This document shows positions 1 through 32,000 of a stretch of 32,000 nt of DNA, piece by piece. Positions within the stretch are counted from its first letter, which is position 1; each line of letters starts with the position of its first letter. The translations under genes were made by a program, and so were the position numbers. A model generated the notes under the pieces. That model was given only the letters and a program-made list of their open reading frames with translations. It ran no database searches and was not told the origin of the DNA. The stretch is from Pseudodesulfovibrio mercurii. GTDB taxonomy: Bacteria > Desulfobacterota > Desulfovibrionia > Desulfovibrionales > Desulfovibrionaceae. The stretch spans positions 150,001 to 182,000 of the forward strand of contig NC_016803.1 of NCBI RefSeq assembly GCF_000189295.2, in the 5' to 3' direction.

Positions 1-2
1 TG

Positions 3-2492
3 GAGGGCCTCGGCACTCCCGACAACCTGCATCCCATTCAGATGGCCTGGATCGCCTACGGCGGAGCGCAGTGCGGCTTCTGCTCCCCCGGCTTCCTGGT
101 CTCCACCTATGCGCTTTTGACCGAGAATCCGAGCCCCACCCGCGAGGAAATCCGCGACTGGTTCCAGCAGCACAAGAACGTCTGCCGCTGCACCGGTTAC
201 AAACCCCTGGTCGACGCCGTCATGGCCGCCGCCGAGGTCATGCGCGGCGACAAGTCCATGGATGATCTGATCTTCAAGATCCCCGAGAGCGGTCGCATCT
301 GGAACACCCGGTATCCGCGTCCGTCCGCCGTGGCCAAGGTCACCGGCACCTGGGACTTCGGCGCCGACATGGGTCTGCGCCTGCCCCCGGGAACCCTGCA
401 CTGCGAACTGGTCCAGGCCGAGGTTTCCCACGCCAACATCCTGTCCATCGACGTGACCGAGGCCGAGGCCGTGCCCGGCGTCTACAAGGTCGTGACCCAC
501 AAGGACGTCAAGGGCAAGAACCGCATCACCGGTCTGATCACCTTCCCGACCAACCTCGGCGACGGCTGGGATCGTCCCATCCTGTGCGACGAGAAGGTCT
601 TCCAGTACGGCGACGCCATCGCCATCGTCTGCGCCGACACCCCGCAGGCGGCCAAGGAAGGCGCCAAGAAGGTCAAGGTCGAACTCGAGCAGCTGCCCGA
701 GTACATGTCCGCCCCGGCGGCCATGGCCGAGGACGCCATCGAGATCCACCCCGGCACCCCCAACGTCTACTACATCCAGAAGGAAGCCAAGGGACCGGAC
801 ACCAAGCCCATCTTCGAGAAGGCCGACGTGGTCGTGGAAGGCGACTACTACACCCAGCGCCAGCCCCACATGCCCATCGAGCCCGACGTAGGGTTCGCCT
901 ACATGGGTGAGGACGACAAGCTGTTCATCCACTCCAAATCCATCGGCATCCATCTGCATCTGCTGATGATCGCCCCCGGTCTGGGCCTGGAGCCCGACAA
1001 GATCGCCCTGGTCCAGAACCCGACCGGCGGCACCTTCGGCTACAAGTTCTCCCCGACCATGGAAGCGCTGGTCGGCGCGGCGGCCCTGGCCACCGGCCGT
1101 CCCGTGTTCCTGAACTACACCTGGAAACAGCAGCAGCAGTACACCGGCAAGCGTTCCCCGCAGTTCACCACCGTGCGCCTGGCCTCCACCAAGGACGGCA
1201 AGCTGCTCGGCATGGAGACCGACTGGACCGTGGACCACGGCCCGTACTCCGAGTTCGGCGACCTGCTGACCCTGCGCGGCGCGCAGTACATCGGCGCCGG
1301 TTACGACATCCCGGCCATTCGCGGCGAGGGCCGCACCGTGTGCACCAACCACTGCTGGGGCGCGGCCTTCCGCGGCTACGGCGCTCCCGAGGCGGAGTTC
1401 CCCTCCGAGGTGTGCATGGACGAGCTGGCCGAGAAGCTGGGCATGGACCCGCTGGAACTGCGTTACAAGAACGCCTACCGCAAGGGTTCCACCACCCCCA
1501 CCGGCCAGGATCCCGAGGTCTACTCCCTGCCTGAGATGATCGACAAGGTCCGTCCCAAGTACGAGGAGTTCAAGAAGATCGCCGCCGAGAAATCCACCGA
1601 CGCCGTGAAGTACGGCGTGGGCGTGTCCATCGGCGTGTACGGTTCCGGTCTGGACGGCCCGGACACCGCCGAGGTCGATATCGCCCTGAACGAGGACAAC
1701 ACCGTCACGGTGTACTCCGCCTGGGGCGACCACGGCCAGGGCGCGGACATGGGTACCCTGGGCACCGCCCACGAGGCCCTGCGTCCCCTGAGCCTGACCC
1801 CGGATCAGATCCACCTGATGATGGGCGACACCAGCAACTCCCCCGCGGCCGGTCCCGCCGGCGGCAGCCGCTCCCAGGTCGTCGTCGGTCAGGCCACCAA
1901 GAACGCCTGTGATCAGCTCGTGGCCGCCATGCGGAAGCCCAACGGCGCCTTCCGCACCTACAAGGAAATGGTCGATGACGGTCTGGCAGTGCTCTATCAC
2001 GGCAAGTGGACCGCTCCGGCCAACGACTGCGATGCCAACGGCCAGGGCAACCCGTTCTGCTGCTACATGTACGGCGTGTTCTGCTTCCTGGTTTCCGTGG
2101 ACATCGCCACCGGCAAGGCCAAGGCCGAGAAGGTCGTCACCGTCGCCGACATCGGCGTGGTGAACAACTACCTCGTGGTGGACGGCCAGATCCACGGCGG
2201 CGTCGCTCAGGGCATCGGCCTGGCGCTGACCGAGGATTACGAGGACATCAAGAAGCACGCCAACATGGCCGGCGCCGGTATCCCGTACTGCAAGGACATC
2301 CCGGACGACATGGAGATCATCTACGTGGAATCCCCGCGTCCCGACGGTCCCTTCGGCGCTTCCGGCGTGGGCGAGATGCCTCTGACCGCTCCGCATGCGG
2401 CCATCATCAACGCCATCTACAACGCCTGCGGTGCGCGTATCCGCCACCTGCCGGCCTACCCCGAGAAGGTGCTCGCAGCGCTCAAGGGCTAA
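3..2492 (+). CDS. mop: Aldehyde oxidoreductase, Mop-type molybdenum hydroxylase (MCD-Moco, two [2Fe-2S]); 5' end lies outside the window
   Basis: Frame 3 is open from nt 3, upstream of the ORF-track Met at 42. The translation is collinear with the D. gigas MOP sequence as I remember it. Matching blocks include GGAQCGFCSPGF and CRCTGYKPLVDAV (second 2Fe-2S domain), GKNRITGLITFPTN.GDGWDRPILCDEKVFQYGD, RQPHMPIEPDV, QQQQYTGKRSP, PDGPFGASGVGE.PLT.PHAAIINAI and the C-terminal LPAYPEKVL.ALK. Stop TAA at 2490-2492. Confidence 0.95.
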   Translation, partial: EGLGTPDNLHPIQMAWIAYGGAQCGFCSPGFLVSTYALLTENPSPTREEIRDWFQQHKNVCRCTGYKPLVDAVMAAAEVMRGDKSMDDLIFKIPESGRIWNTRYPRPSAVAKVTGTWDFGADMGLRLPPGTLHCELVQAEVSHANILSIDVTEAEAVPGVYKVVTHKDVKGKNRITGLITFPTNLGDGWDRPILCDEKVFQYGDAIAIVCADTPQAAKEGAKKVKVELEQLPEYMSAPAAMAEDAIEIHPGTPNVYYIQKEAKGPDTKPIFEKADVVVEGDYYTQRQPHMPIEPDVGFAYMGEDDKLFIHSKSIGIHLHLLMIAPGLGLEPDKIALVQNPTGGTFGYKFSPTMEALVGAAALATGRPVFLNYTWKQQQQYTGKRSPQFTTVRLASTKDGKLLGMETDWTVDHGPYSEFGDLLTLRGAQYIGAGYDIPAIRGEGRTVCTNHCWGAAFRGYGAPEAEFPSEVCMDELAEKLGMDPLELRYKNAYRKGSTTPTGQDPEVYSLPEMIDKVRPKYEEFKKIAAEKSTDAVKYGVGVSIGVYGSGLDGPDTAEVDIALNEDNTVTVYSAWGDHGQGADMGTLGTAHEALRPLSLTPDQIHLMMGDTSNSPAAGPAGGSRSQVVVGQATKNACDQLVAAMRKPNGAFRTYKEMVDDGLAVLYHGKWTAPANDCDANGQGNPFCCYMYGVFCFLVSVDIATGKAKAEKVVTVADIGVVNNYLVVDGQIHGGVAQGIGLALTEDYEDIKKHANMAGAGIPYCKDIPDDMEIIYVESPRPDGPFGASGVGEMPLTAPHAAIINAIYNACGARIRHLPAYPEKVLAALKG

Positions 2493-2512
2493 CGGCACAG
2501 ACTTGAAACAAC

Positions 2513-2545
2513 GGCGGCCCGTGCCTTGGCATGGGCCGCCTTTTT
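2513..2545 (+). terminator. Rho-independent terminator after mop
   Basis: GGCGGCCCGTGCC (2513-2525) pairs with GGCATGGGCCGCC (2528-2540), with one G.U pair. TTTTT follows at 2541-2545. It starts 21 nt after the mop stop. Confidence 0.8.
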
Positions 2546-2561
2546 CCGTAAGTGGTGAACC

Positions 2562-4805
2562 ATGGAACAAGCGGAACTCAGACAGTGGGAACAGAAGTGC
2601 ATCCAGGAGGAATCCCCCCGGTGCACGGCGGCCTGCCCCCTGCATGTGGACGCGCGCGAGTGCTGTTCGCTGCTGGCCGCGGGCCGCGTGGACAAGGCGT
2701 GGGCCGTACTGGCCAAGACAATGCCCCTGCCGGGGGTCCTGGCCCGGACCTGCGACGCGCCGTGCAAGGCGGCCTGCCTGCGCCGGGACAAGGGCGGCCC
2801 CATCGAGATGGGGGCCCTGGAACGGTTCCTGGCGGGAACGGCCCAGGCGGCCAAACCGCCCCGGCCCCTGCCGCGCAACGGCAAGTCCGTGGCCGTCATC
2901 GGCGGGAACATGACCGGGCTGTGCGCGGCCTGGGAGATCGCCCGCAAGGGGTTCGCCGTGACCGTGTACTGCACCGCGCCGGACGCGGGCGCGGACCTGC
3001 CCGACGGGGTCCTGGACGGGGAACTCGCGGACATGGAGCGCATGGGCGTGGCCCTCAAGCGGGGCGCACCCCTGACCCCGGAGCTGGTCGAGGACCGGCT
3101 GGACGCATGCGACGCGGTCTTCATCGACGGCGACGGCGTGCCCGACGCGATCCTGAATTTCGCCGAACCCGACGAGATCACGCTCGGCACCAACCGTCTG
3201 GGGCTGTTCGCCACCCGTCCGGGCGAGACCTCGCCGGTCTTCATGGCCGCGGCCGGACGCCGCGCGGCCAACTCCATCCTGCGGTTCACCCAGGGCGTGT
3301 CCATGGTCAAGAGCCGCGAACTCGAAGGCCCCTACGAGACGCGCCTGTACACCGTGCTCGACAAGGTGGAGCCGGTGGCGCCCGTGGCCGTGGGGGAGGG
3401 CTATGACCAGCCCCGCGCCGTGGAGGAGGCCGCCCGCTGCCTGAAGTGCGAATGCATGGAGTGCGTGAAGGGCTGCGTCTTCCTCAAGCATTACAAGCAG
3501 TACCCCAAGGTCTACGTGCGCCAGGTCTACAACAACGAGGCCATTGTCCGGGGCACGCGCCAGGCCAACAAGATGATCAACTCGTGCATGCTCTGCGGCC
3601 TGTGCGACACGGTCTGTCCCGAGGACTTCGCCATGGGCGAGGTCTGTCTCGAGGCGCGGCGGCACATGATCGCCAAGGGGACCATGCCGCCCTCGGCCCA
3701 CGAGTTCGCTCTGCGCGACATGGCCTTTGCCGACGGCGACAAGTGCGCCCTGGCCCGGCACGCGCCGGGCGAGACCTCCAGCGAATACGTCTTTTTCCCC
3801 GGCTGCCAGCTGACCGCCACCGATCCCGGCGGTGCGGAGCGCGCCTATGCGGACCTCCGCACCCGGCTGGGCAAGGTCGGGCTGATCCTGCGCTGCTGCG
3901 GCGCTCCGGCCGCCTGGTCCGGGCGTGACGCCCTGTTCGGGGAGTCCCTGGCCGAACTGCGCGCGGACTGGCAGGGCCTCGGCTCGCCGCGCATCATCGC
4001 GGCCTGCCCCTCCTGCCTCAAGATCCTGCGGCAGGCCATGCCCGAGGCGGAGATCGTCTCCCATTGGTCCCTCCTGAGCGCCCTGGGACTGCCGGACACC
4101 GCCCTGAAGACGGGCGGGACCCTGGCCGTGAACGACCCGTGCGCTGCCCGCGAGGACGGGGCGCTGCGCGGCGAGGTGCGTGGCCTGCTGGACGCCCTCG
4201 GGGTGTCCGTGGTCGAACCGGAGTACAGTGGCGGGTTGACCCAGTGCTGCGGCTACGGTGGCCTGCTCAACGAGGTGGACCCCCAGCTCGGCCGGGCCGC
4301 GGCCCAGGCCAGGGCCGACGGCGCGGACGAGGACTTCGTGACCTACTGCGCCATGTGCCGGGACATGATCGCCCGCACGGGCAAGCGGACCATGCATCTC
4401 TACGATCTGCTCTATCCCGGCGGCGAGCCGGGGGCGCGGCCCACGCCAGGCCATTCCGAGCGGCGCGAGAACCGCGTCCACCTGCGCGAGAAGCTCCTGC
4501 GCGAGCTGTGGAGCGAGGCGGACGGCGTCCAGGCCGAGGACTTCGAGCGGGTCCGCATGACCTGCACCGAGATGGGCGCGGCGGCCATGGAGGAGCGGCG
4601 CATCCTCATCAGCGACGTGCAGAAGGTCCTGCTCCAGGCCGAACGATCCGGCAGGCACCTGGTCCACGGCGAGACCGGCCGCTTCCTGGCCTCGTTCAGG
4701 CCGAACACGGTGACCTACTGGGTGGAATACGAACTCACGGACGGCGGCTACCTGGTGCATAACGCCTGGTGCCACCGCATGAAGATAGAAGGAGGGCAGC
4801 CATGA
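2562..4805 (+). CDS. Multidomain Fe-S oxidoreductase: GltD-like N-terminal Cys cluster plus degenerate Rossmann segment, 2x[4Fe-4S] ferredoxin motifs, two CCG (HdrD/GlpC-type) Cys-rich domains, and an unknown C-terminal domain
   Basis: 747-aa ORF. Motifs seen: CTAACPLHVD...CDAPCKAAC; VAVIGGNMTGLCAAWEIARKG (GxGxxG-like); CLKCECMECVKGC and CMLCGLCDTVCP; FPGCQL...RCCGAP and NDPCAAR...QCCGYGG. GC3-rich codon usage is like its neighbours. Confidence 0.85.
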   Translation: MEQAELRQWEQKCIQEESPRCTAACPLHVDARECCSLLAAGRVDKAWAVLAKTMPLPGVLARTCDAPCKAACLRRDKGGPIEMGALERFLAGTAQAAKPPRPLPRNGKSVAVIGGNMTGLCAAWEIARKGFAVTVYCTAPDAGADLPDGVLDGELADMERMGVALKRGAPLTPELVEDRLDACDAVFIDGDGVPDAILNFAEPDEITLGTNRLGLFATRPGETSPVFMAAAGRRAANSILRFTQGVSMVKSRELEGPYETRLYTVLDKVEPVAPVAVGEGYDQPRAVEEAARCLKCECMECVKGCVFLKHYKQYPKVYVRQVYNNEAIVRGTRQANKMINSCMLCGLCDTVCPEDFAMGEVCLEARRHMIAKGTMPPSAHEFALRDMAFADGDKCALARHAPGETSSEYVFFPGCQLTATDPGGAERAYADLRTRLGKVGLILRCCGAPAAWSGRDALFGESLAELRADWQGLGSPRIIAACPSCLKILRQAMPEAEIVSHWSLLSALGLPDTALKTGGTLAVNDPCAAREDGALRGEVRGLLDALGVSVVEPEYSGGLTQCCGYGGLLNEVDPQLGRAAAQARADGADEDFVTYCAMCRDMIARTGKRTMHLYDLLYPGGEPGARPTPGHSERRENRVHLREKLLRELWSEADGVQAEDFERVRMTCTEMGAAAMEERRILISDVQKVLLQAERSGRHLVHGETGRFLASFRPNTVTYWVEYELTDGGYLVHNAWCHRMKIEGGQP

Positions 4806-5020
4806 GCAGCGCGATCACGGTACCTGGAACCGGAGCCGGGGGCTGGCGTTGCGGCCCCTGCGACGAGGACATGGTCATGAAACCGGTGGGGCTGACCTAT
4901 CTCAACTCCCGGTTTGACGTGGAATTGCCCACCTGCCCCAAGTGCGGCTACGTGCTCATCCCCGAGTCCCTGGCCCTGGGCAAGATGTACCAGGTGGAGC
5001 AACTGCTGGAGGACAAGTAA
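4802..5020 (+). CDS. Small zinc-ribbon protein (72 aa), putative redox or metal-binding partner
   Basis: The ATG at 4802 overlaps the upstream stop (ATGA). The protein has CGPC...(25 aa)...CPKC, a four-Cys knuckle pair. It is in the same frame as the ORF-track entry 4769-5020, and the coupled ATG is preferred. Confidence 0.7.
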   Translation: MSSAITVPGTGAGGWRCGPCDEDMVMKPVGLTYLNSRFDVELPTCPKCGYVLIPESLALGKMYQVEQLLEDK

Positions 5021-5022
5021 CC

Positions 5023-5676
5023 GTGCGATTCGCGCCGCCTCCGCTGTGGGAGCGCGCGGAACTGCGCGCCGTGGCCGGGGAGACCCTGCGGCCGGGCGGC
5101 TTCGAGCTGACCGACCGGGCGGCGGACTTCATCGGCGCGGTGCCGGGCTGGCGCGTCCTGGACGTTGGTGCGGGCCTGGGGGCCACCGTGGCCCGGCTGC
5201 GGGCGCGCTACGGCGTGCGGGCCTGGGGCGTGGAGCCCTCGGCCGACCAGCTCGACCGGGCCAAGGGTGCGCCGGGACTCGTCCGGGCGCGCGGCGACCG
5301 GTTGCCGTTTCTGCCGGAAACCTTTGACGCGCTCTTCTGCGAGTGCGTCTTTTCCCTGTTCGACGACCGGCCCGGAGGGCTCACGGAATTTCACCGGGTG
5401 CTAAGGCCAGGCGGTTTCCTGGTCCTGTCCGACCTGTGCGCCGTCGGCTGCCCCGTGGGCGACGGCGCGTCCTGCGCGGACCGGGCCGCGCCCCTGGCCG
5501 AGACCGACCGGCTGGTCCGAGAGGGCGGATTTACGGTCCGGCTGCTGGAGGACCACGGCGCCCACCTGCGGGACCTGGCCGCCCGGCTGGTCTGGACCGC
5601 CGGGGAGGCGGCCTCCGACTGCAACCGGGACCTGGGCTATTTCCTGATGATCGCGCAAAAGCAAGGAGCGGACTGA
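5023..5676 (+). CDS. Class I SAM-dependent methyltransferase
   Basis: The GTG at 5023 lies 2 nt after the upstream stop. Motif I is VLDVGAGLGATV, post-I is GVEPS, and LRPGGFLVLSD is present. The longer ORF-track start at 4942 would overlap the previous gene. Confidence 0.85.
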   Translation: MRFAPPPLWERAELRAVAGETLRPGGFELTDRAADFIGAVPGWRVLDVGAGLGATVARLRARYGVRAWGVEPSADQLDRAKGAPGLVRARGDRLPFLPETFDALFCECVFSLFDDRPGGLTEFHRVLRPGGFLVLSDLCAVGCPVGDGASCADRAAPLAETDRLVREGGFTVRLLEDHGAHLRDLAARLVWTAGEAASDCNRDLGYFLMIAQKQGAD

Positions 5677-6131
5677 TGCTGGACGACGCCGGACTTCGCG
5701 TCATGGAACTTGCCGGAAAGGGCTATTGTTGCAGCCAGATGATGGTCATCATGGCCCTGGACGAGATGGACCGCGAGGACCCGGACCTGGTCCGGGCCGC
5801 GGGCGGGCTGTGCAACGGGCTGGGCGACTGCTCCGGACCGTGCGGCGTGCTCACGGGCTCGGTCCTGGCGCTCGGCCTGTACGCGGGCAAGGGGCAGGAC
5901 ATGGAGGAGCCCGAGGAGGTCCTGCCGGTCATGCTCGAGTCCCTGCGCGACTGGTTTACGGAGCGGACCCTGGAATACGGCGGCATCACCTGCGGGGCGA
6001 TCCTGGACGGCGGCTGCGGCAAGCCCCATCCCGAGCGCTGCGGCGGGTTGGTGGCCGAGGCCAACGCCAAGGTGCGCGAAATTCTGGTCGATAACGGGCT
6101 CGACCCGGCCGAGGGACGCGAGCTGCCGTGA
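5676..6131 (+). CDS. C_GCAxxG_C_C family protein (Cys-rich putative redox protein)
   Basis: The ATG at 5676 shares one nt with the upstream TGA (TGATG). The family-like Cys pattern is GYCCSQ..., CSGPCGVLTGSVLALG, ITCGAIL, ERCGGLV. The upstream part of ORF 5343-6131 overlaps the methyltransferase and was rejected. Confidence 0.85.
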   Translation: MLDDAGLRVMELAGKGYCCSQMMVIMALDEMDREDPDLVRAAGGLCNGLGDCSGPCGVLTGSVLALGLYAGKGQDMEEPEEVLPVMLESLRDWFTERTLEYGGITCGAILDGGCGKPHPERCGGLVAEANAKVREILVDNGLDPAEGRELP

Positions 6132-7510
6132 ATTCGAGTCCGAGAAGCGTCTGCCCGATCTGCCTGCGGCCGATCCCGGCCCGCCACGAGACCGTGGCCC
6201 ACGAGACCTTCCTGGTCAAGGAGTGCCCGGAGCACGGCGCGTTCCGTACCGTGGTCTGGCGCGGCGAGCCGTCCTTCGACTCCTGGGCGCGTCCCAAGGT
6301 CCCGTCCGGGCCGAAGACGCCGTTCACCCGTGTGGAGCGGGGGTGCCCTCTGGACTGCGGGCTGTGCGACGCCCACCGGCAGCACACCTGCACCGCGCTC
6401 ATCGAGGTCACCTGGCGCTGCGACCTGGGCTGTCCGGTCTGTTTCGCTTCATCCGGCAAGGCGGCCCCACCCGATCCGTCCCTCGATGCACTGGACACGC
6501 TCTTCGACCGGGTGGAGCTGGCCTCGGGCCACTGCAACATCCAGCTCTCGGGCGGCGAGCCCACGGTGCGCGAGGACCTGCCCGAGATCATCCGGCTGGG
6601 CAAGGCCAGGGGATTTCCGTTCATCCAGCTGAACACCAACGGGCTGCGGCTCGGTTGCGAACCGGGCTACGCGGACCGGCTGGCCGAGGCCGGGCTGGAT
6701 TCGGTCTTTCTCCAGTTCGACGGCACCGAGGAATCCATTTTCGAGGCCCTGCGGGGCCGCCCGCTGCTCGAAACCAAGCTCGCGGCCCTGGACGCATTGG
6801 CCCGTGCCGGGGTAGGCGTCATCCTGGTGCCCACGCTGGTGCCGGGGGTCAACGACCGCGACCTGGGCAACATCCTCAGGCTGGGCGCGGCCCGCTCTCC
6901 GGCGGTGCGCGGGGTGCATTTTCAGCCGGTCAGCTATTTCGGGCGCTATCCCAAGCAGCCGGACGACGGCGAGCGCATGACCCTGCCCGAGATCATGCGC
7001 GGCTTGGAGGCCCAGACGGGCGGGATGCTCAGGGCGACGGATTTCCGGCCGCCGGGCTGCGAGCACGCCTACTGCTCCTTTCACGCCAACTACGTGGTCA
7101 CGGAGGATGGCGGGCTGACCCGGCTCTCCTCGGGCGGGTCCTGCGGCTGCACACCGCGCCCGGCCTCCGAGGGGGCGGACGCGGCCAAGGCCTTCGTCAA
7201 GCGCCAGTGGGCCGCCCCGGGCAAACAGCTGCCCATGGCCTTCGACGGGCCGGGCGGGGCCGCCCCTTCGCGGAGCGCACCCGAGGACGCCCTGGACGCC
7301 TTCATCCGGCGGGCGGCCACCCACACCTTCGCGGTTTCGGCCATGGCCTTCCAGGATTGCTGGACCCTGGACCTGGAACGGCTCAAGGGGTGCTGCATCC
7401 ACGAGGTCTCGCCGGACGGGCGGCTCATCCCGTTCTGCGCCTACAACCTGACGTCCATGGGCGGCGAAACCCTGTATCGGGGGAAATGTCATGGGCCGGT
7501 CCCATCTTGA
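6128..7510 (+). CDS. Radical SAM protein with an N-terminal zinc ribbon and two tandem CX3CX2C motifs
   Basis: The GTG at 6128 overlaps the upstream stop (GTGA). Cys/His residues: C9-x2-C12...C33-x2-H36; C73PLDC77GLC80; C98DLGC102PVC105. GGEPT and a TIM-barrel-like core follow. Confidence 0.9.
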   Translation: MNSSPRSVCPICLRPIPARHETVAHETFLVKECPEHGAFRTVVWRGEPSFDSWARPKVPSGPKTPFTRVERGCPLDCGLCDAHRQHTCTALIEVTWRCDLGCPVCFASSGKAAPPDPSLDALDTLFDRVELASGHCNIQLSGGEPTVREDLPEIIRLGKARGFPFIQLNTNGLRLGCEPGYADRLAEAGLDSVFLQFDGTEESIFEALRGRPLLETKLAALDALARAGVGVILVPTLVPGVNDRDLGNILRLGAARSPAVRGVHFQPVSYFGRYPKQPDDGERMTLPEIMRGLEAQTGGMLRATDFRPPGCEHAYCSFHANYVVTEDGGLTRLSSGGSCGCTPRPASEGADAAKAFVKRQWAAPGKQLPMAFDGPGGAAPSRSAPEDALDAFIRRAATHTFAVSAMAFQDCWTLDLERLKGCCIHEVSPDGRLIPFCAYNLTSMGGETLYRGKCHGPVPS

Positions 7511-8783
7511 TTGCTGGCTGGCCGGGCGCATGGGGCGCGACGCGACGCCGACCCGGCCCGAGCTGCGCGCCTGGCTGCTGGAGCGGCTGCGGGAGCTGGT
7601 GGACCACGCCCGGCGGGGCAGTCCGTTCTACGCCCGCCACTTCGCGGACGTGTCCGGCGCGGACATTTCGTCCCTGGAGGACTTCGCCCGGTTGCCGGAG
7701 ATATCCCCGGAGCTGCTGCAGACCACCCCGGACGCGCTCCTGAGTGTGTCCCGCAGCGAGATCGAACGGGTGGTCACCCTGTCCAGCTCCGGGACCACGG
7801 GCGAGCCCAAGCGCATCTTCCACACGGCCGCCGACCTTGAGGCCACGGTGGATTTTTTCGGCTGGGGCATGGCCAACATGGTCGAGCCGGGCGGCACGGC
7901 CCTGGTGCTCCTGCCCGGCGAACGGCCCGGCGGGGTGGGGCGACTGCTCGGCGAGGCCCTGGCGCGGCACGGCTCCAGGGTCGTGGCCATCGGCGAACTG
8001 ACGGACGCCGGGGCGGCCGTGGAGCGGTGCCTGGCCGAGAAGGCCGCCTGCGTGGTCGGCTCCCCGGCCCACGTCAACCTGCTGGCCCACGCCTGGGCCG
8101 CGCGCGGCCTGCCCAAGGGGGGCATCCGGTCCGCGCTGCTCTGCTGGGACGTCATCCCTGACGCGGTCCGGGCCAGCGTGGCCGAGCGGCTGGGCTGTCG
8201 GGTCTTCCGCCACTGGGGCATGATCGAGACCGGCCTGGGCGGGGCCGTGGAGTGCGCGCCCGGTTCGGGCATGCACCTGCGCGAGACCGACGTCTTCGTT
8301 GAGATCGTGGACCCGCGCACGGGCGCCTTGCTGCCGGACGGCGAGTTCGGCGACATGGTCGTGACCACGCCGCTCAAGATGGGCATGCCGATCATCCGCT
8401 ACCGCACCGGGGACGTGGGCCGCATCCTGCCCGGCGCGTGCGGTTGCGGCAGTCCCCTGCGTCGGCTGGACCCGCTGGTCCGGCGCAGGCGCGACGGTGT
8501 GACCCTGGCCTCCGGTAGCCTGACCCTGCGGGAACTGAACGAGATTTTGTACGGCCTGCCGGGCGTGGCCGATTTCGCGGCCCGGCTGGAGGGCGACACC
8601 CTGCGCGTCACGGTCTGCGGCAGCGAGCCGGCGGACGCGGTCCTGGCGGCCCTGAAGGGAGCGCCCGCCGTGGCCGGGGGACTTGTCCAAGGCACCCTGA
8701 AGGTGGATATTGAGAACAGGCATGACGCCGCGCCCGCCGTCCCAGGACTGGCCAAGCGGCGCATAACGACAGGAGTTGCATGA
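7491..8783 (+). CDS. Adenylate-forming enzyme, PaaK / coenzyme F390 synthetase-like
   Basis: SSSGTTGEPKR (AMP-binding A3 motif), YRTGD (A8) and a C-terminal GLAKRR Lys motif. The ATG at 7491 has GGGGGA 7 nt upstream and overlaps the radical SAM gene by 20 nt. An alternative ATG lies at 7530. Confidence 0.9.
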   Translation: MGRSHLDCWLAGRMGRDATPTRPELRAWLLERLRELVDHARRGSPFYARHFADVSGADISSLEDFARLPEISPELLQTTPDALLSVSRSEIERVVTLSSSGTTGEPKRIFHTAADLEATVDFFGWGMANMVEPGGTALVLLPGERPGGVGRLLGEALARHGSRVVAIGELTDAGAAVERCLAEKAACVVGSPAHVNLLAHAWAARGLPKGGIRSALLCWDVIPDAVRASVAERLGCRVFRHWGMIETGLGGAVECAPGSGMHLRETDVFVEIVDPRTGALLPDGEFGDMVVTTPLKMGMPIIRYRTGDVGRILPGACGCGSPLRRLDPLVRRRRDGVTLASGSLTLRELNEILYGLPGVADFAARLEGDTLRVTVCGSEPADAVLAALKGAPAVAGGLVQGTLKVDIENRHDAAPAVPGLAKRRITTGVA

Positions 8784-9775
8784 TGAAAGCGTTTGTGCGC
8801 GACGTGGCCGGACTGGTGCGGGCCGAGGAGCCCTTTGTCCTGGCCACGGTGGTGGAGAGTTCCGGGTCCACGCCCCGGTCTTCGGGCGCGAAGATGGCCG
8901 TGCGGCCCGACGGGTCCATTTTCGGCACCGTGGGCGGCGGTCTGGCCGAGGCCCAGGCCTGCCGGGCGGCCGTGGAGATGTTGACGAACGGCGCCAAGGA
9001 CGGCGAGGCCAGGCTGATGTTCGTGGACATGACCCAGGAACTGGCCGCGAATTCCGACATGATCTGCGGCGGCGGGCTGTCCCTGCTCCTGGAAATGGCC
9101 GCTCCGGGCGGTGATTGCGCCCGCGTCTACGCCGAACTCGATCACCGGTTGCGCACGGGGGCGATCTCCACGCTGACCACGCGCATCCACGGCGGCAAGA
9201 CCCCGCGCATCCTCGGGCACGAGCTGCTGTTCGGCAGGTCGGTCGGCGAGGAGCCGGTCTTTTCGCGCGAGGCCGACCCCATGGTCCTGGACGAACCGTT
9301 CATCCCGCCCGCGCCGCTGTACATTTTCGGGGCCGGGCACGTGTCCCGGTTCACCGCGCGGGTGGCGGCCATGGTCGGCTTCCGCACCGTGGTCCTGGAC
9401 GATCGCGCGGACTACGCCAACCGCGAGCGGTTCCCCGAGGTGGACGAGGTGGTGGTCCTCGACTCCTTCGAGGGGTGCTGCGATGCCTTCAAGGACGATC
9501 CCGAGGCCTTCGTGGTCATCGTCACGCGCGGCCACCTGCACGACCGCAACGTCCTGGCCGAGGCCCTGCGCACCAGGGCGCACTACGTGGGCATGATCGG
9601 CAGCTCCACCAAGCGGAACAAGATTTACGACTCCCTGCTGGCCGACGGTTTCACCCAGGCCGACATCGATCGCTGCTACAGCCCCATCGGGCTGCCCATC
9701 GGCGGGCGGACCCCGGAGGAAATCGCGGTCAGTATCGTGGGCGAACTCATCCAGGTCCGGGCGGGCAAGCAATGA
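8780..9775 (+). CDS. xdhC: XdhC/CoxI-family molybdenum cofactor insertion chaperone
   Basis: N-terminal FVLATVVESSGSTPRSSGAKMAV...GTVGGG, then the Rossmann-like half LYIFGAGHVS...VIVTRGH. AGGAG at 8771-8775. The ATG at 8780 overlaps the upstream stop (ATGA); the ATG at 8783 is an alternative. Confidence 0.9.
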   Translation: MMKAFVRDVAGLVRAEEPFVLATVVESSGSTPRSSGAKMAVRPDGSIFGTVGGGLAEAQACRAAVEMLTNGAKDGEARLMFVDMTQELAANSDMICGGGLSLLLEMAAPGGDCARVYAELDHRLRTGAISTLTTRIHGGKTPRILGHELLFGRSVGEEPVFSREADPMVLDEPFIPPAPLYIFGAGHVSRFTARVAAMVGFRTVVLDDRADYANRERFPEVDEVVVLDSFEGCCDAFKDDPEAFVVIVTRGHLHDRNVLAEALRTRAHYVGMIGSSTKRNKIYDSLLADGFTQADIDRCYSPIGLPIGGRTPEEIAVSIVGELIQVRAGKQ

Positions 9776-10920
9776 AGGGGCTGACCGCGATCATCCCGGC
9801 CGCGGGGCTGTCCTCGCGCGTGGGCAGGTTCAAGCCGCTCCTGCCCCTTGACGGCGGCACGGTCCTGTCGCGTTGCGTTCGGCTGTTCAGGACGTGCGGC
9901 GTGGAGCGGGTCGTGGTGGTCACGGGCAAGCGCGCCGACGAGGTGGCCGCCTGCGCCATGGAGGCCGGGGCCGAGGCCGTGCACAACGCGGCCTTCGAGC
10001 AGGGCATGTATTCCTCGGTCCTGACCGGGGTGCGCGCCCTCGAGCCGGACGTGGACGCCTTTTTCATGCTTCCGGCGGACATCCCCCTGGTGCGGCCCGA
10101 GACCGTGACGCGGCTCATGGACGCCTACTCGCGCACGCGATCCACCGTGCTCTACCCCCGGTTCGCCGGGAAGCGCGGCCACCCGCCGATCATCGCCGCC
10201 GAGGTCGTCCCGGACATCCTCGCCCATGACGGGAGCGGGGGGCTGCGGACCGTGCTGAGCCGGTTCGAGGCGGGAGCGCGCGACCTGGACGTGGCAGATT
10301 TCGGAATCTCGTACGACCTGGACCATCTCGAGGACTACGAGATGGCCTTGGCCGTGGCCGGGATAGGCTATCCCCTCGCGGACGAGTGCCGCGAACTGTT
10401 CCGGTTGCAGGGGGTTTCGGACCACATCCGGAACCACTGCCGGGCCGTGGCCGCCGTGGCCTCGGCCCTGTGCGAACGGTTGAACGGCCGTCTGGACGAG
10501 CGCCGGGCCGCCGGGACCCGCGTGGTCCGGCTGGATCCCGGCCTGGTCCTGGGCGCGGCCCTGACCCACGACATCGGCAAGGGCACCAAGCGGCACGAGG
10601 CCGCCGGGGCCGAACTGCTCCGCGCCCACGGTTTTCCCGCCGCGGCCGACGTCGTGGGCGCCCATTTCGACGTGGCCCTGGCCGACGACGCGCCGATCAC
10701 CGAGAAGGAGGTCGTCTTCCTGGCCGACAAGCTGGTCCGCTGCCACGGGCCGGTCCCGCTGGCGGACCGCTACATGGAGAAGGTGGCCATGTACCGGCAC
10801 GAGGAGGGCGCGGAGGAGGCCATCCTGGGACGGCTCGGCCGGGCCAGGGCGGTCATGGACCGCTTCGACCGCGAGATGGCCGATTCGTCCGAACGCATCG
10901 CCGGGCAGGCCCTGTCGTGA
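9772..10920 (+). CDS. MobA/MocA-like NTP transferase fused to a C-terminal HD-domain phosphohydrolase
   Basis: The ATG at 9772 overlaps the xdhC stop (ATGA). N-terminus IIPAAGLSSRVGRFKPLLPL (nucleotidyltransferase P-loop-like) and MLPADIPLV. The C-terminal half has H...LTHDIGKG (HD signature). Confidence 0.9.
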   Translation: MKGLTAIIPAAGLSSRVGRFKPLLPLDGGTVLSRCVRLFRTCGVERVVVVTGKRADEVAACAMEAGAEAVHNAAFEQGMYSSVLTGVRALEPDVDAFFMLPADIPLVRPETVTRLMDAYSRTRSTVLYPRFAGKRGHPPIIAAEVVPDILAHDGSGGLRTVLSRFEAGARDLDVADFGISYDLDHLEDYEMALAVAGIGYPLADECRELFRLQGVSDHIRNHCRAVAAVASALCERLNGRLDERRAAGTRVVRLDPGLVLGAALTHDIGKGTKRHEAAGAELLRAHGFPAAADVVGAHFDVALADDAPITEKEVVFLADKLVRCHGPVPLADRYMEKVAMYRHEEGAEEAILGRLGRARAVMDRFDREMADSSERIAGQALS

Positions 10921-11516
10921 TCGTGCTCCTGCGCCATGCCCGGACCGAGGGCGGCCGGGGGATGTGCGTGGGGCGCACGCCCCTGCTTCTCTCGCCCGAG
11001 GGACACGTCCAGGCCCTGGACCTGGCCGGATGTTTCGTGGAGATTCCGTGGGCGCGGCTCTGTTCCAGCCCGGCGCGCCGGGCGCGGGAGACCCTGAGCC
11101 CGCTGGCCGCCCGGCTGGGCAGGGTCGTGGACATCCTGCCCGCCCTGGACGAGATCGACATGGGCGCGTGGGACGGGTTGCCCTTCGAGGTCCTCCGTGA
11201 GCGGTTTCCCGAGGCCTACGCGGCGCGCGGGCAGGGGCTCGGCCGGTTCCGGGTGCCGGGCGGGGAGAGCTTCGCCGACGTGGCCGACCGGGCCATGGCC
11301 GTTTTGGAGGAGTTGGCCCGAGGTCCGCAGCCGGTGCTGGCGGCGACCCACGCGGGCGTGCTCCGGGCGGTGCGCTGCCGTCTGACCGGCCATCCCCTGG
11401 ACGATCTGTTCCGCTTCACGCCGGGCAACGCGCAGTGCACGGTCCTCGGCACGGACGGCGGGTTGTCCCTTGCCGCTGCCGACCTGGACGCGCCTGCGGT
11501 GCGCGAACTGTTCTGA
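10917..11516 (+). CDS. Histidine phosphatase family protein (CobC / phosphoglycerate-mutase-like)
   Basis: The GTG at 10917 overlaps the upstream stop (GTGA). LLRHARTEG (RHG-type catalytic His) and a second catalytic-His block, LAATHAGVLRA. Confidence 0.85.
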   Translation: MIVLLRHARTEGGRGMCVGRTPLLLSPEGHVQALDLAGCFVEIPWARLCSSPARRARETLSPLAARLGRVVDILPALDEIDMGAWDGLPFEVLRERFPEAYAARGQGLGRFRVPGGESFADVADRAMAVLEELARGPQPVLAATHAGVLRAVRCRLTGHPLDDLFRFTPGNAQCTVLGTDGGLSLAAADLDAPAVRELF

Positions 11517-11534
11517 ATTCCTTCCGGGCCGTTG

Positions 11535-12419
11535 TCACAGCCGTTTCTGGACGAATTTCGAATTGCTCGAATAGAAGATGTTGTAGACAAGGGTCAGCAG
11601 GCAGGCGAACGCCGCCGAGCCGATGCCGATGGCCACGTTGTAGAAGGGCGGCGCGGTCAGGGCCAGCCTGATGAGCAGGGTGGCCAGGGCGAAGCCGGAG
11701 TTGCGGAAGACCGCCCGGAACTCGGGCAGGAACCGCTGGGCGATGAGCACCAGCATGATGTCGCTGAAGATCAGCACCGTGTAGAAGCTCTTGAAGAAGT
11801 GGAAGGGATGCTCGCCCCGGAGCACGTGCAGGCCGTTCTGGATGCCCATGCCCACGAAGATGGCCAGCATGACCAGGGCGACCAGCTTCTTGGCGGCCAC
11901 GAACTTGAACAGCGGGGTGCCCCCCCTGATGGTTTCGTCCAGGTTGCGGCGCAGCAGGGCGTAGACCCCGAGCAGGCAGAAGATGATTACGGCCCCGCAG
12001 CCGTCCGAGATGAGTTCCCACAGCTCGGTCTCGTGGCCGGTGATGGTGATGGGTTCCGGGAAGTCCGCCAGGGTCTTGAAGGCGTCCCTAAGCAGGATCA
12101 GGGCCAGGATCTCGAACTGCTTGCCCACGGACTTGGAGATGGAGCAGGGCAGGGTGAAGATCAGGCCGACCACCTCCAGGACCAGGACCAGGGTGAAGGC
12201 CAGGTTGATGGCCATGAAGTGGCTGGTCGGGATCATTGCTCCGAGCTGCCCGGTGATCCAGCCCTGCCGTTTCATCTCGATGGTGATCAGCGCCAGGACG
12301 AAGACCACCACCAGGAAGCCGGCCACGGCCCGCTGGGTGGAGTCCCTTTCCCAGAAGTGGTGCAGGGGATCGAAGGTGAAGGTCACCAGGTCGTATATCT
12401 TGTGCATGGGATGTAGCAT
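11535..12419 (-). CDS. Polytopic integral membrane protein, function unknown
   Basis: Six or more hydrophobic segments (VAGFLVVVFVLALITI, FMAINLAFTLVLVLEVVGLIF, GAVIIFCLLGVYALL, LVALVMLAIFVGMGI, TVLIFSDIMLVLIA, IGIGSAAFACLLTLV). I prefer the ATG at 12419, preceded by GGAAGAG, over the TTG at 12458 used by the ORF track. It converges on the phosphatase gene with an 18-nt gap. Confidence 0.75.
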   Translation of the reverse strand: MLHPMHKIYDLVTFTFDPLHHFWERDSTQRAVAGFLVVVFVLALITIEMKRQGWITGQLGAMIPTSHFMAINLAFTLVLVLEVVGLIFTLPCSISKSVGKQFEILALILLRDAFKTLADFPEPITITGHETELWELISDGCGAVIIFCLLGVYALLRRNLDETIRGGTPLFKFVAAKKLVALVMLAIFVGMGIQNGLHVLRGEHPFHFFKSFYTVLIFSDIMLVLIAQRFLPEFRAVFRNSGFALATLLIRLALTAPPFYNVAIGIGSAAFACLLTLVYNIFYSSNSKFVQKRL

Positions 12420-12499
12420 GATCTCTTCCGGATAAGTCCATCGGTTGCGCGCCGTCAACCGGCACGGTCGATGAACTAGCAGGGACCGTGCGGAAAGTA

Positions 12500-12518
12500 A
12501 ATAGGAAATATTCCTATT
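12500..12518. repeat. AT-rich perfect hairpin/palindrome AATAGGAA-ATA-TTCCTATT
   Basis: 8-bp arms and a 3-nt loop. It lies 3 nt beyond the helicase stop and about 80 nt upstream of the membrane-protein start. A second stem (GCACGGTC 12463-12470 / GACCGTGC 12484-12491) sits beside it. Its function is not resolvable from sequence; it could be a terminator or an operator. Confidence 0.5.
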
Positions 12519-12521
12519 AAC

Positions 12522-15500
12522 CTAAATTTCGAAAAGCATTTCGAGGTCGTCGCGGGTCAGGCTCTTGAGGGCGGACTGGCCGGGGATGATCGCTTCGGCC
12601 ACGTCCTTCTTCTGCTCCTGGAGCTTGAGGATGCGCTCTTCCACGGTGTTCTGGCGGATCATCTTGTAGGCGAAGACCTGGCGCTTCTGGCCGATGCGGT
12701 GGGTACGGTCCGTGGCCTGGTTCTCCACGGCCGGGTTCCACCACGGGTCGTAGTGGATGACGTAGTCCGCGCTGGTCAGGTTCAGGCCGGTGCCGCCCGC
12801 CTTGAGGGAGATGAGGAAGATGGGGATGTCCGGGTTCTCGTTGAAGCGGTCCACCTGCTCGAAGCGGTCCTTGGACGAGCCGTCCAGGTAGGCGAAGGGG
12901 ATCTCCCGGATTTGCAGCCAGTTGCGGATGACATGGAGCATCTGCACGAACTGGGAGAAGACCAGGACCTTGTGGCCGCCTTCGATGATGTCCACCACCA
13001 AATCCTTGAAGGCGTCGAACTTGCCGGACGGCAGGTTGGTGGACACGCCGGGCATGTCGAGTTTGAGCAGGCGCGGGTGGCAGCAGATCTGCCTGAGCTT
13101 GAGCAGGGCGTCCAGGATGGACATCTGGCTCTTGGCCATGCCCTTCTCGTCCACGTCCTTGAGGACCTGGTCCTTGAGCTTCTTGGCCAGGGCGTTGTAC
13201 AGCTCGCGCTGCTCGTCCACAAGGTCGCAGTAGTGCGTGGTCTCGATCTTGGGCGGCAGGTCCTTGGCCACCTCGGCCTTGGTGCGGCGCAGGATGAACG
13301 GCTTGACCCGCGTGCGCAGGTAATCCAGCGTCTCCTCGTCGCCGTCCTTGATGGGCTTGACGATGCCGCGCTGGAACGAGTGCTGGGAGCCCAGGAAGCC
13401 GGGCATGAGAAATTCGAACAGGGACCAGAGCTCGAACAGGTTGTTCTCGATGGGCGTGCCCGACAGGCAGACGCGCAGGCCTGCTTCGAGCTTGCGCACC
13501 GAGCGGGCGGTGATGGTGTTCGGGTTTTTGATGTTCTGGGCCTCGTCCAGGATGACGCTGGCGTACTCGTACTTGAGCAGTTCGTCGAGGTCGCGCCGCA
13601 GCAGGGCGTAGGTGGTGATGACCAGGTGGGAGTCCTTGATGTGCTGGAACAGCCCCTCGCGCTTGGCTCCGTAGATGGTCAGCCGCTTCAGGCCGGGCAC
13701 GAACTTCTGGGCCTCGCGCTCCCAGTTGGGCAGGACCGAGGTGGGCACGATGATCAGGTTCGGCCCGGTCACGCCGCTGTCCACCAGGGACTGGATGTAG
13801 GACAGGGTCTGGATGGTCTTGCCGAGCCCCATCTCGTCGGCCAGGATGCCGCCGAAGCCGTATTCGCGCAGGAAGTTCAGGTAGCTCAGGCCCTGAATCT
13901 GGTAGGGGCGCAGGGTGGCCTGCAGCTCCTTGGGCTGGGCGATGATCTTGATCTGGTCGAAGTTGTTGATCTTCTCGCGCAGCTTGACGAAAAATTCATC
14001 GGTCTGGGCCTGGGGCAGGTCCTCCAGGATCTTTTCGAGCACCGGGGCCTCGAACTGGTTGAACTGCTGCTTGGGGGCCTTTTCCGGGTCGAAGCCCAGG
14101 GCCTTGAGCTTGTGGCCGAGCTTGTTCAGCCAGGACTCGGGCAGGCTGGTGTAGGAGCCGTCCTTGAGCTGGACGTACCGCTTGCCCTTGGTCCACGCCT
14201 CCCAGATGACGTCGATGGGCACGCGCTGGTCGTCGTACTGCACGGACAGCTCGAGGTTGAACCACTTGTCCTCCTCGTCGCTCTCCACCTCGGCCACGAC
14301 CACGGGCTGCGTGGTGCGCACCTTGTAGCGGGTCAGGTTCTGTTCGCCGTAGACCCGGTAGGCCTCGACCAGCTGCGGGTAGTGGTCCAGCAGGAAGTTG
14401 ATGGCCTCCTCCTGTTCCATGAACCAGATGTGGTTGTTCCGGGGCTGGAAATTCATGTCCTGGAGCTCGGTCAGCAGCCGGGCCTCCTCGTCCTGAGCGC
14501 GGCGGATGAGATAGGACTTGCCGCCCTCGTGGTAGGAGCCGGTCTGCAGGTCCGGGTTGGGGCCGGGCATGATGAACTCCCCGTGCTCGTTGGAGTAGAT
14601 GTTCTGGATCTTGAGCACGAGCAGGGAGCCCTCCTCGTCGAGGTAGAGCTTGGGGTCGTAGTCCGCGTCCTGGAAGATGGGACCGACCCGCTCCAAGAAG
14701 TCCTCCTGGCCGTAGAGGTCGCTGACCGGAATCTGGGTCCAGACGCGGTCCAGGAACTCGGACACGTCGGCGTGGGGCACGATGGGCTTCTGCTCGACCA
14801 TGCCCTGGACCAGCTTGGGGTCCAGCCCGGTCTGCACCGGGTAGAAGGAGTTCTTGTAGTAGACCCACAGCGGCAGCCGCCCGTAGAAATAGATCTCCTC
14901 CTCGTCGGTGATGGGGAAGGGCATCTTGTCCTCCCGGGCCAGGAGGATGTCGAAGGACAGGCCGTCCTCGCTCAGCGCGGGCGAGAGCTTGAGCTGCATG
15001 GTCTTGGACTCGATGGTCACGGGCTGGTCGGTCTCGCGCAGATAGAGGTAATACTCGTTCTTGATGGCGCGGAAGAACCAGGAGTGCAGGCCCGCCGGAA
15101 TCTCGACCTTGTGGCCCCAGTAGTCCAGGTAGTGGCCGATCTGCTCGGCCACGCCGGGCAGGGCCGGGGAGGTGTCGCACCAGTCGGCGTTCTCGACGAT
15201 CTGGGCCAGGGTGACCTCGTTCTGGACCTGGGAGATGCCGGACTTGTTCTGCCGGGCGCGGAAGAAGGCCACCTGCAACCGGCCCAGCTCCGGGTAGATG
15301 CGGTAGATGAGGTAGTGGCGGCCCGCCTCGGGTTCGAGCTCGGTGGCGAAGAAGGGGCGGAAGGTCTGGCGCCAGTCCGTGCGCGGGGTGGGCATCTCGC
15401 CGCCGGACTCGGTGTCCAGGGACTTGAGCAGCTTGATGGCCGTGGCGGCCACGTGACGGCAGACCCCGGAGAAGGAATCCGGGCAGTTGCAGTAGTAATT

Positions 15501-15731
15501 GATGGTCTTGTCAGACAGGTTCAACCCGATTTCCGAGGTGTAGTTCTGGAAATCGTCGCCCTGCACCTGGCCGTCGATGTCCCAATACTGTTCCCGCTTC
15601 TTCAGGTCCAGTTTTGCGACGCCGTTCTCCGCCACGATGCCATGGGCACTCTCCAGGATGTAGTCCGGCACGCTGTCGCCGATGAAATCCTGGAGTATGG
15701 ATTTGACTATCTGTTCTTCACCGCTGCTCAT
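12522..15731 (-). CDS. SNF2-family ATPase/helicase with an N-terminal SWIM zinc finger
   Basis: SWIM motif C81-x-C83-x7-C91-x-H93 (CNCPDSFSGVCRH). SNF2 motifs LADEMGLGKTIQT (I), ILDEAQNIKN (II), LSGTPIEN (III). The C-terminal helicase lobe has KVLVFSQF...GGTGLNLTSADYVIHYDPWWNPAVENQATDRTHRIGQ. Confidence 0.95.
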   Translation of the reverse strand: MSSGEEQIVKSILQDFIGDSVPDYILESAHGIVAENGVAKLDLKKREQYWDIDGQVQGDDFQNYTSEIGLNLSDKTINYYCNCPDSFSGVCRHVAATAIKLLKSLDTESGGEMPTPRTDWRQTFRPFFATELEPEAGRHYLIYRIYPELGRLQVAFFRARQNKSGISQVQNEVTLAQIVENADWCDTSPALPGVAEQIGHYLDYWGHKVEIPAGLHSWFFRAIKNEYYLYLRETDQPVTIESKTMQLKLSPALSEDGLSFDILLAREDKMPFPITDEEEIYFYGRLPLWVYYKNSFYPVQTGLDPKLVQGMVEQKPIVPHADVSEFLDRVWTQIPVSDLYGQEDFLERVGPIFQDADYDPKLYLDEEGSLLVLKIQNIYSNEHGEFIMPGPNPDLQTGSYHEGGKSYLIRRAQDEEARLLTELQDMNFQPRNNHIWFMEQEEAINFLLDHYPQLVEAYRVYGEQNLTRYKVRTTQPVVVAEVESDEEDKWFNLELSVQYDDQRVPIDVIWEAWTKGKRYVQLKDGSYTSLPESWLNKLGHKLKALGFDPEKAPKQQFNQFEAPVLEKILEDLPQAQTDEFFVKLREKINNFDQIKIIAQPKELQATLRPYQIQGLSYLNFLREYGFGGILADEMGLGKTIQTLSYIQSLVDSGVTGPNLIIVPTSVLPNWEREAQKFVPGLKRLTIYGAKREGLFQHIKDSHLVITTYALLRRDLDELLKYEYASVILDEAQNIKNPNTITARSVRKLEAGLRVCLSGTPIENNLFELWSLFEFLMPGFLGSQHSFQRGIVKPIKDGDEETLDYLRTRVKPFILRRTKAEVAKDLPPKIETTHYCDLVDEQRELYNALAKKLKDQVLKDVDEKGMAKSQMSILDALLKLRQICCHPRLLKLDMPGVSTNLPSGKFDAFKDLVVDIIEGGHKVLVFSQFVQMLHVIRNWLQIREIPFAYLDGSSKDRFEQVDRFNENPDIPIFLISLKAGGTGLNLTSADYVIHYDPWWNPAVENQATDRTHRIGQKRQVFAYKMIRQNTVEERILKLQEQKKDVAEAIIPGQSALKSLTRDDLEMLFEI

Positions 15732-15930
15732 TCAATGTCTCGCGAAATCAATCAGGTCAACAAATTCGAACAGAACTTCTTACATGGAACACCGCCGATG
15801 GGCAAGCTGGATTTGTTTTCCCCCATGTCCATGTGGACCCTTGGCTTTTCGCACCCGTTGGTCCATACTGGGAACATCAGCCATGCTCGCATAATTGTAT
15901 GGGCCAACCAAACTGTTTTTGCAAGGGAAA

Positions 15931-17568
15931 ATGAGACTCGCGAACCTGATTGCCTGCCTGCTTTGCGCACTGTTCCTGACCGCCTGTTCCGACGGCGGAG
16001 GACCGGCCACGCCCGTGCCTCCGGTGAACCCGGCCGACATCCCGGCCGAGCCCGAATCGGGCGGCACGCTGGTCCAGCCGACCATCGGCGAGCCGAGCAA
16101 CCTGATCCCCATCCTGGCCACGGACGGGTCCTCCCACGAGATCGCGGGCCAGATTTACGTCGGCCTGCTCAAGTACGACAAGGACATCAACCTGGTGCCC
16201 TACGCGGCCGAGTCCTACGAGGTCCTCGACAACGGCAGGCTGCTGCGCTTCAAGCTGCGCGAGGACATTTACTGGACCGACGGGGTCCAGCTCACGGCCG
16301 ACGACGTGGAGTTCACCTACCGTCTGACCATCGACCCCAAGACGCCCACGGCCTATGCGGGCAACTTCAAGCTGGTCAAGGAATTCCGCAAGACCGGCAG
16401 ATTCTCCTTCGAGGTGACCTACGACAGGCCGTTCGCCAAGGCCCTGGTCTCCTGGGCCACGGACATCCTGCCCAAGCACCTCCTGGAGGGCGAGGACCTG
16501 CTGAACACCAGGTACAGCCGCGCACCCGTGGGGGCCGGGCCGTACATGCTCACGGAGTGGACCGCGGGCAGCCAGCTGGTCCTGACGGCCAATCCGAATT
16601 TCTTCGAGGGCAAGCCGTACATCGACCGCATCGTCTACCGCATGATTCCGGACATGGGCACCCAGTTCCTGGAGCTCAAGGCCGGGAACCTCGACATGAT
16701 GGGGCTCGATCCCCTGCAATACCTCTACCAGACCTCCGGGCCGGGCTGGGACGGCAGTTTCCAGAAGTTCGAGTTCCTGGCCTCGGGCTACACCTTCCTC
16801 GGCTTCAACTTCAAGCACCCGTTCTTTCAGGACGTGCGCGTGCGACAGGCCGTCGACTACGCCATCGACCGCCGCGAGTTGGTCAAGGGCGTGCTCTACG
16901 GGCTGGGCGCGGCGGCCAACGGGCCGTACAAGCCGGGCACCTGGCAGTACGACATGAACGTCAAGCCGCGCCCCTATGACCCGGCCAAGGCCCGCGAGCT
17001 CCTGGCCGAGGCGGGCTGGACCGATTCGGACGGCGACGGCTGGCTGGACAAGGACGGCAAGCGGTTCGCCATCTCGATCATCACCAACCAGGGCAACACC
17101 CAGCGCATCAAGACCGGGGTCATCCTCCAGCAGCGGCTCAGGGACGTGGGCATCCAGGTCTCCCTGCGCACGGTGGAGTGGGCCGCGTTCATCAAGGAGT
17201 TCGTGGACAAGGGCCGTTTCGACGCCATCATCCTCGGCTGGAACATCCTCCAGGACCCCGACATCTACGACGTGTGGCATTCCTCCCAGGCCGTGGACGG
17301 CGGGCTGAACTTCACCCGCTACGTCAACCCCGAGCTGGACGAATTGCTGGAACGGGGGCGGCATCTGGTCGGGCAGGCGGCGCGCAAGCCCCTCTACGAC
17401 CGGGTGCAGGAGATCCTGCACGACGACGCGCCCTATTGCTTTCTCTACGTGCCCATGGCCCTGCCCATCGTCCAGGCCCGGATTCAGAACATCAAGGCCG
17501 CCCCGGCGGGAATCTCCTATAATTCCGAAAAGTGGTGGATACCGCGCGGGCTGCAACATCAGCCGTAA
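15931..17568 (+). CDS. ABC transporter substrate-binding lipoprotein, family 5 (peptide/nickel/opine type)
   Basis: The ATG at 15931 is preceded by AAGGGA. Signal peptide and lipobox: MRLANLIACLLCALFLTAC. The family-5 N-terminus is GGTLVQPTIGEPSNLIPILATD...YVGLLKYD. The ORF-track start at 15895 adds 12 aa without an RBS. Confidence 0.9.
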   Translation: MRLANLIACLLCALFLTACSDGGGPATPVPPVNPADIPAEPESGGTLVQPTIGEPSNLIPILATDGSSHEIAGQIYVGLLKYDKDINLVPYAAESYEVLDNGRLLRFKLREDIYWTDGVQLTADDVEFTYRLTIDPKTPTAYAGNFKLVKEFRKTGRFSFEVTYDRPFAKALVSWATDILPKHLLEGEDLLNTRYSRAPVGAGPYMLTEWTAGSQLVLTANPNFFEGKPYIDRIVYRMIPDMGTQFLELKAGNLDMMGLDPLQYLYQTSGPGWDGSFQKFEFLASGYTFLGFNFKHPFFQDVRVRQAVDYAIDRRELVKGVLYGLGAAANGPYKPGTWQYDMNVKPRPYDPAKARELLAEAGWTDSDGDGWLDKDGKRFAISIITNQGNTQRIKTGVILQQRLRDVGIQVSLRTVEWAAFIKEFVDKGRFDAIILGWNILQDPDIYDVWHSSQAVDGGLNFTRYVNPELDELLERGRHLVGQAARKPLYDRVQEILHDDAPYCFLYVPMALPIVQARIQNIKAAPAGISYNSEKWWIPRGLQHQP

Positions 17569-17583
17569 CACGGACGGACATAT

Positions 17584-19797
17584 ATGATTCGCATCAACGA
17601 AATCACCGACAAGGTGGCCTCATACATCAAGGACCCGGACCTGGATCTGATCCAGCGGGCCTACGTCTTTTCCGCCCAGGCCCACGACGGCGTGGTCCGG
17701 CGGTCCGGCGAGCCGTACATCTCGCATCCCATGAACGTGGCCTACCTCCTGGCCGACATGCAGCTGGACGAGGCCACCGTGGCCGCCGGGCTGCTGCACG
17801 ACACCGTGGAGGACACGGACACCACCGTGGACGAGATCGAGGAGCTGTTCGGCTCGGACGTGGCCGACATCGTGGACGGCGTGACCAAGATCAGCCGCAT
17901 GGACTTCGAGTCCAAGGCGGTGCAGCAGGCCGAGAACATCCGCAAGCTCATCCTGGCCATGGCCGAGGACATCCGCGTGCTCATGGTCAAGCTGGCCGAC
18001 CGCCTGCACAACATGCGCACGCTCGAGTACATGAAGCCGGTCAAGCAGCGGCTCATCGCCCAGGAGACCCAGGACATCTACGCGCCCCTGGCCAACCGGC
18101 TGGGCCTGCACCGGGTCAAGACCGAGCTTGAGGACCTCTGCCTGCGCTACCTGCGGCCCGACGTCTATGCCCAGCTCTCCGAGGCCGTGCACGAGCACCG
18201 CGCCGCGGGCGAGCCGTACATCGACAAGGTCATCGGCCTGATCACCGACATGCTCAAGAAGAACAAGATCAAGGGCAGGGTGTTCGGCCGAACCAAGCAT
18301 CTGCACTCCATCCAGGTCAAGATGGAGCAGCAGGGGCTGACCTTCGACGAGATCTACGACCTCATCGCCTTCCGGGTCATCGTCGGCTCGCTCAAGGACT
18401 GCTACGCCGTGCTCGGCCTGATCCATGCGGCCTGGCGGCCCGTGCCCGGCCGGTTCAAGGACTACATCTCCATCCCCAAGGCGAACATGTACCAGTCGCT
18501 GCACACCACGGTCATGGGGCCGGACGGCGAGCGCATCGAGATACAGATCCGCACCGAGGAGATGCACCGCATCGCCGAATACGGCGTGGCCGCCCACTGG
18601 CAGTACAAGGAGGTGGGCAAGGGGGCCAAGAAGGGCAAGACAGCAGGCCGGCGCGACGCCGAGCGGTACACCTGGCTCAAGCAGATCATGGACTGGCAGC
18701 GCGAGCTGTCCGACCCGCGCGAGTTCATGTCCTCGCTGCGGCTGGAGATGTTCCAGGACGAGGTCTACGTCTTCACCCCCAACGGCGACATCAAGGAGTT
18801 GCCCGACGGGGCCACGCCCGTGGACTTCGCCTATTCCATCCACTCCGAGGTGGGCGACAAGTGCGCCGGGGCCAAGGTCAACGGCCGCATCGTGCCGTTG
18901 CAGTACCGGCTCCAGAACGGCGACTCGGTGGAGATCATCACCGACAAGAACCGCGTGCCCAGCCGGGACTGGCTCAAATTCGTCAAGACCGCCAAGGCCC
19001 GGACCCGGATCAAGCACTACACCCGCACCGTGGAAAAGGAGCGGGCCATCAGCCTGGCCAAGGAGATGCTCGAGAAGGAAGGCCGCCGGGTGGGCATCAA
19101 CATGCAGAAGGCCATCAAGGACGGCGAGCTCATCAAGCTGGCCGGGGAGTTCAACTGCGGAAGCGTGGACGAGCTTCTGACCCAGATCGGCTTCTCGCGC
19201 TTCACTCCGCGCAAGGTCGTCAAGCGCCTCTACGCGGTCCTGCACGGCGAAACCCTGGACGAGCGGAAGCTCAAGGAGAAGGCGGCCGTCGCCACGGAAC
19301 CCGAGGAAGAGCAGCAGCCCTCGGCCCCCTCGCCCGTGGAGATCGGCAAGAAGCCCAAGGCCGACGGGTTGCAGATTTCCGGTGTGGACAATGTGCTGGT
19401 CCGCTTCGCCTCCTGCTGCAACCCCCTGCCCGGCGAGCCGATCATCGGCTACATCACCCGGGGCCGGGGCGTGACCGTGCACCGCATCGACTGTCCCAAC
19501 GTGGGCCACTTCGAGGACGAACGCCTCATCCAGGTCAGCTGGGAGGGTGTGGAGGAGAAGCCGTATCCGGCCAAGGTCAAGATCAAGTGCCTGAACAAGC
19601 CGGGCATGCTCGGCCGCATCTGCTCCATGCTCGCGGACCTGGACGTGAACATCGACTCCGGCGAGTTCGAGTCCAAGGTGGACGGCACCACGCTGCTCAA
19701 CTTCACCGTGGAGGTCAAGGATCTGGACCAGCTCTACTCCGCCCTGGCCGAGGTCAAGAAACTCAAGGCCGTGAAGGAGGCCATCCGCGTCTCCTGA
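17584..19797 (+). CDS. rel: Bifunctional (p)ppGpp synthetase/hydrolase, RelA/SpoT family
   Basis: HD hydrolase domain (HPMNVAYLL...LLHDTVEDT), synthetase domain (GRTKHLHSIQVKM, DLIAFRVIV), TGS domain (VYVFTPNGDIKELPDGATPVDFAYSIHSEVG) and C-terminal ACT domain (VKIKCLNKPGMLGRICSMLADLDVNI). Confidence 0.97.
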   Translation: MIRINEITDKVASYIKDPDLDLIQRAYVFSAQAHDGVVRRSGEPYISHPMNVAYLLADMQLDEATVAAGLLHDTVEDTDTTVDEIEELFGSDVADIVDGVTKISRMDFESKAVQQAENIRKLILAMAEDIRVLMVKLADRLHNMRTLEYMKPVKQRLIAQETQDIYAPLANRLGLHRVKTELEDLCLRYLRPDVYAQLSEAVHEHRAAGEPYIDKVIGLITDMLKKNKIKGRVFGRTKHLHSIQVKMEQQGLTFDEIYDLIAFRVIVGSLKDCYAVLGLIHAAWRPVPGRFKDYISIPKANMYQSLHTTVMGPDGERIEIQIRTEEMHRIAEYGVAAHWQYKEVGKGAKKGKTAGRRDAERYTWLKQIMDWQRELSDPREFMSSLRLEMFQDEVYVFTPNGDIKELPDGATPVDFAYSIHSEVGDKCAGAKVNGRIVPLQYRLQNGDSVEIITDKNRVPSRDWLKFVKTAKARTRIKHYTRTVEKERAISLAKEMLEKEGRRVGINMQKAIKDGELIKLAGEFNCGSVDELLTQIGFSRFTPRKVVKRLYAVLHGETLDERKLKEKAAVATEPEEEQQPSAPSPVEIGKKPKADGLQISGVDNVLVRFASCCNPLPGEPIIGYITRGRGVTVHRIDCPNVGHFEDERLIQVSWEGVEEKPYPAKVKIKCLNKPGMLGRICSMLADLDVNIDSGEFESKVDGTTLLNFTVEVKDLDQLYSALAEVKKLKAVKEAIRVS

Positions 19798-19825
19798 TCC
19801 CGGCATTCCCCTGAAAACGAGAAAA

Positions 19826-19854
19826 GGCCCGCCTGAGAGCGGGCCTTTTCTTTT
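19826..19854. terminator. Bidirectional rho-independent terminator between rel and the convergent gene
   Basis: GGCCCGC (19826-19832), loop CTGAGA, GCGGGCC (19839-19845). The stem is flanked by AAAA on the 5' side and TTTTCTTTT on the 3' side, so it reads as a terminator on both strands. Confidence 0.8.
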
Positions 19855-19883
19855 GGAGGAGGGGCGGACCGCGTCGGGCGCGG

Positions 19884-20339
19884 CTAGTCGGTGGCCAGGA
19901 TCTGGAGGGAGAGCATCTGGCCGCCGCCGATGCTCAGGTAGGAACCCTGCACCGAGGAGGTGGTCACGTTCCGGTGGCCGGTGTGCACCTCGCGCCGCAC
20001 CTCGCGCGGACGTTGGCCCTGAAAGTGGCGGCCCTGAAAGCGGTGTTCCTGATGATGGCGGGGGGAGTTCGCCTGCTGATGGCGCACGTTGTGGCCCGGC
20101 TGCATGAAGCGTTGGCCGGACATGCCGGGAGCGGACTGCCGGACGCCCTGGTTGCCCTGGTTGTGATAGGACTGGTTGCCCTGGTTGTGGAAGGACTGGT
20201 TGCCCTGTCGGCTCTGCTGGTTGAACTGGCGGACGGCCTGGCCGTGGTTGTCCCGGCCGTTGTTCCCGGGACCGGCCCAGGCGGAAGCGGTGAAGCCGAG
20301 CATGCACAGGGTCAGGGTCAGGATGATGAAGCGTCGCAT
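19884..20339 (-). CDS. Secreted His/Gln/Asn/Arg-rich low-complexity repeat protein, function unknown
   Basis: ATG at 20339 with AAGGAG 6 nt upstream. Sec signal peptide MRRFIILTLTLCMLGFTASAWA|GP. The mature part has GNQSFHNQGNQSYHNQGNQG repeats and HH/HxH clusters (PRHHQEHRFQGRHFQG). A sigma-54 promoter lies upstream and a terminator downstream. Confidence 0.75.
   Translation of the reverse strand: MRRFIILTLTLCMLGFTASAWAGPGNNGRDNHGQAVRQFNQQSRQGNQSFHNQGNQSYHNQGNQGVRQSAPGMSGQRFMQPGHNVRHQQANSPRHHQEHRFQGRHFQGQRPREVRREVHTGHRNVTTSSVQGSYLSIGGGQMLSLQILATD
20148..20207 (-). repeat. 24-bp tandem repeat (2.5 copies) inside the His/Gln/Asn-rich gene
   Basis: CTGGTTGCCCTGGTTGTGATAGGA / CTGGTTGCCCTGGTTGTGGAAGGA / CTGGTTGCCCTG on the plus strand. 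It encodes the GNQS[FY]HNQ units. Confidence 0.9.
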
Positions 20340-20377
20340 AATGTCTCCTTGGTTTTGGTTTCGTTGATTTCAATATG

Positions 20378-20392
20378 GCAAGGGGTGTGCCA
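20378..20392 (-). promoter_or_regulatory. Sigma-54 (-24/-12) promoter of the His/Gln/Asn-rich protein gene
   Basis: The minus strand reads TGGCAC-ACCCC-TTGC, an exact match to the TGGCAC-N5-TTGC core. The TTGC ends 38 nt upstream of the ATG at 20339. An AT-rich tract lies immediately upstream (20393-20435). Confidence 0.75.
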
Positions 20393-20455
20393 TTTCTTAA
20401 CATGCTGTTTACTTTGATAATATTTTTTATCGTTTCGCGGCGGAGCGCAGGGTTT

Positions 20456-20469
20456 GCGCACGCGTGCGC
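20456..20469. promoter_or_regulatory. Perfect 14-bp palindrome GCGCACGCGTGCGC, candidate enhancer (UAS) for a sigma-54 activator
   Basis: It is self-complementary over 14 bp, and its centre is 72 bp upstream of the -24 GG. It contains the TGCGCA(C) half-site that is also repeated upstream of the cytochrome c3 promoter. Confidence 0.4.
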
Positions 20470-20555
20470 GCCGGTGGGAAGGTTCGGTCGGTGGCGGCGT
20501 TCCCTGCGGCCGCCCCGGATGTCCCGTCCGGAGGCCTCGGCCTCCCGGAAACGGG

Positions 20556-20578
20556 AAGGCCCGCACGGGGCGGGCCTT
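20556..20578 (-). terminator. Probable terminator of the cytochrome c3 gene
   Basis: AAGGCCCGC / GCGGGCCTT stem with a 5-nt loop, 28 nt after the stop. The downstream U-tract is weak (CCCGUUUCC). A second GC hairpin lies at about 20528-20548. Confidence 0.45.
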
Positions 20579-20605
20579 CGGGGTGTGGGGGATGGGGTAT
20601 GGAGG

Positions 20606-20992
20606 TTATTGGTGGCACTGCTTGCAGGAGGCCGGGGCGGGCTTGCCGTCCTTCTTGGCGGTCTTGTGGCAGCCCAGACAGCTGCGGTCGGTGTCCTTGC
20701 CGTGGAAGGCGGTGTAGAAGGCGGTCTCGCCCTTCTTGCCGGGCTGGTCGTGGCAGCCGGAGGAGCCGCACGCCCTGATGTCGGACTTGCCGTCCCAGGT
20801 GTGGTGGCAGGTGGTGCAGTCGGCGGCCCGGTTCAGGTGAGCGCCGTGGGGAAAGTCCACCGGCGACTTGACCGCTTCCATGGTCTTGGGCGGTTCGAGC
20901 CGGAGGGTGTCCGGGGCCGTGGGCCCGGCCCAGGCCGAAGCGGCCAGTCCGAGGGAGCACAGGGCCGTCAGGGTGATCAGAATACGTCGCAT
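20606..20992 (-). CDS. Tetraheme cytochrome c3 (periplasmic)
   Basis: ATG at 20992 with GGAGG 6 nt upstream. Signal peptide MRRILITLTALCSLGLAASAWA|GP. Four heme sites: CTTCH, CGSSGCH (CxxxxCH), CLGCH, CKQCH, plus distal His residues (FPHGAH, FH). The mature size is about 104 aa. The 189-aa ORF-track version runs through the promoter and the upstream terminator and was rejected. Confidence 0.93.
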   Translation of the reverse strand: MRRILITLTALCSLGLAASAWAGPTAPDTLRLEPPKTMEAVKSPVDFPHGAHLNRAADCTTCHHTWDGKSDIRACGSSGCHDQPGKKGETAFYTAFHGKDTDRSCLGCHKTAKKDGKPAPASCKQCHQ

Positions 20993-21032
20993 GATGCCTC
21001 CAATGGTTTGCGTTCGTGTTACTGTACGCATC

Positions 21033-21047
21033 GCAAGGCGTGTGCCA
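21033..21047 (-). promoter_or_regulatory. Sigma-54 (-24/-12) promoter of the cytochrome c3 gene
   Basis: The minus strand reads TGGCAC-ACGCC-TTGC, an exact core match. The TTGC ends 40 nt upstream of the ATG at 20992. The context AAATGGCACAC.CCTTGC is shared with the promoter at 20378-20392. Confidence 0.75.
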
Positions 21048-21097
21048 TTTACAACCGGCTGAAATATTTGAAAGGAAAAATACGTCCGTTGCGGGCA

Positions 21098-21115
21098 TGC
21101 GCACATGTTGCGCAC
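21098..21115. promoter_or_regulatory. TGCGCAC-ATGT-TGCGCAC repeat, candidate UAS for the cytochrome c3 sigma-54 promoter
   Basis: Two TGCGCAC copies sit 11 bp apart, and their centre is 61 bp upstream of the -24 GG. TGCGCA is itself palindromic. Confidence 0.4.
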
Positions 21116-21133
21116 GTTTGGCGCCGGGAACGC

Positions 21134-21162
21134 AAAAAGGGGGAGCACCGAAGCGCTCCCCC
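21134..21162 (-). terminator. Rho-independent terminator of the amino-acid ABC operon
   Basis: GGGGGAGC (21139-21146) pairs with GCTCCCCC (21155-21162). The plus-strand AAAAA at 21134-21138 gives UUUUU after the stem on the minus strand. It starts 27 nt after the permease stop. Confidence 0.8.
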
Positions 21163-21188
21163 CTTGTCTGGTCATGTTCCGGGACCGG

Positions 21189-22952
21189 CTACATCTCGAT
21201 GCGCACGGTCTCGGGGCTGAGTTTGCGTTCGAGGCGTTTGGCGTAGAGGCTCATGAAGTAGCTGAAGACGAAGTAGAGCACGGCCACGGTTGTGTAGATC
21301 TCGAAGGGGTAGACCATGATCCGGTTGTTGATGGCGTAGGCCGCGCGGGTCAGCTCCATGACGCCGATGATGTAGGCCAGGGAGGTGTCCTTGAAGGCGG
21401 CGATGAACATGCCGACCAGAGCGGGGAGCATCTGCTTGAGGGCCTGGGGCAGGACGATCTTGCGCATGGTCTGGAGGTAGGTCAGGCCCGAGGCCTTGGC
21501 CGCCTCCACCTGGCCGGGCGGGATGTTCTCGATGCCGCCGCGCACGGTTTCGGCGATGTAGGCGCCGAAGAAGAAGGTCATGGCGATGGTCGCGGCCCAG
21601 AAGGCCTGGACGTCCACCTTGAAGACGAATTCGAGGATGGCCTGGTAGAACCACAGGATGACCAGGATGAGCGGCACGCCCCGGATGAGTTCGATGTAGA
21701 GCAGGCAGGGGATGCGGAAGACGCGGTTGTGCGCGGTGCGGCCCATGCCCACCACAAGGCCGATGAAGAAGCTGCCGGTGATGGAGATGGCGGCCATGAG
21801 CAGGGAGCCGGCCAGGCCGCCCAGGCCGTAGCAGAACTCGGTCTCGTCGCCGTTGGGGAAGCGCCAGATGAGCAGGGTTTTGAGGTTGGCCCCGATGATG
21901 GCCCAGTTGAAGTGCACCAGGGCCACGGCGATCTTGTAGAGGACGTAGGCCAGGGCGGCGACGAAGAGGATCTTGAGGGCCAGGATGCACTGCCTGGCGA
22001 GTTGGCGCAGGGCGCCGCGCAGGGGCGAGACCGTGCGCTGGTCCGGGCTCTTGCGGAAATACCAGAAGACGTATTCGAGCTTGCGGCCGAGGAAGTCGAA
22101 GGGCCAGAAGAGGACGTCCGCCACCCTGCGCAGGGGGGTGATGCGGTCGCGGGGCATGATCTTGAGGCGCTCGTTGACGATGTAGAGGATGCCCGCGATG
22201 GACAGGGACAGACCGAGGTAGACCACGGTGGCCACGGAGAAGGCCTCGAAGGTCCGGTAGGTCAGGGAGTACACCTCGGTCATGGACCAGCACAGTTCGG
22301 TCACGCCGATGGTCATGGCCAGGGAGGTGTTCTTCATGTTGTTCAGGAACTCGCTGCCCAGCGGCGGAATGATCTCGCGGAAGGCCAGCGGCAGGATGAC
22401 CTTGCGCAGGGTCTGGGGAAAGGTCAGGCCCGAGGAGTAGGCGGCTTCGAGGAGCCCCTTGGGAATGGACTGGATGCCCGCGCGGATGATCTCGGCCATG
22501 AACGCGCCGGTGAAGATGCCGCAGCCCACGGTGGCGCACCAGAATTCGAAGTTCATGTCGAACAGCTTGAGGCGCAGTTCCTCGGGAAAGGCGTAGGGCA
22601 GGGCGAAGTTCCAGAAAAAGAGCTGGATGAGCAGCGGGGTGTTGCGGAAGAGCTCCACGTAGCAGGTGGAGAACCAGTAGACCGGCTTGAAGGAGGACAG
22701 CCGGGCCAGGCCGAAGACCGTGCCCATGACCAGGGCGATGGCCGCCGAGTAGACGGTGATGGTCAGGGTGGTGTTGATGCCGTTGAGCATCAGGTGGCCC
22801 ATGTGGCCGTACTGGCCCTCGACGGCGAAGACCGCCCAGTCGAAGTCGTACTTGAACTCGAATATGAAGGCGAAATAATAGACGACCAGGCCCGTCAGGA
22901 CCAGGAGGGTCAGGTTCTGGACCCAGATTTTCTCGAAATACCGTTTTATCAT
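21189..22952 (-). CDS. Amino-acid ABC transporter permease, two fused permease domains (His/Glu/Gln/Arg/opine family)
   Basis: 587 aa with two EAA-loop blocks: EAAYSSGLTFPQTLRKVILPLAFREIIPPL and VEAAKASGLTYLQTMRKIVLPQALKQMLPAL. Each follows a FRNTPLL / IRGVPLI type segment. Confidence 0.93.
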   Translation of the reverse strand: MIKRYFEKIWVQNLTLLVLTGLVVYYFAFIFEFKYDFDWAVFAVEGQYGHMGHLMLNGINTTLTITVYSAAIALVMGTVFGLARLSSFKPVYWFSTCYVELFRNTPLLIQLFFWNFALPYAFPEELRLKLFDMNFEFWCATVGCGIFTGAFMAEIIRAGIQSIPKGLLEAAYSSGLTFPQTLRKVILPLAFREIIPPLGSEFLNNMKNTSLAMTIGVTELCWSMTEVYSLTYRTFEAFSVATVVYLGLSLSIAGILYIVNERLKIMPRDRITPLRRVADVLFWPFDFLGRKLEYVFWYFRKSPDQRTVSPLRGALRQLARQCILALKILFVAALAYVLYKIAVALVHFNWAIIGANLKTLLIWRFPNGDETEFCYGLGGLAGSLLMAAISITGSFFIGLVVGMGRTAHNRVFRIPCLLYIELIRGVPLILVILWFYQAILEFVFKVDVQAFWAATIAMTFFFGAYIAETVRGGIENIPPGQVEAAKASGLTYLQTMRKIVLPQALKQMLPALVGMFIAAFKDTSLAYIIGVMELTRAAYAINNRIMVYPFEIYTTVAVLYFVFSYFMSLYAKRLERKLSPETVRIEM

Positions 22953-22972
22953 CGTGCTCTTTTACAGGAAGA

Positions 22973-23001
22973 GGGTCCCGGAGCGGTTGGCTCCGGGACC
23001 C
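22973..23001 (-). other. Intercistronic stem-loop between the binding-protein and permease genes
   Basis: Perfect 12-bp stem GGGTCCCGGAGC / GCTCCGGGACCC with a 5-nt loop. On the minus strand it is followed by UCUUCCUGU, 20 nt before the permease ATG. Confidence 0.6.
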
Positions 23002-23023
23002 GTTTCATGCTTCTCGACGGGGC

Positions 23024-23848
23024 CTACGGCCACATCTCGATCTTGGAGGTCAGCGGGAAGGGATACTGGGAATCCGGGCCGAACCACTTGTCGTAGATCT
23101 GCTTGTAGGTGCCGTCCTTCCAGATGTCCTGGAGGGTGAAGTTGATGGTGTCGCGCCACGCGGAGTCGTCCTGGGGCAGGCCGATGCCGTAGGGCTCGTC
23201 GGAGATGAAGTCGCCGACCAGTTCGAACTGGCCGGGCACCTTGGCGGCGTAGCCGAGCAGGATGGTGGAGTCGGTGGTGATGGCCTGGACGCGGCCGGAA
23301 CGCAGGGCCTCGAACATGGCGACTTCGCCGTCATACCCGGTGACGGACGGGTTCGGGTTGCCCAGTTCCTTCAGGTAGGCGGTGGCGTTGACGATGGAGG
23401 TGGTGCCCTGCATGGAGCCGACCTTCATGTTGGCCAGGTCCTTGACGTCCTTGACCGTGCCCTTCTTGGCCAGGAACTTCTGGCCGTCGAAGAAGTAGGT
23501 GATGGAGAAGTCGATCTTCTCGTCGCGCACGCGCTTGTGGGTCATGTTGGACAGGACCATGTCCACCTTGGGCGGGTTGGTCTGGACGAAGGAGATGCGG
23601 GTGTTGTTGTTGACCACGACCTTCTCGAGCTTGCAGCCGAGGCGCTTGGCGATCTCGGTGGCCATGTCGACGTCGAAGCCGACCCACTCGTTCTTGTCGT
23701 CGATGAAGCCGAACGGGATGCCCTGGTTGGACAGACCGACCTTGAGGGTCTTCGTGGACATGACGCGGTCGTAGGTGGGACCGGCGTACGCGAAGGAAGC
23801 GGCCAGGACCAGCAGCGCGGCCATGGCGGTGATTTTGAGAACTCTCAT
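23024..23848 (-). CDS. Amino-acid ABC transporter substrate-binding protein (family 3)
   Basis: Signal peptide MRVLKITAMAALLVLAASFAYA. Family-3 blocks LKVGLSNQGIPFGFIDDKNEWVGFDVDMATEIAKRLG and DEPYGIGLPQDD. AGGAGAGG RBS. Confidence 0.93.
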   Translation of the reverse strand: MRVLKITAMAALLVLAASFAYAGPTYDRVMSTKTLKVGLSNQGIPFGFIDDKNEWVGFDVDMATEIAKRLGCKLEKVVVNNNTRISFVQTNPPKVDMVLSNMTHKRVRDEKIDFSITYFFDGQKFLAKKGTVKDVKDLANMKVGSMQGTTSIVNATAYLKELGNPNPSVTGYDGEVAMFEALRSGRVQAITTDSTILLGYAAKVPGQFELVGDFISDEPYGIGLPQDDSAWRDTINFTLQDIWKDGTYKQIYDKWFGPDSQYPFPLTSKIEMWP

Positions 23849-23877
23849 GTACCTCTCCTGATTGTTGAGTTCCTATG

Positions 23878-23913
23878 AAAAAGCCCTTGTCGGACACCGT
23901 GTCCGGCAAGGGC
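23878..23913 (-). terminator. Terminator-like hairpin between the ATPase and binding-protein genes
   Basis: 15-nt arms GCCCTTGTCGGACAC / GTGTCCGGCAAGGGC (one G.U). UUUUU follows on the minus strand (plus-strand A-run 23878-23882). It begins 10 nt after the ATPase stop and ends about 30 nt before the next ATG. Confidence 0.6.
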
Positions 23914-23923
23914 GCTGATGCCT

Positions 23924-24652
<729 letters not shown>

Positions 24653-24693
24653 TGCGAACTCCCAATAGAAAAATGGGCAAAAGCCAAGAGCAT

Positions 24694-24722
24694 TTTTTAG
24701 CAGGGAAATGGCTGAAAAGCAA
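24694..24722 (-). promoter_or_regulatory. Possible sigma-70 promoter of the ABC operon
   Basis: The minus strand reads TTGCTT, 17 nt, TAAAAA, about 40 nt upstream of the GTG. Each hexamer matches 4 of 6 positions, so this is weak evidence. Confidence 0.3.
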
Positions 24723-24732
24723 CCAAAATTCT

Positions 24733-24779
24733 CCCCCCGGCCGGTGCCGCTGAACCTTGTTCAGCGTCCGGCCGGGGGG
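24733..24779 (-). terminator. Terminator after sdaA (compound hairpin)
   Basis: CCCCCCGGCCGG (24733-24744) pairs with CCGGCCGGGGGG (24768-24779). An inner stem GCTGAAC/GTTCAGC is nested inside. On the minus strand AGAAUUUUGG follows. Confidence 0.7.
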
Positions 24780-24818
24780 CGAGAACGGGGGCGCCGGACC
24801 GGTCGGCCCGGCGGATCG

Positions 24819-26180
<1,362 letters not shown>

Positions 26181-26203
26181 GTTCGTGTCTCCTGGTTGAC
26201 GGG

Positions 26204-28393
26204 TTACGCGGCGGCCTTCACCTGGCGGCGCCGGGCGTGGAGGATCGGTTCGGTGTAGCCGTTGGGCTGGCTCGCGCCCTTGAAGATCAGGTCGCGGGCC
26301 GCCTGGAAGGCGAAGCTCCCGTCGAAGTCCGGGGCCATGGGCCGGTAGGCCGGGTCCCCCTGGTTCTGGCGGTCCACCACCTCGGCCATGGCCTTGAGGG
26401 TCTTCAGAACCGCCTCTTCGGTGCAGATCCCATGGCGCAGCCAGTTGGCCAGGTGCTGGCTCGAGATGCGCAGGGTGGCCCGGTCCTCCATGAGGCCCGT
26501 GCCGCTCAGGTCCGGGACCTTGGAGCAGCCCACGCCCTGGTCCACCCAGCGGACCACGTAGCCGAGGATGGACTGGCAGTTGTTGGCCAGTTCATGGGCC
26601 ACGTCCTCGGCCGAGGGGCGCTCCCCGCGCATGAGCGGCAGGGTGGTCAGGATGTCCAGGGAGGCGCGCATCTTCCCGGCCAGCTCGCGCTGGCGGGCGA
26701 ACACGTCGGTCTGGTGGTAGTGCAGGGCGTGCAGGGTGGCGGCCGTGGGCGAAGGCACCCAGGCGCAGTTGGCCCCGGCCCTGGGATGGACGCCCTTGGT
26801 CTCGACCATCTCGCGCATCATGTCGGGCTTTGCCCACATGCCCTTGCCGATCTGGGCCCTGCCCGAGAAGCCGCAGGCCAGGCCGATGTCCACGTTCCAG
26901 TCCTCGTAGGCCGCGATCCACGGTTCGGCCTTGATGGCCTCCTTGCGGACCATGGGCCCGGCCTCCATGGCCGTGTGGATCTCGTCGCCGGTGCGGTCCA
27001 GGAAGCCGGTGTTGATGAAGATGACCCGTTCGGCCGCCTGCCGGATGCACTCCTTGAGATTCAGGGTGGTCCGCCGCTCCTCGTCCATGATGCCGACCTT
27101 GAGGGCCAGGGCGGGCAGTCCCAGGACCTTTTCCACGGCCGCGAACAGGTCGCGGGTGAAGGCGACCTCGGCGGGCCCGTGCATCTTGGGCTTGACGATG
27201 TACACGCTGCCGGTCCTGCTGTTGCGCCAGCGGCCGTCGCCGTTCAGGTCGTGCAGGAAGATCAGGCCGGTGGCCAGGGTGTCGAGGATGCCCTCGGGCA
27301 CCTCCTCGTAGCCGTCGGGCCCGTCCATGAGCACCGCGTCAGTGGTCATCAGGTGGCCCACGGTGCGGACCAGGAGCATGCTCCGGCCCGGCAGGGTCAC
27401 GGTCCCGCCGCCGGGCGCGGCATAGGTCCGGTCGTCGTTCAGGGTGCGGGTCACGGTCCGGCCGCCCTTGTCGAAGCTGGCCGTAAGGTCGCCCATGACC
27501 AGGCCGAAGAGATTCAGGTAGGTCAGTCCCTTGTCCTCGCCGTCCACCACGGCCACGGAGTCCTCGCAGTCGAGGATGGTGGACATGGCCGACTCCAGGA
27601 CCACGTCCTTGATGCCCGCCGGGTGGTCGCGGCCAACTCGGTGCTCGGGGTCGAACCGCAATTCGATGTGCAGGCCGTTCTTGACGAAGAGCAGGGACTT
27701 GAGCGCGCCGTTCTCCTCCACATACCCCGCGAACTGGTCCGGGTCGCGCAGGGCGGTGGTCCGGCCGTCGAGCAGGGTCACGGCCACGGTCCTTCCCGCC
27801 GGGCCGTCGGTCACGGCAAAGGCCGTGGCGTCGCGGTGGGCGCCGTCGGCCAGGGGCACCGCCGTGTCCAGGTGGGCGGCGGCCCAGGCCATGACCTGCT
27901 GGCCGCGCCGGGGGTCGTACCCCTTGGCCGGGACCGCGTCCTTCTCGATGACGTCCGAGCCGTACAGGGCGTCGTACAGGCTGCCCCAGCGGGCGTTGGC
28001 CGCGTTCAGGGCAAAGCGGGCGTTGGTCGCCGGGACGACCAGCTGCGGCCCGGCGATGGTCGCGATCTCGGGGTCCACGTTTTCGGTGGTGATGGTGAAG
28101 TCCCCGCCCTCGGGCACGAGATAGCCGATCTCGCGCAGGAAGGCGTGGTAGGTCCGCTTGTCCCCGGGCTGGCCCGGATGGGCCCGGTGCCATTCGTCCA
28201 TGGCCGCCTGGATGCGGTCGCGCTCGGCCAGCAGTTCGCGGTTGCGCGGGGCAAAGGCCCGGAACACGCTTTCGGCTCCGGTCCAGAAGGCGGTTTCATC
28301 CAGTCCGGTTCCTGCCGATATGGTCCTGACGGCTTCGGCGAGATTCCCGTCTATGGACAGGCCGCCGATCTCTATTCTTTGCGTCACATTCAC
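26204..28393 (-). CDS. glcB: Malate synthase G
   Basis: Collinear with E. coli GlcB as I remember it: [139 protein letters not shown]. The start is GTG at 28393 or, with better AGGAG spacing, GTG at 28387. Confidence 0.95.
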
Positions 28394-28463
28394 TCCTGAT
28401 GGGGCTGGGTTACGGAACGGTCTCCAAGGGAGACATTCTTACCAGATTGCCCGGAGTCGTGGA

Positions 28464-28478
28464 GCAATGCAACCCCCA
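28464..28478 (-). promoter_or_regulatory. Weak sigma-54-like element upstream of glcB
   Basis: The minus strand reads TGGGGG-TTGCA-TTGC. The GG-N10-GC spacing and the -12 TTGC are correct, but the -24 box is degenerate (GGG instead of CAC). It lies about 72 nt upstream of the start. Confidence 0.3.
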
Positions 28479-28574
28479 TCGACTTTTTTCACACCGCGTT
28501 TTGCATATCAGGGGATTGTTTCCGGACCGGGGGGGTGCCGGGCCGCGCGCAGGGGGATTCGGAAGGGAGGGCGG

Positions 28575-28943
28575 CTACCGTCCGGCGGCGTCCAGGATGC
28601 GTTTCCAGAGCCGTTCCAGGGGCACGGGCTTGAGCAGGTAGTCGAAGGCCCCGGCGTCCAGGGACTGCATGTGCCGGGTCATGTCGCCTTCGCCCGTGAG
28701 GACGATGACCTCGGTCTCGGGGAAGTTCTTGCGGATGATCTTGAGGGTCTCGATGCCGTTCAGGTCGGGCATGTTCATGTCCAGCAGGACCACGTCCACG
28801 GGGCCGGATTCCAGCACGGCCCAGGCGTCCACGCCGCCTTCCGCCGTGCGCACGGACGCCCCGAGGTGGCCGAGCCGCCGGGACAGGGCGGCGACAAAGG
28901 CGGCCTCGTCGTCAACGAGCAGTATGCGGACGGGATCGGTCAT
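28575..28943 (-). CDS. Stand-alone response regulator receiver (CheY-like, 122 aa)
   Basis: ILLVDDE, phospho-acceptor context VVLLDMNMPDLNG, VIVLTG, and the conserved Lys in YLLKP. AGGAGAA RBS upstream of the ATG at 28943. Confidence 0.9.
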   Translation of the reverse strand: MTDPVRILLVDDEAAFVAALSRRLGHLGASVRTAEGGVDAWAVLESGPVDVVLLDMNMPDLNGIETLKIIRKNFPETEVIVLTGEGDMTRHMQSLDAGAFDYLLKPVPLERLWKRILDAAGR

Positions 28944-29426
28944 GCCTGGTTTCTCCTGTGTTGGTTCCTTTCAATGAACATGCCAGCCGTTGCATGCGCA
29001 CCACGTCTTGATACTTTTTTCTCCGCTTGTCGATGACAAATTAAAAACTGTAATTTCAGGATGTTGAGTAACAATGGTTCGGAAGGAACCACCCGCTGCA
29101 ACAGGGAACACAAAATAAATTGCCATAAGGATTCAAGGCAATGAAGGGATAAGTGGGGTGTTTTTACCCGCATTGTGATATGAATGTTTCGGGGGTCCCT
29201 TTCTACGGGGTTTCAGGGTGGTAAAAGGGTATCGGTACATTTTGTATCACTGGGAGGAAAAGTACCACTTACTTCATGAAAATAGCAAAAAACAGGGTGC
29301 AGAAAGGGTCCATATTGGTCCGCGAGGGGCTGCGGACGGCAAGAGGATGTTTTTTGATAATATAGTTATTTCAAAAAGTTATAAAAAGTAGCGGCGGCCG
29401 TCATCCAGCTCGCGCGGTGACGGCTG

Positions 29427-29441
29427 TGGCACACGATTTGC
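29427..29441 (+). promoter_or_regulatory. Sigma-54 (-24/-12) promoter of the histidine kinase operon
   Basis: TGGCAC-ACGAT-TTGC on the plus strand, an exact core match, 77 nt upstream of the ATG at 29519. It lies inside the N-terminal extension that the ORF track gives the kinase (29417). Confidence 0.75.
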
Positions 29442-29518
29442 TCATAGGGCCTCAGCTGGAGAGGTGTCGGGCATTTCCTGCGGCCGTCAAGGCCGAGACC
29501 ATAACCGAGAGTGGGGCC

Positions 29519-31234
29519 ATGCATCCGGAGCGGAAGTCATCCTACGACAACCTGTCGCGAAACCTGTCGCTGACGGTCATCACGGTGTCCTTTGCCCCGC
29601 TGATCCTGGTGGGCGGCCTCATCTTCCATCAGTTCCGTTCCATATACACCGAAAAGGTCTTCGCCCACCTGGCCGAGGTGGTGGACAAGCACGCGGCCGA
29701 CATCAACACCTTTCTGCAGGACAAGCTCACCGAGGTCCAGTACATCAGCCGGACCTCCACCTTCCAAGACCTGACCACCTCGAACCACCTGGAAAAGGCC
29801 CTGCGCGGGATGCAGCAGCAGTACGGCCGCATCTTCGTCGATCTGGGCGTGGTCGACAGCCACGGCCGCCAGGTGGCCTATGCCGGTCCGTTCAGCCTTT
29901 TGGGCGCGGACTATTCAGGGGCGGACTGGTTCCGCAACTCCAAGGAGCGCGACGCCATCATCAGCGACGTCTTCGAGGGGTTGCGCCAGTCCCCCCACTT
30001 CATCATCTCCGTCAGCCAGGGGCGGGGCGAGGATCGCTGGACCCTGCGGGCGACCATCGACTTCTTGTCCTTCAGCTACCTGGTTCAGAACATCCGCATC
30101 GGCGAGACCGGCTTCGCCTACATCCTGAATGGCCGGGGCGTGTACCAGACCCGGCCCAAGGACGAGCACAACCAGGACCTGGAGCTGACCCCGCGCCGCC
30201 GGATCGCCGACTTCAACTCCGTGCCCGGCGTGTCCATCGCCGAGTCCGTGGACAAGGGCGGCGACACCTACGTCACGGTGACCGCGCCCCTCAAGGGCGG
30301 CGACTGGAAGCTGGTCTACCAGCAGAACACCTCGGACGCCTTTTCGGCCATGACCCGCACCGAGTACGTCACCCTGGGCATCTTTCTCATCGGCGGCCTG
30401 GCCATCGTGGCCATGGCCCTGATCATTTCGCGCAAGCTCGTGCTTCGCTTCCAGGCCATCGACCAGGAATCCGAGCTCATGAGCAAGCAGATCGTCGAGA
30501 CCGGCAAGCTGGCGGCCATCGGCGAACTGGCCGCGGGCATCGCCCACGAGATCAACAACCCTGTAGCCATCATGATCGAGGAGGCGGGCTGGGTCAGCGA
30601 CCTCCTTGAGGACGAGGGCCAGGACCTGCCGTCCTACGGCGAGATCAAGCGGGCGCTGACCCAGGTGGGCAACCAGGGGCGGCGGTGCAAGGACATCACC
30701 CACAAGCTCCTGTCGTTCGCCCGGCAGTCCGACACCAGGGCGACCGAGATGTCCGTGCCCGACTTCATCCGCGAGGTGGTGGAGATCTCCATGCAACAGG
30801 CACGCTTCGCCCAGGTGGATTTCGACCTCGACCTGGACGAGTCCATGCCGCGCATCTCGGCCTCGGCCACGGAATTGCAGCAGGTCCTGCTCAACCTGGT
30901 CAACAACGCCATTCAGGCCATGGAGCCGGACGGCGGCAAGCTGTTCATCCGCTGCGGCGTGGAGGAGGGCCAGGCGGCCATCACCGTGGAGGACACCGGG
31001 CCCGGCATCCCGGCCGCCAACCTGGCCCGCATCTTCGACCCGTTTTTCACCACCAAGCCCGTGGGCAAGGGCAGCGGGCTCGGATTGTCCATATGTTTCG
31101 GAATCATCCACCAGATGGGTGGAGAAATAGATGTGGAGAGCACTGTGGGCAAGGGCACGCGGTTCACCATCCGTCTGCCGCTGCCGATGCCCGCCAGGCA
31201 ACCTGAAACGCGACAGGAGATTCGACATGACTGA
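29519..31234 (+). CDS. Sensor histidine kinase with a periplasmic Cache-like domain
   Basis: TM1 LSLTVITVSFAPLILVGGLIF, then a periplasmic segment of about 270 aa (VDSHGRQVAYAGP...ADWF), then TM2 VTLGIFLIGGLAIVAMALII. H-box LAAGIAHEINNP, N-box LLNLVNNAIQAM, G1 VEDTGPGIP, F FDPFFTTK, G2 GSGLGLSI. Confidence 0.9.
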   Translation: MHPERKSSYDNLSRNLSLTVITVSFAPLILVGGLIFHQFRSIYTEKVFAHLAEVVDKHAADINTFLQDKLTEVQYISRTSTFQDLTTSNHLEKALRGMQQQYGRIFVDLGVVDSHGRQVAYAGPFSLLGADYSGADWFRNSKERDAIISDVFEGLRQSPHFIISVSQGRGEDRWTLRATIDFLSFSYLVQNIRIGETGFAYILNGRGVYQTRPKDEHNQDLELTPRRRIADFNSVPGVSIAESVDKGGDTYVTVTAPLKGGDWKLVYQQNTSDAFSAMTRTEYVTLGIFLIGGLAIVAMALIISRKLVLRFQAIDQESELMSKQIVETGKLAAIGELAAGIAHEINNPVAIMIEEAGWVSDLLEDEGQDLPSYGEIKRALTQVGNQGRRCKDITHKLLSFARQSDTRATEMSVPDFIREVVEISMQQARFAQVDFDLDLDESMPRISASATELQQVLLNLVNNAIQAMEPDGGKLFIRCGVEEGQAAITVEDTGPGIPAANLARIFDPFFTTKPVGKGSGLGLSICFGIIHQMGGEIDVESTVGKGTRFTIRLPLPMPARQPETRQEIRHD

Positions 31235-31658
31235 TGCCACTGTTTTGATCGTGGACGACGAACGGGGGTTCGTCGAGACCATGGCCAAGCGGCTCGAAAA
31301 GCGCAACATGACCGTTTTCCAAGCCTTCGACGGTGACGAGGCCATGGTCCGGTTGGCGGAACATCCGAACATCCAGGTGGTCATCCTGGATATGAAGATG
31401 CCCGGCAAGGACGGCCTTGTCGTGTTGCAGGAGATCAAGGAAGCGCACCCCCTGGTCGAGGTCATCATGCTGACCGGTCACGCCACGGTCCCCTCGGCCG
31501 TGGAGGGCATCCAGCACGGAGCGTACGACTATCTGATGAAGCCGTGCAGCTTCGAGGACCTGAACCAGAAGATCGCCGAGGCCGTAGCGCTCAAGGGCGA
31601 GAACGAGGAAGCGGCCATCGAGGCCCGGCTCAGCAAGATCGCCGGGCGCATGGGGTAG
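31227..31658 (+). CDS. Stand-alone response regulator receiver (143 aa)
   Basis: The ATG at 31227 overlaps the kinase stop by 8 nt. VLIVDDE, VVILDMKMPGKDG, VIMLTGH, YLMKP. A short helical C-terminal tail has no output domain. Confidence 0.9.
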   Translation: MTDATVLIVDDERGFVETMAKRLEKRNMTVFQAFDGDEAMVRLAEHPNIQVVILDMKMPGKDGLVVLQEIKEAHPLVEVIMLTGHATVPSAVEGIQHGAYDYLMKPCSFEDLNQKIAEAVALKGENEEAAIEARLSKIAGRMG

Positions 31659-31674
31659 CGGCGTGGACAGGACC

Positions 31675-32000
31675 ATGGACAACGTCGGCGGCGCCGGGCG
31701 CGTCGTGCGCCTGCTCATCGTGGACGATGAGACCGGGTTCGCCGAGGTCCTGTGCAAGCGCATGCGCCGACGGGGCGTGGAAGCGGCGTCGGCCGCCAGC
31801 GGCGATGAAGCGGTGCGGCTGCTTCGCCGCGAGGAGTTCGACGTGGCCATCGTGGATCTCAAGCTCCAGGGCATGAACGGGATCGAGATCCTCAAGGTGT
31901 TTCGGCTGATGGCCCCGGACATGCCGGTGCTCATGCTCACCGGCCACGGCAGCGAGGAGGCCCGCGACGAGTGCATCAAACTCGGTGCGGCGGGCTATCT
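31675..32000 (+). CDS. Response regulator, receiver domain only visible (3' end outside the window; output domain unknown)
   Basis: My own translation from the ATG at 31675: MDNVGGAGRVVRLLIVDDETGFAEVLCKRMRRRGVEAASAASGDEAVRLLRREEFDVAIVDLKLQGMNGIEILKVFRLMAPDMPVLMLTGHGSEEARDECIKLGAAGY. It is open to the window edge. It is absent from the ORF track because no stop codon is reached. Confidence 0.8.
   Translation, partial: MDNVGGAGRVVRLLIVDDETGFAEVLCKRMRRRGVEAASAASGDEAVRLLRREEFDVAIVDLKLQGMNGIEILKVFRLMAPDMPVLMLTGHGSEEARDECIKLGAAGY

Follow-up and report, generated by a model that had tools for sequence, protein, structure and literature searches.

A Catalogued Nine-Gene Cassette Behind the Molybdenum Aldehyde Oxidoreductase Gene of Pseudodesulfovibrio mercurii, Tentatively Read as Three Modules

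Introduction

What do the nine tightly packed genes that follow mop, the gene of a molybdenum aldehyde oxidoreductase (Mop), do in Pseudodesulfovibrio mercurii ND132, and do they serve one pathway? XdhC and MocA mature MCD-type enzymes of the xanthine oxidase family, as exemplified by XdhC of R. capsulatus and PaoD/MocA of E. coli. The XdhC protein and the MocA-like transferase encoded here had been predicted to be the sole parts of the cassette explained by known Moco biology, which our analysis bears out. We know of no described Moco pathway in which an HD domain or a phosphatase like that encoded by the last gene has a role. No experimental work on the cassette was found in the literature. 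Mop itself has no FAD, and the partner standing in for the "missing flavo-domain" is only putative (flavodoxin), with flavodoxin accepting electrons from Mop in vitro (PMC10223205). The Mop structures from D. gigas and D. desulfuricans contain a single chain and no partners.

Results

The analyzed window is a stretch of 32,000 nucleotides, in which nine genes (g1 to g9) and their eight junctions were verified as a single operon downstream of mop (Table 1). The junctions were re-derived from the gene model, in exact agreement with those originally predicted, and Pfam and NCBIfam agree with the domain assignments first made by eye. In a relative with a g1 of 87% identity (L163), independent gene calling gave the identical nine genes with identical junctions. 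Furthermore, each of the eight inner junctions measures 10 nt or less in 68-89% of 80 g5-anchored loci from many phyla, and this coupling recurs in dozens of loci spread over eight or more phyla. The tight spacing of the nine genes exceeds chance. A convergent ORF faces the operon end at 11516, and the remainder of the window is unrelated to the cassette.

Table 1. Features of the mop locus in the window, with model matches and junctions
Feature	Position	Strand	Description	Model match	Junction with next gene
mop	1-2492	+	Molybdenum (MCD) aldehyde oxidoreductase; lacks ~88 initial codons, as its 5' end lies beyond the window	NF045668, 1502 bits (cut-off 1100)	
Terminator-like hairpin + T run	2513-2547	+	In 69-nt mop-g1 spacer		
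g1	2562-4805	+	Fe-S/CCG oxidoreductase, DVU1558-type	NF045663, 970 bits	ATGA at 4802
g1 domain	aa 10-96		GltD/NfnA-like 2x[4Fe-4S]	Pfam	
g1 domain	aa ~107-245		Remnant FAD domain without NAD(P)H domain		
g1 domain	aa 290-356		HdrC-like 2x[4Fe-4S]		
g1 domain	aa 409-601		Two HdrB-like CCG domains		
g1 domain	aa 655-747 (nt 4524-4802)		C-terminal, ~90 aa		
g2	4802-5020	+	DVU_1557 family, DUF7479; 72-aa CxxC...CxxC Zn-ribbon protein		2-nt gap, 5021-5022
g3	5023-5676	+	DVU_1556 family; class I SAM methyltransferase	NF045667, 206 bits	TGATG at 5674-5678
g4	5676-6131	+	DVU_1555 family; C_GCAxxG_C_C protein		GTGA at 6128
g5 (TrsS, Cys form)	6128-7510	+	Radical SAM enzyme	NF045646, 682 bits	20-nt overlap, 7491-7510
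g6	7491-8783	+	DVU_1553 family; PaaK-like adenylate-forming enzyme		ATGA at 8780
g7	8780-9775	+	XdhC-family Moco insertion chaperone, aldehyde-oxidoreductase type	NF045664, 397 bits (cut-off 350)	ATGA at 9772
g8	9772-10920	+	DVU_1551 family; MocA-like nucleotidyltransferase fused to HD phosphohydrolase	NF045665, 426 bits	GTGA at 10917
g9	10917-11516	+	Histidine phosphatase (branch 1), CobC-like but below cut-off	PF00300, E 2.6e-43	

The cassette is an already catalogued system, conserved in anaerobic bacteria of many groups. All proteins but g9, eight of the nine, exceed curated NCBIfam cut-offs, and five of the matched families carry D. vulgaris locus tags (DVU_1557_fam, MTase_DVU1556, DVU1555_fam_CGA, DVU1553_fam_AMP and NTPtran_DVU1551); the others are XdhC_rel_AOR, diclust_near_Sec and TrsS, with pterin_aldehy as the neighbor. 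The NCBIfam neighborhood of the DVU_155x and TrsS families (NF045645, NF045646, NF045663-NF045669), which adjoins a molybdopterin-dependent aldehyde oxidoreductase, is the same system, and the genes of the window follow the order that the family names imply for D. vulgaris, whose aldehyde oxidoreductase is DVU_1559 (PMC10920352). Both statements in the original prediction, a syntenic DVU1550-DVU1559 block and families named after its locus tags, were correct. TrsS is a listed selenoprotein family credited to Haft & Tolstoy 2025 (mSystems) (PMC13188914), and the TrsS and C_GCAxxG_C_C families both include selenoprotein forms (NCBIfam; PMC13188914). In contrast, the window proteins are Cys forms throughout; TrsS is all-cysteine, and Cys454 in its tail (TGT, nt 7487-7489) is probably the Sec-equivalent site.

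The mop product, whose alignment to its family starts at model position 89, is orthologous to PDB 1DGJ and 1SIJ/1VLB. The nine genes had been described as attached to mop; in the sense of coupled expression this is not supported, and they are adjacent only: a terminator-like element intervenes, and a mop-g1 junction of 10 nt or less was found in 0/50 loci (minimum 55 nt, median 118). The hairpin has 12 bp, 10 of them G-C pairs, followed by TTTTT, and folds at -33.7 kcal/mol (z = -3.75). Of 50 orthologous spacers, 30 carry a similar hairpin with a T-rich tail; dinucleotide shuffling gives 2.8 ± 1.7 and the opposite strand 13. Such an element would let the abundant enzyme be expressed at a level different from that of the accessory genes.

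Co-occurrence was scored only within 10 kb of each locus. Downstream of Mop orthologs (at least 54% identity, metagenome contigs, 14 evaluable), g1, g2 and g4 were each present in 14/14, TrsS in 13/14 and g6 in 12/14, and the g1-g2 module was absent behind other xanthine-oxidase-family genes (0/21 and 0/10). A Mop-clade gene lies within 10 kb of TrsS in 53 of the 64 loci; at the level of the locus, the cassette thus does not commonly occur apart from enzymes of this kind. TrsS has g6 beside it in 70/73 loci. Smaller sets also exist, with Mop and a g1-g2 fusion only at L161, adjoining an alcohol dehydrogenase and an enoate reductase, and Mop-g1-g2-g4 only at L094. Loci with a tungsten AOR or a hybrid Mo enzyme retain only the C-terminal domain of g1 together with g2, g3, g4, TrsS and g6. 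At L047 this core stands directly behind the tungsten AOR, with g6 adjoining the latter and a phenylacetaldehyde-dehydrogenase-like Aldedh; at L039 it stands directly behind a hybrid Mo-bisPGD enzyme, with MoeA adjoining and an ArsS-type radical SAM gene present. Both enzymes have their own electron carriers. At four loci with TrsS, g6 and g3 (L060, L074, L077 and L078), none of the ORFs inspected within 10 kb was identified as a pterin enzyme; the neighbors there are an NAD(P)H-type g1, other Fe-S proteins or an MFS transporter, and a ketoacyl synthase lies near TrsS at L060. Consequently, the nine genes, put forward as one pathway, split into modules that occur independently in other loci.

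Like the HdrB/DsrK/EtfD and GltD/NfnA proteins, g1 has two diclusters, one NfnA/GltD-like and one HdrC-like, together with two complete CCG motifs, and conservation is 100% for the 10 CCG cysteines and for every dicluster cysteine. It differs from them in its obligate pairing with a molybdenum hydroxylase, in an extra C-terminal domain that putatively binds a Zn-ribbon subunit, in the absence of an NAD(P)H domain and, in the window copy, in a degenerate FAD fingerprint (GGNMTG, GD motif lost), which is intact in most g1 orthologs. The g1-like proteins of the Mop-less loci L074 and L078 show the reverse, with the C-terminal domain absent and the NAD(P)H domain, of which about 200 aa are missing from Mop-linked g1, present. 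This exchange suggests that input can come from either Mop or NAD(P)H. The C-terminal LEDK of g2 (nt 5006-5017) is invariant. Single-ORF g1-g2 fusions were found at L034, L054, L057, P0228 and P0237, and at L047 g2 is fused to the g1 C-terminal domain alone. An AF2 model, built on the 821-aa fusion homolog P0237 and not on the window protein, forms one confident body (pLDDT 91, pTM 0.82), whose best fold matches are the electron-transfer proteins NfnA, StnC and EtfD. On the basis of the fusions and this model, g1 and g2 are one unit. For g4, which has four invariant cysteines (C19, C56, C106 and C122), no relative was found in the PDB; it keeps company with Mop, g1 and g2 at L094 and in C. ljungdahlii. 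The latter species carries two tandem Mop-g1-4Cys-CGA sets, the first of which is induced on syngas or H2/CO2 (PMC5640608).

TrsS shares with GDGT-MAS/Tes (7TOL, E 9e-80) an N-terminal rubredoxin-like ribbon, the radical SAM core (CX3CX2C; C98/C102/C105) and the auxiliary-cluster cysteines. It differs in falling below the Tes family cut-off (NF045702, 328 bits against 450), in its central region, where aa ~310-397 do not align with GDGT-MAS, and in a C-terminal tail that varies and bears Cys/Sec in part of the family; its context also lacks lipid genes, the L060 ketoacyl synthase excepted, among the ORFs put through Pfam/NCBIfam. g3 has a conserved E107-C108, with Cys108 98% conserved, and its nearest named relatives are ArsM-type methyltransferases (53 bits against cut-offs of 240). 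g6 shares the ANL fold and the conserved catalytic Lys (K422) with PaaK/F390 synthetase; its score of 108 is far under the PaaK cut-off of 646, and it adds a conserved Cys triad (C255, C317 and C319) and the pairing with TrsS.

The resemblance of g7-g9 to the XdhC/MocA systems lies in g7, which has both XdhC domains (XdhC_CoxI and XdhC_C) and a 95% conserved Cys96, in the MobA/MocA-type nucleotidyltransferase domain of g8, and in the position of both beside an MCD enzyme. The difference is that g8 stays below the MocA equivalog cut-off (TIGR03310, 142 bits against 186) and is fused to an HD phosphohydrolase whose motif residues are conserved, with the phosphatase g9 next. The latter also falls short of TIGR03162 (121 bits against 163) and conserves R6, H7 and H145.

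Discussion

The reading that we favor, tentatively and with just short of even confidence, is that the operon combines a redox partner of Mop, a radical SAM unit and cofactor insertion factors, as three modules and not one pathway. Among the original proposals, the best fit is the coupling of maturation to a dedicated electron-transfer partner, and a single nine-gene pathway is not supported. Mop lacks an FAD domain, and g1 and g2, usually with g4, would be its dedicated redox partner. In this first module, g1 may provide four [4Fe-4S] clusters in series that lead to a double-CCG site of the HdrB type, with g2 as a Zn-ribbon subunit on its C-terminal domain. Electrons would then flow from the aldehyde to Mo, through the two [2Fe-2S] clusters of Mop and the g1 clusters, to the HdrB-like site, which may reduce a disulfide-type acceptor; the simplest candidate is the four-Cys g4, in the way that DsrK reduces DsrC. 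Reverse flow could re-reduce the oxidized, inactive pyranopterin dithiolene known from D. gigas AOR.

The second module would comprise the g3 methyltransferase, TrsS as a GDGT-MAS-type enzyme with three Fe-S clusters, and the adenylating enzyme g6. It is separable, since g6 stays with TrsS, g3 is kept in Mop-less loci and other input enzymes occur. Thus, it may be a self-contained chemistry unit requiring low-potential electrons, a radical SAM pathway fed here by the first module and elsewhere by an NAD(P)H-type g1, a tungsten AOR or a hybrid Mo enzyme. Its relatives suggest carboxylate activation followed by formation of a C-C or C-S bond at an unactivated carbon. In the third module, XdhC, MocA-HD and the phosphatase would make the cytosine dinucleotide cofactor and insert it into Mop.

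It is important to consider the observations that argue against the redox-partner reading. The solved Mop structures show one chain by itself, flavodoxin can take its electrons in vitro, and the FAD fingerprint of g1 has degenerated in the window copy, so that its use of a flavin is uncertain. Accessory factors, more often than a stoichiometric partner, are set apart from their enzyme gene by a terminator such as that between mop and g1. Moreover, the set of g1 C-terminal domain, g2 and g4 beside enzymes with their own electron carriers suggests a function connected with pterin enzymes as a class, for example in maturation or repair, and not with electron transfer alone. Accordingly, the next candidate, which we consider rather unlikely, is a maturation or repair machine, as in the first of the original hypotheses, in which g1 acts as the reductase and g2-g6, working alongside XdhC and MocA, introduce, modify or regenerate some property, such as a labile S/Se ligand or the dithiolene redox state, in the Mo/W-pyranopterin center of Mop and now and then in that of other pterin enzymes. 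The lower expression implied by the terminator would suit it, as would the almost constant association of the whole set with the Mop clade, the translational coupling of g6 to XdhC and MocA, the Mop-less cores directly behind pterin enzymes at L047 and L039, and the cysteine-rich proteins, with the Cys/Sec tail of TrsS in part of the family. Inactive D. gigas AOR has an oxidized dithiolene and requires reductive activation, with strong reductants alone reactivating it (PMC3877041). However, the crystal structures of this ortholog show an ordinary pyranopterin cytosine dinucleotide without a sulfido ligand, and its active and inactive forms are equal in mass (PMC3877041; PMC10223205), so the modified pterin dinucleotide of the original prediction is not supported. 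Mop with g1-g2 also occurs without TrsS, g6 and g3 nearby (L094 and L161), and these three occur at loci whose inspected ORFs, within 10 kb, showed no pterin enzyme. To our knowledge, no Moco step employs a GDGT-MAS-type radical SAM enzyme or an ANL ligase.

An improbable explanation is catabolism or detoxification of one particular aldehyde, with its oxidation by Mop, formation of an acyl-AMP or acyl-CoA by g6, and transformation of the carbon skeleton by TrsS and g3. The PaaK-like character of g6, its aldehyde-oxidizing neighbors at L047 and the alcohol dehydrogenase and enoate reductase beside Mop at L161 agree with this route. Nevertheless, g6 follows TrsS and not Mop, is missing from the minimal Mop sets, scores far from PaaK and carries the extra Cys triad, and the loci hold no downstream genes of CoA-ester metabolism.

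It is more doubtful still that, on the pattern of other selenoprotein neighborhoods, g3 and TrsS make or render harmless an organoarsenic or organoselenium compound with which the arsenite-sensitive Mo center would interact, as the ArsM-type relatives of g3, the ArsS-type gene at L039 and the selenoprotein forms of two families might suggest. The g3 score is far below the ArsM cut-offs, only one cysteine is conserved, the window proteins are all Cys forms, and an unsystematic look noticed no ars genes in the loci besides that ArsS. Least probable is TrsS as a bacterial Tes for coupling the tails of membrane-spanning (brGDGT-type) lipids, with fatty acids activated by g6 and methylated by g3: the clear homology to GDGT-MAS/Tes, bacterial homologs of which were proposed as brGDGT synthases (PMC8941075), and the ketoacyl synthase at L060 are outweighed by the sub-threshold Tes score, the unaligned central region, ORFs otherwise free of glycerolipid or ether-lipid genes in the Pfam/NCBIfam scan, and the prevalent Mop-clade neighbor of TrsS.

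Organization of the cassette

In Pseudodesulfovibrio mercurii, the former D. desulfuricans ND132, translation of the window places nine same-strand genes (g1 to g9) behind mop, the gene of the molybdenum aldehyde oxidoreductase Mop. All the junctions claimed by the original prediction, which described nine translationally coupled genes, were found again with matching coordinates. The same nine products and the same overlaps appear by independent gene calls in L163, a locus from a relative, whose g1 is 87% identical and whose products from g1 to g9 measure 748, 72, 216, 151, 460, 429, 330, 379, and 199 aa. Each of the eight inner junctions spans ≤10 nt in 68 to 89% of the loci of an 80-locus set, and the nine-gene coupling is thus a correct, non-random observation. 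The operon end faces a convergent ORF.

The junction between mop and g1 was ≤10 nt in 0/50 loci, with a minimum of 55 nt and a median of 118. In the window, this 69-nt spacer holds a GC hairpin of 12 perfectly paired bp with a trailing UUUUU, which resembles a terminator. Similar hairpins with a T-rich tail were present in 30/50 orthologous spacers, compared with 2.8 ± 1.7 in dinucleotide shuffles; on the opposite strand, they were found in 13/50. Therefore, the conserved design is mop, then a terminator-like element, then the coupled cassette, which implies that the enzyme and the nine genes are expressed at different levels. No sigma-70-like promoter was detected in positions 1 to 12600 by a type of scan that is ill-suited to this organism, and no Rfam family reached the threshold anywhere in the window.

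In L163, a MoCF_biosynth-domain gene lies immediately 5' of mop and a divergent HTH_3 regulator farther upstream, in a region that corresponds to DNA beyond the left edge of the window. Locus L032 carries a tandem mop pair, with products 66% and 65% identical to Mop of the window, 5' of one cassette.

Features of the window and of the compared loci. Columns: feature; coordinates and strand; family or description; family model with score / cut-off; module; evaluable TrsS-anchored loci with the gene; Mop orthologs followed by the gene; other xanthine-oxidase-family genes followed by the gene.
Feature	Coordinates	Family or description	Model, score / cut-off	Module	TrsS loci	Mop orthologs	Other genes
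mop	end at 2492 (+), 5'-truncated	molybdopterin-dependent aldehyde oxidoreductase	NF045668, 1502 / 1100	A			
Spacer hairpin and UUUUU	2513-2547	terminator-like					
g1 to g9	2562-11516 (+)	cassette					
g1		pyridine nucleotide-disulfide oxidoreductase/dicluster-binding protein	NF045663, 970 / 530	B (Fe-S/CCG body); C (C-terminal domain)	57/70	14/14	0/21
g2	4802-5020 (+)	DVU_1557 family redox protein (DUF7479)	NF045645, 101 / 60	C	66/75	14/14	0/21
g2 LEDK-COOH	5006-5017	C-terminus, just before stop					
g3		DVU_1556 family methyltransferase	NF045667, 206 / 155	D	64/76		
g4		DVU_1555 family C-GCAxxG-C-C protein	NF045669, 172 / 103	C	66/77	14/14	0/10
g5 (TrsS)	6128-7510 (+)	radical SAM (seleno)protein TrsS	NF045646, 682 / 490	D		13/14	0/10
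TrsS C454 codon	7487-7489	TGT					
g6		DVU_1553 family AMP-dependent ligase	NF045666, 425 / 300	D	70/73	12/14	0/10
g7		XdhC family aldehyde oxidoreductase maturation factor	NF045664, 397 / 350	E	42/72		
g8		DVU_1551 family NTP transferase (MocA-like + HD)	NF045665, 426 / 315	E	40/69		
g9		histidine phosphatase, under CobC cut-off, no dedicated model	TIGR03162, 121 / 163	E	38/67		
ORF	11535-12458 (-)						
ORF	15877-17571 (-)						
ORF	20375-21220 (+)						
ORF	21105-23096 (+)						
L032	508-6000	tandem mop pair					
L039	4295-16235	hybrid enzyme locus					
L041	9962-12139	TrsS-DUF5714 fusion					
L077	9986-15461	tandem TrsS paralogs					
L163	6132-7148	MoCF_biosynth-domain gene					

A catalogued system

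Membership in an NCBIfam family was accepted when a protein scored above the curated cut-off of the family model. The original prediction had pointed to a DVU155x block in D. vulgaris with family names derived from its locus tags, and the NCBIfam models bear this out, as does the identity of DVU_1559 as the aldehyde oxidoreductase of D. vulgaris (PMC10920352). Therefore, the original prediction was right on this point and the cassette is already catalogued. TrsS is also listed among selenoprotein families in a 2026 review that credits Haft & Tolstoy 2025 (PMC13188914). Searches with DVU155x, DUF7479, and accessions found no functional study of the cassette, returning only proteomics tables and one selenoproteome review; Haft & Tolstoy 2025 lies outside this coverage.

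Conservation and specificity for Mop

An alignment of TrsS was used to scan one genome per species, and a TrsS relative was present in 598 of 600 stretches among the matches listed. We kept 80 loci from Desulfobacterota, Chloroflexota, Bacillota, Acidobacteriota, Campylobacterota, Spirochaetota, Actinomycetota, and Pseudomonadota. In most of them, as in L163, the cassette lies directly 3' of an NF045668-type aldehyde oxidoreductase, in the conserved order mop and then g1 to g9. A Mop ortholog preceded the cassette in 49/64 evaluable TrsS-anchored loci, and four further loci had a Mop-clade gene (one ortholog cut by the contig edge and three genes at 41 to 46% identity). A cassette common in the absence of any Mop or xanthine-oxidase-family enzyme would argue against the original prediction; at the locus level, such a pattern was not found, with a Mop-clade gene in 53/64 TrsS loci.

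The converse comparison, anchored on Mop in metagenome contigs, set Mop orthologs (≥54% identity) against other xanthine-oxidase-family genes (27 to 36%), and cassette genes were found downstream of the former only (table). Four Mop-like genes of 38 to 50% identity in these contigs were also accompanied by g2, and most of them by g1.

Features of the cassette proteins

Conservation of the g1 cysteines is 98 to 100% throughout the dicluster at the N-terminus, the HdrC-like dicluster, and the two CCG motifs. The CCG cysteines (C415, C445, C446, C482, and C485; C527, C562, C563, C596, and C599) reach 100% in 58 sequences, and this pattern of two motifs with five cysteines apiece marks g1 as a putative HdrB-type protein. 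The first GxGxxG motif of the window g1 is degenerate (GGNMTG) and its GD motif is lost, while most orthologs retain GxGxxG. A single g1-g2 ORF occurs in three loci (L034, L054, and L057) and in two database protein clusters (P0228 and P0237). The predicted structure of the 821-aa P0237 fusion (pLDDT 91, pTM 0.82) is uncertain only in its last ~15 residues. Among known structures, it is matched best by NfnA and StnC, which are electron-bifurcating subunits, and by EtfD of mycobacteria.

Four cysteines are invariant in the small protein g2, and nearly all orthologs, across phyla (84 loci), terminate in LEDK-COOH. Modelled alone, g2 is predicted to form a Zn ribbon with a flexible helix (pLDDT 70) and a flexible tail, which could be a docking or modification site. 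Its best fold matches in the PDB were generic Zn ribbons at a non-significant E of 0.2. A role for g2 as a carrier like LysW or as the substrate of the radical SAM enzyme was tentatively set aside, given this non-significant search and the distribution of g2, which follows that of g1 and Mop rather than that of TrsS and g6: L060, L077, and L078 lack it, and L094 and L161 have it. In a protein collection, the best g2 match was at 89% with none at 100%, and exact matches existed for g1 and g5; annotation of the source genome may have missed this small gene.

TrsS has the marks of a radical SAM enzyme, judging by the invariant C98, C102, and C105 and a PF04055 match (E 3.9e-22). It aligns with the tetraether lipid synthase Tes/GDGT-MAS (PDB 7TOL) at E 9e-80 over residues 5 to 309 and 398 to 441, the central region being unaligned, and retains the ribbon, the CX3CX2C motif, and the auxiliary-cluster cysteines. 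However, its NF045702 score of 328 falls under the cut-off of 450, and its dominant neighbor is Mop with the cassette rather than lipid-biosynthesis genes. Bacterial Tes homologs have been surveyed by BLAST thresholds as markers of brGDGT producers (PMC8941075, PMC11868695), and such thresholds would probably collect TrsS. This is a practical problem, since TrsS would probably be counted as a Tes homolog although its context argues for a different job.

The Pfam label "HMPTM" of the TrsS N-terminal ribbon goes back to the earlier annotation of MJ0619 as hydroxymethylpterin methyltransferase. The pterin-methylase lead that it offered was discarded: among solved structures in the PDB, the nearest relative was deposited under the name GDGT-MAS (7TOL), and therefore the name is no evidence for pterin chemistry.

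The tail of TrsS, LYRGK-C454, accounts for the 20-nt overlap with g6. The cysteine is kept in close relatives, replaced by TGA in some orthologs, and neither is present in many. The TGA carried there by several orthologs suggests a Cys/Sec site at position 454. None of the nine window genes contains an in-frame TGA, and the window TrsS is the Cys form. In locus L041, TrsS is fused to DUF5714, with no other cassette genes detected in the locus.

Among the remaining proteins, g6 is PaaK-like; it has the catalytic lysine and, beyond this, an invariant triad of cysteines, but it falls short of phenylacetate-CoA ligase PaaK (TIGR02155 score 108, cut-off 646). Similarly, g3 scores 53 against a cut-off of 240 for the arsenite methyltransferase ArsM, with only C108 conserved, and g4 had no relatives in the PDB. 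The XdhC_CoxI and XdhC_C domains of g7, together with its family score, agree with an XdhC of MCD maturation. In g8, the NTP_transf_3 domain is present, but the score for the MocA equivalog TIGR03310 (142.5 bits) is below the cut-off of 186.45. Finally, g9 conserves the catalytic R6, H7, and H145 but scores 120.8 against 162.9 for the CobC alpha-ribazole phosphatase.

Modules and exceptional loci

Exceptional loci separate the system into five modules, A to E (table). Mop and a g1-g2 fusion stand beside an alcohol dehydrogenase and an enoate reductase in L161, with the other cassette genes absent within 10 kb. L094 has Mop-g1-g2-g4 only and resembles the first C. ljungdahlii set. In that organism, a set that comprises Mop, a CCG oxidoreductase, a four-Cys protein, and a C_GCAxxG_C_C protein occurs twice in tandem, and the first of the two was induced on syngas or H2/CO2 in a transcriptome (PMC5640608).

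L047 carries g6 with a tungsten-type AFOR, a ferredoxin, and an aldehyde dehydrogenase; behind them come a 160-aa protein that joins the C-terminal domain of g1 to g2 and then g3, g4, and TrsS. L039 encodes a hybrid enzyme, in which XdhC-type 2x[2Fe-2S] domains are fused to an Fdh/PhsA-like Mo-bisPGD domain, along with an XdhB-like FAD subunit; after it come the g1 C-terminal domain, g2, g3, g4, TrsS, g6, MoeA, and an ArsS-type radical SAM gene.

L060, L077, and L078 (Dehalococcoidia and Syntrophales) have TrsS and g6 without Mop or g2, and g3 is present in the last two. Their neighbors are a g1-like protein whose NAD(P)H domain is complete, Fe-S proteins and flavoproteins encoded separately, or an MFS transporter. 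L074 is similar, but with g3 and a divergent g2 ending in LESK. Mop-linked g1 differs from the g1-like proteins in L074 and L078 by the absence of ~200 residues, including the second Rossmann motif, and by an extra C-terminal domain of ~90 residues. L077 also holds a tandem pair of TrsS paralogs, followed by g6 and the MFS transporter.

Possible roles of the cassette

Desulfovibrio aldehyde oxidoreductase (AOR) is a textbook molybdenum enzyme and provided the first xanthine-oxidase-family structure solved. Its physiological role, its electron acceptor, and the cause of its inactive oxidised-cofactor form are given only as "putative" (PMC10223205, PMC3877041). The D. gigas AOR is an ortholog of the window Mop, and from the 14/14 rule of the Mop-anchored comparison we infer that D. 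gigas carries the cassette. This enzyme lacks FAD, its flavodoxin partner is only "putative," and a "missing flavo-domain" was being sought according to the authors; a sulfido ligand is not required, and the cofactor is the ordinary cytosine dinucleotide, PCD (PMC10223205). It was isolated in active and inactive forms with identical masses, the inactive one having an oxidised dithiolene that only strong reductants reactivate (PMC3877041). These data argue against cofactor tailoring and lend appeal to a redox partner or re-activator of low potential that is dedicated to this enzyme. The interpretation given by the original prediction is partly right: of its two proposed roles, the modified cofactor was set aside on these data, and the dedicated redox partner stands as the most likely reading.

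We tentatively favor modules B and C as the dedicated redox partner of Mop, which would act as its electron acceptor, its reductive re-activator, or both. Module D would be a radical-SAM, ligase, and methyltransferase unit fed by the electron input of B and C, and module E would mature the Mop cofactor. The main rival, in which modules C and D would serve the maturation or repair of the metal-pterin site, appears rather unlikely. The terminator after mop and the occasional position of C and D beside other pterin enzymes speak for it, but Mop sets exist without module D, and module D sets exist without any pterin enzyme at the locus. Catabolic, organo-metalloid, and lipid (Tes) readings of the cassette are less likely.

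The redox-partner reading has a concrete candidate, since in these samples g1 (Fe-S/HdrB-like) and the Zn-ribbon subunit g2 lie behind every evaluable Mop ortholog and behind no other xanthine-oxidase-family gene. This candidate is testable in the genetically tractable D. vulgaris Hildenborough and P. mercurii ND132, and the Mop-g1-g2 pairing makes a long-standing question on a model enzyme directly experimental. The radical SAM enzyme, the ligase, and the methyltransferase form a trio whose chemistry could be new. A far more speculative proposal, which we regard as improbable, is that this trio, g4, and the LEDK-COOH tail of g2 build a thiol/selenol redox group, whose disulfide would be the physiological electron acceptor of Mop via the HdrB-like site of g1. 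The group could be either a small cofactor or a prosthetic arm, similar to lipoyl, on the terminal lysine of g2; if real, it would parallel in bacteria, with aldehydes as the driving input, the heterodisulfide couple of methanogens.

Other features of the window

Four ORFs of the window (table), three of them long, had no Pfam matches. The other genes are unrelated to the cassette and encode an SNF2 helicase, SpoT, a serine dehydratase, malate synthase G, and a sensor kinase. The G+C content dips to 0.545 at 29 to 30 kb, compared with ~0.65 to 0.70 in the remaining window.

Follow-up and report, generated by a model that had tools for sequence, protein, structure and literature searches.

The closest structurally solved relative of the enzyme considered here is the archaeal tetraether lipid synthase known as GDGT-MAS or Tes (MJ0619). 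MJ0619 had been assigned as a pterin C-methylase, an assignment that was overturned in 2022: the activity could not be reproduced, and it was contradicted by the structure, in which a narrow, hydrophobic tunnel for lipid forms the active site (PMC9433317). "MJ0619-type" and "Tes-type" enzymes, which a first-pass annotation of the DNA described below had listed as two, are in fact one enzyme, GDGT-MAS (PMC9433317). GDGT-MAS contains a rubredoxin-like site with the motif C9X2C12X20C33X2H36, and an N-terminal auxiliary cluster ([Fe4S4]N) whose ligands are C73, C77, C80 and a conserved histidine; its C-terminal cluster forms a C–S bond to the substrate radical and has a non-cysteine ligand, as in sulfur-donor radical SAM enzymes, and Tyr459, which is strictly conserved in about 1,000 archaeal Tes homologues, adjoins the substrate carbon (PMC9433317).

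We analyzed a 32,000-nucleotide stretch of the Pseudodesulfovibrio mercurii genome (contig NC_016803.1, positions 150,001 to 182,000), which we refer to as the window and within which all coordinates are given. Nucleotides 6128-7510 of the forward strand encode a radical SAM protein of 460 amino acids, whose GTG start overlaps the upstream stop codon as GTGA. Translation showed the boundaries of this open reading frame and of its cysteine motifs in the first-pass annotation to be exact, and the motifs are conserved family-wide. The gene, trsS, lies within the following operon:

1..2492, + strand: Mop-type, MCD-dependent aldehyde oxidoreductase (AOR), 5' end cut by the window edge, first in-window ATG at 42 (NF045668, 1502 bits, cutoff 1100)
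2562..4805, + strand: fusion of a GltD-like NAD(P)/FAD protein to an HdrD-like dicluster/CCG protein ('diclust_near_Sec', DVU_1558-type; NF045663, 970 bits, cutoff 530)
4802..5020, + strand: DUF7479 'DVU_1557 family redox protein', 72 residues, two CxxC pairs (PF24292, E 1.5e-26; NF045645, 101 bits, cutoff 60)
5023..5676, + strand: class I SAM methyltransferase, DVU_1556 family (NF045667, 205 bits, cutoff 155)
5676..6131, + strand: C_GCAxxG_C_C cysteine-rich protein (CGCA protein), DVU_1555 family (NF045669, 170 bits, cutoff 103; PF09719)
6128..7510, + strand: trsS, Cys form of a Tes-fold radical SAM enzyme (NF045646, 682.5 bits, cutoff 490)
7491..8783, + strand: PaaK-like adenylate-forming ligase, DVU_1553 family (NF045666, 425 bits, cutoff 300)
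8780..9775, + strand: XdhC-family Moco chaperone ('aldehyde oxidoreductase maturation factor'; NF045664, 397 bits, cutoff 350)
9772..10920, + strand: MocA-like NTP transferase fused to an HD phosphohydrolase, DVU_1551 family (NF045665, 423 bits, cutoff 315)
10917..11516, + strand: histidine phosphatase, CobC alpha-ribazole phosphatase-like, last gene of the operon (PF00300, E 1.6e-42)

Pfam and NCBIfam profiles thus confirmed the context that had been read from the DNA, namely an XdhC homologue, a MocA-like transferase, a SAM methyltransferase and a Mop-type AOR; the DUF7479 gene at 4802..5020, which was absent from that reading, has a start codon that overlaps the stop codon of the preceding gene (ATGA). 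The AOR matches positions 89-905 of its profile, and scores 1336 bits against MOD of D. desulfuricans (1DGJ) and 1263 bits against MOP of D. gigas (1VLB and related entries). The dicluster fusion protein contains the Pfam domains Fer4_20, NAD_binding_8, Fer4_17 and CCG, and is probably an electron-transfer partner. The methyltransferase gene, whose GTG start at 5023 is preceded by GGAGGA, encodes a protein with second-best matches to ArsM-type enzymes, and the ligase gene overlaps the 3' end of trsS by 20 nt. The NTP transferase-HD protein scored 141 against the MocA model TIGR03310 (below its cutoff of 186), and the histidine phosphatase scored 118 against TIGR03162 (below its cutoff of 163). 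When the methyltransferase, the ligase and the CGCA protein were each searched against PDB sequences, the matches were generic only and gave no hint of function; the best matches of the ligase were phenylacetate-CoA ligases (E 6.5e-32).

The window protein is a typical Cys-form member of the equivalog-level family NF045646, "radical SAM (seleno)protein TrsS". The match is full-length, pairing residues 6-451 with positions 4-441 of the 441-position profile, and TrsS is also the NCBI name for close relatives of the protein. Against the Tes model NF045702 it scored 328 bits, below the cutoff of 450, in an alignment limited to residues 6-340, whereas a true Tes that served as positive control (P0268) scored 610 bits. 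Names and curated models already exist for the family and for the operon as a whole (NF045645, NF045646 and NF045663-NF045669), and every neighbor of trsS matches one of the co-curated DVU_1551-1559 families, so that both gene and operon were already known. The curated families carry a citation to Haft and Tolstoy (mSystems, 2025), reportedly also the source for TrsS as a selenoprotein family. A whole-word literature search for 'TrsS' returned unrelated abbreviations only, and a search by DVU_155x locus tags found nothing informative.

The resemblance to the MJ0619/Tes family noticed from the DNA was borne out by both sequence and predicted structure. In particular, the only close solved structure for the window protein is that of GDGT-MAS (7TOL, E 9e-80; 31% identity overall), and an AlphaFold2 model of TrsS (pLDDT 84.7) had 7TOL as its top Foldseek match, with a TM score of 0.77, followed by MoaA at 0.4. 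The two enzymes (TrsS, and Tes as seen in 7TOL and 7TOM) have in common the fold, four metal-site motifs and the residues that contact 5'-deoxyadenosine (5'-dA), and align without gaps across residues 5-106. Pfam placed Radical_SAM at residues 93-252 and Zn_ribbon_HMPTM at residues 6-45. The relevant sites in the window protein are:

6152..6235, + strand: C9PIC12 ... C33PEH36, predicted rubredoxin-like mononuclear Fe site (Cys3His), by homology to GDGT-MAS
6344..6376, + strand: C73PLDCGLC80 (nt 6344-6367) plus H83, predicted N-terminal auxiliary [4Fe-4S] cluster, by homology to GDGT-MAS
6419..6442, + strand: C98DLGCPVC105 (C98, C102, C105), radical SAM [4Fe-4S] motif, at the start of the Pfam Radical_SAM match
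7058..7060, + strand: Cys311 codon, the family Sec (UGA) position in PPG[C/U]E..CSF, with in-frame TGA in Sec forms
7073..7438, + strand: C316, M406, C422 and C437, predicted Cys3Met ligands of the C-terminal auxiliary [4Fe-4S] cluster, by conservation

Across 45 diverse TrsS members, no variation occurs at C12, C33, H36, C73, C77, C80, H83, C98, C102 or C105, and C9 is conserved in at least 90%; with few exceptions, these motif residues are retained among 78 representatives of the Tes/TrsS superfamily at large, in which C316, M406, C422 and C437 are near-universal. In the alignment with GDGT-MAS, M406 falls opposite the labile Met439, and the choice of the three cysteine ligands of this cluster follows conservation rather than coordinates. 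The 5'-dA contacts F106, R210, Q268, S271 and R275 of GDGT-MAS correspond to F106, R209, Q266, S269 and R273 of TrsS, of which four are invariant and F106 is at least 90% conserved. Thus, by homology, all four Tes-type metallocentres are predicted in TrsS, with conserved ligand positions. The same homology revises two labels. Of the two tandem CX3CX2C motifs that had been taken to be of the radical SAM type, the second is so, whereas the first, together with His83, corresponds to the auxiliary [4Fe-4S] cluster; and the "zinc ribbon" that had been noted corresponds to the rubredoxin-like Cys3His iron site of GDGT-MAS, whose motif and numbering are those of the window protein (PMC9433317).

Given the fold and the four metal sites common to both enzymes, TrsS might act in the manner of Tes, as a bacterial synthase of tetraether or membrane-spanning lipids. 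We consider this highly implausible, however. In addition to the subthreshold score against NF045702, the residue equivalent to Tes Tyr459 is Glu426 in the window protein and V, I, E, T or A across TrsS, with tyrosine in Tes-type representatives only. The insertion of 21-27 residues that follows residue 309 in Tes is absent from TrsS (the window copy has 7 residues there); in Tes, this insertion and amphipathic helices in the C-terminal domain form part of the hydrophobic lipid tunnels. The C-terminal region is also more polar in TrsS than in Tes. Bulky hydrophobic residues, a sequence proxy for the substrate pocket, make up 17% of positions 300-399 in the window protein and 22% in TrsS-like proteins, compared with 35% in Tes-type proteins (n=4), and this poorer hydrophobic content is suggestive of a non-lipid substrate. 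Conversely, TrsS has two conserved cysteines that Tes does not, C88 and C311. Finally, Tes is an archaeal lipid synthase, whereas TrsS is bacterial and encoded in a molybdenum-cofactor (Moco) enzyme operon, and trsS was found in no lipid context among the 80 genome loci that we compared. By these sequence comparisons TrsS is related to the archaeal tetraether synthase, as its cousin in bacteria, but is not itself a Tes.

The chemistry previously proposed for the window protein was that of a pterin-directed enzyme carrying out C-methylation, or some other stable modification, of the molybdopterin or of a residue of Mop. The operon does hold genes for XdhC, a MocA-like transferase and an AOR, TrsS is fused to a MocA-like domain in some genomes, and the Pfam domain name keeps the old "HMPTM" label. 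However, since the pterin-methylase assignment of MJ0619 did not survive, homology lends no support to the "pterin-directed" premise, and it is a coincidence that the old name matches the pterin context of the operon; an "MJ0619-type" class D pterin C-methylase family, as originally defined, no longer stands. TrsS also has neither a cobalamin domain nor any other methyl-transfer domain. P. mercurii, a sulfate reducer of the Pseudodesulfovibrio group, is not known to have methanopterin biosynthesis. The AOR of D. gigas was the first structure of the xanthine-oxidase family to be solved, and the enzyme has been studied for about 40 years. The D. gigas genome carries the same trsS operon, yet in the native enzyme at 1.28 A the MCD is of the ordinary kind, and its pterin rings are very well defined (PMC10223205). 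A stable modification of pterin or Mop is therefore unlikely, and we assign the pterin-modification proposal only a very small probability. TrsS is not a pterin methylase, nor is it a lipid synthase. Taken as a whole, the earlier interpretation holds for the architecture and for the linkage to Moco genes, and fails for the pterin premise and the double radical SAM motif.

We next consider what the genetic context conveys about the function of TrsS. The order AOR-diclust-MTase-CGCA-TrsS-ligase(-XdhC-NTPt-HisPhos), in which MTase is the methyltransferase and diclust the dicluster fusion protein, is conserved over 80 loci that span Desulfobacterota, Chloroflexota, Bacillota and Spirochaetota, and is found in D. 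gigas, in D. vulgaris, in TrsS lineages without Cys311 and in Sec forms, which bears out the tight linkage of trsS to a Mop-type AOR and to Moco maturation genes that had been noted for the window. Among the 80 loci the ligase is present in 79, the CGCA protein in 77, the dicluster protein in 72 and the methyltransferase in 71, with XdhC in 44, the NTP transferase in 36 and the histidine phosphatase in 30. DUF7479 stays directly upstream of TrsS even in the divergent loci L087, L095 and L096. TrsS is naturally fused to the methyltransferase, to the ligase or to NTP_transf_3(-HD), and two loci (L002 and L003) contain TrsS-ligase-XdhC-NTP transferase with no adjacent AOR, diclust, methyltransferase or CGCA gene. 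Together, these two loci and the NTP_transf_3(-HD)-TrsS fusions link TrsS to the cofactor machinery rather than to the AOR alone.

The prominence of the ligase raises the possibility of a metabolic pathway in which the AOR oxidizes an aldehyde, the PaaK-like ligase turns the resulting carboxylate into an adenylate or CoA thioester, and TrsS and the methyltransferase modify the carbon skeleton, with the dicluster protein carrying electrons and with XdhC, MocA-HD and the phosphatase serving only to mature the AOR. Such a pathway would account for the ligase being the tightest partner of TrsS (nearly always present, overlapping and sometimes fused) and for its closest solved relatives being phenylacetate-CoA ligases; a carboxylic acid is the product of an AOR, and the AOR-diclust-MTase-CGCA-TrsS-ligase core persists in loci with no nearby XdhC or MocA. 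It would not, however, account for L002 and L003 or for the fusion of TrsS to the MocA-like/HD protein, and no conserved transporter or further catabolic genes were found near the operon in the loci examined, including those of D. gigas and D. vulgaris. On balance we think this pathway unlikely, albeit deserving of some weight.

Less probable still, in our estimation, is that TrsS acts on a protein, introducing a radical C–S or C–C cross-link into, or thiolating, DVU_1557/DUF7479, the CGCA protein or the AOR, with the methyltransferase capping the product. The constancy of DUF7479 immediately 5' of TrsS would fit such a role, as would the C–S bond that the C-terminal cluster of Tes makes to its substrate (PMC9433317), and the below-cutoff NCBIfam matches of TrsS include peptide-modifying radical SAM maturases. 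DUF7479, however, with its two CxxC pairs, looks like a folded metal-binding protein and so more like an electron carrier than a precursor peptide; TrsS has neither a RiPP recognition element nor a SPASM domain; and the D. gigas AOR structure, as described (PMC10223205), shows no unusual residue. None is known from 1VLB either.

The position of selenocysteine in the TrsS family was located here by alignment of in-frame TGA codons. In locus L087, codon 311 is an in-frame TGA beyond which the full C-terminal domain continues in frame, and the protein reconstructed through this codon scored 572 bits against NF045646, above the cutoff. A metagenome search with a pattern requiring TGA at codon 311 returned 16 matches, all 16 of them TrsS genes that read through, and in 17 Sec-form genes the in-frame TGA falls at the position of Cys311 in the window protein. 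These findings show that Cys311 of the window protein occupies the selenocysteine position of the family. A scan of the 80 genome loci for in-frame TGA found none within the trsS gene body, and all 80 are therefore Cys forms. (Note that three N-terminally short homologues, P0069, P0100 and P0088, proved to be mis-called starts or contig ends that contain no TGA, and that a TGA at window Cys454 in L004 is ambiguous and was not accepted as a Sec site because only two codons follow it, it overlaps the start of the ligase gene, and the NCBIfam profile ends at 451.) In other TrsS lineages, which occupy the same operon, position 311 is Thr, Ala, Ser, Arg or Lys; Cys311 therefore cannot be universally essential, and we rejected it as a universal catalytic residue. 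Cys/Sec311 is specific to TrsS, and lies five residues before the predicted ligand C316.

The explanation that we favor, with modest confidence, is that the window protein is a Cys-form TrsS with four Tes-type metallocentres that performs radical C–H chemistry for the Mop-type AOR, in an accessory or maturation capacity, this role being read from gene context only and the chemistry carried over from a homologue with 31% identity overall. Its role would most likely be radical C–H activation in AOR/Moco maturation. According to this model, the rubredoxin-like site and the N-terminal cluster would be the entry route for electrons, possibly supplied by the co-encoded NAD(P)H/FeS (diclust) protein and the small DVU_1557 CxxC protein. 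Cleavage of SAM at the C98/C102/C105 cluster would then yield a 5'-deoxyadenosyl radical that abstracts hydrogen from an unactivated carbon of a small, non-lipid molecule, and the resulting substrate radical would be handled at the C-terminal cluster with the participation of Cys/Sec311, giving a product with a new C–S(Se) or C–C bond. TrsS would work together with the ligase, the methyltransferase, the C_GCAxxG_C_C protein and the XdhC/MocA-HD machinery on the Mop-type MCD-dependent AOR, and the adjoining ArsM-like methyltransferase would, by analogy, fit methylthio- or methylseleno-type chemistry. Two observations count against a maturation role, namely the unmodified MCD of the D. gigas AOR and the presence of XdhC and the NTP transferase next to trsS in only 44 and 36 of the 80 loci, respectively. 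As no stable product is visible on the D. gigas AOR, any such role would be transient, labile or indirect.

We also compared TrsS with other radical SAM systems. The radical SAM core of MoaA, the GTP 3',8-cyclase and the acknowledged radical SAM member of the Moco pathway, is the next-best match to TrsS in structure and in sequence (E 1e-9 to 1e-17, TM about 0.4), although the window protein scored 63.8 bits against the MoaA model TIGR02666, far below its cutoff of 284. MoaA resembles TrsS in its C-terminal auxiliary cluster and in being tied to the molybdenum cofactor; unlike TrsS, it has no rubredoxin-like site or N-terminal cluster, and it acts on GTP at the first step of the pathway, whereas TrsS is encoded beside the late-stage factors XdhC and MocA-like transferase. 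A contextual analogue is TIGR04317, the 'tungsten cofactor oxidoreductase radical SAM maturase', whose annotation assigns it the maturation of an aldehyde-type, pterin-dependent oxidoreductase, a function that we take to have been inferred only. TIGR04317 has a SPASM-type architecture, and TrsS gave a weak match to its core (48.8 bits, cutoff 380). LipA, BioB and MiaB/RimO, in which an auxiliary cluster is the sulfur donor, are related to TrsS only through the radical SAM core.

The genes downstream of the AOR are conserved across at least four phyla. A Tes-type enzyme with a putative active-site Cys/Sec residue, encoded beside Moco chaperones, points to an unexplored step in the maturation or function of molybdoenzymes. 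TrsS would also give the four-metal Tes scaffold a second, non-lipid chemistry. The "HMPTM" and "pterin methylase" labels that persist on the Tes fold are obsolete, and are unfit for inferring pterin chemistry.

The Desulfovibrio-type AOR appears to be independent of a sulfido ligand, uniquely in the xanthine-oxidase family, and its activation is unlike that of desulfo-XO (PMC10223205). A more speculative extension of the maturation role, which we rate as improbable, is that TrsS, the ligase, the ArsM-like methyltransferase, the CGCA protein and DVU_1557 build or install a labile feature of the AOR active site; if true, this would explain both peculiarities. A feature of this kind would be lost in aerobic purification and hence never be seen in crystal structures. 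Candidates include a sulfur-, selenium- or carbon-based ligand of Mo, or a transient cofactor intermediate.

The open reading frame at 6128–7510 is 460 aa long on translation, and its GTG start overlaps the stop codon of the upstream gene as GTGA. It lies in an operon whose other members each score above the cutoff of a dedicated NCBIfam model, with the exception of the final gene.

Genes of the operon (window positions; strand where recorded)
1–2492, 5′ end cut: Mop-type aldehyde oxidoreductase (AOR), NF045668
2562–4805: NAD(P)/FAD and HdrD-like dicluster protein, NF045663
4802–5020 (+): DVU_1557 "redox protein" with two CxxC motifs, DUF7479, 72 aa, between the dicluster and methyltransferase genes, NF045645
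5023–5676: DVU_1556 methyltransferase, NF045667
5676–6131: DVU_1555 C_GCAxxG_C_C protein, NF045669
6128–7510 (+): TrsS, NF045646
7491–8783: DVU_1553 PaaK-like ligase, NF045666
8780–9775: XdhC-type AOR maturation factor, NF045664
9772–10920: DVU_1551 NTP transferase with HD domain, NF045665
10917–11516: histidine phosphatase, final gene; Pfam match, with a score under the threshold of the NCBIfam model that fits it best

Because the junctions at 4802, 5676, 6128, 7491, 8780, 9772 and 10917 overlap or abut (ATGA, GTGA or TGATG; 20 nt for TrsS and ligase), the gene arrangement suggests translational coupling from the dicluster gene to the phosphatase gene.

The 6128–7510 product scores 682.5 bits on NF045646, "radical SAM (seleno)protein TrsS" (cutoff 490; profile positions 4–441 of 441), an equivalog-level match, and Pfam places Zn_ribbon_HMPTM at residues 6–45 and Radical_SAM at 93–252. 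Its closest named relatives in a collection of 5.8 billion proteins (85–57% identity) belong to Desulfovibrio, Pseudodesulfovibrio, Maridesulfovibrio, Desulfotalea, Syntrophotalea and others, and most are listed at NCBI under the name TrsS. A review of prokaryotic selenoproteomes from 2026 contains the entry "Radical SAM selenoprotein TrsS, NF045646", credited to Haft & Tolstoy 2025. The gene, the family name, its Sec/Cys character and the neighborhood have thus been curated and published before, and TrsS as an object is already known. The first-pass annotation had described two tandem CX3CX2C motifs preceded by a zinc ribbon, and a regular-expression scan found these residues exactly where it had put them: C73PLDCGLC80 (nt 6344–6367), C98DLGCPVC105 (nt 6419–6442), C9PIC12 and C33PEH36. 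Among 45 diverse homologues C12, C33, H36, C73, C77, C80, H83, C98, C102 and C105 do not vary and C9 is retained in at least 90%, and the resulting CCCH / CCCH / CCC pattern is near-universal among 78 representatives of the wider Tes/TrsS superfamily; judged by these alignments, the motif residues are conserved and not a matter of chance.

The sole close solved structure is that of the tetraether lipid synthase of M. jannaschii, the mj0619 product, known as GDGT-MAS or Tes (7TOL, 7TOM; E 9e-80, with residues 5–309 and 398–441 aligned). An AlphaFold2 model of TrsS built from 45 sequences (pLDDT 84.7, pTM 0.88) matches 7TOL at a TM score of 0.77 with 31% identity; the second match is MoaA, at about 0.4. 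In GDGT-MAS, C9X2C12X20C33X2H36 ligates a rubredoxin-type iron, C73, C77, C80 and a conserved His hold an N-terminal auxiliary [4Fe-4S] cluster, and the radical SAM cluster sits on CX3CX2C; a C-terminal [4Fe-4S] cluster has a labile Met439 ligand, and the substrate carbon bonds to a sulfide of this cluster in catalysis (Lloyd et al. 2022, PMC9433317). Because TrsS aligns with GDGT-MAS without a gap over residues 5–106, the two share their numbering there, and the reading of the motifs changes. By analogy, a Cys3His iron site is the likeliest identity of the "zinc ribbon", the first CX3CX2C is a predicted auxiliary-cluster motif with H83 as fourth ligand, and the predicted SAM-binding cysteines are C98, C102 and C105 only. 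The motifs of the first-pass annotation therefore stand as present and conserved, whereas its assignments of the first as a SAM motif and of the ribbon to zinc give way to the GDGT-MAS homology. The 5′-deoxyadenosine contacts F106, R210, Q268, S271 and R275 of GDGT-MAS correspond to F106, R209, Q266, S269 and R273 of TrsS, of which four are invariant in the family, with F106 kept in at least 90% of sequences. The counterpart of Met439 is M406, itself invariant, and C316, C422 and C437, near-universal in both families, are by their conservation the putative cysteine ligands of the predicted C-terminal cluster. This mapping of the TrsS motifs onto the Tes metal sites is new.

The same homology bears on the proposal that TrsS is directed at a pterin. 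MJ0619-type pterin C-methylases and tetraether synthases had been cited as separate members of a single family, but both names refer to the same protein. Lloyd et al. obtained no corroboration of its methanopterin-methylase annotation and considered its narrow hydrophobic tunnel an unlikely fit for a bulky hydrophilic pterin (PMC9433317). Homology therefore gives no reason to regard TrsS as pterin-directed; the Pfam name "HMPTM" is a leftover from an old UniProt name, and gene context is the only basis for any link between TrsS and a pterin.

Nor is TrsS a Tes. It scores 328 bits against the tetraether synthase model NF045702, below the cutoff of 450 and over residues 6–340 only, whereas the genuine Tes P0268, our positive control, scores 610 bits. 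Tyr459 of Tes, which about 1,000 archaeal homologues share without exception and which lies 4.2 Å from the substrate carbon (PMC9433317), is absent, its counterpart being Glu426 at a position that varies across the TrsS family, and an insertion of 21–27 residues in Tes between positions 309 and 316 is missing. Bulky hydrophobic residues make up 17% of positions 300–399, the equivalent of the Tes lipid-pocket region, in the window TrsS and on average 22% in 74 TrsS-like proteins, compared with 35% in Tes-type proteins, a sequence proxy drawn from a small sample of four. In TrsS a polar segment, P..PA.EGA...F..RQW, is conserved instead and leads into a variable linker modeled with low confidence; two extra conserved cysteines, C88 and C311, are both absent from Tes. 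Lloyd et al. had pointed out bacterial GDGT-MAS homologues in organisms without biphytanyl lipids (PMC9433317). Despite the shared fold, we thus give almost no credence to a lipid synthase activity of TrsS. The linker is short in the window protein (pLDDT <50 at 368–375); in the 531-aa TrsS of D. vulgaris (L089:16756–18351) a low-complexity insertion rich in Thr, Pro and Ser lengthens it by about 60 residues.

One of the extra cysteines marks the position of selenocysteine in the family, whose name already implies members with Sec. A shortened representative, P0239, stops at "...NFIPPG"; the following codon in its contig, L087, is TGA, and the frame beyond it spans the whole C-terminal domain (...ISGMAFQDAWNIDLERLRRCCIHV...PFCAYY...). 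Rebuilt with the TGA read through, this protein scores 572 bits, over the TrsS cutoff. A scan of a metagenome collection with a degenerate pattern demanding F-x-P-P-G-TGA-E-x3-C-S-F returned 16 stretches, all 16 of them TrsS genes reading through the TGA; they form two sub-lineages, PPGUEE[SPA]HCSF and PPGUENALCSFH, and several lie in the canonical operon. Because the TGA of L087 and of all 16 stretches falls at this position, Cys311 of the window (nt 7058–7060) is, as judged from the alignment, the Cys counterpart of the family Sec, a location relative to the window protein that is new. Since it precedes the predicted ligand C316 by five residues, Cys/Sec311 probably lies at the predicted C-terminal cluster, the site of substrate-radical capture in Tes. 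In other TrsS lineages residue 311 is Thr, Ala, Ser, Arg or Lys, and both of those that were examined for gene context have the same operon; the residue is therefore important in the window lineage and not universally required. Other short homologues considered as Sec forms turned out to have mis-called starts or to end with their contigs, and no in-frame TGA occurred within the trsS gene body at any of 80 genome loci. In an 85%-identical TrsS (L004:1760–1771) a TGA stands at the codon of window Cys454 (7487–7489; ...YRGK-TGA-CAT-GGA-TAG), which may represent a second Cys/Sec pair at the C terminus or just an earlier stop; conservation is uninformative here because the region overlaps the ligase start. 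Loci of the sub-lineage PPGUEE[SPA]HCSFSALS (L100, L101, L107, L110, L112, L087) have a divergent context, with only a partial dicluster-like gene upstream of TrsS (135 aa with an RREF twin-arginine-like signal in L087) and, in L100, L101 and L110, a methyltransferase match on the opposite strand.

Scanning a single genome for each GTDB species yielded at least 557 TrsS loci, the best 80 of which were probed by tblastn with the window proteins. Matches were found for the ligase at 79 of these 80 loci, the C_GCAxxG_C_C protein at 77, the dicluster protein at 72, the methyltransferase at 71, AOR at 62, XdhC at 44, the NTP transferase at 36 and the phosphatase at 30; some loci lacking an AOR or dicluster match are short or truncated contigs. 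Gene order at the best 80 loci is nearly constant across Desulfobacterota, Chloroflexota, Bacillota and Spirochaetota. In a 50%-identity representative library we found the natural fusions methyltransferase–TrsS, TrsS–methyltransferase, TrsS–ligase, NTP_transf_3(-HD)–TrsS and TrsS–DUF5714 (P0122, P0172, P0142, P0123, P0126, P0135, P0124, P0129, P0127, P0154; L094, L095). The DUF5714 domain resembles "metal-binding (double) selenoprotein MbdU", and the NTP transferase–HD–TrsS fusion is flanked by a C_GCAxxG_C_C gene and, by tblastn, a probable ligase gene. The context claimed earlier, with XdhC, a MocA-like transferase and a methyltransferase, was right, as family models, conserved order at the best 80 loci and fusions attest. 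Because of the conserved operon and the fusions, TrsS appears functionally tied to Mop-type AOR and to cofactor-handling proteins. That these genes instead encode a metabolic route, with the ligase activating the acid produced by AOR, we consider a minority possibility. Two variant loci (L002:9517–13824 and L003:10001–14308) have the order TrsS–ligase–XdhC–NTP transferase beside chemotaxis and sigma-54 regulator genes, with no AOR, dicluster, methyltransferase or C_GCAxxG_C_C gene within 10 kb of TrsS.

D. desulfuricans MOD (1DGJ), at 1336 bits, and D. gigas MOP (1VLB and related), at 1263 bits, are orthologues of the AOR in the window. Using a sequence rebuilt from the PDB alignment to reach the genomic protein, we located the D. 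gigas locus in CP006585, where the order is mop, nitroreductase, dicluster protein, DUF7479, methyltransferase, C_GCAxxG_C_C protein, TrsS, ligase, XdhC and phosphatase; D. vulgaris has the same arrangement. The D. gigas TrsS is 57% identical to that of the window, with all motifs present. The structurally best-known AOR thus comes from an operon-bearing genome, a new observation that argues against stable cofactor modification: the D. gigas enzyme contains MCD (PMC10223205), and a stable extra methyl or cross-link on the pterin or Mop would have shown in its structure, yet none is visible. The stable pterin or Mop modification suggested by the first-pass annotation is accordingly disfavored, and we rate it very unlikely. 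Labile groups could have been lost before structure determination. The D. gigas enzyme is the exception in its family, as it does not require a sulfido ligand and its activation is unlike that of desulfo-xanthine oxidase (PMC10223205); a labile or transient TrsS product at its active site seems to us a long shot. A nitroreductase-family gene is inserted between mop and the dicluster gene in D. gigas (L088:12800–13414), and the AOR gene of D. gigas, D. vulgaris and L001 is immediately preceded by a MoCF_biosynth gene, at a position that the window starts too late to include.

Beyond the established fold, conservation of the four metal sites and of the SAM/5′-deoxyadenosine contacts, Sec/Cys site, operon conservation, fusions and family membership, we infer that TrsS would cleave SAM and that a hydrogen would then be abstracted from an unactivated carbon. 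The substrate radical would be handled at the Cys3Met cluster with the aid of Cys/Sec311, giving a new C–S(Se) or C–C bond, and electrons may be supplied by the dicluster protein and DVU_1557. TrsS would be accessory to, or maturational for, the MCD-dependent AOR and act on a small, non-lipid substrate. Taken jointly, SAM cleavage, radical processing at the Cys3Met cluster and such a role for AOR form the account that we favor, by a modest measure of confidence. The DUF7479/DVU_1557 protein may be the electron donor of TrsS or its substrate; a protein substrate as such we hold to be improbable. The gene for this protein, unmentioned in the first-pass annotation, is directly upstream of TrsS even in the divergent loci L087, L095 and L096.

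The remaining genes of the window are unremarkable (SNF2 helicase, solute-binding proteins, RelA/SpoT, ABC permease, serine dehydratase, malate synthase G and histidine kinase). About 1 kb (11517–12521) separates the operon from the SNF2 helicase gene (12522–15731, minus strand), and the long overlapping ORFs in this gap (11532–12416, plus; 11535–12458, minus) had no Pfam match; neither did the long plus-strand ORFs at 20375–21220, 21105–23093 and 23918–24697 (within 20375–23096 and 23918–24700). Because of its high GC content (66%), the window yields many spurious long ORFs, and the real gene at 21189–22952 is apparently the ABC permease, on the minus strand.

Follow-up and report, generated by a model that had tools for sequence, protein, structure and literature searches.

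Why should two neighbouring genes whose mature products have nothing in common begin in nearly the same way, and what does it mean for the organism that one of them encodes a tetraheme cytochrome c3? In the Desulfovibrionaceae, tetraheme c3 serves as the central electron hub of the periplasm and is usually regarded as constitutive. The locus lies in a 32,000-nt stretch of the P. mercurii ND132 chromosome (contig NC_016803.1, positions 150,001–182,000), hereafter the window, in whose coordinates all features are given. On its minus strand, the c3 gene (20606–20992; WP_014320802.1, 128 aa) is followed by the orphan gene DND132_0155 (19884–20339, minus strand; WP_014320801.1, 151 aa). An amino-acid ABC permease gene flanks c3 on one side and relA on the other, with DND132_0155 between c3 and relA. 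The tandem minus-strand order given by the initial annotation is correct, while the start codon of c3 has to be placed with its ATG at 20992. The description of the second product as His-rich was overstated, with His at only 8.5% of the mature protein and Gln foremost at 17%; we keep "His-rich" here merely as a name for the gene and its relatives.

The assignment of the first gene is straightforward. Its product matches the PF02085 family (E=4e-23; 82.1 bits, cut-off 22.9), and its best PDB matches are the c3 structures 1I77, 1CZJ and 2BQ4. Four heme motifs (CTTCH, CGSSGCH, CLGCH and CKQCH) are found at residues 59, 75, 105 and 123, and four of the eight histidines lie beyond these motifs, enough for bis-His ligation. 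In its PF02085 membership, four hemes, bis-His ligation, Sec signal peptide and cluster of lysines near heme 4, the protein resembles type I c3 (cycA); its heme 4 is of the CXXCH form, as in Desulfomicrobium c3 (1CZJ), and not CXXXXCH. An identification as the acidic type II c3 (TmcA) was considered and rejected, with 48.7 bits to NF045722 against a cut-off of 114 and an ABC permease and relA as neighbours.

Both genes are preceded by an exact TGGCAC-N5-TTGC, the -24/-12 element of sigma-54 promoters: TGGCACACGCCTTGC for c3 (21033–21047, minus strand) and TGGCACACCCCTTGC for DND132_0155 (20378–20392, minus strand). The two share the context AAATGGCACAC(C/G)CCTTGC and, as the motif scan corroborated, stand 40 and 38 nt from the respective ATG. 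The only other exact copy in the window (29427–29441, plus strand) is found 77 nt ahead of a histidine kinase gene at 29519, and all three are intergenic and correctly oriented. Dinucleotide shuffles of the window give an expectation of 0.10 exact copies, with none of 100 shuffles reaching three; the earlier estimate of about 0.06 in 64 kb of two-strand sequence led to the same view, that three copies exceed chance. Allowing one mismatch added zero sites in the window.

Around these elements, each gene carries signals expected of an independent transcription unit. Direct reading of the sequence gives a ribosome-binding site for each, GGAGG for c3 (20997–21001, minus strand) and GGAG for DND132_0155 (20345–20348, minus strand). 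A GC-rich hairpin 3' of c3 (20555–20579, minus strand; 10-bp stem, centroid -20.7 kcal/mol, z -2.1) has a weak U tail and probably acts as a terminator, and a hairpin occupies the equivalent position in two related loci (L001 and L004). A strong hairpin (19820–19851; 14-bp stem, -25.3 kcal/mol, z -4.6), flagged on the plus strand as well, would serve as a terminator common to DND132_0155 and the convergent relA/spoT gene. A search of Rfam over the window returned no RNA family match.

The resemblance between the two promoters extends further upstream. A near-perfect 17-bp palindrome, TGCGCA-ACATG-TGCGCA, precedes the c3 promoter (21098–21114, minus strand), and TGCGCA-AACCC-TGCGC precedes that of DND132_0155 (20445–20460, minus strand; exact TGCGCAA). 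Both were recognized by motif match as putative upstream activator sites, and the distance from their first T to the T of TGGCAC is 67 nt for c3 and 68 nt for DND132_0155. Within the window, TGCGCA-N5-TGCGC occurs only 5' of these two genes, against an expectation of 0.03, and the third sigma-54 promoter has no TGCGCA site. Between upstream site and -24 element, and following an A/T-rich tract in each case, a core resembling an IHF site was matched by eye: TTTCAGCCGGTTG for c3 (21052–21064, minus strand) and AACAGCATGTTA for DND132_0155 (20398–20409, minus strand). Compared by eye with the consensus WATCARNNNNTTR, the element has one mismatch in ND132; in an alignment and in the spacers of many other loci, both c3 and His-rich promoters show something like (W)TCAGCNNGTT at the equivalent place.

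Comparison across lineages showed that this arrangement is not confined to ND132. About 18 Pseudodesulfovibrio-type lineages (L001–L016, L023 and L053–L055) have the sigma-54 box 5' of c3, one of them (L008) in the variant form TGGAAC, and box, upstream site and spacing are kept together. The upstream site stands at -66 to -70 relative to the -24 element at all loci where the motif was matched, a site of the TGCGCA type precedes every His-rich gene examined, and the box ahead of the His-rich gene is kept in all 8 lineages that carry the gene. The distance from the -24 T to the ATG is 53–60 nt in the matched c3 and His-rich promoters and 51 nt at the His-rich gene of L055. Among more distant c3 homologues the combination is absent: apart from L023, no sigma-54 box was found 5' of c3 at loci L017–L052, which are below 45% identity. 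The usual gene context of type I c3 is cbiG-cobJ-c3, and the homologues in that context (L017–L019, 38–44% identical) differ from the ND132 gene in having no sigma-54 box. Sigma-54 control of c3, as predicted from these elements, would thus be conserved genus-wide and not peculiar to ND132.

Could the boxes nevertheless go unused as promoters? We regard this as very improbable. Beyond the excess of three exact, intergenic and correctly oriented copies, their position and their partner upstream site have been kept in about 18 lineages although the surrounding DNA has diverged to near-random, and no alternative sigma-70-like site was found on the coding strand of either gene.

The likeness of the two genes does not stop at the promoter. 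The c3 signal peptide (20927–20992, minus strand) and that of the His-rich protein (20274–20339, minus strand) are both of the Sec type, span 22 codons in translation and have a predicted cleavage site between AWA and GP, assigned for c3 by eye from the -3/-1 Ala rule. Their sequences, MRRFIILTLTLCMLGFTASAWAGP and MRRILITLTALCSLGLAASAWAGP, agree at 15 of 24 positions, the final seven among them. At the nucleotide level, the two 5' modules align locally from the -24 box through the end of the signal peptide, and the score of 82 compares with 18 ± 2.3 in shuffled sequence (z about 28); the region of the third sigma-54 promoter shows no resemblance to either module (z 1.2 and 0.5). In ND132, then, the likeness spans the enhancer site, promoter, leader and signal peptide and ends at the predicted cleavage site. 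Past this point, the mature regions are unrelated (z -1.3 to +1.7 in seven genomes), with four heme sites in one and none in the other, just as the initial annotation had stated. A search for hidden homology of the mature parts, including frameshifted descent, by blastn, tblastx and codon-shuffle controls returned only composition-driven noise. Significant nucleotide homology is therefore confined to the 5' cassette and has a sharp boundary, as would be expected of a chimeric gene that arose by partial tandem duplication.

Part of this likeness may have a simpler origin. An unrelated SBP_bac_3 binding protein encoded two genes away has a signal peptide that ends in ...LAASFAYAGPT and gives z scores of 4.2 with the c3 peptide and 2.8 with the His-rich one, so that the identity at the C-terminal end, although real, is partly generic in this organism. 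In addition, the spacer between upstream site and -24 element is only 36–42% identical between the two modules, and much of the promoter likeness could thus reflect functional constraint. Both observations would suit a history in which the genes joined one regulon independently and acquired stereotyped Sec signal peptides with no copying of DNA. We nevertheless find such pure convergence improbable. The nucleotide likeness of the c3 and His-rich signal peptides (z 12.7 in ND132, 10–16 in ND132-type genomes) is far above the generic level, identical residues extend to the n-region and to the L.LC.LG core, which is unusual, and the orphan gene was found nowhere but immediately downstream of c3.

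The reading that we favour, and consider probable, is that of two tandem monocistronic sigma-54 units under one putative enhancer-binding protein, the orphan gene having been assembled behind a duplicate of the 5' cassette of c3. Mechanistically, an activator would bind the pair of TGCGCA hexamers, 11 bp apart from centre to centre and set 67 nt before the -24 element, and the DNA would be bent by the IHF-like site between activator site and promoter. The activator would then remodel the RNA polymerase–sigma-54 complex waiting at TGGCAC-N5-TTGC. Transcription is predicted to start about 11–12 nt past the GC, near 21022 and 20367, giving leaders of roughly 28–30 nt with their GGAG(G). In turn, both products would be exported by the Sec system through their near-identical signal peptides and cut between AWA and GP, yielding in the periplasm a tetraheme type I-like cytochrome c3 and a strongly basic protein predicted to be intrinsically disordered, with both units switched on together by the same activator. 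The earlier proposal had offered either a duplicated regulatory and export cassette or recruitment into one regulon, and the comparative data speak for both halves of it, the two genes having in common a rare upstream site at the same offset.

In what direction, and when, was the cassette copied? The orphan gene adjoins its presumed donor, always directly downstream of it, and is more restricted than c3: the gene order permease-c3-His-relA was seen in every family member looked up, and the His-rich gene is found only in the clade whose RelA is 92.5–95% identical to that of ND132, whereas c3 and its promoter are genus-wide. These distributions suggest a young, clade-restricted second gene, in which enhancer, promoter, leader and signal peptide would have been copied from c3 and joined to an unrelated low-complexity coding sequence.

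A more serious competitor is concerted evolution, in which the two tandem genes would already have been neighbours when a gene conversion in the lineage of ND132, L001, L053 and L054 wrote the His-rich 5' module, from upstream site to signal peptide, over the 5' end of c3, making the likeness seen in ND132 secondary; we consider it quite possible, though not the likelier course of events. The c3 5' modules indeed fall into two haplotypes. Type A combines a signal peptide beginning MRRI... with an upstream site TGCGCA-N5-TGCGCN and is like the His-rich modules, while type B combines MxRF... with TGCGCA-N5-SGTACG and is like all outgroup c3 genes, so that type A appears derived. SGTACG is the right half of the site in most c3 orthologues, as against TGCGCN in the ND132-type sites, and owing to this difference it is not certain that an identical activator serves both types. 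Nucleotide identity of the signal peptides between the c3 genes of ND132 and L001 and all His-rich genes is 68–76%. In a second group of genomes (L004, L007, L011 and L055), the c3 signal peptide resembles that of the neighbouring gene only as much as unrelated ones do. Moreover, between ND132 and L004 or L007 the flanking genes are at least 90% identical in nucleotides, while the tract from 21190 to 20810 is only 25–62% identical, a sharp mosaic.

The extent of that tract, however, speaks against a His-rich donor. It runs about 110 nt beyond the signal peptide into mature c3, with a dS of 0.75 against 0.21–0.27 in the flanks; a His-rich gene cannot supply this mature part, and an imported c3 allele fits better. 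The ND132 c3 signal peptide also shares 68% with that of the adjacent gene and 74–76% with those of distant His-rich genes, which implies that any conversion is old. Ancestral duplication and later conversion would each need two events.

Whether DND132_0155 is a real gene was considered together with the nature of its product. In the mature protein, whose predicted N-terminus is GPGNNGRD..., Gln accounts for 17% of residues, Gly for 14%, Arg for 11%, Asn for 9% and His for 8.5%, and the pI is 11.9. It has no match in Pfam (E up to 10) or NCBIfam and no heme site, and only 10 matches were found among 1.84 billion representative proteins. The AlphaFold2 model gives a pLDDT below 50 for the mature part and a sole helix at residues 3–21. 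The product is accordingly predicted to be a basic, disordered, Gln/Gly/Arg/Asn/His-rich periplasmic protein; our guess at its function is that it is produced alongside c3 as a partner in the periplasm and binds metals or polyanions.

Such features invite the suspicion that DND132_0155 is non-functional, either the decaying remnant of a c3 tandem duplicate or a chance frame in GC-rich DNA that still has a promoter. Its dN/dS of 0.58–0.88 overall is almost neutral and reaches 1 or more in the C-terminal part, indels and repeats make the middle hypervariable, and disorder is predicted for the mature part. At 65% GC, moreover, long frames without a stop arise often, as the many spurious ORFs in the window illustrate. 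Against this, the frame has stayed open in at least eight lineages despite many indels, and its GC3 of 89% against a GC2 of 45% is like that of real genes, with four stops in one alternative frame. Conservation extends from the upstream site, promoter and ribosome-binding site through the ATG and signal peptide to the C-terminal motif ...I.I.TT[DE] and the terminator, and no part of the gene is better conserved than the signal peptide (dN 0.05–0.21). As for descent from c3, no residual likeness to mature c3 rises above codon-shuffled controls in any frame. On balance we judge a non-functional gene unlikely.

The shared signal peptide has already had consequences for annotation. A 2024 paper (PMC11434368) assigned WP_014320801.1 to a PpcA/c3 orthogroup, where it fell outside every clade as an outlier, which is the placement that a shared signal peptide would produce. 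The similarity is thus an annotation trap, through which an orphan protein has been reported as a divergent PpcA/c3 homologue.

Two known systems offer partial parallels, one for the product and one for the cassette. In enterobacteria, the ZraSR-ZraP system includes a small His-rich periplasmic protein driven by a sigma-54 promoter. DND132_0155 is like ZraP in encoding a small exported His-containing protein behind a predicted sigma-54 promoter and a palindromic activator site, both read here from the sequence. Membership in the ZraP/CpxP/Spy group was tried and rejected, given the absence of family matches in the searches above and a model that is disordered and does not show the helical LTXXQ fold. 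In Borrelia burgdorferi, the ospE/ospF/elp (erp) genes have an upstream homology box and leader peptides common to their lipoproteins, which has been attributed to recombination of a 5' cassette. The ND132 pair is similar in that a promoter and signal-peptide cassette is common to genes with unrelated mature proteins. The erp genes, on the other hand, have sigma-70-type promoters, lipoprotein leaders, multicopy plasmids and many members, whereas ND132 has a single chromosomal tandem pair; its cassette is a complete predicted sigma-54 enhancer-promoter, and the recipient is an orphan low-complexity gene.

Closer to the organism, D. vulgaris Hildenborough has the sigma-54-dependent cytochrome operons nrfHA and ohcBAC, the latter with the regulator DVU3142 (Kazakov et al. 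2015, PMC4641369). Like these operons, the ND132 locus joins periplasmic multiheme c-type cytochromes of the Desulfovibrionaceae to -24/-12 promoters and upstream activator sites. It differs in its target, as the D. vulgaris regulome contains no tetraheme c3 and the term "cytochrome c3" is absent from the text and supplements of that study (PMC4641369). The upstream site, whether its right half is TGCGCA or SGTACG, matches none of its motifs either, the nearest in style being those of DVU0679 (CGTGCG-N4-CGCACG) and DVU1419 (TGTGCA-N6-TGCACA), and neither this site nor c3 was found in the texts and supplements of Kazakov 2015 and Rajeev 2011. A literature search for TGCGCA with an enhancer-binding protein returned only the eukaryotic C/EBP, and one for transcription-start, rpoN or activator data in Pseudodesulfovibrio found nothing useful on these loci.

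One locus hints at the regulator. In L023, c3 is preceded by the upstream site (at -68) and the box, and directly beside it are genes for an NtrC-type response regulator (L023 4489–5850) and a HAMP histidine kinase (L023 5889–7457), which makes an NtrC-type two-component regulator plausible for this promoter pair. L023 is the only locus at which a sigma-54 activator signature was found. The window of ND132 holds no sigma-54 activator gene, unless the response regulator that runs off its end at 31672 is one. The kinase gene at 29519 was rejected as a counterpart of the L023 kinase, as only the catalytic core is common to both.

Regarding the biology of the genus, the sigma-54 promoter and conserved enhancer predicted genus-wide would mean that the level of c3 in Pseudodesulfovibrio is set by a signal-sensing activator. 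The inducing signal would be relevant to hydrogen and formate metabolism, to metal reduction and to mercury methylation in ND132. For the origin of genes, the locus would represent a clean and datable case in which a new secreted protein gains regulation and export in one step, through the copying of a 5' cassette. The full version of this idea we put forward only tentatively and with some doubt: that the orphan gene was born when the complete c3 sigma-54 cassette was copied in front of a sequence without protein ancestry, and that its disordered His/Arg/Gln-rich product was retained as a periplasmic protein co-induced with c3, perhaps to handle metals or minerals in this mercury-methylating group. 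If true, the main periplasmic electron carrier of the genus would be under enhancer-dependent, and not housekeeping, control.

The cytochrome lies in an array in which the genes of an amino-acid ABC transporter (ATPase, 23924-24652; binding protein, 23024-23848; fused permease, 21189-22952) are followed by c3 (20606-20992, minus strand), the adjoining orphan gene DND132_0155 (19884-20339, minus strand) and a convergent relA/spoT (17584-19797). Both encoded proteins are 100% identical to deposited P. mercurii ND132 sequences, WP_014320802.1 for c3 and WP_014320801.1 for DND132_0155. The c3 product is a true tetraheme cytochrome of class III, with eight histidines, four heme motifs, a profile match to PF02085 (E=4e-23) and the c3 structures 1I77, 1CZJ and 2BQ4 as its top PDB matches; the NCBIfam profile test rejected an identity with TmcA. 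The DND132_0155 protein lacks heme sites and matches no family in Pfam or NCBIfam.

The initial annotation had placed an exact sigma-54 box, TGGCAC-N5-TTGC, upstream of both genes, in the common context AAATGGCACAC(C/G)CCTTGC and at almost equal spacing from the ATG. All of this was found: the window has three boxes where 0.10 would be expected, all intergenic and oriented toward a start codon, with gaps of 38 and 40 nt at this pair and 77 nt at the third site. Both promoters carry, about 67 nt 5' of the -24 T, a putative activator site, TGCGCA-N5-TGCGC, which is a 17-bp near-palindrome at c3 and is limited to these two promoters within 32 kb (0.03 expected). Between this upstream site and the -24 element, both contain an A/T tract along with a recurring (W)TCAGCNNGTT element, whose likeness to an IHF core was judged by eye. 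No sigma-70-like promoter was found on the coding strand. A GC-rich hairpin lies after c3 and a strong bidirectional terminator after DND132_0155, so the genes would form two transcription units.

The resemblance extends beyond the promoters and then stops. In a local alignment, the two 5' modules match from the -24 box through to the final codon of the signal peptide (z about 28), and the reported identity of the signal peptides at 15 of 24 positions is correct. The mature parts, described earlier as unrelated, score z -1.3 to 1.7 in seven genomes, not above codon-shuffled controls. As a control, the unrelated signal peptide of the SBP_bac_3 protein scored 4.2 against c3 and 2.8 against DND132_0155, so z values of 3-4 reflect merely generic Sec similarity; the c3 and His-rich (DND132_0155-type) signal peptides reach z 10-16 in ND132 and at three compared loci (L001, L053, L054). 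At the N-terminus of that SBP_bac_3 protein (23770-23848, minus strand), the signal peptide (MRVLKITAMAALLVLAASFAYAGPT, ending ...LAASFAYAGPT) has an end similar to those of the c3 and orphan signal peptides, with A.AGP after an AAS stretch, a c-region pattern that may be common in the Sec substrates of this organism and inflate naive comparisons. The shared cassette is real and far above chance, and its conservation, geometry and sharp homology boundary support the original proposal of a duplicated regulatory/export cassette or co-option into one regulon.

The third box (29427-29441, plus strand) precedes a dCache sensor histidine kinase gene (29519-31234), itself followed by two response-regulator genes (about 31224-31658, and 31672 to the window end, incomplete). 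Its region does not resemble either module; it is rich in A/T and contains an inverted repeat of 12 nt (29283-29294/29348-29359). The TGCGCA site was not found at this promoter, which is therefore likely to be driven by a different activator, and the kinase and its regulators are possibly an autoregulated system. Divergent from this operon lies a stand-alone receiver-domain response regulator of 122 aa (28575-28943, minus strand). Elsewhere, a segment at about 2000-12000 has a G+C content of 0.68-0.72, against 0.60-0.66 in the remaining window, and may be a distinct functional island; it encodes a molybdopterin aldehyde/xanthine-type oxidoreductase, an Fe-S/CCG-domain protein, a methyltransferase, a radical SAM protein, an AMP-binding enzyme, XdhC and a histidine phosphatase.

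The comparison covered the c3 loci of 47 genomes together with those on several metagenome contigs. At Pseudodesulfovibrio-type loci, mostly in a permease-c3-relA setting, the sigma-54 box lies 53-60 nt ahead of the ATG, with a one-base variant at one locus (L008). Most loci with the box also have a TGCGCAA-type hexamer 66-70 nt 5' of it. Both elements are absent from the distant homologues (L017-L052), three of which (L017-L019) have c3 in the classical cbiG-cobJ-c3 context without the box. The exception is L023, from a Desulfovibrio MAG (locus at 3834-7457), whose c3 homologue is 36% identical and has the same upstream site at -68 and a box about 99 nt before the ATG. It is also the sole locus with an adjacent candidate cognate regulator: a convergent HAMP histidine kinase and an NtrC-family response regulator directly adjoin c3, and are the only candidates found. 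The window kinase was rejected as an orthologue of this HAMP kinase by sequence comparison.

DND132_0155 is a young orphan gene. Two exhaustive searches among billions of proteins returned about ten relatives, and every one looked up lies between c3 and relA. The carriers form a tight clade (RelA 92.5-95%, permease 87.5-92% identical to ND132), against at most 87% and 77%, respectively, in genomes without a homologue. Gln, Gly, Arg, Asn and His abound in the mature protein (pI 11.9), which contains HNQGNQ repeats and is predicted to be disordered; it is hypervariable, with in-frame indels and a dN/dS of 0.58-0.88 versus 0.15 for relA. A GC3 of 89%, together with a C-terminal ...I.I.TT(D/E) motif and the ribosome-binding site, signal peptide, promoter, upstream site and terminator kept across relatives, nevertheless argues that the gene is expressed and retained.

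Two kinds of c3 5' module exist among the compared genomes. Type A, which resembles the His-rich module, combines an MRRI... signal peptide with a TGCGCA-N5-TGCGCN upstream site, a style found in all His-rich genes; type B combines an MxRF... signal peptide with TGCGCA-N5-SGTACG and occurs at L004, L007, L011, L055 and in all outgroups. At L004, L007 and L055, the locus's own c3 and His-rich signal peptides are similar only at the generic Sec level. Against L004, L007 and L011, the ND132 sequence shows a sharp mosaic at 20810-21190, which takes in the promoter of c3, its signal peptide and its first ~60 codons. Flanks are at least 90% identical to L004 and L007; identity is just 25-62% between the permease gene end and roughly codon 60 of c3, and it recovers to 82-95% in the 3' half before dropping again. 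This low-identity tract, with synonymous divergence about threefold that of the flanks, indicates an allelic replacement, in which one group or the other acquired a new c3 5' half by recombination. Two histories fit: a later conversion of the c3 5' end by the His-rich module in the type A lineage, or duplication of the orphan cassette from a type A c3, with later import of an outgroup-like allele by type B genomes. The second may be the likelier, as it is favoured by the reach of the divergent tract into mature c3.

The literature search found no paper with this c3 gene or DND132_0155 as its subject. The D. vulgaris sigma-54 regulome (Kazakov et al. 2015, PMC4641369) contains nrfHA and ohcBAC; c3 was not found in it, and none of its listed motifs matches the TGCGCA site. 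A 2024 comparative study (PMC11434368, section 3.3.1) placed the P. mercurii protein WP_014320801.1 outside all clades, as a divergent PpcA homologue. An accession check identified this entry as the heme-less orphan protein, so the grouping is best explained, probably, by the signal peptide in common with c3.

Mechanistically, c3 and DND132_0155 would be under one activator, sigma-54 and probably IHF, with both products exported through Sec. The pair is best read as belonging to one sigma-54 regulon, with DND132_0155 as a probable chimeric gene that arose when a 5' cassette was copied.
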